Origin: Haliotis rufescens
Lineage: Eukaryota
Direction of reading: 5' to 3'
Assembly (NCBI RefSeq): GCF_023055435.1
Contig: NW_025963890.1
Span: 48,608,001-48,672,000 of the forward strand
DNA length: 64,000 bases
A program made the translations under genes and the position numbers. Under the pieces are notes generated by a model. The model saw only the letters and a list, made by a program, of their open reading frames with translations, had not been told where the DNA came from and did no database searches. Of the stretch, positions 1-64,000 are shown piece after piece (the stretch's first letter is position 1; each line of letters opens with the position of its first letter).

Positions 1-377
1 CAGAGTCGTATTTCTTGCTGCTTTTGTCACCAGAAACAAAACACTATCACTTTCCTTGCACTCAACCTCAGCAGGGGGCAAGGGCGACAGGGACAAAGGG
101 GAGGTAACTCAGTGCTGTATTGCATACTAAATCACAGGAATATCCCAGTACTGCCCTGGTCATTAGTTCCCAGTGCTATGCAAGCTGTGTGGAGATCACA
201 AGCATACCTCGGACACTATAATGCCAGCGGGAAATTAACCTGCACCTACAGTACACGTAACCTCCAGCTCTTTCAACAACCCACAACACAGATAATCCAA
301 TAAATAAATTAGAAAACATTTTATAACTGATTGACTTGAACAGGCCAGTGGATTTCTGGTCTTTTAAAGGCATTTAG

Positions 378-475
378 AAGTCTTTTCACCTGATGAACGA
401 GTAAGTTTATACTCCGAAACATTGTGTTCCTCATAATAAAGAAGCTGACATCCACAAATTCTCTTCCTTAGTTAA
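378..475 (+). mobile_element. Penelope-like element (pseudo-LTR) remnant containing a degenerate minimal type-I hammerhead ribozyme (387-426)
   Basis: CAC-CTGATGA-A-C-GAGTA-agttta-TACTC-C-GAAAC-ATT-GTG gives both hammerhead core boxes, stem II GAGTA/TACTC and stem I CAC/GTG. AATAAA follows at 445-450, as in PLE termini. Confidence 0.6.
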
Positions 476-1724
476 TTCCTGTAAAAAAATTTTTGCATTT
501 TGATGTCGGAGTTGTCAGTTATTACTGCCACCATTTGTGTTGTCACACTGAGTAACCTGGCACTGTTTCCAAGCCTGCCATAAACAACATGGCTAATCTT
601 TGCTCCCACTTATACAAAATGGTTCTGGAAACAAAAAGCTGGCAGTTAGTGAGATGTGTGTCACACAAACAAACGATGATGTCTCTAACACATTATCTTG
701 CACAGTTCCAGCAGCATGGGAACATACCAGTGATGCCTTGATGACAAGCATACTGCCAGTCTTAGAGTGCAACTTGCTGAAGTGGAAAGTACTTGTGTCT
801 CAAACTCACTTGTCTCTACGCATACTGATGATGTCATTTGGAAATAAATTATCATAACTTCAATTTCAGCATCGTAAGATTACACAAAGTATCATTATTC
901 TGTCAGGTTTATAACTTAAAGAGTATGGGAAACTGAAAAGATCATGAGAACACAATGGTCTAAATGTTGTGGTTAAAGTATATTTGAAAGAAACAAAAAT
1001 GTTGTTTTTAACTGCAAGCCGCATTGCCATCATACATAACTTCCTCCAAAGCAGCTATCAAGGGGCCTCGTCACCTTGACCTTGTTTTCAACTCCTCGCT
1101 CAAAGACAACTGACGATGCACATACAAGAAAATAAGTTTTTTTATATTTTCAGTTAAAGAATAAGGCCCGGAAAACCATACATGACAAATTTTGGCACAT
1201 CCCTCTATTTCATTTTTTTAACATTTAATTAAAAAACTTAACATAAGAAAATCAACACTAACAATGTTTTACTTGATTTGTACTGTCGCAATTACTAAAA
1301 CAATCCACAAAAGATAAATAATTCTAGTACGGCCTTACTGAAGTCAACTCTAGTTCGGGTCAAGCAGCACAAAGATAGTATTGACAGAGTACGTAACTCA
1401 TCAAGTGAGACCTGCCAGGACTTGACAGACTTAGTAGACACAATTTATGGGTAACAACTTCTTTAATACTGTAAAAAGCCAAGTTTCGGTATAGATCCTT
1501 ATACCATTGTCAAGCAAGACTGAATGAGGGACATAGTACAGAATATATATAGTAGGTGGAGGATCAACAGTAGAGGATTAACAGTAACAACAATTGCATA
1601 CAAGAGTGGGATAACGTGAGTAAGTAATGACAACAGAAGGACAATACTGTCACAACATGATGGACAGAGAACACATAGGTGGAAGCCAATGGGACATGAA
1701 GCCAATTAAACAGGATAAGTCTTG

Positions 1725-1910
1725 ATAGACTTGCACAAGTCTCTAAGGCAATAATTAATAGTTTACGCCATAAGTTCTTGATTATGTAAATAATAAGAAC
1801 AAGTTGTCCCTATAAGAGACTGGAGTCCTGACTGTCCACTTGCCTATTAGGAGGATAGAATTACTACACATCCATGGACTTTTCTTTCAGTACTGCCTTG
1901 GAGCAAGGCT
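1725..1910. repeat. Unclassified interspersed repeat, with an inverted copy at about 32418-32612
   Basis: About 190 bp is the near reverse complement of 32418-32612 (for example aataagaacaagttgtccctataagagactgg versus ccagtctcttatagggacaacttgttcttatt). Confidence 0.75.
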
Positions 1911-2147
1911 AAGGACTCGCCTTCTTCGGCAACAAAGTCAGCTGGAGTTTGTAATCACGGATAATTGACTGTCTTATGTGCCATTCTAATCACACATCGT
2001 ATTTAATGACATGGACTATAGATGGAATGTAAGTAGAAATAGTACTACCGCACTGAAGCTCACCTATCAACAAAGAATATGTCACTTTACAAAGTCAGCA
2101 TCAATATTCAATAACATCGCGTCCAAGACTATCGCACTTATATAGTA

Positions 2148-2489
2148 GTTGGTTGGTTTGTTGTTTAATGCCACACTCAGCAATATTCCAGCTATATGAC
2201 GGCGGTCTGTAAATAATCGAGTCTGGACCAGACAATCCAGTGATTGACATCATGAGCCTCGATCTACGCAAATGGGATATGATGACATGCATCAACCAAG
2301 TCAGCGAGCCTGACCACCCAATCCTGTTTGTCGCCTCTTACTGCAAGCATGGGTTGCTGAAGACCTATTCTACCCTGGATCTTCACGGGTCACAAGCATG
2401 GGTTGCTGAAGACCTATTCTACCCTGGATCTTCACAGGTCACAAGCATGGGTTGCTGAAGACCTATTCTACCTCGGATCTTCACGGGTC
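2148..2489 (-). mobile_element. SINE-like family A (GACCC head, no tRNA region) with the 5' 49-bp module triplicated
   Basis: (AAAC)n-type tail and shared body. Three tandem copies of caagcatgggttgctgaagacctattctacc...cttcacRggtc start at 2344, 2393 and 2442. Confidence 0.9.
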
Positions 2490-2866
2490 GATCCATATAA
2501 GAACCATGTAGTGGTTGCTGTGTTGGTGCCTGGAGTACCTAGATTAACCCAAGCAAGGCTGAGGATCAGACTCTTTTGTCTCTGGACCAAGGATTATATA
2601 GCCAAGACCATCTGACATTGATGAAGTCATAACTTTAAACTGTAATGAATGACGAGTGACACAATTGCACGACTCGCTCTGGGTGGTTGACAGCACATGA
2701 ACAATTGGGTCTAACAGTTGGGAATAGCATTATTTATGTTAAAGCAGCTGAGTGATTCCAGACACACATGTCATGGTTATATGCTAATTAGCTCATCATT
2801 CAGACAATAATTGTCATGATTAGGTTGCGATGACATTTCCACGTGCCTAACATGTGTCAGGCCATG

Positions 2867-3004
2867 NNNNNNNNNNNNNNNNNNNNNNNNNNNNNNNNNN
2901 NNNNNNNNNNNNNNNNNNNNNNNNNNNNNNNNNNNNNNNNNNNNNNNNNNNNNNNNNNNNNNNNNNNNNNNNNNNNNNNNNNNNNNNNNNNNNNNNNNNN
3001 NNNN
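2867..3004. other. Assembly gap (N run)
   Basis: Run of N characters. Confidence 1.
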
Positions 3005-3092
3005 TGGCGGGAACACCAGAAATGGGCTTCACACATTGTACCCATGTGGGGAACCGAACCCGAGTCCTTGCCCTGGTAACCCCACCACCCCC
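3005..3092 (-). mobile_element. tRNA(Asp-like)-derived SINE family B, partial and cut by the gap
   Basis: gggaacaccagaaatgggcttcacacattgtacccatgtggggaaccgaaccc matches the copies at 22991 and 28213. Confidence 0.8.
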
Positions 3093-6000
3093 TGAAACAG
3101 TGGGCAGGGCTTGTGTCGCATTAGTGCGCTGAAAGATGCCACAGATTTCAAATCATTGTCTTCACTGTTCGTATTAATGATTAAATGATAAGTTTGTAAA
3201 TTTACCATTGTTAACATATTTATTTATATGAATTGAAGTCTGTATCTGGGCGTAAAAGACACTGATGTCAATTCTAACTATCTTACACGAGAGCCATCAG
3301 GGTAGTAGCATGTGTGGGTTGTGAGTGTTGGATATTTCCTCACATGGACAAAAAACAACACTGGCATTTCTCAACATGGACATTTCCCCAAATCGAATAT
3401 AAAAATAATTTATATGACAGTTTTATTTGCAACATGACAAACTATAACAATATGAATATTAAAATTCACGATCACTTGTCAAGTTAACCAAAATGTCACA
3501 AGCTGGAGGTTTTCACAGATAAACGTGGATTCTAACCAAGTCTGGTCTTCTTTGACATGCATTACTGGTTGAGTAACTTTCTTCCATCTGCAATACCCAC
3601 AGAGAAAGGAATGATTAAAAATGATGATAATAAATTGCAACCTTTGATATCCCCAAACACCAATACTGATATGCTCATTGGGCAATTGTCAAAATCAAAA
3701 TCCTAATAATATCCTGTCTCCATGGTCAGACCGAGTGATTGTTAAGATAACAAATCCTATCTACAGACAACATGGCAGCCTATATTCATTTCAAATATCT
3801 TCTTCTAATTAGTGGAGTTCCCTGCCAAACTTCTCTTATTAATGCTTTAAAAACAACAACAACAACAACAACAACATTAAAAAGAAGTGTGGTGTGGTGA
3901 AATGTCCTACTTTGAGGACGAAGGGGAAGTACAACTTGTTGAAAATGGAAAAAAACAAAAATTTCAAAATTCATGGCAAAAGGCAGCACTTCAGCACTTG
4001 GTAGCTGAACATCCAGTTTATGAAATCTTTCACTACACAAACAAATTTTCTGTTATAAAATACAAAATTTCCAAATCATACTGCTAATATCACAGTAGGA
4101 TGAATACAGCTTGCTCAACGTGCCTATTCTTATCATCTTATCATACTGGTACAGGATTAAACTAAAGGCAGATTCAGTAGTAAAGTTATGCCCCAGGAAC
4201 AATGTGACACACAAAAATTGCCTCTTTCCACGTCCCTGCCAAACTGTATTTGGGCTGTGAACGAAAAAAAACAGTCAAACAGACAATTGACCCCATTAGG
4301 ATGAACGGAAGAACCATTAGTTTGGTCAAAAGGATTAAAATTGTTTAAAGCCTAAAGATATTTGCAAGAATTTGAGGGCATCGTCAAACAGCAAAACTCA
4401 AATAATGACATGTCAGCCATCTTGAGCAAGTAGCATCAGAATGTTTGTGACATAATAGAGAATTCCGGCAAAAGAGTTCTCACCAGAGTGCATTATGGGA
4501 GAATGTTTGGGCAGTGTCAAACAGTCAGCACATATTTCCTTCAATCCAGATGTTCCAGAATGAAATCAGCAGTATTACCTCATCTCCAAATGTACAGCAC
4601 GTATGAGTGGGAATTTAGGCAGATTCTATCAATTTTTGTCATCCTATCCTACACTCTATGTGTAACATGGAAGTTATTGTTTTCCATTTGTAAAAACATA
4701 TTGAAATATAAGAAAAAAATAATACTGAAATAGGAGAGAAAAATTTGAAAAAAAAAAAAAATTAATTCCTTCTGTTTCTTGCAAACAAAAGCTAAATTTC
4801 CAAACTTGTGGTTGACAGTTGAAATTGAATACCTTGAAAAAAATTCCAACTACTTCAAGTCATTATGATTCATGCAAAGTTTCAGTTCTTAACATTTGTA
4901 CTTTCTCAAAAAGCTTTTTTAACTTTTTAAATTTCTAATTTAAACAAAACAACAAAAATTTCAATTTTGATCAAGTTCCACTCTTGAAAGACAAACAAAC
5001 ATCCCTGCAGAAATGTAGGATATTTCAGGCAGTTGTACGTGAGAAAAAGGAAAAGAACATGCATTTGCAACATCATCTACAACACCCATCCTGATGCGAA
5101 CAGCAAACAACAAAGATGTGCAGTCGATCAGAGGACATGACGAACTCTCTTTAAGTACCATCAGCTGAAACTTTTGTCAAAACAATACTTCAACTGAATA
5201 TTGAAAACAGCAACTTACAATAAATGACAAACACCCTGAATTCCACACCCCATGCTGGCAGCAAGCACCTGTTGCCCAGTTATATAATATATGATAATAG
5301 AGGAACCTTGGGGGGGGGGGGGGGGGGACAAGTCAAGGGGTATGAGGAGAAGGGGAAGGTCAGGTGGCCCCCAATGGGGGAGAGCAGTGCTTCAGTTCAA
5401 GGACAAGGATATACCTTTGTTTGCCAGCGAGGAGATAACACACTGACCGACTTTCCTTTTCTTTCATGGACTTCACAGTCCCTACAGCTGCAATAAAAAA
5501 CTTGCCCCTTTCCTGATTGGTGCAGCCGAGACCAGGTGTTTTTGTCAGCCAATTACGTGAAAGGTTTTATATTTAGTTCTGACATTTTATTACTTCAGGA
5601 CCAGGAGTGGGACAGTAAAGGAAGCTCATTATAGAAATTGGGCTCTTGCACAACACCGTGCCACTTTATGTAAATAATCCTGTAACATTTGAAAACAACA
5701 TACACAAATCTAGTGGTTGAAAACATTCTTATATTAGAATATATGTCATATAAAATATTATATATGTAATTAAATATTTTCATGTTCACTTAAATATTTT
5801 TTTCTGAGTGACATTGTGGATTACTAAATGGAAATGACTTCTACATTGTTGAAATAATACATCAAATTTGACACTGATTAAACAGTTGACCTGGACACAG
5901 CGCAATTGGAACAAATGCTGGTTCTGTCTAAAATGGGACAGACTTCTGGGGCTCGAGATTGGATGTGTCCAAGCAATATGAACTGATTAAATAGACTATA

Positions 6001-7616
6001 TCTTGGTCATGTGAAACACTTAAAAAAAAAAAATGAAAGTCATTGTTTTCCGTTTTGTAAAAACAGTATGAAATGCAACAAATAAAAAAATATAAACAGA
6101 TATATGCACAGCTAAAGATAGCCCTGTAAATTACACAGGATTCCCATTTGAAATATTCAGATATGAGACAGTGAGTTAAAACTCTGACATCTAGAAAAGA
6201 GAGGTAGGTAACAAGTTGAGATCTTAATGTTTGTGTATGGTGCATTTCTTCTATTGACAACTTGATGGTATTAAGTGAACAGCGTGAAATATATGTCAGA
6301 TTACAGAGAGGCTGACATAAAGAGGCTCTAGTGTCTAAAAACACCAGAAGTGTTACTCATGCAGCATTTGAAATAATATTAATAATCTCCGGCATTGCAT
6401 GAGTACATGACAGAACTCCTTAAACAAGGTCTGCATGGGGTGAGGTGTAGATATACATGGAATATAATGAGCTTACTCCAAAGTTTTTGCCCAAATCAAA
6501 TCAGTTCATGTCATAGCCTTCCTCTCACGTTGTGTAAGAATTTATTAAGTACATAAAACTGTACCACAAAACAATATTGTCTCATGTTTTTGAGTAACAG
6601 CAGGCATGTTTTTTCATTTTTCATGGCCCTTCAAAAAAAAGATATTCCTTATCTTACTACATTATCTTCTTTAAAATGCAAGATTTTAACCTTGTCTGGA
6701 ATCTCTTTTTAAAAATTGACAAAATATACCCGATGCTCTTTTCTACCAAGTGCTCATTTCTAATATATACAGGAGAGATGTAGCTACAAATGTAAGCTGG
6801 AACATTCTTAACAGAATTGTTGAACCAATCCTTTAATATACCGGACAGATATGGGGTATATACTCAATTTTGCTAAAAGAGACAGATACATTTTACACCT
6901 GTAAAATTACAGGTAAAATGGTGCAAGCAGGAAATAAAGGCTTTCTAAGAGAACACAACATTAGGCATGCACAGCTGAGCTCAGACAGTTTCCCCTTTTA
7001 TGTATACCGATAGTCATTAAATATATTTTGGAATTATTAATGGCATAGGAATAATCAAGTAAATCATCATTTATTTAGAACATACAGAAAAAATACAGAT
7101 AAAGATTACACCAAATGATTACTTCAAAACTGACCCAAATGTGTTTTCTGCAGCGTAAAAATATTTGTGTAAATGTCACATAATATAAAATAAACATAAA
7201 ACTTTGGCGAACTAAACATAGAGAAACAAGTGTGTGATCATTGACGCTTCCATGATGCCGAGGAACACTATTAATATTGTCATGCAGTAACACAAATAAG
7301 GAACAGATTTCTTGTACAATTCTCTTTACATTAAAAATAATATTTTCAAAAACCAAAATCAAACAGAATAATTCTTCCTCTTATTTTCAAACAATTAAAA
7401 TATTGACGCGCCTTACTAACTCAAACCATGAAGCACTCTGAAGGCAGATTGAAGAATTGTTATCTCAAATACATTTCTGGATAACATACACAACATATTT
7501 AATAAATAAACATTGCAGCTATGTTTTTGTAAATGAAATATTCATTTCAAAATGATCATATATTGCAAGAAGCCATATTTTTCGACAAAACTGAGTTTGC
7601 AGACAGTGTGTAAGCC

Positions 7617-8010
7617 ACAAGATAACATGCACTCTCAGACATATTGACTGGTGGCTACACCGCTCCCGAAAACAGTGTCAACCCTCAATTATTTTGTAAA
7701 TTGTTTCCATGGTAACAATCAAAATTTCAAAATTACTATTGTCAAAAGGCACAGACTCTCCACCCAGTTGTTAAAATGTGTGAGTTGTCAAGGAAGTATT
7801 GAACAGTGATCAAGTTAACAGAAACAAACCTCACCCTCTGGAACTGAAAAACCTAACTTGATTCAACGAAGGTAACAAAAATAAAACATGCAACTAATTC
7901 TATCTCTGATAATGGCACGCTTTACCACATGCGCAAAGTTGTCGGAGAAAATATGCTGCTTTTTCAGACATAATACAGACTGACATCGCAATACACACTC
8001 ACCATACAAA
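7617..8010 (+). mobile_element. Degenerate non-autonomous Helitron/Helentron-like (HINE-type) element
   Basis: acaag- start and two diverged core repeats (gtaacaa...aaaa...aaggcac.../ gtaacaaaa...atggcacgc...aagttgtc), similar in style to 14523-15130. Confidence 0.35.
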
Positions 8011-10317
8011 CCACGAATATCCTAATTTCAGAAGTCGACACACCTAATACAGTTGATGTTGTACACATTGTCCTCATTTTGTGAACTGATTCAATTTTCA
8101 ATATTCAAATCTTTTCAGGAAATTCTAAACTTATTTACATAACCTAATACACAATACGTTTGAATAACTATGGAGAGAGTGTTTTGTCCTGTCTAGCTGG
8201 AGAAGCCCAAGCAATGCCGAGATATCACATCTCGCACTGCAACAACTCGAATAATTATTCTCATCCTCGCTCCACCACATAATTATGCAGGTCTTACGCA
8301 ATATTGAACCACCCTGTCCAGACTAGATATCTAGGCAATGGCGACAGGAAAACATATCCCTTCACAAAAACTTCAACCATGTTCACTGTCTATCAAGGAT
8401 AGAAGTGCCGATTAAGGAATCAATGAAGGAATAACACTTCACCTATTAAAGTTGAACAACATCTTCACTTGCACGAGTATTTGGCGCCCTCCAAGCGCAA
8501 TGCAAGGAGGACACTCAAGGAACATTTATACCAGCGCAAAACTGTCTTTTGGTCAAGTCCTTTTAAACACATTAAAGCCACATTTTCATCAAACAGTTTA
8601 AGCATATTTCGAATATTAATCGCTATTTCCTGTCTCAATTTGATTACTTAAATATAAAGAAGAATAAGCAGCAAATATAAAAAAAATTATTTTTACAAAT
8701 CTTGCTGCTCTAAATGTTCAGAAATCATTTCACCAAAGAACAAACTTTTATTCAATATGCAATGATAGCCAGCTGAAAATATAATCAATTTCTGGAGAAA
8801 CTGATGGGGTTATATCCCCGACATTACTACATGTTGTAATACGGCGCCATATACACATGGATAAGTAGCCGGCACAAAATGGTGAAGACTACCCTAGCAG
8901 CAGATTCTTTGACTCATCCATCCATTTCACCTCTGTCCACACCAACCGAATCAGATGACTCTACAGCTCGTGACTCAAACTGGTGTTAATTAAATACTTT
9001 AATTTCATGGAAGAATAAAGTTATTGAAAACATGAGTATGAAAAATTCACATTCTGTACATGTAATTTAAAAAATGCAAGTTTAATTAAATGTTAACATG
9101 CACATTTTCCTATTCTATTTCTACAGGGGCTGTGGTTGTTAATTCTCGGTATCCATGTGAAAGTTGACATCATTCTAGGGTCCTGAAGACTCTTCATGGG
9201 TAGGAAACATTATAATGCAAACTCGGTAACAGAAAGCCCATCTGCGCTTCTTTGGTCAGTATTATGATAGAAAGGATCAAATCTTGCCTGCATTATTCCC
9301 CAAATCACAAACAACACAAAAGTGACAATTCGCAATCAATAATACCTCTGATATAAACCAAATATACATAGACCCCAAACCCTAGGGACCGAAAAGCACA
9401 CTTTCATATGAACCCACTCCCAAACCAGAGCACTTTTAAAAATCATTGCACTTACCGATTTATTGTTGTGACTATGTGTAATTATCCTGTCCAGACCTGT
9501 GTAGTATATGAAGTATATATCCCTGTCAGCAGTGTATGTGACTAGAGCTGGTGTGTGGGAGGCTACTAGTGGAAATAAAGCATGTATGAGGGGACGAAGT
9601 TCTAAGCTCCTTACACTGGCGTTTGTTCAGTAGGTCAGGGAGCCTGCAATATAGTCTGGCAAGTGCAGGCTTGGCTGTCCCACTGACCCACTTCGGCATG
9701 TCACGTCAACTCCATACATCTTTGCCTGCCTCTTTCACCGATCATGGCATTCTAATCCTGAGTATACCACCTAGGTAACAATTACCCTTCTCTTTGAAAT
9801 TGGGAGAGGTATTTCCTGGGGTGGTTATTGCGTGTAGGGTGTTTGAGATGGATTTGAGAAGGAAAGAGCTGAGCTTAGCGTGTTTTCAATTGGATCAATA
9901 GAAGCTACAGTAAGGTTCTATTAATAGTACAACCCAGTGACCCCATCCTCTGCTTGTGATTAACAAACTGCCACAGGTCCTGTTTGTACAGAACCATCCC
10001 ACAATGCAATGTGAAGTCACACTGACATCGGCCAGATAAGCCGGGTGTTATCCCTGTATATACACTGGCCTAATGGTGCACAGCGAAATACACGCAACCA
10101 GACAAAGTGGAACAGAAAAATGGAAGCCATGGAAGAAATAGATGCAGTAAGAAGACAGATGGATGCACTGTGCTGTGGAACTGCATGAATAAACCAGCAG
10201 CTGCAACTCCCAGTCCTGCAGATAGCAATCTAAGACGGCACAGCTAGGCTGACACACAGCAACAGTGTGAATATAGGAGTGAATGGTTTATACTGCAACT
10301 GTTTAACATAAAGCGTT

Positions 10318-10525
10318 TTGTTCATTTGTTGTTTAACGCCGCACTCAGCAATATTCCAGCTATATGACGGCGGTCTGTAAATAATCGAGTCTGAACAAGA
10401 CAATCCAGTGATTGATATCATGAGCATCGATCCATGCAATTGGGATATGATGACATGCATCGACCAAGTCAGTGAGTCTGACTACCCAATCCACTTAGTC
10501 GCCTTTTATGACAAGCATAGTCGCT
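10318..10525 (-). mobile_element. SINE family A, 5'-truncated, followed by a short inverted (+) fragment at about 10545-10605
   Basis: gtttaacgccgcactcagcaatattccagctatatgacggcggtctgtaaataatcgagtc matches the family body. Confidence 0.85.
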
Positions 10526-10735
10526 CCTAAAGTGAATACGTGCTGTGGTCAAAACTCACAGACTTGGTTGATGCATGTAATCGTATCCCAACTATAAACG
10601 TCAATGCAAGAGAATAATTTGTCAGAACATAACTTCAAAATACACAGGGGCTGTTTAAAGTATGACATATGGAACATGACATGGGACTATATCAATGATG
10701 TGTTTTTGAAGAAGAATTTTTAAGGTCAGTACTAA

Positions 10736-11272
10736 CTCATCTTCTGAGGCAAGGGTGCAAACTGACTATCAAAGTCCAGTTTTTACCCTTTCCGAACTAG
10801 GCCGAATTTTTGGGCTAGATCGTAGTGCCACAAGTGGCTATTATGAGTTATGTCCCTTGTATGTCCCTCCTCTGACCAATCAGATACCACCTGTCATATC
10901 ACTTGCATTTGTTCAAACCAAATTGCAGGACCCAGTCAAGACGATCTAATCAAAATCGATATTTTGGTAAAACGGGTCTAACTTTGCAAAGTGTATTAAA
11001 TCAGGTAAGCACCTAGATTAAAAACATGAAACCCTTTGAGAAATATCTGTTGACACCCACTTGGTGGCACACATGCTTTGCAATTCCTGTAATCGACCAA
11101 AATCTGCATGACAGTTTATGAACCGAATGTGATTTCATTACACGATTTTGATTGGACTATGCATTGACTCGTTACATCAGCCAAAATATAACTCCATAAT
11201 TCCAGCCTAGTTCTGTAAGAGTGGAAATTGGACTTTTATTGTCTGTTAACTCCCTTGCCTCCGGAAGATGGG
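10736..11272. mobile_element. MITE with roughly 80-bp imperfect terminal inverted repeats
   Basis: Left ctcatcttctgaggcaaggg...aaagtccag...gaactaggc is the reverse complement of right gcctagttc...ttggacttt...cccttgcctccggaagatgg. No clear TSD. Confidence 0.7.
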
Positions 11273-12152
11273 GGATGGACAGAAAACAATCCAGGTGATG
11301 TCCAGGTGTAAGCAAGGTATGGATTCTATAGCAACACTTCAACCTAGAGAACAGGGCTAGCTAACTAGTTCATACACCAGCTGTGTAAATCTACCTTTTC
11401 AGTAACTCGGGATCAGTGTCAATGGAGTATACAGCTACCATATAGCAGAACAAACATGGTTTATTCAGCAACTCTGCACACTGCCAATTGCTAATACAAC
11501 TAATATATGTTAACGTACATTAAACTTGATTTCCTGACAGGCTATTAACAGGTTATGTGTCTTGAGCTGTGCATATTACGTTGCAAATATTGCCTTAAAC
11601 AATAAATATCTGTCATGCTAGACATTCAGGCTGGGGAAAATGCTAATTGCATTTGGCTAAAATGTCTTGCTTTAAATATTGCATGGCTTGATATTAAGCA
11701 AAGATAATGTGACCAACAAATTTCCTTAGATATTTCAAGGTGATACGCAATTTATTCCCTATCATTTTCAAACAGATGTTTATGAGAGACAGAGGACCTC
11801 CTTTGTGCTTCATGTTAAACAGGTTTTAGGCTCAGGGTAATAGCTTGTAATTCCTGAACACATATTGTAGAGCAGGACTTCCTATACCAGTCGTATTTCC
11901 TTGTACAGAGTGCAGAAATGTCAATATAGATATGGTGCAGGCACCAGTGATCAGGGCCCATCATCCTGCAATCCCTCAACGCACATACCATACTGTCTGT
12001 CACCATAACATAAAACACCAGCCATTTGGGTATCTAGAAAGGTCACCTTAATGGTTATTTGCCCTTTTTCAAACCATAGTGGTTCCGACACATGGCAGTG
12101 TTCAAATTCAGCTGCTTCCTCGTCAGACCTCTGTGTCAGTAGGACACTGGGG

Positions 12153-12842
12153 CACACACGGACACACTCACAGAGTGACAGATGGACAGACAGACACAGT
12201 CACAGAGTGACAGATGGACAGACACAGTCACAAACACACAGAGAGACAGATGGACAGACAGACAGACACACTCACAGAGAGACAGATGGACAGACACAGT
12301 CATAGACAGACACAGACACACACAGAGAGACAGATGGACACACTCACAGAGAGACAGATGGACAGACACAGTCATAGACAGACACAGACACACACAGAGA
12401 GACAGATGGACACACTCACAGAGAGACAGATGGACAGACACAGACACAGATGGACAGACAGACACACTCACAGAGTGACAGATGGACAGACAGACACAGT
12501 CACAGAGAGACAGATGGACAGACACAGACACACTCACAGAAACAGATGGACAGACAGACACACTCACAGAGAGACAGACACAGACACACTCACAGAGAGA
12601 CAGATGCACAGACAGACACACATACAGACACACACAGATGCACAAAAACACACGGACACACATACAGACACTGATGCACACAGACACACATAGACAGACA
12701 GACACACAAACACAGATGCACACATAGACACAAATGCAGACACAAACACAGATGCACACATAGACATATACACATAGACACAAATGCAGACACAGACACA
12801 GATGCACAGACACACACACAGATTCACAGACAGACATATACA
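12153..12842. repeat. Compound (CA/GACA/GAGA) microsatellite with higher-order blocks
   Basis: Recurrent acagagagacagatggacagac motif. Confidence 0.95.
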
Positions 12843-13112
12843 TGCATAGAAGAAGCCGAGTTGCCCTTGATGCTGTGTGGCGCCATGTAGCTGCAAACCA
12901 ACAGATGGCTCGATCACGTACAAAGGTGAATTAAAATATTGATGATTTAACAGTTAAAAATAAGACTTCTTTTACCATGCATGAAACATGCCTTGTATCA
13001 CACATGTGTTGTACTGTTCATAATGTTGATGTGGACTTTTTCAGCTTTGGCATTAAAGTATTCTCACATTTATTACCCACATGGTGAAGATACAGGTGGT
13101 AAGAAACTAAAT

Positions 13113-13932
13113 CCGTACGTCACACGTGTGTCGTACAAGGTTGACCTTGTTTTATTCGTTTTGATTGGATAACCGTGACCTCTGTCACACCGGGACTACT
13201 TTTTTCATTCATAAAAAATCGCGAGACATTATTCATTTTGCAAATATAAGGCAGAACTGAAGAAATTAATGAGAACGAGAGATATTTACAAACACTTTTT
13301 TAAACCAAACAAAATAGTCACACGCATCAAATTCGGTTTGCATTATATATAAGTTACGCATAGAGCTTCTACAGACAATATATATTCGAGCTATATCCAT
13401 TTACAATGTACCAGTACCGATCAATAGAGCGAGGGTCCCCATGAGCCTGACGCACCTGACCACTTTCGCAACTCTCAATTTGATTTAACGTAAAAGGATA
13501 AGCATGGTGAAGTGAAGTCAGTTTTAACTATCTGGACAGATATCTAGACTTACTTGGGATGATCCGGTTGTGCCATCAGTGTCCCCTTCGAAGCATATTT
13601 TGTGGCGCTGTTTCGGGAGGTGTTGTTCATGAATGAACATACACGACTGCACGACCAGATCACTAACAGTGAACAGTTCTGATACAAATCATTCGAAAAC
13701 AACCAGATTTTGCAACCGGTTTTAGTTTGGTCAACGAACGAAAGTTGTTATGTATTTACACTTAAATATATATTTAACGTGGGTAATAAATAAAATACCA
13801 CACTCATTCTCGTTAGATACCATTTTTACGAAACTTGCGAAACGAGCGAAAGCGAGGTCAGATACCATAGAAAGTTCGCGAGTTTCGTAAAAATGGTATC
13901 TAACGAGTATAAGTGTAGTATTCTCTATATAT
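13113..13932. mobile_element. Non-autonomous DNA element with a terminal long hairpin (Crypton/Helitron-like; class uncertain)
   Basis: 48-bp inverted arms at 13794-13841 and 13875-13922, ending in ttctctatat. The body is CpG-rich relative to its flanks. Confidence 0.55.
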
Positions 13933-14522
13933 CTACCCTTCTATTCTGGTTACATTAGGTTCTGGGGTAGAGTGCAAGAAATGGCGATTTTTCTTTTTTT
14001 AAATTTTTTTTTCTTCAATTATATGATACTACAGAGTTATACATTGAGTAGCACGTTATGTGGTATACTTATTAGATGTATGTTACATACCTATACAGCA
14101 GACAGCAAATTTAAGTTGGCTACAGGTGTACAACAATGTTCACAAATGGTGAAGCGGGCAGGCTACATTTGCCATGTTTATTAACTAAGTCTGAAGCTAA
14201 ATCTTTACAGCACATTAGTGGAAATTGTTCATGTTAAAAAAAGAAGAAGACATATTAACTAGACAATTCATTTGCCAAATTTTTCCATTTTCTGTCGAAC
14301 TGTCTTATTGTATTGTTTTTGTGTGCAATTGATTTCTCTATCCGAAATATATCTATTAAAGTCTTCAGAAACTTCTCAAGTGACAATGTTTTTCTTAATA
14401 CTTGATACATGTATATATATTTTGCATGCCAGTATGATGTTATTTAACAGAATGTTAGAGTTCTACCCAAGTAAAACAGAGCATTTTGAAAATGTAAATT
14501 GTTTTGAAATGGCGATTTTTAT

Positions 14523-15131
14523 CAAGAGTAAGCAAGGCAAAAAGTGAGTAGGGCTCACTAATACCCTCAACCTCGACTCCAACATATTTTTAAGTTCAAA
14601 CATGAAAAAGCAATATTTTCTCAGAAAATCCACGTATCAAAATCAAACTTTGCACTGGACCTCTCCTATTGGTATAGAGACTGTAGGGTCCTAGTACATG
14701 GGTCGCACAAATGTTGAAGTAAAAACAATTCTATGTTAAAAACATGGAAAATATATTCTTTCAGAAAATACACATATCAAGAATCAAACTTTGCACTGCA
14801 CCTCTTTTGTTAGTATGGAAACTGTTCACTAAATATGAAAAGAATCCATGTAGTAGTATTCAAGTTATAGGTTGCAAAAATGTTTAAGTAAAAATATTCT
14901 GAGTCAAAATATGAAAAAAAGCTGTATTTTTTCAGAAAATCCAAACACTGAAATCAAACTTCACACCACCTCCCTCCTATTGGTGAAGAAAGTGTTCACC
15001 AAGTTTGAAAAGAATCTGTTAAGTAGTTTTCAAGTTATAGGTCGCACAGAAAAATGTCCTCGGAAGGACCGAGGGATGGAATTCCTTGTTATAACTATTT
15101 TCCCCACAGGCTTTTAAGTAAGGGGTATAAG
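14523..15131 (+). mobile_element. Non-autonomous Helentron/HINE-like element with about 3 internal 140-170-bp core repeats
   Basis: caagag- start; repeats aatcaaactttgcactg.acctc at about 14641, 14782 and 14952; 3' cccc...ggggtataa terminal hairpin. Confidence 0.65.
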
Positions 15132-15448
15132 AATGACAAGTAAGTAATGACACAAAGATCAAATTTAGTCAAAAGTTATCTTTGCCCAGACGAAAATGAT
15201 TGACAGGCCAGGTTGTGCATGAAGCTCATTCCACAGCATGAGTGAGAATACTGAGTGCATGTTATCCAGATAGTCCCTGCTCAAGGGCACTCAATGATGA
15301 AAATATAGATCATCATTTGCATCTTATCACTCATACTCATCCAAACATGTTTACCTTCTTATCACAAGTGTAAAAACTTCCCATTGCAATTTTAAACAAG
15401 TGATTAATAATTGGTTGTATATGTGACAATACCTGTAGCAAGGTAATT

Positions 15449-15670
15449 AGTGAGTGAGTTGTGTTGTTTAACACTGCTTTTAACAGTATTCCAGTTATAT
15501 CGCGGCGTGTCAGCTTAATGTGGGAGGAAAGCCCGAAGAGATGCAGGTCTTAGACGTTTACCACTTCGGTGAAACCCACGAGCACGGGTATGGTGCTGAC
15601 AAACCTAGAAACATAATCGGGGCGAACCGGGATTCGAACCCACAATCATAGGTTTCTGGCGTGCCCAAGG
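15449..15670 (-). mobile_element. SINE family C (V-domain-like), 5'-truncated
   Basis: Near identical to 16041-16312 and flanked by a ggtaatta duplication. Confidence 0.85.
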
Positions 15671-15807
15671 TAATTAATGATAATATTTTTCACAAAATTC
15701 ATAACATATTTCACTTTACTGTATTGGTGACTCTGGGGGTAGAAAATGGTAAGGATTGAGCAAAAGCATAATGGTCAAGTAGTACGTACTTGGAACACTA
15801 TCACAAT

Positions 15808-15975
15808 GAGTGAGTGAGTGAGTATTGTTTTACTCCATTTTTAGCCATATTCAAGCAATATCACGGCAAGGGACACCAGAAATGGTCTTCACACATTGCA
15901 CCCATGTGGGGAATCAAACTCGAGTCTTCAGCATGACAAGTGAACGCACAACCACTAGGCTACCCAACCATCCCT
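15808..15975 (-). mobile_element. SINE family B (tRNA-Asp-like head)
   Basis: (GTGA)n tail on +, with the family body and a degenerate A/B-box head. Confidence 0.85.
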
Positions 15976-16040
15976 GTATCAAAATGCTATAATGGTGTGT
16001 GTGAGTGTGAGTGTGAGTGTGAGAACACAGCCTGTTGTGA

Positions 16041-16312
16041 GTGAGTCGGGTTTAATGCTGCTTTTAACAGTATTCCAGTTACATCACAGCGTGTCAGCTT
16101 AATGTGGAAGGAAAGCCCGAAGTGATGCAGGTCTCAGACGTTTACCACTTCGGTGAAACCCATGAGCATGGGTATGGTACTGACAAGCCTAGAAACATAA
16201 TCGGGGCGAACTGGGATTCGAACCCACAATCATAGGTTTCTGGCGTGCCCAAGGGACGCAACCCTGCAGAGCGAATCGCGGTCACCTTAGACGACTGGGC
16301 CACCCGTGCCCC
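16041..16312 (-). mobile_element. SINE family C, full length (tRNA-derived head, V-like domain, Nimb/I-type tail)
   Basis: On - strand: A box TGGCCCAGTCGTCTAAGG, B box GGTTCGAATCCC, V-like gtgggtttc...ttcctcccaca body. 15-bp TSD cacagcctgttgtga at 16026-16040 and 16313-16327. Confidence 0.92.
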
Positions 16313-17362
16313 CACAGCCTGTTGTGACTCAGCTGTATTACTTAGTTCTGACAATCATGTCTTATTGTTTGCTTGTCGAGATAAAGTACAAGTGAAACTT
16401 ATGAGCATGTGTATCTGGCTGACACAGGAAAAAAAATTCAAGCCAGTTCCTTGGATTCAGACCCATAATCAGCAAATCCTGACATTGCAAAGGGATGCAA
16501 CTCTGCACAACAACTCACCTCCTCCATGTTCTTCATCAAGAACAAACTGACAAAAGGTCCTCTCTACCATATCAGTCCTTACATCTTAAGAGTTTTTACT
16601 AAATGTAAACGTTGAAATGGTAATTCATCCCTCATTTTATTAAATGACACAACCAACATGGGATAGGCTTGTTTTCTTTAACGAGTCCTCCTAGCTCAAA
16701 TTACCTTCTACAAAGAAACTATCCGCGTGCGAAGAACATCATTATGAAAATGTGCTCTGACAACGCTGACGTCTCAGGTTTGTCCCAGGTCTGAACGATC
16801 AGACTCTGATTACATTACCTTTTATTGCATTATCACCAGTAATATATAGCAATATGCATCACTATGCATCACTATGTATCATGACAAGCTGGACTGTTGG
16901 AGCTGAAAACCATATCCGAAATATTTGAATCCTAAATCTCATCATACAGTACCTCCCATCCCTGCCCCAAGAGTATGCTAACACAAGCATCGAGAGACTG
17001 GGACAAATTTTAGTCCAGACACAAAAAAGTCTCATATATCTGCAATTAAATATTTCAAGCTGTCACCTGCCTGCCAAGCTCTGTAAACCTGATACCGACT
17101 GATATGCATCTCCGCTTAACGAGTACAGGTGAGGTTCGACCTTGCCCTCGTGACACACACACCTGTATTTCTAGCACGCAAGTGAACCAGTTCAGAAAGG
17201 CATTGGTTGGAGGTTGTGTAGAGCCTTCAAGCTTTCACTTATCTAATAGGGTAACCTACAGACTATTTATAATGGAAAAGTACTTTTATTTCATAAGTGT
17301 ATTGAGGGATCATTTCCCCAGCTCACCAAGGGAAAGTACATTTGGCACACACAACTGACCAC

Positions 17363-17756
17363 TGTTTGTTATTTGTTGTCACACTCAGCAACATTCCAGC
17401 TTTATGATGGCAGTCTGTAAATAATCGAGTCTGGACCAGACAATCCTGTGATTTACATCATGAGCGCTGATCCACGCAATTGGGATACGATGACAAGAAT
17501 CAACCAAGTCAGCTAGCCTGACCAACCGATCCTGTTAGTCGCCTCTTACAACAAGCAAAGTTGACTTTTACGGCAAGCATGGGTTGCTGAAGACCTATTC
17601 TACCCTGGATCCTCACGGCAAGCATGGGTTGCTGAAGACCTATTCTACCCCGGATCTTCACGGCAAGCATGGGTTGCTGAAGACCTATTCTACCCCGGAT
17701 CTTCACAGCAAGCATGGGTTGCTGAACACCTATTCTACCCCGGATCTTCACGAGTC
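17363..17756 (-). mobile_element. SINE family A with the 5' 45-bp module in four copies
   Basis: Four tandem cggcaagcatgggttgctgaagacctattctaccccggatcttca units at 17571-17752. Confidence 0.9.
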
Positions 17757-17880
17757 TGATTTGTGGATAGGAATATATGAATCACATTCTTGTTGGGCAT
17801 AACATCATATCAAAAGCAGCCCTAGAAATAAAGAAAGCCAATTTGAAATTATACATCAACTGAACAATGTGTCCACTTCT

Positions 17881-18192
17881 CAGTGTTTGAAATAATTAGA
17901 AAACCCCCAAAGAAAGTCGGCCAGATGATCAACCCATAAGTGTTGCCTGGCCATCTTCAAAGTTACCTACCGCCTGCATTCACACATCATAAATAACAAA
18001 ACATCGCAAGAAATAAGAGACAAATCGCATCTTGATTCAGTTGAAATACTGCGAACAATTTAAGTAAATAATAAAAATGAATAGGTAAGTACTCTTAAAA
18101 TTATCTGCCAGACAGTCGGGCAGGTGGAGAAAATATAATGCATCCCGACAGAAAAGTTACCAGCCACGGGCAGGCAGTGATTTCACACAATG
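17881..18192. mobile_element. hAT-type MITE
   Basis: Imperfect TIR CAGTGTTTGAAAT / ATTTCACACAATG with an exact 8-bp TSD CCACTTCT (17873-17880, 18193-18200). Confidence 0.8.
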
Positions 18193-18421
18193 CCACTTCT
18201 TCAAGGCAATGAATAGCTCGCCACAAAATAGCAGATGTAAATATTCACGTATTGTACACAGCAAAGCCTGCAGAACGTTCATGATATTTGACCCTACTTC
18301 GCTTACAACAAAAAAGGAATAAATCTTAAGATCGTACATTCCATGTCTTCTATTGGTCAAATCTGTGTTTTGCATTCAAGCTGACCAATGACAAAGGCTT
18401 ATAAGAGGTTATTATTCAATT

Positions 18422-18737
18422 GACCGTCTCCGTGGTCTCGTGGTAGAGCGTCTGCCCGGAGAGCGGAAGGTCCAGGGTTCGATACCAACAAACGTCAAAA
18501 GATGGTACTTGTTGTTACCCTGTATGAAGCTAAAACAAGGACTGGTTGGCTTAGAGTCAGTATACTGTGTCTGAGTGGGGTATTCATGTTAAACTGCGGC
18601 ATGGTATCTCAGTGGGCTAGCACTATAAATCGGCATTAGTCTGGTCTAATACAAGCAGCCACACACACATGTGCATGTACGTTGCTATATAAGTGCAATA
18701 ATCTTGGACAAGACGTTAGACCCTATTTCACCTCACC
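18422..18737 (+). mobile_element. SINE family D (tRNA head plus Meta/Deu-like body)
   Basis: A box tggtctcgtgg, B box ggttcgatacc, Meta-like aaagatggtacttgttgttaccctg, (TCACC)n tail. 13-bp TSD ttattRttcaatt (18409-18421, 18738-18750). Confidence 0.88.
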
Positions 18738-19540
18738 TTATTGTTCAATTATATAAGATACCTACGTGATAACTCACAAAGAACAATGAACAATAAACAA
18801 ACTGTGGTTTATTTCCTGACAAAACATTGTTCTATCATGACATCATTTCAGGAGATTCGAACATGCGCTCGCAACTTGATGACGTATATTGGAGGACGTT
18901 ATGTTTGAGAGGGATGTGTCTCGTGAGTTGTTCCCCTTAGTTGTAGCTGGGCAACGTAGATAAATGCAATGGCTGAATGATCGCCTCCAAAAGCAGGAGT
19001 GATATGACAATCGTCATTCGGAGAAAAGGCGTCAGTAATCGACATAAGGATTGTGAGAATATGCCACTGCCCAAGTGGGAATCTATTGAAGGAGTCATTA
19101 TTATTTAAATACGGGTAAATATTTTTAAAGCTTGTACATTTTTCATCATTCTAGAAGAGGCTGTACATAATGTTGATATCTCACGCAGCTCCATGGTTTA
19201 TTCTTCCTGCAGTGTTTTATTGTACGATAAACGACCATGAGCCATTTATTTCTTATATATACACTGAGGTATAGAAAGTTAGTATTCATTTCTACACTGA
19301 AGCATAAAAAAGTCCTAACTGCCGATCTATCTGTCCCACTGAATCTGGTAGCAAGCAGGTTAGGCCAAGAAAATACACGGCTGTTCCTGGTTTCCCTTGT
19401 GTAGTTCACTTCAAACCATGAGGTCTCTGTCCAGGGGCCCGTTCCACAAAGCAATCTTAACGCTAGGTCTGACATAAGTCTATTTAAAGTATGGGAGCTA
19501 CTATCGTCTAAGCGCAACCATTGCTGTGTGGAACAGGGCG

Positions 19541-19922
19541 CAGAGCTGTAACGATTCACCGATACCTACAATATCAGCGATACTTAGGTACACAAGACTC
19601 TTGACTCGTCAGTTTGTGAGATCGCGATATGCTATAAATAGAAGAGGAACTAAAGAGTTATCTCCCATAATGGCAGAACACAAGGACGTAGTAGCTGAGG
19701 ACGCGCCGACTACCGGTAACTGTTACATCAGATAGCAACTCTTCATTTAACACTGTTTTGTTCTCGTGGTTTTCTTTGTTAAAGTCCTTGAGATAATAAA
19801 TGTATGAAGAAAGAGGTTTTAGAGTTGTATTTCAGTGATTTCATTATTTCTTACGATTTGATGTGGTGTATCGTATTGTGATACAAATTGTATCGCAGGA
19901 TACCAGGTGATACTCAGCTCTA
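19541..19922. mobile_element. hAT-like MITE inside the triplicated unit (further copies at about 20913-21292 and 22284-22689)
   Basis: Ends cagagctg...cagctcta with clustered subterminal cgatac/gtatcg motifs. No intact TSD. Confidence 0.6.
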
Positions 19923-22900
19923 TTTCTGTCAAATCTTATCAATCTTTTCCAAATTCCAACTGACCTATTTATGCTTAGGCAATATTCTTAATCACACGGT
20001 AACAACAAAATTTTCAGACATGGTGTTTGAAATAAAAATCAAACATATTATTTGATCACGTGAAAAGTTATGAAAAGGTTGCAAGTCCAATATTGATATG
20101 TTTTACAAAATGTTCCATTTTATAAGCAAATATACCTGACAAGAAAAAATATATGTCTTTATTTGTTTTCTTGCTGTTGCATGTTTGTGAAATATGGGTC
20201 ACGGGAGGGAACAAGACCCAAGCAATTGAAACAAAGACTTGTCTGAGGGTATGTTACCTGAAACAAGTAAACATCTTCTGGCCTTTCAATGATACGTGAC
20301 AATCAACGCTCACTGCTATCAGCTACTTATGTTGAAAAGGGGTTTAAAAATACTGGGTTTAGTACAGAAAGGTGGCGTGACCATAGTTTGTGATAAATAC
20401 AGACGATAAAAGTAATGCGTTGTGCACTTGTGTTGATATATTTGATATCAAAAGACACTCGGGTGAGATTCTCTATTTATCAATACATATAAAATGACTG
20501 CTAACTGACCATGCTGATCCTTGAATTTAGACGCACATCAGGAATTACAGAAGCCAAGCAGCTCCATGGTTTATTCTTCCTGCCTTGTTTTATTGTACGA
20601 TAAACGACCATGAGCCGTTTATTTCTTATATATACACTGAGGTATAGAAAGTTAGTATTCATTTCTACACTGAAGCATAGAAAGTCCTAACTGCCGATCT
20701 ATCTGTCCCACTGACACTGGTAGCAAGCAGGTTAGGCCAAGAAAATACACGGCTGTTCCTGGTTTCCCTTGTGTAGTTCGCTTCAAACCATGAGGTCTCT
20801 GTCCAGGGGCCCGTTCCACAAAGCAATCTTAACGCTAGGTCTGACATAAGTCTATTTAAAGTATGGGAGCTACTATCGTCTAAGCGCAACCATTGCTGTG
20901 TGGAACAGGGCGCAGAGCTGTAACGATTCACCGATACCTACAGTATCAGCGATACTTAGGTACTCAAGACTCTTGACTCGTCAGTTTGTGAGATCGTGAT
21001 ATGCTATAAATAGAAGAGGAACTAAAGAGTTATCTCCCATAATGGCAGAACACAAGGACGTAGTAGCTGAGGACGCGCCGACTACCGGTAACTGTTACAT
21101 CAGATAGCAACTCTTCATTTAACACTGTTTTGTTCTCGTGGTTTTCCTTGTTAAAGTTCTTGAGATAATAAATGTATGGGAAAGAGGTTTTAGAGCTGTA
21201 TTTCAGTGATTTCATTATTTCTTACGATTTGATGTGGTGTATCGTATTGTGATACAAATTGTATCGCAGGATACCAGGTGATACTCAGCTCTATTTCTGT
21301 CAAATCTTATCAATCTTTTCCAAATTCCAACTGACCTATTTATGCTTAGGCAATATTCTTAATCACACGGTAACAACAAAATTTTCAGACATGGTGTTTG
21401 AAATAAAAATCAAACATATTATTTGATCACGTGAAAAGTTATGAAAAGGTTGCAAGTCCAATATTGATATGTTTTACAAAATGTTCCATTTTATAAGCAA
21501 ATATACCTGACAAGAAAAAATATATGTCTTTATTTGTTTTCTTGCTGTTGCATGTTTGTGAAATATGGGTCACGGGAGGGAACAAGACCCAAGCAATTGA
21601 AACAAAGACTTGTCTGAGGGTATGTTACCTGAAACAAGTAAACATCTTCTGGCCTTTCAATGATACGTGACAATCAACGCTCACTGCTATCAGCTACTTA
21701 TGTTGAAAAGGGGTTTAAAAATACTGGGTTTAGTACAGAAAGGTAGCGTGACCATAGTTTGTGCATAAATACAGACGATAAAAGTAATGCGTCGTGCAAT
21801 TGTGTTGATATATTTGATATCAAAAGACACTCAGGTGAGATTCTCTATTTATCAATACATAAAAATGACTGCTAACTGACCATGCTGATCCTTGAATTTA
21901 GACGCACATCAGGAATTACAGAAGCCAAGCAGCTCCATGGTTTATTCTTCCTGCAGTGTTTTATTGTACGATAAACGACCATGAGCCATTTATTTCTTAT
22001 ATATACACTGAGGTATAGAAAGTTAGTATTCATTTCTACACTGAAGCATAGAAAGTCCTAACTGCCGATCTATCTGTCCCACTGAATCTGGTAGCAAGCA
22101 GGTTAGGCCAAGAAAATACACGGCTGTTCCTGGTTTCCCTTGCATAGTTCGCTTCAAACCATGAGGTCTCTGTCCAGGGGCCCGTTCCACAAAGCAATCT
22201 AAACGCTAGGTCTGACATAAGTCTATTTAAAGTATGGGAGCTACTATCGTCTAAGCACAACGATTGCTGTGTGGAACAGGGCGCAGAGCTGTAACGATTC
22301 ACCGATACCTACAATATCAGCGATACTTAGGTACACAAGACTCTTGACTCGTCAGTTTGTGAGATCGCGATATGCTATAAATAGAAGAGGAACTAAAGAG
22401 TTATCTCCCATAATGGCAGAACACAAGGACGTAGTAGCTGAGGACGCGCCGACTACCGGTAACTGTTACATCAGATAGCAACTCTTCATTTAACACTGTT
22501 TTGTTCTCGTGGTTTTCTTTGTTAAAGTTCTTGAGATAATAAATGTATGGGAAAGAGGTTTCAGAGCTGTATTTCAGTGATTTTATTATTTCTTACGATT
22601 TGATGTGGTGTATCGCCATACCAGTTGTATCGTCAGTTTGTATTGTGATACAAATTGTATCGCAAGATACCAGGTGATACTCTGCTCTGTTTCTGTCAAA
22701 TCTTATCAGTCTTTTCCAAATTCCTACTGACATATTTATGCTAAGGTCATTTTCTTAATCACACGGCAACAAATTGTGTTTCAGACATGGTGTTTGAAAT
22801 AAAAATCAAACATATTATTTGATCACGTGAAAAGTTATGAAAAGGTTGCAAGTCCAATATAGATGTTTTTTACAAAATGTTCCATTTTATAAGCAAGTAA

Positions 22901-22990
22901 ACCTGACAAGAAAATATGTCTTTTCTTGCTGTTGCATGTTTGTGAAATATGGGTCACGGGAGGGAACAAGACCCAAGCAATTGAAACAAA

Positions 22991-23156
22991 GTGAGTGAGT
23001 GAGTATTGTTTTACGCCGCTTTTAGCAATATTCCAGCAATATCACGGCGGGGGACACCAGAAATGGATTTCACACATTGTACCCATGTCGGGAATCGAAC
23101 CCGGGTCTTCGGCGTGACGAGCGAACGCTTTAACCACTAGGCTACCCGACCGCCCC
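22991..23156 (-). mobile_element. SINE family B, full length and young
   Basis: - strand GGGGCGGTCGGGTAGCCTAGTGGTTAAAGCG...GTCACGCC...GGGTTCGATTCCC. TSD aattgaaacaaa, with the empty site visible in the other two units of the triplication. Confidence 0.95.
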
Positions 23157-24191
23157 AATTGAAACAAAGACTTGTCTGAGGGTATGTTACCTGAAACAAG
23201 TAAACATCTTCTGGCCTTTCAATGATACGTGACAATCAACGCTCACTGCTATCAGCTACTTATGTTGAAAAGGGGTTAAAAAATACTGGGTTTAGTACAG
23301 AAAGGTAACATGACCACAGTGTGTGCATAAATACAGACGATAAAAGTAATGTGTCGTGCACTTGTGTTGATATAGTTGATATCAAAAGACACTCGGGTGA
23401 GATTCTCCATTTATCAATACATAAAAATGACTGTTAACTGACCATGCTGATCCTTGAATTTAGACGCACATCAGGAATTACGGAAGCCAAGCCATTATCT
23501 GAATACAAGAATGAAGCCACAACTACCCCCCCCCCCACCCCCCTAACAGAAACCTTATCACCACACCTCTTTGGGGGGATGCCTTTAGATTGCAAAGAAG
23601 CTAAATGGGAGAAGTTTCTTTGAGGTAGGACGTTCTAAAAACATGAAGTTGCTGCAACCTTGAAGAGAAGTCGACCCATATGTGCCCCATCAGAATCTGG
23701 GGAGCATTATCTGTTTCATACAACCTTGACCTTTGATATTTGCGCTACATTTGCCTCTTGTTCAGTTCTGGGAGGATGCCATTGCAAGTCTAATGCGCAA
23801 TACCCTCAGCTGGTGTTGGGAAATAAGCACCTTTGCTTCAAATTGAGTTATATGGAACAACAAATCTGACATGTTGTCCCACTTCCAGGCCTGGAAAATG
23901 ATTCATGCGGTTTACCACTTGAGCATAAAAGTATGTAACTTCCCAAGTATCAGAGGCAACTAACACTCTGAATGTATTAGAATTAAAGGGAGAAGGAACA
24001 GACAAGTTTCAGTCTTAAAAAACATGTAATCCAATTCTCTTGACATTTCTAGTCTTTTTAGCTCCCAATAAGGTAAAATGTTCCATTGATTTAATCTTAA
24101 CATTATTATTAAGTGACATGGATGAGTCAAAAGTGTTGAAGATGGATAACTGAAGGACACTTCTCTTGGTGATTTCATGTGGAGGTGATGT

Positions 24192-24437
24192 TTGTTTGTT
24201 TGTTGTTAAATATTCGGCCTATATGACGGTCTATAAATAATCGAGTTTGGACCAGACAATCGAGTGATATGCCTCATGAGCATCAATCTTCGCAATTGGG
24301 ATACGATGACATGCATCAGCCAAGTCAGTGAGCCTGAACACCCAATCCCGTTAGTCGCCTCTTACGACAAGCATAGTCGCCTTTTACAGCAAGCATGGGT
24401 TGTTCAAGGCCTATTCTACCCCTGTTCTTGATGGGTC
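24192..24437 (-). mobile_element. SINE family A, full length
   Basis: 12-bp TSD tggaggtgatgt (24180-24191, 24438-24449) fixes the 5' end at GACCC. Confidence 0.92.
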
Positions 24438-25098
24438 TGGAGGTGATGTGTATATCGAGTGTCTCTCTATACAGTGTTTTCTAGATATGTAGACAACAGT
24501 TTAAAATGAGACAACAAACACAGACACTAAAGTTGCTGTCATCAATGATATTCAAACATTTTCTACATAAACACTGTGGCCTAAAAACGATAACTAAAAT
24601 CTAATGATCTGAACAAGTCATGACATAGAGAAATATACATGCCAATGTTCAGCTTCCTCATGCTGGCAATTCTATGGGCGGACAAGTTTACAGAACAAAA
24701 TATGCCTTATGAGGGAATTTAAGAGCAGGGTCAAATATAGGTAAATATAATAAACATATTGCAAAAAATGCAAATAACATCTGTACTTAAAATATGAAAA
24801 TTGGAATAAGTGCTGATCCCGACGACTAACTATAAACCATTTTACATTTCAGTTTGAACAAAAATGACTCAGTAATGGCCATAAATAGCTTACTCATGGT
24901 TGATGAGGCGGCCATACTACAAATCGGATAGGGACCCTTTGAACAAATAGGGGTGCCATCATTGAGAAGAAGCATGTGACACACCCACTGACTATGGACA
25001 AATAGGCCACAACGTAAGCTCACTTGACTTGGCCGAGCTAAAAACTAATGATTTCTGTTTCCAGTGATCACTTCAATTTGCATCTGTCACTGCAATAC

Positions 25099-25231
25099 CT
25101 GATGTGATAAACTGACATATGGAGCAGAAAAACCCATCTAGCTCCCCTGCTGGGAGAAACAAGAGGCAAGGTGGAGCTGACAGGACAGAGCATGCAGCTG
25201 CAACACCACACACAGTACAGCAATATTGGAC
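25099..25231 (-). other. Candidate 133-bp internal exon of an unidentified minus-strand gene
   Basis: About 190-nt pyrimidine tract ending ttttttccag| and donor CAG|GTATTG. Open frame VQYCCTVCGVAAACSVLSAPPCLLFLPAGELDGFFCSICQFITS(G). No homology recognised. Confidence 0.25.
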
Positions 25232-25235
25232 CTGG

Positions 25236-25425
25236 AAAAAGAAGAAGAAAGAGAAGGAGAAGAAGAAGAAGAAAGAGGAGGAGGAGGGGGAGGAGGAGGA
25301 GGAGGGGAAAAGGAAAAGACTAAGGAGAATTATAAAAGAAGGAGAAAAGAAGGAGGAAAGAAGGGAAGGAAAAGGGAAGGAAAGAAGGACAAAAAGGAAA
25401 AGAAGGGAGAAGAAGGAAGAAAAGG
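25236..25425. repeat. Polypurine low-complexity tract (GAA/GGA)
   Basis: Almost purely A/G sequence. Confidence 0.9.
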
Positions 25426-25900
25426 TAATTATTGTAGAAAGAACTGGTGGATATAGTAATATTTTAAGTGATATTGGTGCATATCTAAGGTGGGTGATGA
25501 TTTTAGCTCCAGTCTCAGATCTTTGTAGAGAGGGCATTGCAACAGAAAGTGCTCGTCATCTTCTATTTCGTTAATATTACAGAAGGTATGTTTAAGTATC
25601 TTCCTCTCTCAATTTGAAGATCATGAGCACCGAGTCTTGGCCTTGTCACTGCTTTGCGGTGTTCTATTGAGGTGGTTACTTTCAGACATAGCTAAATTTC
25701 CAATTTGTTTCCTATTTTCCCGAGGTGTCTCAGCTTATGTGGTTTAGTTGATGGGGCTGATTATATGAGGGATTCAAACCCAGGTTTAGGTGATCCCAGA
25801 GAACACTTCTCCCTTGGGTCAGCCTTATGTTTCCCACTTGTAATGCTTTCACCAAGCTTGACCAACAGATCATGCAGGTGATTATCTCACCCTCATCATA

Positions 25901-26525
25901 TAAGGGAATCAAACCCAGGTTTTAGGTGAGCCATAGATCACTTCACCCACTGGGCCAGTCAGATGCTCTCCACTGGTACATCTGCACCATAAGGGAATCA
26001 AACCCAGGTTTTAGGTGAGCCACAGATCACTTCACCCACTGGGCCAGTCTGATGCTCTCCTTTGGTACATCTGCACCATAAGGGAATCAAACCCAGGGTT
26101 TAGGTGAGCCATAGATCACTTCACCCACTGGGCCAGTCTGATGCCCTCCTTTGGTACATCTGCACCATAAGGGAATCAAACCCAGGTTTTAGGTGAGCCA
26201 CAGATCACTTCACCCACTGGGCCAGTCTGATGCTCTCCACTGGTACATCTGCACCATAAGGGAATCAAAGCCAGGTTTGAGGTGAGCTATAGATCACTTC
26301 ACCCCCTGGGCCAGCCAGATGCTCTCCATTGGTACATCTGGACCATAAGGGAATCAAACCCAGGTTTTAGGTGAGCCATAGATTCCTGACCCACTGGGCC
26401 AATCTGAATCTCCCCACTGGTGCATCTGCACCATAAGGGAATCCAACCCAGGTTTTATGTGAGCCATAGATCACTTCACCCACTGGGCCAATCTGAATCT
26501 CCCCACTGGTGCATGTGCATCTTTA
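25901..26525 (-). repeat. 89-bp minisatellite (about 7 units) derived from a family-B SINE tRNA head
   Basis: Period 89 (25901, 25990, 26079...). The - strand unit contains TGGCCCAGTGG and GGTTTGATTCCC. Confidence 0.85.
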
Positions 26526-26884
26526 CCACTGATGACCAAGTAGGAGCCCCTGCCCCAGGGACATGAATAATGCATTCACATGATGAGACAACGCATGTAG
26601 GACAGGTGACAGATTGTAGAGTATGTTAACTGTCAGACATTTATAATCTGGTTTGCCAGAAGCCTGCCTAGGGACCTCTGAATGCCCATTGCCAGTGTTT
26701 GATTAATGTTCTCTGTTGGGACTCCGCAGCATGCAACTGCCCCACATCACCGTCACAACAAGCCGCGGAGTTCACGCTGAGGTCACACGTCAGCCCTCCA
26801 TACATATTCCAGCAGAGAAACATATTCCTGTCTGCTACATGATGAAGGGGTGCTGGCACAATTTACACAACTTGTGACGTCAAT

Positions 26885-27737
26885 GGTTTGCGTCTTATAT
26901 TCTGCACCATGAAAATAGAAACAAAGAATCAGAAGTTTATTCAAATTATCATGAATGAATGGATTGTACACCAAAGTAAAAACATACCGGGGTATAGGTT
27001 TACCAGCTCAATCTATTCTAAGGAAACACAATTTGACTACTTCAGCTTTCCTATCACCAATATTCAAAGAGACAATCAAATCTAAATTCAACTCCCTCTT
27101 CAAGGAATCTCTTCAAGATGTAAATGCATCAAGAGGCACAGGAAACAGACTTAGGACATACAGGATAGTTAAAAATGAAATAAAATTAGAACCCTATCTC
27201 AGTCACTGTAAAGTAAAAAAATATCGAGTTCACTTTTCTAAACTAAGATTAAGTAACCATAAATTAAATATTGAACTTGGAAAAGCCACCAACCCCACTA
27301 CATCAGAGGCTATGCTCTACATGTTCAACCATTGATGACGAAAAACACTACTTACTTCACTGTATTAAACACACTCAAGAAAGAAATATACTCTTTGGAA
27401 AATTATCCAGACAAAATGTAAATGTAAATGTCCAGGTATGAAGACAAATTATTTTACTACATCCTGTCAAATAATGAAGCAGTGAAGCAGCATTTGTTTC
27501 CATATCTATCATTTTAAACAATAAATACCCCTTCTTAATCAACTGTTGACATTCTATGTATAATAATACCATCAAATATGTAATATTGATTGTTTTGTTT
27601 TTGTATGTGTCTACAGGAATGTAAGTTATGTATGTCTGTATATATGTATATATGAATTATAATGTCTTGTCTTTTAAAATTGCATCTGTCCCGTAATGGA
27701 ACGTTTCTGCAATAAATATTATCTTATCTTATCTTAT
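26885..27737 (+). mobile_element. 3' end of a non-LTR retrotransposon (RTE-X-like), ORF2 C-terminal pseudogene
   Basis: RLRTYRIVK...EPYL...FSKLRLSNHKLNIELG, then after a frameshift RLCSTC...DDEKHYLLHC (CCHC-type C-terminus). 3' UTR ends in aataaa plus (ATCTT)n. Confidence 0.85.
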
Positions 27738-27779
27738 AGATAATTTGAGGTGTCATAAATAATCTTTCTGTATCACCTT

Positions 27780-27982
27780 TGTTGTTTTATGCAACTCAGC
27801 AATATTCCCTTGACATGATAGCAGTCTATCAATAATCAAGACCAGACAATCCAGTGATGGACGTCATGAGCATTGATGTAATTGGGCCATGATGACATGC
27901 ACCAAGTCAGTGAGCCTGACCACCCGATTCTGTAATAACAAGTAAGGGTTGCCGATCTTCTACCCCGGATCTTCATGTGGGC
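27780..27982 (-). mobile_element. SINE family A, degraded
   Basis: accagacaatccagtgat and accaagtcagtgagcctgaccacccg...taccccggatcttca are present. Confidence 0.75.
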
Positions 27983-28099
27983 CTTTTGTATCAACTTCCT
28001 TCACAAACATGCCTCCACGTGCCTGCTTCAGCGAAGAGTCCAATAGAAGTATTGATAATTCACTACTAATTGATAATGGAAGTCATCATTCAAAATGGA

Positions 28100-28203
28100 T
28101 GCTTATCATTTAACATCTCTTTGTATGACACTGCCAGGGATTGAACTTCCGTCCTTCCGCTCTCTGGGCAGATGCTCTCTCCACTCGACCACAGAGGTGG
28201 TCC
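28100..28203 (-). mobile_element. SINE family D, 5' (tRNA) fragment
   Basis: Reverse complement gaccacctctgtggtcgagtgg...agagcggaagg...gttcaatccc matches the head at 18422. Confidence 0.7.
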
Positions 28204-28212
28204 TAAACTTCT

Positions 28213-28409
28213 TGAGTGAGTGAGTGAGTGAGTGAGTGAGTGAGTGAGTGAGTGAGTATGGTTTTACGCCGCTTTTAGCAATATTCCAGCAATATCACGG
28301 CGGGGGACACCAGAAATGGGCTTCACACATTGTACCCATGTCGGGAATCTAACCCTGGTCTTCGGCGTGACGAGCAAACGCTTTAACCACTAGGCTACCC
28401 GACTGCCCC
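28213..28409 (-). mobile_element. SINE family B with an expanded (ACTC)n tail
   Basis: About 11 GTGA units on +, a full body, and an aacttcttga duplication in the flanks. Confidence 0.92.
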
Positions 28410-28906
28410 TAATAACTTCTTGAATGTTTCCTAATAATAATTGTTTGACGGTTATTGTTTTGTCTCAAACTGCTACTTGTTTTATTTCATAACTGTTTTG
28501 TAGGAGTGTCTGTCACAGATGCTCCATGCTAATAAAATGGCACTCTGATACTGTTCCAACTTTCTGTGGGTTTTGCTCCTATGGAGGATGGCCAAACCAT
28601 TACAGGACGAGGACAAGCAACAGATACTTAGTGCTCACATGGATACTATTACCTTGACAAGTTCATTCTCACGCTGTTGCCCATGACATGTCCTCATGTA
28701 GACTCTGACGTGTGCCAACGGCTGCCTCAGCATGTGAAGGATGTAAGTGCAAGGCTTTGCTCACACGATAGTCACTATGTTATCTTTTTACCCAAACCAT
28801 CGCATGTGGCAATATTGCTCCTTATACCCCATCAACTATGCCCCCAACCTTGCCCTATATACCATATTCACTGCATCAAAAGTACTGCTCCAATAAGTGC
28901 CACATG

Positions 28907-29100
28907 AGTGTGAGTGAGTTGGGTTTTACGCCGCTTTTAACTGTATAACAGTTATATCACGGCGTGTCAGCTTAATGTGGGAGGAAGCCCCAAGTGATGC
29001 AGGTCTCAGACGTTTCAATCATAGGTTTCTGGAGCGCCCCAGGGACGCAACTCTGCACAGCGAATTGCCCGCATTTTACGACTGGGCCACCCGTGCCCCC
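28907..29100 (-). mobile_element. SINE family C with an internal deletion removing the B box
   Basis: tcagacgttt is joined directly to caatcataggtttctgg, deleting about 80 bp relative to the 16041 copy. Confidence 0.85.
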
Positions 29101-29273
29101 AAGTGCCCCATGACCAACTTTTAGACCAATCTGCAAGTAATCTTTATAAACGCTCAGAACTAACTCCCTAAAAACATTTTCTTGTTTATTATAATTTTTT
29201 TTACAGAATATACTGTAGAAGGGGGTGCACATTATACACACATACATTGACTTAACTTTCTTTATGAAGCAAA

Positions 29274-29555
29274 ACCACCTCCGTAGTCTAGTGGTTGAGT
29301 GTCCAGCATGGAGAGCAGGAGGTCTGGGGTTCAATCCCCAGCCACGTCATAACAAAAGATGTTAAAAGATGGTACTTGTTGTTACCCTGCCTGGTGCTGG
29401 CCATAAAGGGGCTAAAACAAGGACTGGTCGGCTCAGAGTCCCATAAGTGTGTGAGTGGGGTATTCATGTTAAACTGCATGGTATCTCTCAGTTGGCTAGC
29501 ACAATAAAATCGGCATTAGTCAGGACTAGTACAAGAGCACACGCACTCACAAACA
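29274..29555 (+). mobile_element. SINE family D (Meta/Deu-like), 3' end missing
   Basis: tagtctagtgg A box, ggttcaatccc B box, and a body shared with the 18422 copy. Confidence 0.88.
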
Positions 29556-30355
29556 CTGTACCATATATGACCGTAGATAAGCCGATATCATGGATAAGCC
29601 GAGGTATTAACATAGTCCATGAAATCTGTGTCAAATAGTTATGTGAGGTAGATAAGCCGGAACCCCAACCTAAAACTATGTCTCGTCATAATCTGTCACT
29701 GGAAATAGAATATAAGCAAATCCGTATTGAATTACACAAGTTAATCCTGTTGTTACACCATCGGTAATAAAAAGTCTTTTATTGTATATCTGTACTCATG
29801 TTTGTCATCTACATAATCTATTTTATTAATTCTAATCAAACTTTCATTCAACAATATTTACCATCCGGTACTTACAACTTCTGTTTGCCCCGTGCCATAA
29901 GTCAGCTTTACCAACTCACTGTTAATTGCAGCAACCACAATTATATTACCGCGACTGACAAATTGAAACGAACCGAAATTGAGAGAAAATGGATACATAT
30001 ATCATAACTGCCTAACTTTGACTGTTAAAAGACATATTTGTTGTCTTTTGATGATGAAATGTCAACATATTGTTGTGGAAATATCAAGATAGCGAAAAAC
30101 CTCAACGGTGATTTCTCAAATTGTTCCATGCGAAAAAAGAATACACACAGCAATCTTTATCCCTGCATATAAAACAATGCCTAGCATAACAAGAAATACG
30201 GTGTCGTGCCTGGTTAGCGAAAATCCAATTTTCCCTAGTATCAGTAAAGCGAAAACCCAAGTTGGGGTATTTGTCCTACGAAAGCGAGAAATGAGTAATT
30301 GCTATAAAAACACCGGATTGCCGTAGTTTAGATTAGCGCCCGTGCTGTTCAAACA

Positions 30356-30414
30356 GAGAAGAGGAGAGGAGAGGAGAGGAGAGGAGAGGAGAGGAGAGGA
30401 GAGGAGAGGAGAGG
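30356..30414. repeat. (GAGAG)n microsatellite at the MULE deletion junction
   Basis: About 11 perfect GAGGA units. Confidence 0.95.
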
Positions 30415-30420
30415 ATAAGA

Positions 30421-30750
30421 AAACCTGAGATCTGGAACCATTTTGGTAACCAAGGGCATCGCACTAACAATAACGTCGAGGGGTGGAATCACAAACTCAA
30501 CAAACTTGCCAGGAAGAGCCATCCGAACATTTTTGAAGTTGTTACGCTATTTCAAAGAGAACAATCCAACGTAGAAGTCGCCATTCAACGAATTGGAGCC
30601 CACTGGTCAGCACCACCCAGAAAGAGAAGATACCGGCTGATTGACAACCGTCTTCAGGCTCTGTAAGACAATCTCGTCAACAACGTCATCGGCGACGTTG
30701 AGTACACAGATGATGTTGGTGACCTGATCCACTTGGAGTGCATGACTTGA
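30421..30750 (+). pseudogene. MULE (MuDR-type) transposase C-terminal fragment; absent from the ORF track
   Basis: Hand translation KPEIWNHFGNQGHRTNNNVEGWNHKLNKLARKSHPNIFEVVTLFQREQ... contains the W..RTNNxxEGW...HPNIF motif around the catalytic Glu. One in-frame TAA at 30664. Confidence 0.85.
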
Positions 30751-32695
30751 ACACAACGTGTATGCCAGTGCAACCGCAAATTTATTATAGAATGTATTTA
30801 TGTATTTACCATTATATTTTAAGATATGAGTTATTGTTGTTTTTGTAGAAATTATAATGTACATCTATGAAATATTAAAGTATTAGAGTTATTAAATTTG
30901 TTAAATGTAAAGTACTTTTGTGCAACTATACTATACTTCAGCATCTAATAAATTACTAGTGTGATAACGGTATACGCATTTCTATGTTTTTCTTGTAATT
31001 TGAGAGTCCCGGTATAGCAATATCCCGTGTTTACTATAGCGTGACCAGTCTTACTGTAGCTTCACGAAAGCAAAGAGATTTTAGAGTTGAATATGGCTAG
31101 ATTTCGCTCTTCCGGCCCAGAACCAGAAATACAATCAAAATGGTAAATCATCATGTTTAGTGACGCATAATCGCAAATTTCACAAGTTTGTTATAGCATT
31201 GTTCATTCACTTGAAGCAATACGATGTAGTTTTTTTACCAACAGAAAAAGAGTTTGATGAAAGTGTAACCATACATAAGCCGACCCCTTGCTACAGAATC
31301 TATTTTCTAGTCCTCAAAATTCCTGGTCTTTAATTTGACATGAACAGAGGTATGGTTTTCAGAGTGCCCATGATGGGATCACTCACTGATATCAAATGGT
31401 GATAATCAAACTGTTCCATACATTAGAAAATCAACTCAGTGATGACACTTGCTCATTTAATTAACCAGGGATGTATTTCTGTTTTTGATGGATATATCTA
31501 AAAAAGCACCAAAAATAATCGAGAGCTCTACTGTTGCAGTCACAGATGAATTTATTGTGATCTATATTGTGTTTTTCTGAGCACCCAGAGTGCCTTTTAC
31601 TGCAAAATTCAGTATCGCATGTGGCAATATTGGTCCTAATATCGCATCCACTTTCATAATCCCAGCCTACATATGACAAACATGCCATATACGTCCTTAT
31701 ATCCTTTCCACTATGTGCATTATCGGTCCATATATCCCAATCTTTTAGACACCTCTTTCCACCCAGCCATGTATGTCCAAATATGTGCATCACTAGCCCA
31801 TATACCCCAATTTTTGCCCTCTGTACCCCACAGCAGGGAATGTCCAAATATCTGAATTATTGGCCCCGTTTCTTCTTGTCCTCAGGTGCCCCCAGCCACC
31901 CTGGGGTATTAGTCAGCTTTATGTATGGGGGTCATTGACAGGTCAGTGGGCAGGTATAAGGCCACGACCTATGCCCTGAGGCTGTGAAGTCTTGTCCACC
32001 TGACTGAGTGTTGGCAAGCTCACTTGGTCAAACAGGCCCTAAGGTTACAATTTCCCAATACCACACCTGCATAAACACATAACTTGAGGTAATCAAGCTA
32101 TAGCAGGCCACACTTCACCTGTCAGTTTCTCTACACATCAGACCTCTTTCAAGGATGGAAATTAACAGTTTGTAGGGTCGAAAGTTCATGGCTTTTAGAT
32201 AAATACACTAATTGCTCATCTCAAGGCCAAGAACCAACCCTAAGTGACACATTACGGCCAAGGTGAACACAACAGTACATATCTTACATCCGAGTCGCAG
32301 ACATTACTCTTAGGCCAAGTGGCTTCATCAACATGAATGTATGGTAATTAATTACTAATTTTTGCCATCCATTCGTTATAATTCCATTCACAACAGACAG
32401 CACAACACAGTATAAAGTAGCCTTGCTCAAAGGCTGTACTGAAAGAAAAGTCCATGGATGTGTAGCAATTCTATCCTCCTAATAGGCAAGTCTAGATATG
32501 TGGACAGTAAGGACGCCAGTCTCTTATAGGGACAACTTGTTCTTATTATTTACATCATCTAGAACTTATGATTTAAGCTAATAATTATTGTCTTAGAGAC
32601 TTGTGCAAGTCTAAGTATAAGCAAAGCCTCCTCCTTCCATGGCTACTGCGACCTCTTCACCTTGTTTCTGCACAGTTGTTTCTTATTGTCGGCCA

Positions 32696-33152
32696 TAAGA
32701 TAAGATAAGATTTATTGCAGAAACATTCCATTACGGGACAGATGCAATTTTTTTAAAATGACAAAACATTATGATTTATATCTACATATATACAGACATT
32801 CCTGTAGACACACACACAAAAAAATATTACAGATTTGATGATATACATAAATTGTCATCATTTGATTAAGATCAAGGGGTATTTATTGCTTGTAATTATA
32901 GATATGGAAACAAATGCAATTGATGTTGATGGCTTCATTATCTGAGAGGATATAGTGAAAGAATTTGTTTTCATGACTGTGGACATTTACATTTTGTGGG
33001 ATAATGTTCCAAAGTGTATATTTCTGACTTGAGTGTGTTTGGTACAGTGAAGTAGGTCATCATCAATGGTTGAACATGTGGAGCATAGCCTCTGATGTAG
33101 TGGGGTTGGTGGCTTTGTAGGTCTTCCAAGTTCAATATCTAATTTATGGTTA
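32696..33152 (-). mobile_element. RTE-X-like LINE 3' fragment, same family as 26885-27737
   Basis: (AAGAT)n tail and reverse-complement match to 27255-27737. Confidence 0.85.
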
Positions 33153-33733
33153 CATGTGCTGCTGGAGTAGAACTAACAAGCCACGAGGAATTGTGGGCTA
33201 TCTGTCCTGACTGGACTAATCATGTAATTCATGACTTTCCCAACACGTTCATAACGCAGAGACAGTCTGTATTTGTGGCTTATTCTCCACAGTACCATTT
33301 GTCTTTTCTATAGGACGTTATGTGTCTGTTGGTGACATGAATCTGCTTCATCGACCTCTTGTTATAACATTATATCAAATAATAAGTGACATCATGAACT
33401 GTTTTCTCTTTAAGATAAGATTTGTGACCGACCATGAGATAAGGGACCCTGTGGGTGAAAAATAACATTTTGACTTTCATTATATTTTAAAACTACGGCA
33501 TCTTCAGAACACAAAAATACAATTCACAAGCTATCAATATAATTTTTATAACAGACAAACTTGAGATCACACATGGCAACCTTGACTGAAGTCAGTTGAC
33601 GTCAAACGACTTTATGAAATCTTAGCACAAATGTGTCCTAGTACCCATAACATCTCTTTTCTCCTGGTGGGTCATATTTATTGCAGAAAACATTCTATCA
33701 CGGAACAGATGCAATTTACATGACAACATATGT

Positions 33734-34148
33734 TCACTCACTCACTCCCCCACCCACTCACTCACTCCCCCACCCACTCACCAACTCACCCAACCATCCA
33801 CCAACTCACCCACCCATCCACCCACCAACTCACCCACTCACTCCCCCACCCACTCACTCCCCCACCCACTCACCAACTCACCACCCCATCCACAAATTCA
33901 CCCACCCATCCACAAACTCACCCACCCACCAACTCACTCACCCACCTACTCACCAACTCACCCACCCATCCACTCAATCACCCACCCACTCACCCACCCA
34001 TCCACTCACTCACCCACCCACCCACCCACTCACCCACCCATCCACTCACTCACCAACCCACTGACCAACTCACCCACCCACCACCAACCCATCCACTGAC
34101 TCACTCACTCACTCACCCACCCACTGACTCACTCACTCACCAACTCAA
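33734..34148. repeat. (CACC/CACT)n compound microsatellite
   Basis: Direct inspection. Confidence 0.95.
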
Positions 34149-34219
34149 GCATGCACACACAGGAATCATTTCAAGTACATATCAATAGGTGGATATCAAT
34201 TGAGTACAACAGATTTTTT

Positions 34220-34786
34220 ATAAGATAAGATTTATATCACCATAGATGCAATATCTAAATGACAAACCATTTAAAATCATTCACTCACTCACTCATTCAT
34301 GCTTGCTTGCGCGCATGCACGCACACACACAAAGGAATCATTTAAAGTAGATATCAGTATTACAGATCTGATCATTTTATTCATAAAACGTCAGATTTTC
34401 ATGGCCAATAAGTATTCATTGCTTGAAATCATAGACATGGAAACAAATACAGTGGTTGATAATGTCTTTACTTGAGAGGATGTAGTGAAATAATTCGCTT
34501 TCATATTATGGATATTTACGTTTTGTGTGGATAATTTTTCAAAAAATATATTTCTTTCTTGACTGTTTGACAGTGAATCAGGTAGTGTTTTTCATCATCA
34601 ATGGTTGCACACGTAGAGCAAAGTCGGATATAATGGGGTGGGCAGTTTTGAATGTCTTCCGCGTTCTATATTTAATTTATGGCTACGAGGTTACTGGTTT
34701 CTAAGGGTAGAAAAAGTTCTTGATAAATCATAATATCAGAGTGACTGAGACAGGGTTCTAATTTTATTTCATTTTTAACTTTCCTG
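34220..34786 (-). mobile_element. RTE-X-like LINE 3' fragment, older copy
   Basis: taagataagattta tail; gggttctaattttatttcatttttaac is the reverse complement of about 27168-27194. Confidence 0.75.
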
Positions 34787-34917
34787 TATGGTTTTATGCC
34801 GCTTTTAGCAATATTCCAGCAATATCACAGCTTCACACATTACCCATGTCGGGAATCGAACCCAGGTCTTCGGCGTGACGAGCGAACGCTTTAACCACTA
34901 GGCTACCCGACCGCCCC
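34786..34917 (-). mobile_element. SINE family B with a small internal deletion
   Basis: Head gggaatcgaacccaggtcttcggcgtgacgagcgaacgctttaaccactaggctacccgaccgcccc is intact. Confidence 0.9.
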
Positions 34918-35628
34918 TGTTTGTGATAGAAATTCTGAATTACTTATATATGTATCTGAAACTAGACTGAACTGGTACTCCCAACCAAATAGGTTATTCA
35001 CCAAAGATGTATTTTCAGCAAACGTATTCTGAAGTGTTATGTTGTATAGAAGATAGGACATACTGCTACAATGTTACCATGTATGCCCAATGGAATATGT
35101 TTCTGCAAAGAATCGAGACCCAGGGAATAATCAATCAGCATGAAGCAAAAATCATATTACATAGTGTGAAAAACTCATACTAAATTCCCCAAGAGAAATG
35201 TCGGTATGGCTAATACCAGGCAACAGCCACTTGTAGATTGTCATTTGGGTTCCTGGGGACTTCAGTTACAAATAGGGGTCAAGGGGTCAGCTAGGTCCAG
35301 GATCTCTCCTCCCAATTAGCTGTGTGTAGTCTGTCTTACAGACCCTGATACAAATATAAATCAAATACAGCCCATGCAAGTCTAATGTTTGGCAAGTCTA
35401 GATTACTGCAGTATCTGAAAATGAAGAGAATCACTGGGCTCCCTTTTTATTATATTTTTATTAAGATAACTGAGCAACTGTTTTTTCTGTACGATATGTT
35501 CATTTCAGAGACTATATGTTAGTCTAAGCGGTGTGGGGTGCATCCGTATCCATGAACTGTGGTAAGACTTGCATTTCATGATTATGGCCAAAACAAAAAA
35601 CAGATTTGTATGGCACTATGCAATCAAC

Positions 35629-36034
35629 TAGGGCTGGGACGGGTAACTCGGGTACTAGGATCGGGTGGGTCCTGAGTAGGACTCGGGTACCCACAGGACT
35701 ACCCGGATATATTGTTTAATGACAAAAAATAACTTACACTCTATGGTTACAATACAAGTCATTAATGTTCCCATTACTTTCTGACAATGCACCCATTCCT
35801 TCTGATTTTTATATGCTTGAATATAGATAAAACTCCATGCAGTAAACTTCAGTGTATGCATGACCAGATCGTTTTACACATGTATTTGAATACATTTTGC
35901 CAGGACTACGGTCAAACCTTTCCAAATCGGACACTTTGTACCTATTTCTAAATATCTACAACGGCTACCCGGGTAGGGTCGGGTAATAGGGTGGAGGGTA
36001 CCTGGGTAGTAAATTTTGACTCGTCCCATCCCTA
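35629..36034. mobile_element. hAT-type MITE
   Basis: TIR TAGGGCTGGGACG / CGTCCCATCCCTA, exact 8-bp TSD CAATCAAC (35621-35628, 36035-36042), and many subterminal gggta/taccc motifs. Confidence 0.92.
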
Positions 36035-36364
36035 CAATCAACCTAGCAAAGCCATGGCCATCTTTCTTACAAAGACATATTTTCACAGATGCATTGATGC
36101 ATTTTGACAAATAGGATGTTGTATGAAATAGAGCTGCCTTTGATTATATTTTGATCAGATTCTTCTGTTCAGTTTAAGTAATGGATCACGACAAAAGGTG
36201 TAAAGCATGAATCGATCTTGAAAAGATACTTCACCTCTCCTACCCAGCCCTGTTCCGAAAAAGCTATAGGGTATTTGTATTCTATGATGGATATGGTGTT
36301 AAACACAAGCCCTGCAATAACATCTATAATCCCTGCAGATAAACTCCATGTCTCACTCCCAGGG

Positions 36365-36676
36365 GACCCGTGAAGATCCGGGGTGGAATAGGTCTTCAGC
36401 AACCCATGCTTGCCGTAAAAGGTGACTTTGCTTGGCCTAAGAGGTGACAAACGGGATCGGGTGGTCAGGCTTGCTGACTTGGTTGATGCATGTCATCGAT
36501 CCCATTTGCGTGGATCGATGCTCATGATGTCAATCACTGGATTGTCTGGTCCAGACTTGATTATTTACACAATTGGGATCGATGACATGCTTCAACCAAG
36601 TCAGTGAGCCTGATCCCCGGATCCCGTTAGTGGCCTTTTACAACAAGCATAGTCGCCTTTTACGTCAAGAATGGGT
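36365..36676. mobile_element. SINE family A foldback: + copy 36365-36568 fused to an inverted piece 36569-36676
   Basis: gacccgtgaagatccgggg... reads forward, then aattggga...caaccaagtcagtgagcctg...gcatagtcgcctttt reads in reverse. Confidence 0.85.
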
Positions 36677-37044
36677 CACTTGGAACAGTAGTTCATTCAT
36701 ATCACAGAATGGCTGCTTGATGTGGGTGGGAAGCCCAAAGTGATGTAGGACTTAGATGCAGCTAAAGAGCGTGGGTATGCTGCTGACTAGATTAACATTT
36801 AGTCTATGAATTCTTATATTTCACAATACCCTTCTCGACTCTAAAATGAAACAAATAATTTTCCAGATGCAGATTTCATGTGTGGAACAGAGCTAGCTAA
36901 AGCTGGCTAGACTTGCTTCTGTATGCATATCTAGACTGCTGTTTTTTCCATATTCCAGTCATAGCTGACAAACCTAGAAGCATGACAAAGGAGAATCCAG
37001 GATTTGAACCTATGATCATAGGTTCCAAGCCTGCCTACAAAGGA

Positions 37045-37330
37045 AGGCCTGGGTTTCGATCCCGGGCCGTATTATACCAAAAGACGTTAAACGATGGTCC
37101 TTGATGTTACCCTGTCTAGCGCTCGGCATTAAAGGCCAAAAACAAGGACTGGTCGGCTTGGAATCAGTATACTGTGTCTGAGTGGGGTATTCATGCTAAA
37201 CTGCAGCATGGTATCTCAGTGTGCTAGCACCAGTAATCAGTATTAGTCCAGACTAGTACAAGCAGCCACACACACATGCATGCATGTCGCTAATCTTGGA
37301 CGCGATGTTTAAACCCCATTTCACCACACT
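37045..37330 (+). mobile_element. SINE family D, slightly 5'-truncated
   Basis: tcgatcccgg B box, ataccaaaagacgttaaa...gcgctcggcattaa Meta-like domain, atttcaccac tail. Confidence 0.85.
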
Positions 37331-37574
37331 TTAAACAACAGTGCCACTGCGGCCCCTTGATACAGAAAACTTTCATTTCTTATGCATGAACTGAAGTGAA
37401 TTATGTAAGATCAGAGATAAAATTAGCTAAGATAATGCTTTCTTGCATAGTTCTTCTTACATCAGAACATTACAAATGTTACACGAAACCAAAAAAATCC
37501 CAAAAACATAAAGGGTATTAAACGAATACAATTACACATTTGAAACAGACATGAAGAGCATTAAAAGGTTCAAA

Positions 37575-37756
37575 GTGAGTGAGTGAGTGAATAAGTGAGT
37601 GAGTATGGTTTAACGCCGCTTTTAGCAATATTCCAGCAATATCATGGCCAGGGAAACCAGTTATGGGCTTCACACATTGTACCCATGTCGGGAATCAAAC
37701 CCGGGTCTTCGGCGGGACGAGCGAACACTTTTACCACTAGGCTACCCGACCGCCCC
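37575..37756 (-). mobile_element. SINE family B
   Basis: (GTGA)n tail, full head, and a flanking aaaaggttMaaagtga duplication. Confidence 0.9.
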
Positions 37757-38763
37757 AAAAGGTTAAAAGTGAAATGAAACAAATGCTGTAGATATTGGGT
37801 TATAAAGCTTAAAAACACAAGGATTTAACATTTATTTAAAATTGATATGTTTAATAGAATAAAAGACCTTTGGAGTCATTTTGATTTAACATTAATTAGG
37901 TTTCTGAATCAAACATCCTATTTGTCATCTTCCAGACAATGGCATAAGGATCTATACAGAAACATTGCCATTACAGTAAAATAAAGAAGCTGTCACCCAT
38001 AAATTGTGTCTACAAAGAGAATGACAAGAGTTCAAAAAGCGAGATGGATCATCTAAACTTTGTGATGCGATGAAGAACATAATTAGACATCCCTGACACA
38101 TGATGAGGATTCCTTCATTTATACCATCCAATAGCAATCATTGAATTAAATCAACAGTATTCCCCGGCAGGTCAAAGTGGCTGTCGAACTCGTGGGTGGT
38201 TGGATTAAGAGCGTATCTTTCTGTGACGGATGGTGACCAGAAGTGACATATTTCTAACCAAGGTTACAAAGTTCTGCCACTGCCACCAGACAAGAGCTCC
38301 ACTTGATTGAGGCAATTAGATCAGAGCAAACATGGGAAGACAATCAATGCTCACAATGGGCGTGGTCACAGAGAGAAGGGCAAGAATGGATTGTCCATCA
38401 CTCTGCAGCCCGTCTGCCTCAACATGAAGTCACTCTATATGGGCAGCCTCAATGAGTCTCAAGGCCGTGTCACCACTGCTCTCCATTTCAGGATCGACAG
38501 AATTACATGAGACAAGATCCAGGCTTCCACAGTTTCCTTTTTTGGTATAACAAGAACATATCTGGGTTTCCTCTTTTGGGCATAGTTGAGTCACAGTTCC
38601 ACAACAACATTCCTGTCGGCCACTGTCAATCCTTCTTGATGAGGTTGGCTCTGGTTTCTTATCGTTTAACAGAAAGATGTTTTCTTATTTATTTCAAGTT
38701 CAATCATAAAATTATTGAGATATTTTTCTGGGTATCCATATATACAGAACCAGATAAATATGC

Positions 38764-40062
38764 TCCATGACTGAGGCTAGAGGGGAGGTTCCATGACTGA
38801 GGCTAGACTCCTTGACAGAGGCTACAGTGGAGGCTCCATGACTGAGGCTCGAGGGAAGGCTCCATGACTGAGGCTAGAGGGGAGGCTCCATGACTGAGGC
38901 TAGACTCCATGACAGAGGCTACAGTGGAGGCTCCATGACTGAGGCTCGAGGGATGGCTCCATGACTGAGGCTAGAGGGGAGGCTCCATGACTGAGGCTAC
39001 ATAACAAAGGCTAGTGAGGTGGCGCCATGACAGGCTTGAGGGTTGTCTCCATGACTGAGGCTAGAGGGGAGGCTCCATGACTGAGGCTACATAACAGAGG
39101 CTAGTGAGGAGGCGCCATGACAGGCTTGAGGGTTGTCTCCATGACTGAGGCTAGAGGGGAGGCTCCATGACTGAGGCTACATAACAGAGGCTAGTGAGGA
39201 GGCGCCATGACAGGCTGGAGGGTTGTCTCCATGACTGAGGCTAGAGGGGAGGCTCCATGACTGAGGCTACATAACAAAGGCTAGTGAGGAGGCGCCATGA
39301 CAGGCTTGAGGGTTGTCTCCATGACTGAGGCTAGAGGGGAGGCTCCATGACTGAGGCTACATAACAAAGGCTAGTGAGGAGGCGCCATGACAGGCTTGAG
39401 GGTTGTCTCCATGACTGAGGCTGGAGGGTTGTCTCCATGACTGAGGCTAGAGGGGAGGCTCCATGACTGAGGCTACATAACAAAGGCTAGTGAGGAGGCG
39501 CCATGACAGGCTGGAGGGTTGTCTCCATGACTGAGGCTAGAGGGGAGGCTCCATGACTGAGGCTAGAGGGGAGGCGCCATGACTGAGGCTAGAGGGGAGG
39601 CTCCATGACTGAGGCTACATAACAGAGGCTAGTGAGGAGGCGCCATGACAGGCTGGAGGGTTGTCTCCATGACTGAGGCTAGAGGGGAGGCTCCATGACT
39701 GAGGCTACATAACAAAGGCTAGTGAGGAGGCGCCATGACAGGCTGGAGGGTTGTCTCCATGACTGAGGCTAGAGGGGAGGCGCCATGACTGAGGCTACAT
39801 AACAGAGGCTAGAGGGGAGGCGCCATGACAGGCTGGAGGGTTGTCTCCATGACTGAGGCTAGGGGGGAGGCGCCATGACTGAGGCTAGAGGGGAGGCTCC
39901 ATGACTGAGGCTACATAACAGAGGCTAGTGAGGAGGCGCCATGACAGGCTGGAGGGTTGTCTCCATGACTGAGGCTAGAGGGGAGGCTCCATGACTGAGG
40001 CTAGTGAGGAAGCTCCATGACTGAGATTACATAAGAGAGGCTAGTGGGGATCCATGACTGAG
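38764..40062. repeat. Minisatellite with a 26-bp basic unit and 90-bp higher-order repeat
   Basis: ctccatgactgaggctagaggggagg; 90-bp period at 39061, 39151, 39241, 39331. Confidence 0.95.
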
Positions 40063-40652
40063 GCAACATGAGACACAGGTAATTTCAAGCCAACGCCCCA
40101 GTCCTGGAGTTGTACTACTTCATGGACCACTGGTTTTAGTAATACCTTCAATGGAGGCTGAAAAGCTGTTGTAGCGTATTTACGTCACAAACTACTTTCA
40201 TTCATCTGGCAAGGTGTAAACTGCACGTGGCCTACTAACTCCTGTCCCTATACAGACCCAGTAATCAGTCGGGGTTCAGTAAGTCAATGACTTATACTTG
40301 AAGTTGCTTTGAACAGTATTTCCGTTATATTATTGTGTACCAGATAATGGGAGAGGAAATTTCAAAGTGACACAGGTTGTAGGCATTTATACCATTGTAG
40401 AACCCACTGAGAGGGTATGGGACATCTTGGGTGTCTAAAATAGGATGTTTCCGAAATTGATGGAGACAACCGAGGTTCATGTGCCCATCGCATTCCCTTC
40501 TTCAAGATGGCGACCTACTTCTTCAACTTGGAAACAACACATCAAACATAAGACTTGGGCCTCATTCAACAAAAGTAAACATGATTACAACTGTAAAAAG
40601 TTTAAAGAATGGAAATTACAACTGTCTTAGCCGGGGTTCTATACGTGAGTCC

Positions 40653-40940
40653 TACGAGGGGCGTTCCATAAGTTTTGCAACTTCAATGTAAGACCAAGTC
40701 GCAGAACATCTTTTGCACTTTTATTTTTCAATATAATCTTCATTCACCTGAATACACTTATTCCATTTGTTTTTCAAGCTTTTAATTCCACTTTTATAGA
40801 CATCCGCAGATTGGACCTCTAACCACGCCTCTGTGGCAGCCTTTATGTCCTTGTCATCCTGGAAGCGTCTTCCACGTAGGGCAGATTTCATTTGCCGGAA
40901 CAGGAAATAAGTCACTGGGGGCTAAGTCTGGGCTGTACAG
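40653..40940 (-). mobile_element. Mariner transposon 3' fragment (transposase pseudogene plus TIR)
   Basis: YSPDLAPSD (frameshift) FLFRQMKSALRGRRF...KWNKCIQVNEDYIEK* is the canonical mariner C-terminus. TA|CGAGGGGCGTTCCATAAGTTTTGCAAC TIR at 40653. Confidence 0.93.
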
Positions 40941-40981
40941 TATTAAAAGCTTGAAAGTTTATCCACCACACATCCAATACA

Positions 40982-41105
40982 CAATGACCTAGACTCTATA
41001 ATAAGGATTGAATACACACTGACCTTGACCCTATAATCACGATTGAATACACACTGACCTTGACCCTATGATCACCCATCCAAAACACAATGACCTGAAT
41101 CCATG
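40982..41105. repeat. Short degenerate tandem repeat (about 35 bp, 3-4 units)
   Basis: gattgaatacacactgaccttgaccctat occurs twice, with diverged flanking units. Confidence 0.75.
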
Positions 41106-41773
41106 ATGACACCAGGACCGACAATACAACATGGCCCAGTAACATTACAGAACTTCTGTCTTTCTGGCGTAATCACCTTACCACCTGTTACCAAGGACAT
41201 TTCAGAAACCATTACAAGTATATTAACCAAGTTATCCCATCAGTTCAGTGTGTCACATTATTTCTCTGTTACCAGTGACACAAAAGTGAGGCATTGCTAC
41301 ATAACTGTCCTCTCTGTCTCCAAAATAACAGCAGCTTGGAGTCTACAGATGTCACTGAGAGGGTGCAAATAAGCCATCCACACACACTTGTTGATTCATA
41401 TAGCCTGTCACATCACACAAGTAATTAAATTGTATCTATCCATAAATATTTCAACTGCTGACCTGAAAATATCCCAGATGTTGCAATGGCTGAAAGAAAC
41501 AGCAACACACAATGTCTTCAGCTCCCTGAGAAGTCATTCGTGTACGTTGATCATAAGGAGTGCAATCAGATAACGTCATTCTATTCTATATATCTACCTG
41601 GGTACGTTTTTTTTATCAAATATCATTATCAGAACGTTTAACATATCTTCAACATCAGTCCATATTTGATTCTCTATCAGGGTGGTCTGCCAGTAATCAA
41701 GCCCGGACCAGACAAACCAGTGACTGAAAGTATGACCAACTGTCCAAGCCGTCTGGGAGGATGACACACAATC

Positions 41774-43392
41774 AGGGTGTCCAGGCACTGTGAACACGGA
41801 GCAGGTAGTCCAGGCACTGGGGACTCGGAGCAGGTAGTCCAGGCACTGGGGACTCGGAGCAGGTAGTCCAGGCACTGGGGACTCGGAGCAGGTAGTCCAG
41901 GCACTGGGGACTCGGAGCAGGGTGTCCAGGCACTGTGAACATGGAGCAGGGTGTCCAGGCACTGGGGACTCGGAGCAGGTAGTCCAGGCACTGGGGACTC
42001 GGAGCAGGTAGTCCAGGCACTGGGGACTCGGAGCAGGTAGTCCAGGCACTGGGGACTCGGAGCAGGTAGTCCAGGCACTGTGAACACGGAGCAGGTAGTC
42101 CAGGCACTGGGGACTCGGAGCAGGTAGTCCAGGCACTGGGGACTCGGAGCAGGTAGTCCAGGCACTGGGGACTCGGAGCAGGTAGTCCAGGCACTGGGGA
42201 CTCGGAGCAGGGTGTCCAGGCACTGGGGACTCGGAGCAGGGTGTCCAGGCACTGGGGACTCGGAGCAGGGTGTCCAGGCACTGGGGACTCGGAGCAGGTA
42301 GTCTAGGCACTCGGGACTCGGAGCAGGTAGTCCGGGCACTGGGGACTCGGAGCAGGTAGTCTGGGCACTGGGGACTCGGAGCAGGGTGTCCAGGCACTGG
42401 GGACTCGGAGCAGGGTGTCTAGGCACTGGGGACTCGGAGCAGGGTGTCCAGGCACTGGGGACTCGGAGCAGGTAGTCTAGGCACTGGGGACTCGGAGCAG
42501 GTAGTCCAGGCACTGGGGACTCGGAGCAGGTAGTCCAGGCACTGGGGACTCGGAGCAGGTAGTCCAGGCACTGTGAACACGGAGCAGGTAGTCCAGGCAC
42601 TGGGGACTCGGAGCAGGTAGTCCAGGCACTGGGGACTCGGAGCAGGTAGTCCAGGCACTGGGGACTCGGAGCAGGTAGTCCAGGCACTGGGGACTCGGAG
42701 CAGGGTGTCCAGGCACTGGGGACTCGGAGCAGGGTGTCCAGGCACTGGGGACTCGGAGCAGGGTGTCCAGGCACTGGGGACTCGGAGCAGGTAGTCTAGG
42801 CACTCGGGACTCGGAGCAGGTAGTCCAGGCACTGGGGACTCGGAGCAGGTAGTCTGGGCACTGGGGACTCGGAGCAGGGTGTCCAGGCACTGGGGACTCG
42901 GAGCAGGGTGTCCAGGCACTGGGGACTCGGAGCAGGTAGTCTAGGCACTGGGGACTCGGAGCAGGTAGTCCAGGCACTGGGGACTCGGAGCAGGTAGTTC
43001 AGGCACTGGGGACTCGGAGCAGGGTGTCCAGGCACTGGGGACTCGGAGCAGGTAGTCCAGGCACTGGGGACTCGGAGCAGGTAGTCCAGGCACTGGGGAC
43101 TCGGAGCAGGTAGTCCAGGCACTGGGGACTCGGAGCAGGTAGTCCAGGCACTGGGGACTCGGAGCAGGTAGTCCAGGCACTGGGGACTCGGAGCAGGGTG
43201 TCCAGGCACTGGGGACTCGGAGCAGGGTGTCCAGGCACTGGGGACTCGGAGCAGGGTGTCCAGGCACTGGGGACTCGGAGCAGGTAGTCCAGGCACTGGG
43301 GACTCGGAGCAGGTAGTCCAGGCACTGGGGACTCGGAGCAGGTAGTCCAGGCACTGGGGACTCGGGGCAGGGTGTCCAGGCACTGGGGACTC
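41774..43392. repeat. 29-bp GC-rich minisatellite (about 56 units)
   Basis: gtccaggcactggggactcggagcaggta/gt. It abuts a degenerate family-A SINE piece at about 41690-41770. Confidence 0.97.
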
Positions 43393-43699
43393 CATATTAC
43401 TTCATAATTCTTTCAGGAGGTTCCATTTCTGTTACATCACTATGGTTCCTTTTCAATTTGATATCTCAACTTTTGTTCTAAATATATCCATATTGCATGC
43501 ATCAAAACATCAACGCCAGATAAGCAATAAGTCTTGATTGTCTCCAACACTGCTCACTGCTGTGCTTTATTACCTACTTTCATATGCATTGCGACATTCG
43601 TATGTTCAGGTTTCATTCCAACTGATGAGGCCACACTTATGATGCCCTAAGACATTAGAGCTTGTGCTCATTAATTTTACTGTTTCCCCGTTAGTAAGA

Positions 43700-44540
43700 T
43701 CACTGTTCTCTTTTAATCACTGTTTCCCATTTATCACTGTTCTCTGTTAATTATTTTTCTCTGTTAATCACTGTTCTCTTTTAATCACTGTTCTGTTGAT
43801 CACTGCTTTCTGGTAAGCACTGTTCTCTGTTAATCACTGTTCTCTATTAATCACTGTTCTCTTTTAATCACTGTTCTGTTGATCACTGCTCTCTGGTAAG
43901 CACTGTTCTCTGTTAATCACTGTTCTCTATTAATCACTGTTCTCTTTTAATCACTGTTCTGTTGATCACTGCTCTCTGGTAAGCACTGTTCTCTGTTAAT
44001 CACTGTTCTCTATTAATCACTGTTCTCTTTTAATCACTGTTCTGTTGATCACTGCTCTCTGGTAAGCACTGTTCTCTGTTAATCACTGTTCTCTATTAAT
44101 CACTGTTCTCTTTTAATCACTGTTCTGTTGATCACTGCTCTCTGGTAAGCACTGTTCTCTGTTAATCACTGTTCTCTATTAATCACTGTTCTCTTTTAAT
44201 CACTGTTCTGTTGATCACTGCCCTCTGGTAAGCGCTGTTTTCTGTTAATCACTGTTCTCTGTTAGGCACTGTTCTCTGTTAATCACTGTTCTGTTGATCA
44301 CTGCTCTCTGTTAAGCGCTGTTTTATGTTAATCACTGTTCTCGATTAATCACTGTTCTCTGTTAATCACTGTTCTCTGTTAATCACTGTTCTCTGTGAAG
44401 TACTGTTCTGTTGATCACTGCTCTCTGTGAAGCACTGTTCTCTGTTAAGTGCTGTTCTCTGTGAAGCACTGTTCTCTGTGAAGCACTGTTCTCTGTTAAT
44501 CACTGTTCTGTTAATCACTGTCCCCTGTTAATTACTGTTT
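43700..44540. repeat. 17-bp minisatellite with an 83-bp higher-order repeat
   Basis: aatcactgttctctgtt units; 83-bp period (43861, 43944...). Confidence 0.95.
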
Positions 44541-45163
44541 CAAGCAATTGTCGGTAAAAGATTTGTCAGTGACGAGCCTTGCCGTTGAACAACTCTTTCA
44601 TAATTGATTTGTTTAAAGCCTCCAATAATAATTGAAAAGAATAATGTAACGATTTATACAAATTAGTCACCGCTGGGTTCTAAACATTTGCCACTTAGCA
44701 ATTCTAACCATGTCTGGGGGCATCAGAGACTATTTTTTTCTGACAGAGATGCGCTTTCAAATATTCAATCAAAGACCAGTGTGTGACACTTTGTCCAGGT
44801 TGGAAGGCTGAGTTTTTCTGTTTGATGTGAGTCTCTGATGGGAAATTGTGAGTTCAGCTCTTGTACCAGATCGGCAGCCCCTGGGCTTTCCCCAGTGCAG
44901 CTTGGTCAACAATCCAGATCAGCCATCATCAATTGCTTCCATTAATCACTGGTGCAATTTAATTGCTTATTTGATTCTAAAAAAGTAATTATCAGTCAAA
45001 TGAGATTATGTCCCACACAACACAAACATACTTGTATTCTACATGGTGATGAGGGGATGTTTTTTTAAATCCTTACTTGATGGATCAATTGAATTATTAT
45101 ATCAAATTTACCGTGTGAGAACAATATTTATTCAACCAGGTGATGAATAAAGGCCTAATGTTT

Positions 45164-45417
45164 GTTTGCTAGTTGTTTAATGCTGCACTCAGCAATATTC
45201 CAGCTATATGACTGCGGTCTGTAAATAATAGAGTCTAGACCAGACAATCCAGTGATTGACATCATGAACATCGATACACCCAATTTGGATACAATGACAT
45301 GCATCAAGCAAGTTTGCAAGCCTGAACGCCTGACCCTGTTAGTCGCCTCTTACGACAAGCCTTTTACGGCAAGCATGGGTTGCTGAAGATCTATTCCATC
45401 CCAGACCTTCATGGGGC
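45164..45417 (-). mobile_element. SINE family A, full length
   Basis: 11-bp TSD gcctaatgttt (45153-45163, 45418-45428). Confidence 0.9.
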
Positions 45418-45501
45418 GCCTAATGTTTAGAACCAAAGATTGTGTGTGGGTAAATGAAGTAAATGGAATTGTCTGTCACAACAAAAGGTTGGTGATACTA
45501 T

Positions 45502-45758
45502 TGTTTGTTTGTTGTTTAACGCCGCACTCAGCAACATTCCACCTATATGACGGCCATCTGTAAATCAAGTCTCAACCAGACAATCCAGTGATTGATGTCA
45601 CGAGCATCGATCCTCATTGTTGGGATACAATGACAACAATCAAGTCAGGGAGCTTGACCACCCAATTACGTTAGTCACCTCTTACAACAAGCACAATCAC
45701 CTTTAACGTCAAGCATGGGTTGTTGAAGACCTATTCTACCCCGGGTCTTCACAGGGAC
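45502..45758 (-). mobile_element. SINE family A, full length
   Basis: Tail, body and head are all recognisable. Confidence 0.88.
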
Positions 45759-46204
45759 AGTGCTATTGTACTGCAACCCTTTGAGATCAATTAGAGCATG
45801 ACACAGTTCATGGTAAGACATTCAGCTTGCAATTACAGGACAACATAAACTCGTCATCTTCTTGTTGTGTCGGTAAGACATTCAGATTGAGCCAAGACTG
45901 CAACTGCAACTGCACTAGCGCAATTACATGACACCATGAACCCTTCACCTGTCTGTCATGACAATTTCTGCACACAACCTGACGCCTGGCATGCCATAGT
46001 GTTACATCTGGCATGTTCAGTGACAGGAATAACAACAGCCCCAGTCGAACCACTCCATGCACACCGACCATAAAAACATTAAAAACTCCTAGTAACAACA
46101 TTGCATGGTGGCATTTTCCTCAAATACTCTGGCAGTAAACCAGGTCAAAGCAATGATTACAGCACAGTTTTGTTTGGAGGCCCCCTCTTCACTGATTACA
46201 CTGA

Positions 46205-47782
46205 TCTCACCAGACAGTCTGTACACAACTACCCTGATCCCAGCAGACAGTCTGAAGGCCCTCTGTACAAAACTACCCTGATCCCAGCAGACAGTCTGAA
46301 GGCCCTCTGTACACAACTACCCTGATCTCACCAGACAGTCTGAAGGCCCTCTGTACACAACTACCCTGATCCCAGCAGACAGTATGAAGGCCTTCTGTAC
46401 ACGACTACCCTGATCCCAGCAGACAGTCTGGAGGCCCTCTGTACACAACTTCCCTGATCCCAGCAGACAGTCTGAAGGCCCTCTGTACACAACTACCCTG
46501 ATCCCAGCAGACAGTCTGGAGGCCCTCTGTACACAACTACCCTGATCCCAGCAGACAGTCTGGAGGCCCTCTGTACACAACTACCCTGATCCCAGCAGAC
46601 AGTCTGGAGGCCCTCTGTACACAACTTCCCTGATCCCAGCAGACAGTCTGAAGGCCCTCTGTACACGACTACCCTGATCCCAGCAGTCTGAAGGCCCTCT
46701 GTACACGACTACCCTGATCCCAGCAGTCTGAAGGCCCTCTGTACACGACTACCCTGATCCCAGCAGTCTGAAGGCCTTCTGTACACGACTACCCTGATCC
46801 CAGCAGTCTGAAGGCCCTCTGTACACGACTACCCTGATCCCAGCAGTCTGAAGGCCCTCTGTACACAGCTACCCTGATCCCAGCAGACAGTCTGAAGGCC
46901 CTCTGTACACAACTACCCTGATCCCAGCAGACAGTCTGGAGGCCCTCTGTACACAACTACCCTGATCCCAGCAGTCTGAAGGCCCTCTGTACACAGCTAC
47001 CCTGATCCCAGCAGACAGTCTGAAGGCCCTCTGTACACAGCTACCCTGATCCCACCAGACAGACTGAAGGCCCTCTGTACACAACTACCCTGATCTCACT
47101 AGACAGTCTGGAGGCCCTCTGTACACAACTACCCTGATCCCAGCAGACAGACTGAAGGCCCTCTGTACACAACTACCCTGATCCCAGCAGACAGTCTGGA
47201 GGCCCTCTGTACACGACTACCCTGATCTCACCAGACAGACTGAAGGCCCTCTGTACACAACTACCCTGATCTCACTAGACAGTCTGGAGGCCCTCTGTAC
47301 ACAACTACCCTGATCCCAGCAGACAGTCTGGAGGCCCTCTGTACACGACTACCCTGATCTCAGCAGACAGTCTGGAGGCCCTCTGTACACAACTTCCCTG
47401 ATCCCAGCAGACAGTCTGAAGGCCCTCTGTACACGACTACCCTGATCTCACCAGACAGACTGAAGGCCCTCTGTACACAACTACCCTGATCTCACCAGAC
47501 AGTCTGGAGGCCCTCTGTACACAACTACCCTGATCCCAGCAGACAGTCTGGAGGCCCTCTGTACACAACTTCCCTGATCCCAGCAGACAGTCTGAAGGCC
47601 CTCTGTACACAACTACCCTGATCTCACCAGACAGTCTCGAGGCCCTCTGTACACAACTACCCTGATCCCAGCAGACAGTCTGGAGGCCCTCTGTACACAA
47701 CTACCCTGATCCCAGCAGACAGTCTGGAGGCCCTCTGTACACGACTACCCTGATCCCAGCAGACAGTCTGGAGGCCCTCTGT
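46205..47782. repeat. 44-bp minisatellite (about 36 units) with a block of 40-bp deletion variants
   Basis: ctgtacacaactaccctgatcccagcagacagtctgaaggccct; units lacking 4 bp cluster at about 46660-46860. Confidence 0.97.
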
Positions 47783-48021
47783 TCAACCAACAGACACAGA
47801 CCAAAGGTGCTGGGTGAGTGATGCAGCATGGCTGGGATGGAGGGAAATAGTCAACTATCTCCAACATCATACAAGTGAATAGTTACAGCAAAGGTAGACA
47901 TCATGATCGCACAGTTCATTTTGGACCAGTTTGTTTTCGTAATATGGTTGGTTAAAACACAACCAGTCCCCAAATGATAATCAGCAAACTAGTCTTAGTT
48001 CTTCTCCAAGTTCATCGATTA

Positions 48022-48299
48022 GTGAGTGAGTTGGGTATAACGCAGATTTTAACAGTATTCCAGTTATATCGCGGCATGTCATCTTAAAGTGGAAGGAAAG
48101 CCCGAAGTGATGCAGGTCTCGGACATTTACTACTTCGGTGAAACCCACGAGCATGGGTATGGTGCTGACAAACCTAGAAACATAATCGGGGCGAACCGGG
48201 ATTCGAACCCACAATCATAGGTTTCTGGCGTGCCCAAGGGACGCAACTCTGCACAGCGAATCACGGCACCTTAGACGACTGGGCCACCCATGCCCCCCC
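48022..48299 (-). mobile_element. SINE family C, full length
   Basis: 13-bp TSD agttcatcgatta (48009-48021, 48300-48312); A and B boxes intact. Confidence 0.93.
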
Positions 48300-49056
48300 A
48301 GTTCATCGATTAAGCTTTGCATCAGTCTGCCCAGGTAAGCTACTAGGTTAGAAGGAAAGGGACACTGAACAAAATATGTCAAAATAAGTCATAACTCAAG
48401 TTCAAGAAGGTTGAAGAATGATGATGCAGTTCAGACTTTCCAATGCGTGTGAATTTTATTTTCCAAATATTTCAAATTAAACATATTACCCAGTAAGTAG
48501 AAAAGATGGCATGTTAAATTTCATAAAAGATGTTTTTTGTTTGATTTATTGACTAAGTTTACGTCACATTAAGCCGTTAGTTCCTGAGTTGTATAACTTG
48601 ATGAAGCCAGGTGCAGTTTTCGCCTGCAGATATGGAGCTCTGACAGGCAGGAACACTAATGTCCTTGCCAGCGACAGGGTTCTGGAGTTGTCATGTCACC
48701 ACTAAGCTCCTTTGCAAAGGAAAAACTGTCAGATTTTACAATGACGATGCTTGTTAAACAAGTAATCACCATGCCTACAACATGGAACATGATTAATGAG
48801 AAGGATGAACACCCTGTCCCCGTGGAGACACAGGACATACCATCAACATAGAGTTGTTGAACAGGTAAACTGACACATAAAAGTAACAAGATCAATTCAA
48901 AAATTGCATCAGGATGTTTTTTATCCAGAGTTTTAATTCATATTAGATAGAAACAGTGAGATAAAAAAGGACCTTATTTTGAATATTTACTTTGTACAAT
49001 ATTTTGACCTCTTTTATAAATGTGTGCCAATATCAAGTAGCAAATTTATGTGGATC

Positions 49057-52000
49057 CCTAGTGACTGACCTAGTCAACCATCCACCAGTGACATAGTCAA
49101 CCATCCCCCAGTGACAGACCTAGTCAACCATTCCCCAGTGACAGACCTAGTCAACCATCCCCCAGTGACCTACTCAACCATCCCCCAGTGACTGACCTAG
49201 TCAACCATCCCCCAGTGACAGACCTAGTCAACAATCCCCCAGTGACTGACCTAGTCAACCATCCCCCAGTGACTGACCTAGTCAACCACCCCCCAGTGAC
49301 AGACCTAGTCAACCATTCCCCAGTGACAGACCTAGTCAACAATCCCCCAGTGACTGACCTAGTCAACCATCCCCCAGTGACTGACCTAGTCAACCACCCC
49401 CCAGTGACAGACCTAGTCAACCATTCCCCAGTGACAGACCTAGTCAACCATCCCCCAGTGACCTAGTCAACCATCCCCAGTGACTGACCAAGTCAACCAC
49501 CCCCAAGTGACTGACCTAGTCAACCACCCCCCAGTGACTGACTAAGTCAACCACCCCCAAGTGACTGACCTAGTCAACCACCCCCCAGTGACTGACCAAG
49601 TCAACCACCCCCAAGTGACTGACCTAGTCAACCATCCCCCAGTGACTGACCAAGTCAACCACCCCCAAGTGACTGACCTAGTCAACCACACCCCAGTGAC
49701 TGACCTAGTCAACCATCCCCCAGTGACAGACCTAGTCAACCATCCCCAAGTGACTGACCTAGTCAACCATCCCCCAGTGACTGACCTAGTCAACCATCCC
49801 CCAGTGACTGACCTAGTCAACCATCCCCCAGTGACTGACCTAGTCAACCACCCCCCAGTGACTGACCTAGTCAACCATCCCCCAAGTGACTGACCTAGTC
49901 AACCGGCCCCCAGTGACTGACCTAGTCAACCATCCCCCAGTGACAGACCTAGTCAACCATCCCCCAGTGACTGACCTAGTCAACCATCCCCCAGTGACAG
50001 ACCTAGTCAAACATCCCCCAGTGACTGACCTAGTCAACCACCCCCAGTGACAGACCTAGTCAACCATCCCCCAGTGACTGACCTAGTCAACCACCCCCAG
50101 TGACAGACCTAGTCAACCATCCCCCAGTGACAGACCTAGTCAACCATCTCCCAGTGAGAGAACCACAGTCAACCATCCCCCAGTGACTGACCTAGTCAAC
50201 CATCCCCCAGTGACAGACCTAGTCAACCATCTCCCAGTGAGAGAACCACAGTCAACCATCTCCCAGTGAGAGAACCAGTCAACCATCCCCCAGTGACTGA
50301 CCTAGTCAACCATCTCCCAGTGACTGACCTAGTCAACCATCCCCCAGTGACAGACCTAGTCAACCATCCCCCAGTGACAGACCTAGTCAACCATCTCCCA
50401 GTGACTGACCTAGTCAACCATCCCCCAGTGACAGACCTAGTCAACCATCCCCCAGTGACAGACCTAGTCAACCATCCCCCAGTGACAGACCTAGTCAACC
50501 ATCCCCCAGTGACAGACCTAGTCAACCACCCCCAGTGACAGACCTAGTCAACCATCCCCCAGTGACAGACCTAGTCAACCATCTCCCAGTGAGAGAACCA
50601 CAGTCAACCATCCCCCAGTGACTGACCTAGTCAACCATCCCCCAGTGACAGACCTAGTCAACCATCTCCCAGTGAGAGAACCACAGTCAACCATCTCCCA
50701 GTGAGAGAACCAGTCAACCATCCCCCAGTGACTGACCTAGTCAACCATCCCCCAGTGACTGACCTAGTCAACCATCCCCCAGTGACAGACCTAGTCAACC
50801 ATCCCCCAGTGACAGACCTAGTCAACCATCTCCCAGTGACTGACCTAGTCAACCATCTCCCAGTGACTGACCTAGTCAACCATCCCCCAGTGACAGACCT
50901 AGTCAACCATCCCCCAGTGACAGACCTAGTCAACCATTCCCCAGTGACAGACCTAGTCAACCATCCCCAAGTGACTGTCCTAGTCAACGATCCCCCAGTG
51001 ACAGACCTAGTCAACCATCTCCCAGTGAGAGAACCATAGTCAACCATCTCCCAGTGACAGACCTAGTCAACCATCCCCCAGTGACAGACCTAGTCAACCA
51101 CCCCCCAGTGAGAGAACCACAGTCAACCATCCCCCAGTGACAGACCTAGTCAACCATCTCCCAGTGAGAGAACCACAGTCAACCATCCCCCAGTGACTGA
51201 CCTAGTCAACCATCCCCCAGTGACAGACCTAGTCAACCATCTCCCAGTGAGGGAACCACAGTCAACCATCTCCCAGTGACTGACCTAGTCAACCATCCCC
51301 CAGTGACTGACCTAGTCAACCATCTCCCAGTGACAGACCTAGTCAACCATCTCCCAGTGAGAGAACCACAGTCAACCATCCCCCAGTGACTGACCAAGTC
51401 AACCATCCCCCAGTGACAGACCTAGTCAACCATCTCCCAGTGAGGGAACCACAGTCAACCATCTCCCAGTGACTGACCTAGTCAACCATCCCCCAGTGAC
51501 TGACCTAGTCAACCATCTCCCAGTGACAGACCTAGTCAACTATCTCCCAGTGAGAGAACCACAGTCAACCATCCCCCAGTGACTGACCTAGTCAACCATC
51601 CCCAAGTGACTGTCCTAGTCAACCATCCCCCAGTGACAGACCTAGTCAACCATCTCCCAGTGAGAGAACCACAGTCAACCATCCCCCAGTGACAGACCTA
51701 GTCAACCATCCCCCAGTGACAGACCTAGTCAACCACCCCCCAGTGAGAGAACCACAGTCAACCATCCCCCAGTGACAGACCTAGTCAACCATCTCCCAGT
51801 GAGAGAACCACAGTCAACCATCCCCCAGTGACTGACCTAGTCAACCATCCCCCAGTGACAGACCTAGTCAACCATCTCCCAGTGAGGGAATCACAGTCAA
51901 CCATCTCCCAGTGACTGACCTAGTCAACCATCCCCCAGTGACTGACCTAGTCAACCATCTCCCAGTGACAGACCTAGTCAACCACCCCCCAGTGAGAGAA

Positions 52001-52403
52001 CCACAGTCAACCATCCCCCAGTGACAGACCTAGTCAACCATCTCCCAGTGAGAGAACCACAGTCAACCATCCCCTAGTGACTGACCTAGTCAACCATCCC
52101 CCAGTGACAGACCTAGTCAACCATCTCCCAGTGAGGGAATCACAGTCAACCATCTCCCAGTGACTGACCTAGTCAACCATCCCCCAGTGACTGACCTAGT
52201 CAACCATCTCCCAGTGACAGACCTAGTCAACCATCTCCCAGTGAGAGAACCACAGTCAACCATCCCCCAGTGACTGACCTAGTCAACCATCCCCCAGTGA
52301 CTGACCTAGTCAACCATCTCCCAGTGACAGACCTGGTCAACCATCTCCCAGTGAGAGAACCACAGTCAACCATCCCCCAGTGACAGACCTAGTCAACCAT
52401 CCC
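49057..52403. repeat. 27-bp minisatellite (about 120 units, 3.3 kb) with variant blocks
   Basis: cagtgactgacctagtcaaccatcccc; the variant cagtgagagaaccacagtcaacc appears only from about 50150 onward. Confidence 0.97.
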
Positions 52404-52412
52404 AGGATGGCA

Positions 52413-52602
52413 GGCAGTACCGGGTCATGCTACGGGCAGTACCATGTCCTGCTACGGGCAGTACCGGGTCATGCTACGGGCAGTACCATGTCCTGCTACG
52501 GGCAGAACCGGGTCCTGCTATGGGTAGTACCTGGTCCTCTTACGGGCAGTACCGGGTCATGCTACGGGCAGTACCAGGTCATGCTACGGGCAGTACCGGG
52601 TC
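52413..52602. repeat. 22-bp minisatellite (about 8.5 units)
   Basis: gcagtaccgggtcatgctacgg and its variants. Confidence 0.92.
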
Positions 52603-52659
52603 CTTATCAACTTGCCTAATTGTTTTTGTCAGAAACTCTAGGTTTGGTCTCATGAAACC

Positions 52660-52772
52660 AGCATACAGTGAGTCTGGAGTAGTACAAACAGCCAAACACA
52701 TATGCACATCGCTATATAAGTGCAATAATCTTGGAACGCAACATCAAACCCCATATCATCTCACCTCACCTC
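52660..52772 (+). mobile_element. SINE family D, 3' fragment
   Basis: gctatataagtgcaataatcttgga plus a (TCACC)n tail matching the 18422 copy. Confidence 0.75.
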
Positions 52773-52940
52773 AATTGCATAAGAAATATGACGCCCTTTA
52801 GAAGTGAGTGCTGTGTCCTGCCACAGTCAGTATTGTTCCGCACTGCCACAGGCTGTGAATATTCACGACTGAGCAAATCAATCACTGACAGCATGAGCAA
52901 CCATCTGTCTTCGGAGTAAAATGTGAGAGATCTTGAAACT

Positions 52941-53201
52941 GTTTGTTTGTTGTTTAAAGCCGCACTCAGCAATAATCCAGCTGTATGACGGCAGTCTGTA
53001 AATAATCGAGTCTGGACCAGTCAATCAAGTGATTAATATCATAGGCATCGATCCAAGCAATTGGGATACATGACATGCATCAACCAAGTCAGCGAGCCTG
53101 ACCACCCAATCCTGTTGGTTGCCTCTTATGACAAGCATAGTCGTCTTTTACAGCAAGCATGTGTTGCTGAAGACCTCTTCTACCCCGGATCTTCACGGGT
53201 C
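52941..53201 (-). mobile_element. SINE family A, full length
   Basis: Ends cttcacgggtc; imperfect TSD tcttgaaact / cctcgaaact. Confidence 0.9.
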
Positions 53202-53319
53202 CCTCGAAACTAAAGAAATCTAGACTTGCCAAAGTGTTGTAGCCTTGCTTGGGAGTTTTCAGATATTTCTGCTTCCAGGAATGAGAGACTCCTCTACAAG
53301 GACACTTTTCTAAGTGAGT

Positions 53320-53535
53320 TCCAGTTTCAGTTTTATCACGGCGTGTCAGTTTAATGTGGGAGGAAAGCCCAAAGTGATGCAGCTCTTAGACGTTTACCAC
53401 TTTGGTGAAACCCACGAGCACACATATGGTGCAGATAAATCTAGAAACCTATTCGGGGCAAACCGGGAATCGAACCCATAATCACAGACTCTGGCATGGT
53501 GGCCAAGGGGCACAACTCTGTGCAGTGAATTGTGA
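53320..53535 (-). mobile_element. SINE family C, diverged
   Basis: aatgtgggaggaaagccc...ggtgaaacccacgagcac...gggaatcgaaccc. Confidence 0.8.
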
Positions 53536-54962
53536 CGATGGCCATGCTTGAATCTTGCCAAAGTGCTGTAGACTTTCTTGGGTGTTTTCAGTTAATTAGG
53601 TTTGAGGGTCTGAATGAGAGACAACTTCACAAAGGACATATTTCAGAAAGAAGGAAGTACTCAACTTGAAGAAGTGTTAAGATTCAATTTCAATTTCAGA
53701 TCAGTTATACAAAAGTAATAATAATAAGGAACTTCATAATTTCATTCAGATCTTGGCTGGAGATGAATATCTTGTGTTTCAAACCAAGCAGATCACATCC
53801 TGGTAAACATTTAGTTTGGTACACATGTTCTTTGCAGCACTGTCACTAATTCCGAATTAATAATAGCAGCCCTCATAGCTGATCAAGGGGGGGGGGAACT
53901 TTGTTGGGGAAGTCATTCCCAGCCCCACCTGATTCCTCATCATGGTAAAGACAAATTGGTCCTTGGATTGACTGGCCACCTGAACACAGTCTGATCTGTC
54001 TGTGTCTGCTGTGACTATTGCTACGGCTGACCAAAAGGTTTAATAGTGAGCTGTCTGGTGCACAGCCTTGTCCCAGCAGCAGACAGTGCGCCATCCTCCA
54101 AGACGATTATCCAGCCGCCAATCAACAGCTACTTCCTGGTTTCGAAGCAGCCCCAGCTGCTGGAACAGCTGTAACACTGACATTCCCAAACAGGCCAAGA
54201 TGACCCGACCTCATTGCTGGGGTATTTGACTCGAGATGTCAAACCTATCAGCAAGAGGCCAAACTCAAGCTTGTAAACAAGCAAACTTCAGGTCACATGG
54301 TATGACTTGAGCAACACAAAGCTCAAGGTCAAAACTTCAAAAAAAGGTTCTGTTTTTACAATGGATTTGAAATATTTGGTTGTTCATACATATGTCAGAG
54401 ACAAATACCACGTCAATAGGCCGTGTTTGTTTTCTGGTATCATTTACACTTTTATTCAGTGTTACAATATTGTTAAGGCTTGAGGCTATTAAACATAAGA
54501 AAAACATCCTGCAGTCAGTATTTGTACTGATAATGTGGTAACTGTAATAGTGCCACACATCAGTCATGATATCATAAGCAAGATGATGGGTGCCACTGCA
54601 AATGGTCACTAACTTATGGACTAACGCTTAGTCTCTGAAAATATATAATTTTTACAGAAACGAGCAACTACATTTAAATTGATAAGTAGCCCCAGTGAGG
54701 TGGGTGATTCTGAACCTGTTAAAATTGAGACTTGCTTCACTTAAAGGTTAAGCATTACAGTGAGGACTGAGCAAAAGCGAAAATAATATGGTTCAGGTTC
54801 TGAGAGAGGGACTAACAACTGACACTATTAACTTTATCGTTTCCATGGCGTTCTTCAGCAACAACAACCCAATCACCCAATCAGACTTCTGTTATGACCA
54901 AAAATATCCACATAAGTGTCTGTTACATGAGTTCCTGGACTCTGGAGTCCCGAATGTAACAG

Positions 54963-56080
54963 ACCAAGGATCATAATCCGGGAAGATCTGAGATTCAAGC
55001 AGAAATGTAACAGACCATGTGCATGCTTACAGACCAGACCAAGGATCATAATCTGGAAAGATCTGGGATTCAAGCAGAAATGTACCAGACCTTGTGCATG
55101 CTTACAGACCACACCAAGGATCATAATCCGGGAAGATCTGGGATTCATGCAGAAGTGTACCAGACCTCGTGCATGCTTACAGACCACACCAAGGATCATA
55201 ATCCGGGAAGATCTGGGATTCAAGCAGAAGTGTACCAGACCTCGTGCATGCTTACAGACCAGACCAAGGATCATAATAAGGGAAGATCTGGGGTTCAAGC
55301 AGAAATGTACCAGACCTCTTGCATGCTTACAGACCACACCAAGGATCATAATCCAGGAAGACCTGGGATTCAAGCAGAAGTGTACCAGACCTCGTGCATG
55401 CTTACAGACCACACCAAGGATCATATTCAGGAAAGACCTGGGATTCAAGCAGAAATGTACCAGACCTCGTGCATGCTTACAGACCAGACCAAGGATCATA
55501 TCCCGGGAAGATCTGGGATTCAAGCAGAAATGTACCAGACCCTCATGCATGCTTACAGACCACACCAAGGATCATAATCCGGGAAGATCTGGGATTCAAG
55601 CAGAAGTGTACCAGACCTCGTGCATGCTTACAGACCACACCAAGGATCATATCCCGGGAAGATCTGGGATTCAAGCAGAAGTGTACCAGACCTCGTGCAT
55701 GCTTACAGACCAGACCAAGGATCATATCCCGGGAAGATCTGGGATTCAAGCAGAAGTGTACCCGACCTCATGCATGCTTACAGACCAGACCAAGGATCAT
55801 ATCCCGGGAAGATCTGGGATTCAAGCAGAAGTGTACCAGACCTCATGCATGCTTACAGACCACACCAAGGATCATAATCCGGGAAGATCTGGGATTCAAG
55901 CAGAAGTGTACCAGACCTCATGCATGCTTACAGACCAGACCAAGGATCATATCCCGGGAAGATCTGGGATTCAAGCAGAAGTGTACCAGACCTCGTGCAT
56001 GCTTACAGGCCACACCAAGGATCATAATCGGGGAAGATCTGGGATTCAAGCAGAAATGTACCAGACCTTGTGCATGCTTA
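54963..56080 (-). repeat. 75-bp minisatellite (about 15 units), apparently derived from the B-box region of a family-C SINE
   Basis: Unit accaaggatcataatccgggaagatctgggattcaagcagaagtgtaccagacctcgtgcatgcttacagaccac; period 75. Confidence 0.9.
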
Positions 56081-57491
56081 TGCTTACTGCACCCTTATGT
56101 GTATACATGGGCGAGACATGGTCAAAAATAATATTATCAGAATTATCAGAATTCTGAACACAAATTATAAGTGCCACCATTGCTAAAATCTTCCATACAA
56201 ACTGTTCACTTAGCTTCATAGCCAATTGGCTCACGAGAGGGTGTCATAAATGCTCCCACAGCACATTTAGAGGAGTATGTGAAGATCAACGGTCAAAGAG
56301 TGAAAGTTTAAAATAGACCAAACACATATGTTTTGTTTTAGTAAAATAACATTAATCAAAATGGCTACATTGGCCGATTTAATAAAAGTAAAATGAACGA
56401 AAGGACTACCTGTATTGTTTTGATTTGTATTTAAATAAATTGATACAACAAGGATCAGTTTTTATTCTGAGATTTGCTTCTACTCTCAACATCACGTTTT
56501 CTCATGTAACATGTAGTTTGTGAGTTCTCATACTTCTGCAAGGAGATACCTTACTGAAGTTTATTTGGAAGAAGCCTACCAATTGGGTAATATAGTATAT
56601 TGGTTGTTAGATATGGGACAATTGATTGGCTGAAAAACTGCCACACCACACATAGCACATGCATGGAGGGAACAACTAAAACACCACCGATGAACCATCA
56701 AACCAAAGAAAACTTTATAGCATGTCTTTCCCATGAGGCAAAACAGAAGTGTAGATGGGGGCAAAGCAACACGGACAATTATTTGTGTTGACAAGGAACA
56801 CAATGTTAATAGTTTCGAACAAAACAAAGGTTTGCATTCAGACAATTATGAGAACTTTTCTCAGAAACTTGAGTCAGAAAGGGAGCTGAGGATGTACATT
56901 AATATAAATTTACATCATAAAATGAAGTAAACTTTTTATGAAACTAAATGGGAACTAACATATCCATGGCCTGAAAGGCAACATACTGTGTAAAACACAA
57001 AAACATTATGACTGAAGGTTCATGTAACTTTCATATATCATCAATTCAATAAACTTTCTTTGCTTTTTTTGAGTAGGGATGGCTTATTTAAAAAAAGGCA
57101 CATATTTTGAAATGTTAGGGCCCTCAGGCACTTGTTTAATCCAAACCTAGAAAGATCACCGATTGTTAGAACTTGAACACTAGAATAAGAATAGATAACA
57201 TTTGCCAGTGCACCCTGTAGTCCTGTGCCATTCTTGTGCACACAAGCTACCGGAATTCCAAACTGTCGAACATTAGGAAAAGTAAGCCATAGTTTCTGTA
57301 ACCTACTGATTCTAACTGGCTAAAAACTGAGGAAGAAAGTCGAAAATAGTTGAAAACAAGACAATTATCTGACAGATTACGAAGGACCAATGGTCTGAAA
57401 TTATTCTTTGTCAATATCATCGTCCTCAACACGCCCATTGGATGATGGTGAACCAACTCGGTTCCAACAGAGCTGTCCTTTGAAACTCCTG

Positions 57492-59026
57492 GGCCCACTT
57501 GCACAGAACAATCTTAGTTACAATCGATCTTAGGCGGCTACAATCAACTTTACAATCACCCTACAATTGTCCTATTCCACTTGCACAAACCGATCTTAGC
57601 GCGATTGTAAGACGGCTTGGAGTTAAGATCGCGATCTTAACTAAGATTGAAATCTTCAATGGTGGAGGTACAAATATCTTAAACTAGACTCCTGTCTATG
57701 GTTGTCTGCAAACGCGCAAATCTTGCTGCGCATACAACGTGTAGAACCGGTTACGACATACAACACGTACCTCCCTCCACGCACCTTGCACAGTTGAAAG
57801 GTCTCAACTATTTGAAGGAAACTATAATTAGAATGTTGGCATATAGATTTAGTGACATTCTTATTATGAAAGTAAAAAAAGAAAATAATAATAGATCTCT
57901 ATGTCCAAATAACATAACAGGTAAATGTATGATCGTCATCTATTTGGGGGAGCTTTCCGTAAAATCCTAAATACATGTATATCCTTCATGTTTTAGTTTT
58001 GCCGCTATTACAAAGGATGTTATGACAACCTTTTCAAAACACAGTAAGACGGGAGATTTCAAGAATGCATGTACGGGAAATAAGAATAATGTTTCAAGAA
58101 AGAAGTTGTTTAATATATATTCATTTGGTATTAATTATATTTTTTAAAAAGTGTGAATTTTACTTTTGCTATTTATGGGATATTTTACACAAATTTCAAA
58201 TGTCTCATCATGTGTATTTGCTTGTTTGATGAATATTTGTATTAGTTTCTTATAAATTCAGATATTACAACCGCTCGTGACTGTCCCACTCGATTTTGGA
58301 TATAAACGTATGATTTTGCACTTCAACTTGTGTTTACTTGTAGATTATTTAATGATAAACTAAAGACAAAATAACTGACACGAATGTGACCCAAAAGATA
58401 TACAAGGGGAGCTCGGCGGTTCTACAACATTAATACACTAACTGGGCAAGGAAGATTCTACGATACTTATACAAAGGGAAACCACTCCCATCTAGAATAT
58501 AAACTATGATTAGCTGCCCTTGATTTATCTTAAAGGTCACGGACGTTACAAATCGCTTGCAGACGACTTAGGTTTTATCCTTCCCTTGATAAGGTATGTT
58601 GTTTTAGACTTCTTTCAGCATTGACACGGGTGGGAATAGTACTTTTAACTATCGACTCGATAGTTATGTGGTTCACTATCGCAATTAACGATATTTTTGA
58701 CGTTAAATCTGTGGTGCGGTCTTCGTGTTGTTGAAGTGTCGATTCGAATCATAAAATCTAACGAAATAAATAGGCAGTGTTTGATCGTAAAGCAGATTAT
58801 TAATGTGAAACTGGCCCTGTCTTGCACGCCATTTTGTCAGGGACTACAACGATCTTAGCTACTTAAGATTGGTCTGGACCAATTGTAAGTTTCGATTGTA
58901 GCTTACAATGATCTTAACCTACAATCGCTTTGTGCAAGTGGATGACAATTGTAGCGTAAGCCTAAGATCGCGATCTTAAGGATTTACAATAATTGTAGCG
59001 CTAAGATCGCTTTGTGCAAGTGGACC
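57492..59026. mobile_element. Non-autonomous PIF/Harbinger-type DNA transposon (1.5 kb)
   Basis: TIR GGCCCACTTGCACA / TGTGCAAGTGGACC, 3-bp CTG TSD (57489-57491, 59027-59029), and mirrored subterminal gatcttag/ctaagatc and tacaat/attgta arrays. No transposase ORF. Confidence 0.9.
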
Positions 59027-59557
59027 CTGGAATGGAGAGCAAGAGAGATCCTGCCAAGTTGGGATCGAGTTGGTTCAGATGAAAGAACATATGCACTTCA
59101 GTCGCAAAGGCCGAACTCATAGAGTTACATAAAACATAATGTGCCATGACACACATGAACAAACTGTCTTCCTCCTTGCTGAAGCAGCAGGCATGTTCTA
59201 TCTCCTAAATCACTGCTCTCAGGAAGTCGGTTAATTGCTCTGCCATTCCTTGTTGGGGTGACCCACTCCCTACTTGAGGAGGAAAGTGAAGGAAGTGCCC
59301 CACATGCACCAGAGATGTACCTGTACACTGATTGAGTTGACGTTAACATTGATAATAACAGTAATGAAGTTTTATCAGCCGATGTGGGAGGAAGTCTTGT
59401 TATTTACCACTTGAGTGAAACCCACAAGCTGGTTATTGAGCTCACAAACCAAGAATCTTATCAGGGCAAAGCTGGGCATTCTTCGGCCACCATGCCTGCT
59501 CGATGCAGGATTACTGATAAAGTGGGGGGGTGGGTGAGAGAGTGAGTTTGTGGGACC

Positions 59558-59640
59558 TTAAAGCTCTGCACGCTAACGTCGAACCCATTCGACAGAGGTG
59601 TCCATCCCCGTGCATCTGATGTCGAACCCATTCGACAGGC
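59558..59640 (+). mobile_element. Probable left terminus of a TTAA-specific (piggyBac-like) DNA element of unknown extent
   Basis: TTAA followed by two direct copies of the palindrome GTCGAA-CCCA-TTCGAC (59578-59593, 59621-59636), then AT-rich, CpG-retaining sequence. Confidence 0.4.
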
Positions 59641-62600
59641 GAATAGCATAACAACACCCCAAAATAAAACTCGCCATATCTATTTACCAAGAAGGCTTTG
59701 CGTAACATTTAAATTACGTATGACATGCATAAATGCTCAGCTTGCTCAATATCAAAACGTTCAGTCATTTATTTACCTCAAAAAGAAATTATCGCGAGTT
59801 AAAAATGTTTCGGCCAAACTTCTCGGCACACAACTACCAGAAACGGCCATTGTTGACTTTTGGCACTTCACGTTGAGCGGCATGCAGTCCGATATTTTCT
59901 TTATAATTTCATCATTTTTCCTATTCGATCATATTTTTTTGTTTGCTGACGAAAGGAAAACACTCATGTTCCTTTATTTCTAAAAAATAGCAACTTTCGG
60001 TGTAACTAATTGTAAACAAAAACAATCTGAATCGTAACATCATCGATTGGATGGAACTTGTACGATCATGGCAACGGCGGTAAACAAACAACTCCACATG
60101 CATAGTTATCCCGTTAGACTATTACAATCATTTTGTTACATCTAACTTAATTTTCTAGAATTATTGACACGTATGTATAAATCTTTGTAAAAAGAATTTC
60201 ATTTTTAAAGAGTTTGCAAATGATTTCGTTTGATAAACTTTCCGACACATTGACAACCCGACAAACGTTAGAGATACGTTTGGGCGTGGCCTAACTCGCG
60301 ATTTGTTGAGTTGAACAAAGTAAACAAACACTGCGAAAAATGACAAATATTGGATGATACGCAAAATCTGAACTGATATACATTCTAGGTAAACCATTCA
60401 ATAGCAAAATAATGCATTTTACGAGAAATAATCAAAATACTTGCAATTTTTGCTATCATTTCTGAAACCGGAAGCACGTACCGCATGACACATGGAAGCA
60501 AAATATGCAAAAGTTGGTAAGCTATCATAAAGAAATTCCGAAATAGATTCAAATTCAAAAGAAAATACATAATTTACAATTTTTCGTCAACTATTTACTA
60601 TTTATTGATCTGGAGAGCAGTCATCACTCCTATTTGTTTCATATTTCTTCGTGATTACCGCCATCAAATGAAAGTCAAAATCCGAAACCGTGATGGATTT
60701 CACGCTCGATGATTTTAATTTTAAAAATATTTTCTAAAAACGAACGCAACGGAGAGTGATACAACGAATTGATATGCCATAATAATAACATAATATTGTT
60801 ATTGGTCTAACATTAAAAAAAGAACAATTTAAATATTAAAGATGTTGTTGAAAACTTTCTGAGAACCTCCCGTCCTCTGAACCGATAAAATTTTGGTACA
60901 CAACGAGGTAGGCTAGTGCAAATATATATAGATTCTAGGCTCCTATATATGTGATTTTTTTACCCCAAACAAATTAAATTGTACCCAAAATACTTTGTGA
61001 ATTTGTAACTTAGAAAATAAGACAATAGATCTATAATTATATTTATGTTTTCATGTAGATGAACAGAACACATGATAAAATATTTCATCAAGTTCCAAAT
61101 ATGATTATGACTGTGATCCTTAAAATTGATTGTTTAGTGTTGAGAGAAAATTGACGTCTTGTCACTGAAGGAGAGGCCAGTTAAGTTGGTTAAACCTAAG
61201 TTAGAATGAATTGTTTTGATAAGAAAGTGATATTATGTTAAGTTTAAGACACCAAATTAATGTATATCTTTGAAATAATTCTAGGTAGATCTACAAAATC
61301 ACATACCCATAACAAATTACTAGAAATTTTGGGTACAAAAGTCACCACTGTACATTTCAACTGATTTTCGTGAATCAATGGGATAAAATATTTCGTCTGA
61401 ATGATTCCTTTTCTCATTTTTTAAGACAAGAATTTGTTTTACATAACAAAACAGGCAGATCTACATGGATCACGTTTAGTCCTAAAAATGTGAAAAATAT
61501 GGACACCTCAGAAATGAGGGCTTATAAGTATAATTCTACCTAACTAATCACATGGTTTGACTTAGATCTAGGTCTATCTAAGAAAAGTCCTTATGAAAAT
61601 CTTTTTTTATTTTTTTTATGACACTGACATTTCTGGCACTTAGACAAAGAGTATTCAAGGAAAGACATATATTTGAATGAAAATATGACTTTCCTTTATA
61701 ATTCTTTTTTCATGATGACAGGGGAACTTTTATACACAACAGCTGAGGAAGTTGTGATACTGTGATTGCATACAAAGAAAAAACAGGTTGGAAGCAGTAC
61801 CTGTATGTATAAAATAGACCACATAAGGTGAACAAAAGTAATGGATTGGCTGACTGGAAAAAATACATCTGGCAAGGGTAAACATGTACACAGGCATGTT
61901 TCTTTTCATTCCAACCAGAAGACTGAGATAGCATTTTCTAAGACACTTATGGCAAACTTACCAGCTCATGTGCCACCATGGTTCTTGTGATTAAACAAAC
62001 AAAAATGTCATGTACTGTTACAAGTACTGTTAATGTAATTAAATTAAATTAATTCCTATTAAATTATATTTCAGAATTGTTTCATTTGGAAACAAACCAC
62101 ATAATGCACAAGATTAATGTCCATATGAGTTTAGTATGTATATGTTAAGGATCGGATTTATTCATTATTCATGGAATACTAAAATTAAAATGATGACATC
62201 AGAGAGTTACTTATTCACATAGTTGATTTTCAGAGTGCAAGATAATAATTGATGAATATGTGTTTAAACTAAAGATAATAATTGAAGTTTGATCAGTTAC
62301 ACTGTGCTGATGCAAAGACTAATATTTACTGTCCCCACACACCATCATTGTGGGAAAAATAACTATTTAATATAACTTAAAATTTTAAAACCTGTAAACA
62401 GCTGTAAATAATTACACAATTACAAATCTATCATCAATACGCAATCATGGTGGTCTTCATATTTTTGGAATAAATTTAGAAATCCTTCGTGTAACTGTTC
62501 TAGAATCATGCTAGAATCTATGAATGTATTCCCGAAAGGAAAACTATCCTAAATGTAATGTGGAACTAACACCGAAAATATGTACGTAGCATTTAATTGC

Positions 62601-63839
62601 TTATATATACCCTATCATATTCAGCAACGCGGGGATGTTATTTTGAAACACGTTTTGCCCATTTTCGCGCACCTGTTGTTGAGGGTGATCTTGCTGATCG
62701 ACGAAATCCATAGACGTATTATGTGGGATACACTTGTTGTAGTGAAACTTATCAGCGTGTACATCGCAGAAATATGAATCATGTACCATTTATATTCACA
62801 ACATTGAATGGTGATTCTTAAATATCAACAGAAGTTCAAATAAAAGATACCGAGAAACTTGCATGTTGCATGTTGATTTATCGTCTACCGTTTCCGGGTC
62901 ACGGGAGCATGCAAGGTCAAACGGATTAACTAATACGTGAATTATATCGTCAAAGTCACATTTTTATTTCATGTTAGTGGTGATAACTGATACTGTGTAT
63001 CGACTTCTCTTTTGCTGTATGTGATAGGCGAAATATTTCAAAAATTACTGTAATTGTTTTGTTTCGAAAGCTTATCAGCAGACTACCCCTGTCTGTGACA
63101 TCACATCCGGTGACCTTTGCACTTATTGAAATAGTGCTGTCAGAATTCACGATCTTTATTTTCATTTTTCTCTCGTCATATTTATTGGAATATGACGAAT
63201 AAAACATTCTTCGATTGAGAAGATCGTCAACTTTCGCCAAGTTATATTTATAAAGGCAATGTAAACTTTGTTGATATTAAAATAGCAATAAGTTATGCGG
63301 AGGTCGGGCGAAGCGCGCCATGTTTGATTTTAGGATGTCTGCTAGCATCATGACACGGGTTGTTTATTTTTGTATATCGTAAATATTCAACCAAAACGCT
63401 TGAAATTAGGATTAGTGAATATTTATAAGTCATTAATTGTTTCCTGCAAATTTTATAACATGACACGTCAGATTAACCCGAATATTCGTATTTCTGCAAC
63501 CGACATGATGACCTCGAAAATTAAGTTATTTTTCTGTTTAACGTTTAGATAATAAATTCACTGAAATGGTTCATAATTTACCATCGCGATGATATATGCC
63601 GATTATAAAACCCGAATTTTTACTCAATTAAAATTAAGATATCGGAGATATGATTATTGAAATCAATTTGCACAAATGTTACGATATTAAAAGGTTCCTA
63701 GCATGAAATGCAAACCACCTTCAATAACGCAATTCAGGTAAGTTCAAGAAAATTTACAAATTTTGTGTTCGCTTTGGTCTTAACCTTGGTATGATTGAAA
63801 ACATCGGGATATTTTTATATAGTATTGTGTAGTTTTCTA

Positions 63840-63998
63840 TCAGGAATAAATGTGCAAAATATTTCTTCAAATGGCCCTTGTTTAATGAGGCACCGACTGT
63901 TTGAAATCACCCACGCTCTTTAGAGCGCCTTATGCTAAAATTAATCCAGCAGGCAGGGGTAAGAAGTGTGAAAATAATTCAGCAGGCTAAAGGTTAAA
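63840..63998. mobile_element. Right terminus of a TTAA-specific non-autonomous DNA element, with the end duplicated
   Basis: cagcaggcaggggtaa followed by cagcaggctaaagg|ttaa. No matching left TIR was found. Confidence 0.4.
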
Positions 63999-64000
63999 CA

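What the first reader, a model, noticed from the sequence alone, without database searches (positions are those of the whole stretch)
24192..24437. Abundant SINE-like family with no Pol III head but a precise, structured 5' end: candidate self-processing RNA or internal promoter
Seen: about 10 copies (2148, 10318, 17363, 24192, 27780, 36365, 45164, 45502, 52941) share the 3' tail of the tRNA-SINEs here (...ctggaatattgct...gcggcgttaaac) but have no A/B box. Independent insertions start at the same base, GACCCGTGAAG, and TSDs at 24180/24438, 45153/45418 and 52931/53202 fix that end. The head can fold as GACCCGT/ACGGG(A)TC closing a junction that contains hairpin TGAAGATC/GGTCTTCA (its loop GGGT is complementary to the downstream ACCC, a possible pseudoknot) and hairpin GTCG-TAAGAGG-CGAC, followed by GTCAG/CTGAC. 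Established: some non-LTR elements (R2, RTE, L1Tc) define their 5' end with an HDV-like ribozyme cutting just before a G that starts P1. From memory, GTCGTAAGAGGCGAC resembles RTE-clade 5' UTRs (unverified). Inference: a chimeric RTE-head/Nimb-tail element whose 5' end is made by RNA self-cleavage or an internal Pol II promoter. Canonical HDV L3 and J4/2 residues are not evident, so a ribozyme would be a non-standard fold.
Basis: partly seen in the sequence, partly recalled or inferred. Interest (0 to 1): 0.75.

Follow-up and report, generated by a model that had tools for sequence, protein, structure and literature searches.

The report
Abalone SINE with LINE-derived folded head
This is an abundant short jumping gene whose front end is copied from a folded piece of a longer jumping gene's leader, not from a tRNA. 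Elements of this kind were described in molluscs in 2016, and nothing here shows that it cuts itself.

Summary
The flagged 246 bases are one old copy of a SINE-like retroposon with at least 6,325 candidate copies. Copies have target-site duplications, a simple-repeat tail and a near-constant start, (G)ACCCGTGAAG.

The ribozyme reading is not supported. Rfam, ARAGORN and hand threading find no HDV-like or tRNA fold in the head.

The head is homologous to bases ~59-135 of the 5' UTR of an I/Nimb-like LINE in the same genome. There it lies directly behind a 57-nt, P4-less HDV-like ribozyme, which the SINE lacks. The SINE's 3' stem-loop also resembles that LINE's 3' end, so head and tail are both LINE-like, and the head is not from an RTE.

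This is the "LP-SINE" kind of Matetovici et al. 2016. Earlier follow-ups of this scan reached the same reading on other DNA of this genome.

One hairpin of the head is kept by compensatory changes. The proposed pseudoknot and closing stem are untested.

New here:
- The first 45-53 nt of the head is amplified into tandem arrays of up to 62+ units, with 1,352 exact unit-to-unit junctions genome-wide.
- LINE-type modules almost never form an element's 5' end (4 against 978).

What sets the SINE's 5' end remains open. A transcription start is my best guess.

The parts
24192..24437 (-). Flagged SINE copy, old and diverged, 246 nt. Element nt 1 = window 24437.
24180..24191 (.). Target-site duplication, copy next to the element's 3' end (TGGAGGTGATGT).
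24438..24449 (.). Target-site duplication, copy next to the element's 5' end.
24404..24431 (-). Hairpin 1 of the head (element nt 7-34). Its loop is GGGGTAGAAT. In this copy the stem is TCAAGA/CCTTGA instead of TGAAGA/TCTTCA.
24389..24437 (-). Head unit (element nt 1-49), the piece that is tandemly amplified in other copies.
24354..24368 (-). Second copy of hairpin 2, GTCG-TAAGAGG-CGAC (4-bp stem, 7-nt loop). The first, imperfect copy lies at 24376-24390. The 22-nt duplication is specific to the SINE.
24192..24240 (-). 3' stem-loop region plus (ACAA)n-like tail, degraded in this copy.
2148..2489 (-). SINE copy with three 49-nt head units (2343-2489) and a single hairpin 2.
10318..10526 (-). 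5'-truncated or rearranged SINE copy. It starts inside the hairpin-2 region, and an inverted fragment lies at 10555-10591.
17363..17756 (-). SINE copy with four head units of 45 nt (about 17581-17756). The junction is GCTTGC|CGTGAAG.
27780..27978 (-). Internally deleted SINE copy.
36365..36567 (+). SINE copy, cut at its 3' side by an inverted partial copy at 36570-36680(-).
45164..45416 (-). SINE copy flanked by the direct repeat AACATTAGGC.
45502..45755 (-). SINE copy.
52941..53201 (-). SINE copy used as the genome query. An imperfect direct repeat AGTTTC(G/A)AG flanks it.
22955..23155 (-). tRNA-derived SINE with a (CTCA)n tail (approximate bounds). It shares only the ~43-nt 3' stem-loop with the flagged family.

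Best explanation
The element is an LP-type SINE, a non-autonomous retroposon copied by a LINE's reverse transcriptase.

Parts:
- The first ~75-100 nt are a structured module taken from the 5' UTR of an I/Nimb-like LINE. It consists of hairpin 1 with the conserved loop GGGGTAGAAT, a C-run that could pair with that loop, and hairpin 2, GTCG-TAAGAGG-CGAC.
- In the LINE the module sits directly behind a 57-nt, P4-less HDV-like ribozyme that makes the LINE's 5' end. The SINE carries the module but not the ribozyme.
- The 3' stem-loop plus simple repeat is of the same type as that LINE's 3' end and is the likely recognition site for the reverse transcriptase.

Shown: identity of the family, homology of both ends with the LINE, absence of any known ribozyme or tRNA fold in the SINE, and RNA-level conservation of hairpin 1.

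Inferred:
- The SINE's near-constant 5' end is the start of its transcript. The head supplies or positions initiation, as the 2016 paper proposed. It is not a self-cleavage site.
- The conserved fold acts on the RNA, in the 5'-end function of the LINE machinery.

The first 45-53 nt of the head is also prone to tandem duplication and has grown into minisatellite-like arrays at many insertions.
For: Family, TSDs and 5' ends.

LINE homology:
- 18 LINE 5' ends were read (12, 6). All 18 begin GGCAC right after unrelated flanks.
- In 15 of them the complete module follows at about nt 58. One has a 10-nt deletion and two are interrupted.
- blastn of the SINE against three LINE loci gives 61 nt at 79-80% identity (E 1.5e-10 to 6e-9) at that position and nothing elsewhere in the LINE.

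Ribozyme in the LINE only:
- RF02682 scores 29.4 bits (E 6e-4) and RF00094 21.6 bits on L077:1501-1557.
- The same kind of search on SINE copies gives no ribozyme hit at E<=10.
- The pattern 'ribozyme end + SINE-type head' has only 2 matches in the genome.

LINE type: Exo_endo_phos E 1.5e-14 and RVT_1 E 2.9e-36. The C-terminal part of RNase_H scores E 4e-4.

Tail: the LINE ends in a stem-loop with the core GCTGCAATATTGC, followed by (CTCA)n. It is 79% identical over 34 nt to the SINE tail (E 0.002), and the stem letters differ on both sides (by eye).

Hairpin 1:
- 90.3% of cells pair.
- 3 of 8 pairs change on both sides: AU 23 / UA 11; AU 24 / GC 15; UG 23 / CG 7 / AU 5.
- 0 of 500 shuffles reach the observed covariation score.
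- RNAalifold predicts the same hairpin on its own.
- A third stem variant, GGGGAC/GTCCCC, occurs in a few copies.
- The U.G pair, standard only on the sense strand, points to sense-strand RNA.

5'-end scatter: the first base differs in 5 of 30 copies, against a mean of 1.2 of 30 per column. Three copies start 1-3 nt inside the element. This fits a transcript start or end-copying noise better than a fixed cleavage site.

Literature: Matetovici et al. 2016, PMC4758252, section 10 and passages read.
Against: - Promoter activity is untested.
- If the module by itself placed a start at its own 5' edge, LINE copies beginning at the module should exist. LINE-type modules are preceded by the ribozyme's TT in 978 cases and by two non-T letters in only 4.
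- No Inr/DPE-like or A/B-box motif was recognised (by eye; no tool).
- The fold is not more stable than shuffled sequence (z -0.74 to +0.79).
- The pseudoknot and hairpin 2 show no covariation, because they hardly vary.
- The covariation rests on few independent events: the LINE-SINE split plus one or two within the LINE.
- I could not align this family to the published Haliotis LP-SINE, because figures and supplements were not available.
- No RNA data show the 5' end.
Confidence: 0.5

Rival explanations
1. Processing instead of a promoter. SINE copies are transcribed as part of longer host or read-through RNAs. A cellular nuclease then makes the 5' end at the module. Either a 5'-3' exonuclease is stopped by the pseudoknotted fold (xrRNA-like), or an endonuclease recognises the fold.
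For: - The partner-type LINE itself relies on processing, by a ribozyme, not on a fixed start.
- The module is conserved as RNA structure, not just as sequence.
- The 5'-terminal C-run can pair with a G-run (by eye; in the LINE the minimum-energy fold pairs it with the loop).
- This reading explains why LINE copies keep the ribozyme (978 against 4): a ribozyme-made 5'-OH end is not a substrate of 5'-monophosphate-dependent exonucleases (established knowledge, recalled).
- It also explains why multi-unit copies keep all their units.
- According to the 2016 paper, the module is the very 5' end of LINEs in locust, zebrafish and turtle.
Against: - No match to any Rfam family, xrRNA and tRNA models included, at E<=10.
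- No excess folding stability.
- The pseudoknots have no comparative support.
- The small-RNA libraries, which capture 5'-monophosphate ends, show no pile-up at the SINE start, though depth was very low.
Confidence: 0.2
2. The SINE head is a new self-cleaving ribozyme that cuts just before G1.
For: - The 5' end is near-constant.
- A SINE-specific closing stem GACCCGT/ACGGG(A)TC starts at +1 and appears in the minimum-energy fold of young copies.
- LINE-type modules, which lack that stem, do not form 5' ends.
Against: - No ribozyme family matches.
- The HDV-like threading fails two defining features: no CC in the loop TAAGAGG for P1.1, and no C in the stretch after GTCAG/CTGAC (by eye).
- The first base varies in 5 of 30 copies.
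- Copies with 3-9 head units, each starting GACCCGTG or similar, persist inside one pair of TSDs. The same TGTGAC junction recurs at several separate loci, which suggests that multi-unit RNAs were copied without being cut at internal units.
- The closing stem is imperfect in older subfamilies (ACAGGAT in window copy 2148).
Confidence: 0.07
3. Few master copies are driven by external promoters in their flanks. The head is kept only because the LINE proteins need it on the RNA, comparable to the 5' RNA element that the R2 protein binds. All other copies are dead on arrival.
For: - The module is conserved as RNA in an element that codes for nothing.
- LINE-type modules do not create starts.
- A young subfamily of near-identical copies (5-15 differences in about 271 nt in most of the 30) fits a few masters.
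Against: - The 30 young copies share no upstream sequence, and no master was found.
- At least 6,325 candidate copies and several subfamilies, including multi-unit ones, imply that many successive sources each kept a working flank.
- LP-type heads recur in several mollusc lineages according to the 2016 paper.
Confidence: 0.13

Closest known systems
LP-SINEs (Matetovici et al. 2016, Genome Biol Evol, PMC4758252): Lsa_2, Hdi_LP/Hmi_LP, Oco/Oed_LP, Sgl_LP
   Same: Short, TSD-flanked retroposons that end in simple repeats. Their first ~70 nt are homologous to the start of LINE 5' UTRs, in place of a tRNA or 5S head. They were described in Haliotis, and they share a tail with tRNA-SINEs. Section 10 was read.
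   Different: The paper treats the head as a possible promoter. It does not mention a pseudoknot, or any hairpin in the head. In its LINEs the module is the first 68 nt. In this genome's LINE a 57-nt HDV-like ribozyme precedes it. Identity with Hdi_LP could not be checked: figures are not held and supplements are closed. The paper cites AATATA before the Haliotis tail, whereas these copies have AATATT.
Pr77 / L1TcRz hallmark of trypanosomatid L1Tc, NARTc, ingi and RIME (abstracts seen in the listing)
   Same: A ~77-nt 5' hallmark shared by LINEs and their non-autonomous derivatives, tied to 5'-end formation.
   Different: There the shared 77 nt are themselves both promoter and HDV-like ribozyme. 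Here the ribozyme and the shared module are separate, and the SINE keeps only the non-ribozyme part.
R2 elements and their non-autonomous SIDE derivatives (Eickbush and Eickbush 2012, abstract seen); the 5' RNA pseudoknot bound by R2 protein is recalled, not looked up
   Same: An HDV-like ribozyme at the 5' end with a conserved structured RNA just downstream. The non-autonomous derivatives keep the LINE's ends.
   Different: SIDEs keep the ribozyme and this SINE does not. R2 is site-specific, whereas these insertions are dispersed.
HDV-like ribozymes (Rfam RF02682, RF00094)
   Same: The LINE's first 57 nt align over P1, P3/L3 and the GCUAA stretch of J4/2. Cleavage before G1 would explain the LINE's constant start.
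   Different: The score is below Rfam's gathering score (29.4 against 44) because P4 is missing. The SINE head does not match at all.
SINE-derived satellites (scaled reptiles 2023, PMC10702118; limpet PcH-Sat 2024, PMC11121367; titles and abstracts seen) and the tandem 5' monomers of mouse L1 (recalled)
   Same: A piece of a retroposon amplified head to tail. As in mouse L1, the repeated piece is the 5' end.
   Different: The unit here is only 45-53 nt and equals one RNA hairpin plus linker. Arrays mostly stay attached to the rest of the SINE, inside its TSDs.

Membership tests
SINE (classical definition) | Short non-autonomous retroposon with TSDs and a LINE-type 3' end | tested here: met
   The element is about 250-270 nt. 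20 of 30 loci have an exact direct repeat of 7 nt or more. The tail stem-loop is similar to a LINE 3' end.
SINE (classical definition) | Head derived from tRNA, 5S or 7SL RNA, with an internal Pol III promoter | tested here: not met
   ARAGORN finds 0 genes. There is no Rfam hit at E<=10 on copy 52900-53240 and no tRNA, 5S or 7SL hit on 17330-17800. The loop GGGGTAGAAT and the 7-nt loop of hairpin 2 recall tRNA D- and T-loops only by eye.
LP-SINE (Matetovici et al. 2016) | Head homologous to the 5' part of a LINE 5' UTR, with homology limited to about 70 nt | tested here: met
   SINE nt ~3-75 align with LINE nt ~59-135 in 15 of 18 LINE 5' ends read. blastn gives 79-80% over 61 nt and nothing elsewhere in the LINE.
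LP-SINE (Matetovici et al. 2016) | Sequence homology with the published LP head (Nimb-17_LMi, Hdi_LP) | not testable with these tools
   The published sequences are in figures and supplements that are not held. Only the text was read.
HDV-like ribozyme (SINE head) | P1 from +1, P1.1 formed by two L3 cytosines, a catalytic C in J4/2, and P2 closing the double pseudoknot | tested here: not met
   No covariance-model hit. By eye, the loop TAAGAGG has no C, the stretch after GTCAG/CTGAC has no C before the next helix, and P1 needs a bulge.
HDV-like ribozyme (LINE nt 1-57) | The same features | tested here: inconclusive
   RF02682 scores 29.4 bits with E 6e-4 in a 211-nt search, below the gathering score of 44. 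By eye, P1 is GGCACUC/GAGUGCU with G1.U, L3 is UCCACGU, GG follows P1, the J4/2 stretch is CUAA, and P2 is GAAGAGC/GCUCUUC. There is no P4. Cleavage was not assayed.
I/Nimb-like LINE (source of the head) | APE endonuclease, RT and RNase H in ORF2, plus a separate ORF1 | tested here: met
   Exo_endo_phos and RVT_1 are found. The C-terminal part of RNase_H scores E 4e-4, 21 bits, under the cut-off of 25.8 on a fragment. Assignment to a clade by a tree was not done.
Retroposon-derived tandem repeat | Head-to-tail copies of a piece of the element | tested here: met
   There are 1,352 exact unit-to-unit junctions in the genome and 0 in the reversed control. 19 arrays of 3-62 units were read.

The most novel reading that the evidence does not exclude
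The ~75-nt module is a portable RNA device that makes or guards a 5' end without any promoter. Longer read-through transcripts are trimmed until the pseudoknotted fold stops the nuclease (xrRNA-like), or the SINE version with its extra closing stem cuts itself by an undescribed fold. LP-SINEs would then be SINEs that need neither Pol III nor a promoter of their own. The abalone LINE would carry two stacked 5'-end devices, a ribozyme and this module.
Probability: 0.12. Interest if true: 0.85.

Novelty: new member of a known kind. Interest (0 to 1): 0.4.

Why it matters
SINEs are defined as Pol III elements with heads taken from small RNAs. LP-SINEs are the one reported exception, and their mode of expression has been left open since 2016.

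This genome supplies three constraints for that question:
- The shared module is conserved as an RNA hairpin, not only as DNA sequence.
- In the LINE it sits behind a ribozyme and does not itself create element 5' ends (4 against 978).
- The SINE thrives, with at least 6,325 candidate copies, without the ribozyme.

Together these make simple bench tests informative: cap status of the 5' end, a cleavage assay, an exonuclease-resistance assay and a reporter assay.

The arrays show a retroposon 5' hairpin turning into a minisatellite. That is a small, clean example of how interspersed repeats seed tandem repeats.

Tried and rejected
1. Known RNA families. The Rfam gathering scan of the window gave only a tRNA-SINE hit. 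Permissive scans of two SINE copies gave nothing relevant. ARAGORN found nothing.

2. HDV-like threading of the SINE head by eye. Rejected for lack of L3 cytosines and a J4/2 cytosine.

3. tRNA-likeness. The positions of GGTAGAAT and of the 7-nt-loop hairpin resemble a tRNA's D and T regions by eye. No model supports this, and the hairpin lacks the central TC of a B box, so it stays a remark.

4. Folding energy. It is not better than shuffled sequence for the SINE head, a single head unit, the LINE module or the ribozyme. Nested folding cannot score pseudoknots.

5. L051. I took the sequence behind the 62-unit array for a possible LINE. No LINE ORF is there, and only its last 170 nt belong to another repeat. 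Dead end.

6. Cross-species copies. One scan of metagenome contigs with a degenerate module pattern gave a single match, in what looks by eye like a bacterial coding region, which I take for chance. I therefore have no comparison beyond this genome.

7. RNA ends. Only three small-RNA (miRNA-seq) runs were available as raw reads. Laid on L003:1000-2600, they gave 7, 110 and 13 reads and no pile-up at the SINE start. The contigs of run X1 cover the SINE heavily but cannot show ends.

8. Partner LINE. The LINE that carries the module ends in (CTCA)n, like the tRNA-SINEs. The flagged family ends in (CAAA)/(CCAA)n. Its exact partner lineage was not found.

9. A compensated G8-C33 to C8-G33 swap in the flagged copy. 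Only 3 copies in the genome carry it, too few to count as a lineage.

10. The supplements of PMC4758252 (TSD tables, consensus sequences) were not opened. They may show whether this family equals Hdi_LP.
Full report
**What is at the coordinates.** Window 24192-24437 holds, on the minus strand, a 246-nt element. It is flanked by the 12-nt direct repeat TGGAGGTGATGT (24180-24191 and 24438-24449) and ends in an (ACAA)n-like run. The motif GTCGTAAGAGGCGAC with up to two mismatches occurs 8 times, all on the minus strand, against 0.03 expected; 0 of 100 shuffles reach 8. The flagged copy is old and starts GACCCATCAAG. The copies at 10318, 27780 and 36365 are truncated, deleted or joined to inverted fragments.

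**Genome-wide check of the 5' end.**
- A search of the window's own genome with the copy at 52941-53201 gave 6,325 first-look candidates, of which 40 were scored.
- All 40 long matches begin at query position 1-10 (29 at 1, 8 at 2, one each at 3, 5 and 10) and run to 260-261, at 90-92% identity apart from the query itself.
- In the 30 loci fetched, the upstream flanks are unrelated.
- The element begins GACCC in 23, CACCC in 3, TACCC in 2, GACCT in 1 and GACAC in 1.
- Twenty of 30 have an exact direct repeat of 7 nt or more. In 11 of these it ends exactly before G1. In five it stops 1-6 nt short at a mismatch inside a longer repeat (by eye). In three it runs 2-3 nt into the element. One is low-complexity sequence.
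- L022 and L023 are one insertion in a duplicated segment.
- The first base differs from G in 5 of 30 copies, against a mean of 1.2 of 30 per column.

So the observation of a near-constant, TSD-fixed 5' end is confirmed, with a little scatter at the first one to three bases.

**No Pol III head and no known ribozyme.** ARAGORN finds no tRNA in the window. Rfam at gathering level finds only the tRNA part of a different SINE at 23080-23151. Permissive Rfam scans find nothing at E<=10 in 52900-53240, and five weak, unrelated hits in 17330-17800. That tRNA-SINE shares only its last ~43 nt with the flagged family (34 of 43 identical).

**Where the head comes from.** Earlier notes of this scan pointed to a 2016 paper and to a LINE with an HDV-like ribozyme, and I tested both.

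- The paper is Matetovici et al., PMC4758252 (passages, section 10). It describes "LP-SINEs": TSD-flanked short retroposons of Littorina, Haliotis, Ostrea, Saccostrea and scallops. Their first ~70 nt are homologous to the start of the 5' UTRs of Nimb-17_LMi, I-3_DR and RTE-9_CPB. The authors suggest that the piece is a promoter and state that experiments are needed.
- To find such a LINE here, I searched the genome with Rfam's RF02682. This gave 46 matches of 25.6-31 bits, none over the cut-off of 44, and most of them exactly 57 nt long.
- I read 18 of these places (12, 6). All 18 start GGCAC directly after unrelated flanks.
- In 15 of them a stretch clearly homologous to the SINE head follows at nt ~58. 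It shares CCCGTG, the loop CCGGGGTAGAAT, CAGCA.CCCAT and GTCGTAAGAGGCGAC. One copy has a 10-nt deletion there, and two are interrupted.
- blastn of a SINE copy against three of these LINE loci finds 61 nt at 79-80% identity at that place (E 1.5e-10 to 6e-9) and no other part of the LINE.
- In a short permissive scan the 57-mer scores 29.4 bits with RF02682 (E 6e-4) and 21.6 bits with RF00094. The alignment covers P1, P3/L3 and the GCUAA stretch and skips P4. By eye it also has G1.U, GG after P1, and P2 GAAGAGC/GCUCUUC.

**The LINE.**
- One copy (L083) has a 430-aa ORF without a Pfam match, then Exo_endo_phos (E 1.5e-14) and RVT_1 (E 2.9e-36). It is interrupted by a second copy of the same LINE.
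- Other copies continue with the C-terminal part of RNase_H (E 4e-4, 21 bits, under the cut-off, on a fragment) and a Cys/His motif seen by eye.
- This domain set is that of I/Nimb-type elements, not RTE. No tree was made.
- Its 3' end is a stem-loop, GTCAC-GATATGGCTGCAATATTGCCGAT-GTGAC, followed by TTTAAATATAA and (CTCA)n.
- This is 79% identical over 34 nt to the SINE tail (E 0.002). By eye it has the same architecture as the tails of the flagged family and of the tRNA-SINEs, with stem letters changed on both sides.
- The tRNA-SINEs also end in (CTCA)n. The flagged family ends in (CAAA)/(CCAA)n, so its exact partner is probably a sister lineage.

Head and tail are thus both of this LINE type. 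The "RTE head, Nimb tail" chimera is not supported.

**The SINE lacks the ribozyme, and the module does not make LINE ends.** The pattern 'end of ribozyme, 0-8 letters, SINE-type head' has 2 matches in the genome, both with unrelated spacers. LINE-type modules are preceded by the ribozyme's TT in 978 places and by two non-T letters in 4. If LINE RNAs often started or were cut at the module's 5' edge, ribozyme-less LINE copies should be common, and they are not. This weighs against the simplest promoter reading. It also weighs against any reading in which the LINE version of the module defines a 5' end by itself. It does not exclude SINE-specific features, such as the first two letters or the extra ACGGGATC. 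Nor does it exclude an exonuclease model, in which the ribozyme's 5'-OH end is simply not a substrate.

**Structure.**
It is no more stable than shuffles: -39.3 against -36.65 +/- 3.6 kcal/mol, z -0.74. Other constructs give z from -0.82 to +0.79.
- I aligned 16 LINE and 24 SINE heads (A1). Hairpin 1 pairs in 90.3% of cells.
- Three of its eight pairs change on both sides: AU 23 / UA 11; AU 24 / GC 15; UG 23 / CG 7 / AU 5.
- 0 of 500 shuffles reach the observed covariation score, and slid controls pair in 30-54% of cells against 84.6%.
- RNAalifold predicts the same hairpin.
- A third stem version, GGGGAC/GTCCCC, occurs in a few copies.
- Most of the 357 single-site variants are uncompensated, as expected for decay after insertion.
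- The loop/C-run pairing and hairpin 2 hardly vary, so they are neither supported nor refuted.
- These compensations amount to few independent events.
- The closing stem GACCCGT/ACGGG(A)TC has no LINE counterpart, and it is imperfect in older SINE copies.

**Tandem amplification of the head.**
- Two window copies carry three 49-nt units and four 45-nt units of the first part of the head.
- A genome search with the three-unit piece found arrays at many loci. I read 19 arrays of 3 to 62 units.
- Of the 20 array pieces first listed, 13 are followed by hairpin 2 and 9 by the SINE body within the stretch held.
- Direct repeats bracket the whole element in the four checked by eye: L045 with 3 units, L057 with 6, L042 with 9 and L052 with 32.
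- Genome-wide there are 1,352 exact unit-to-unit junctions (806 + 546) and 0 in the reversed control. Linkers vary: T plus 4-7 C, TCTCCCC, TGAC, or none.
- Units are more alike within arrays (mean 0.93) than between arrays (0.86), and linkers are array-specific. This points to growth or homogenisation in place.
- The TGTGAC junction, which contains the exact SINE 5' end, recurs at several separate loci. This suggests that some multi-unit elements were themselves transposed.
- A first-stage note elsewhere in this genome (s1-813737) had spotted one such array.

**RNA data.** Only three small-RNA runs were available as raw reads. Laid on L003:1000-2600, they gave 7, 110 and 13 reads. The main species is an antisense RNA of about 31 nt at L003:1674-1704, with 63 and 9 molecules in two runs. 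Its first letter is U, because the plus strand has A at 1704, so it is piRNA-like. Nothing piles up at the SINE start, and depth is too low to conclude anything about the 5' end.

**Comparison and verdict.** The element fits the LP-SINE description in every feature I could test. The one untestable point is direct alignment to the published sequences. The terms LP-SINE(s), LP SINEs, 'LINE-derived head' and 'LINE-derived 5' occur only in that paper in the held library. A search combining HDV-like, ribozyme, non-LTR, SINE and Nimb found the trypanosome Pr77/L1TcRz, R2/SIDE and schistosome twister systems. It found nothing on this module.

So the kind is known, and the scan has met it before on other DNA of this genome. 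The ribozyme idea is not supported. What the module does, and what sets the SINE's 5' end, remain open. I put a transcription start first (about 0.5), nuclease processing at the fold second (about 0.2), external promoters at a few masters third (about 0.13) and a new ribozyme last (about 0.07).

Noticed in passing
window 2343-2489 and 17581-17756; L051 (62 units), L056 (40+), L052 (32): The first 45-53 nt of the SINE head forms tandem arrays. There are 1,352 exact junctions genome-wide, with array-specific C-rich or TGAC linkers, and most arrays are still attached to the SINE body inside its TSDs.
   Followed up: yes
L068-L079, L090-L095 (nt 1-57 of the LINE): A 57-nt, P4-less HDV-like sequence forms the exact 5' end of a highly repeated I/Nimb-like LINE. 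RF02682 scores 29-31 bits, under the gathering score.
   Followed up: partly
L003:1674-1704 (minus strand): An antisense small RNA of about 31 nt starting with U, against the SINE body, seen in two of three small-RNA runs (63 and 9 molecules). It is piRNA-like.
   Followed up: partly
window about 22955-23155, about 28258-28290 and about 37605-37638 (all minus strand): tRNA-derived SINE copies, or their tails, ending in (CTCA)n. This is the same terminal repeat as the LINE's 3' end in L096, so that LINE is probably their partner.
   Followed up: partly
L083:5121: One LINE copy is interrupted inside ORF2 by the 5' end of a second copy of the same LINE.
   Followed up: no
L022 and L023 (one contig, about 4 kb apart): The same SINE insertion with identical flanks occurs twice, which indicates a local segmental duplication.
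   Followed up: no
window 36365-36680 and 10318-10591: SINE copies joined to inverted partial copies of the same family (inverted pairs), suggesting rearrangement between copies.
   Followed up: no
window 36000-56000: G+C rises to 0.46-0.51 with a strong negative GC skew (-0.33 at 48-52 kb), unlike the rest of the window.
   Followed up: no
window 24404-24431: In the flagged copy, hairpin 1 carries a G-C to C-G swap (TCAAGA/CCTTGA). Only 3 copies in the genome have it.
   Followed up: yes
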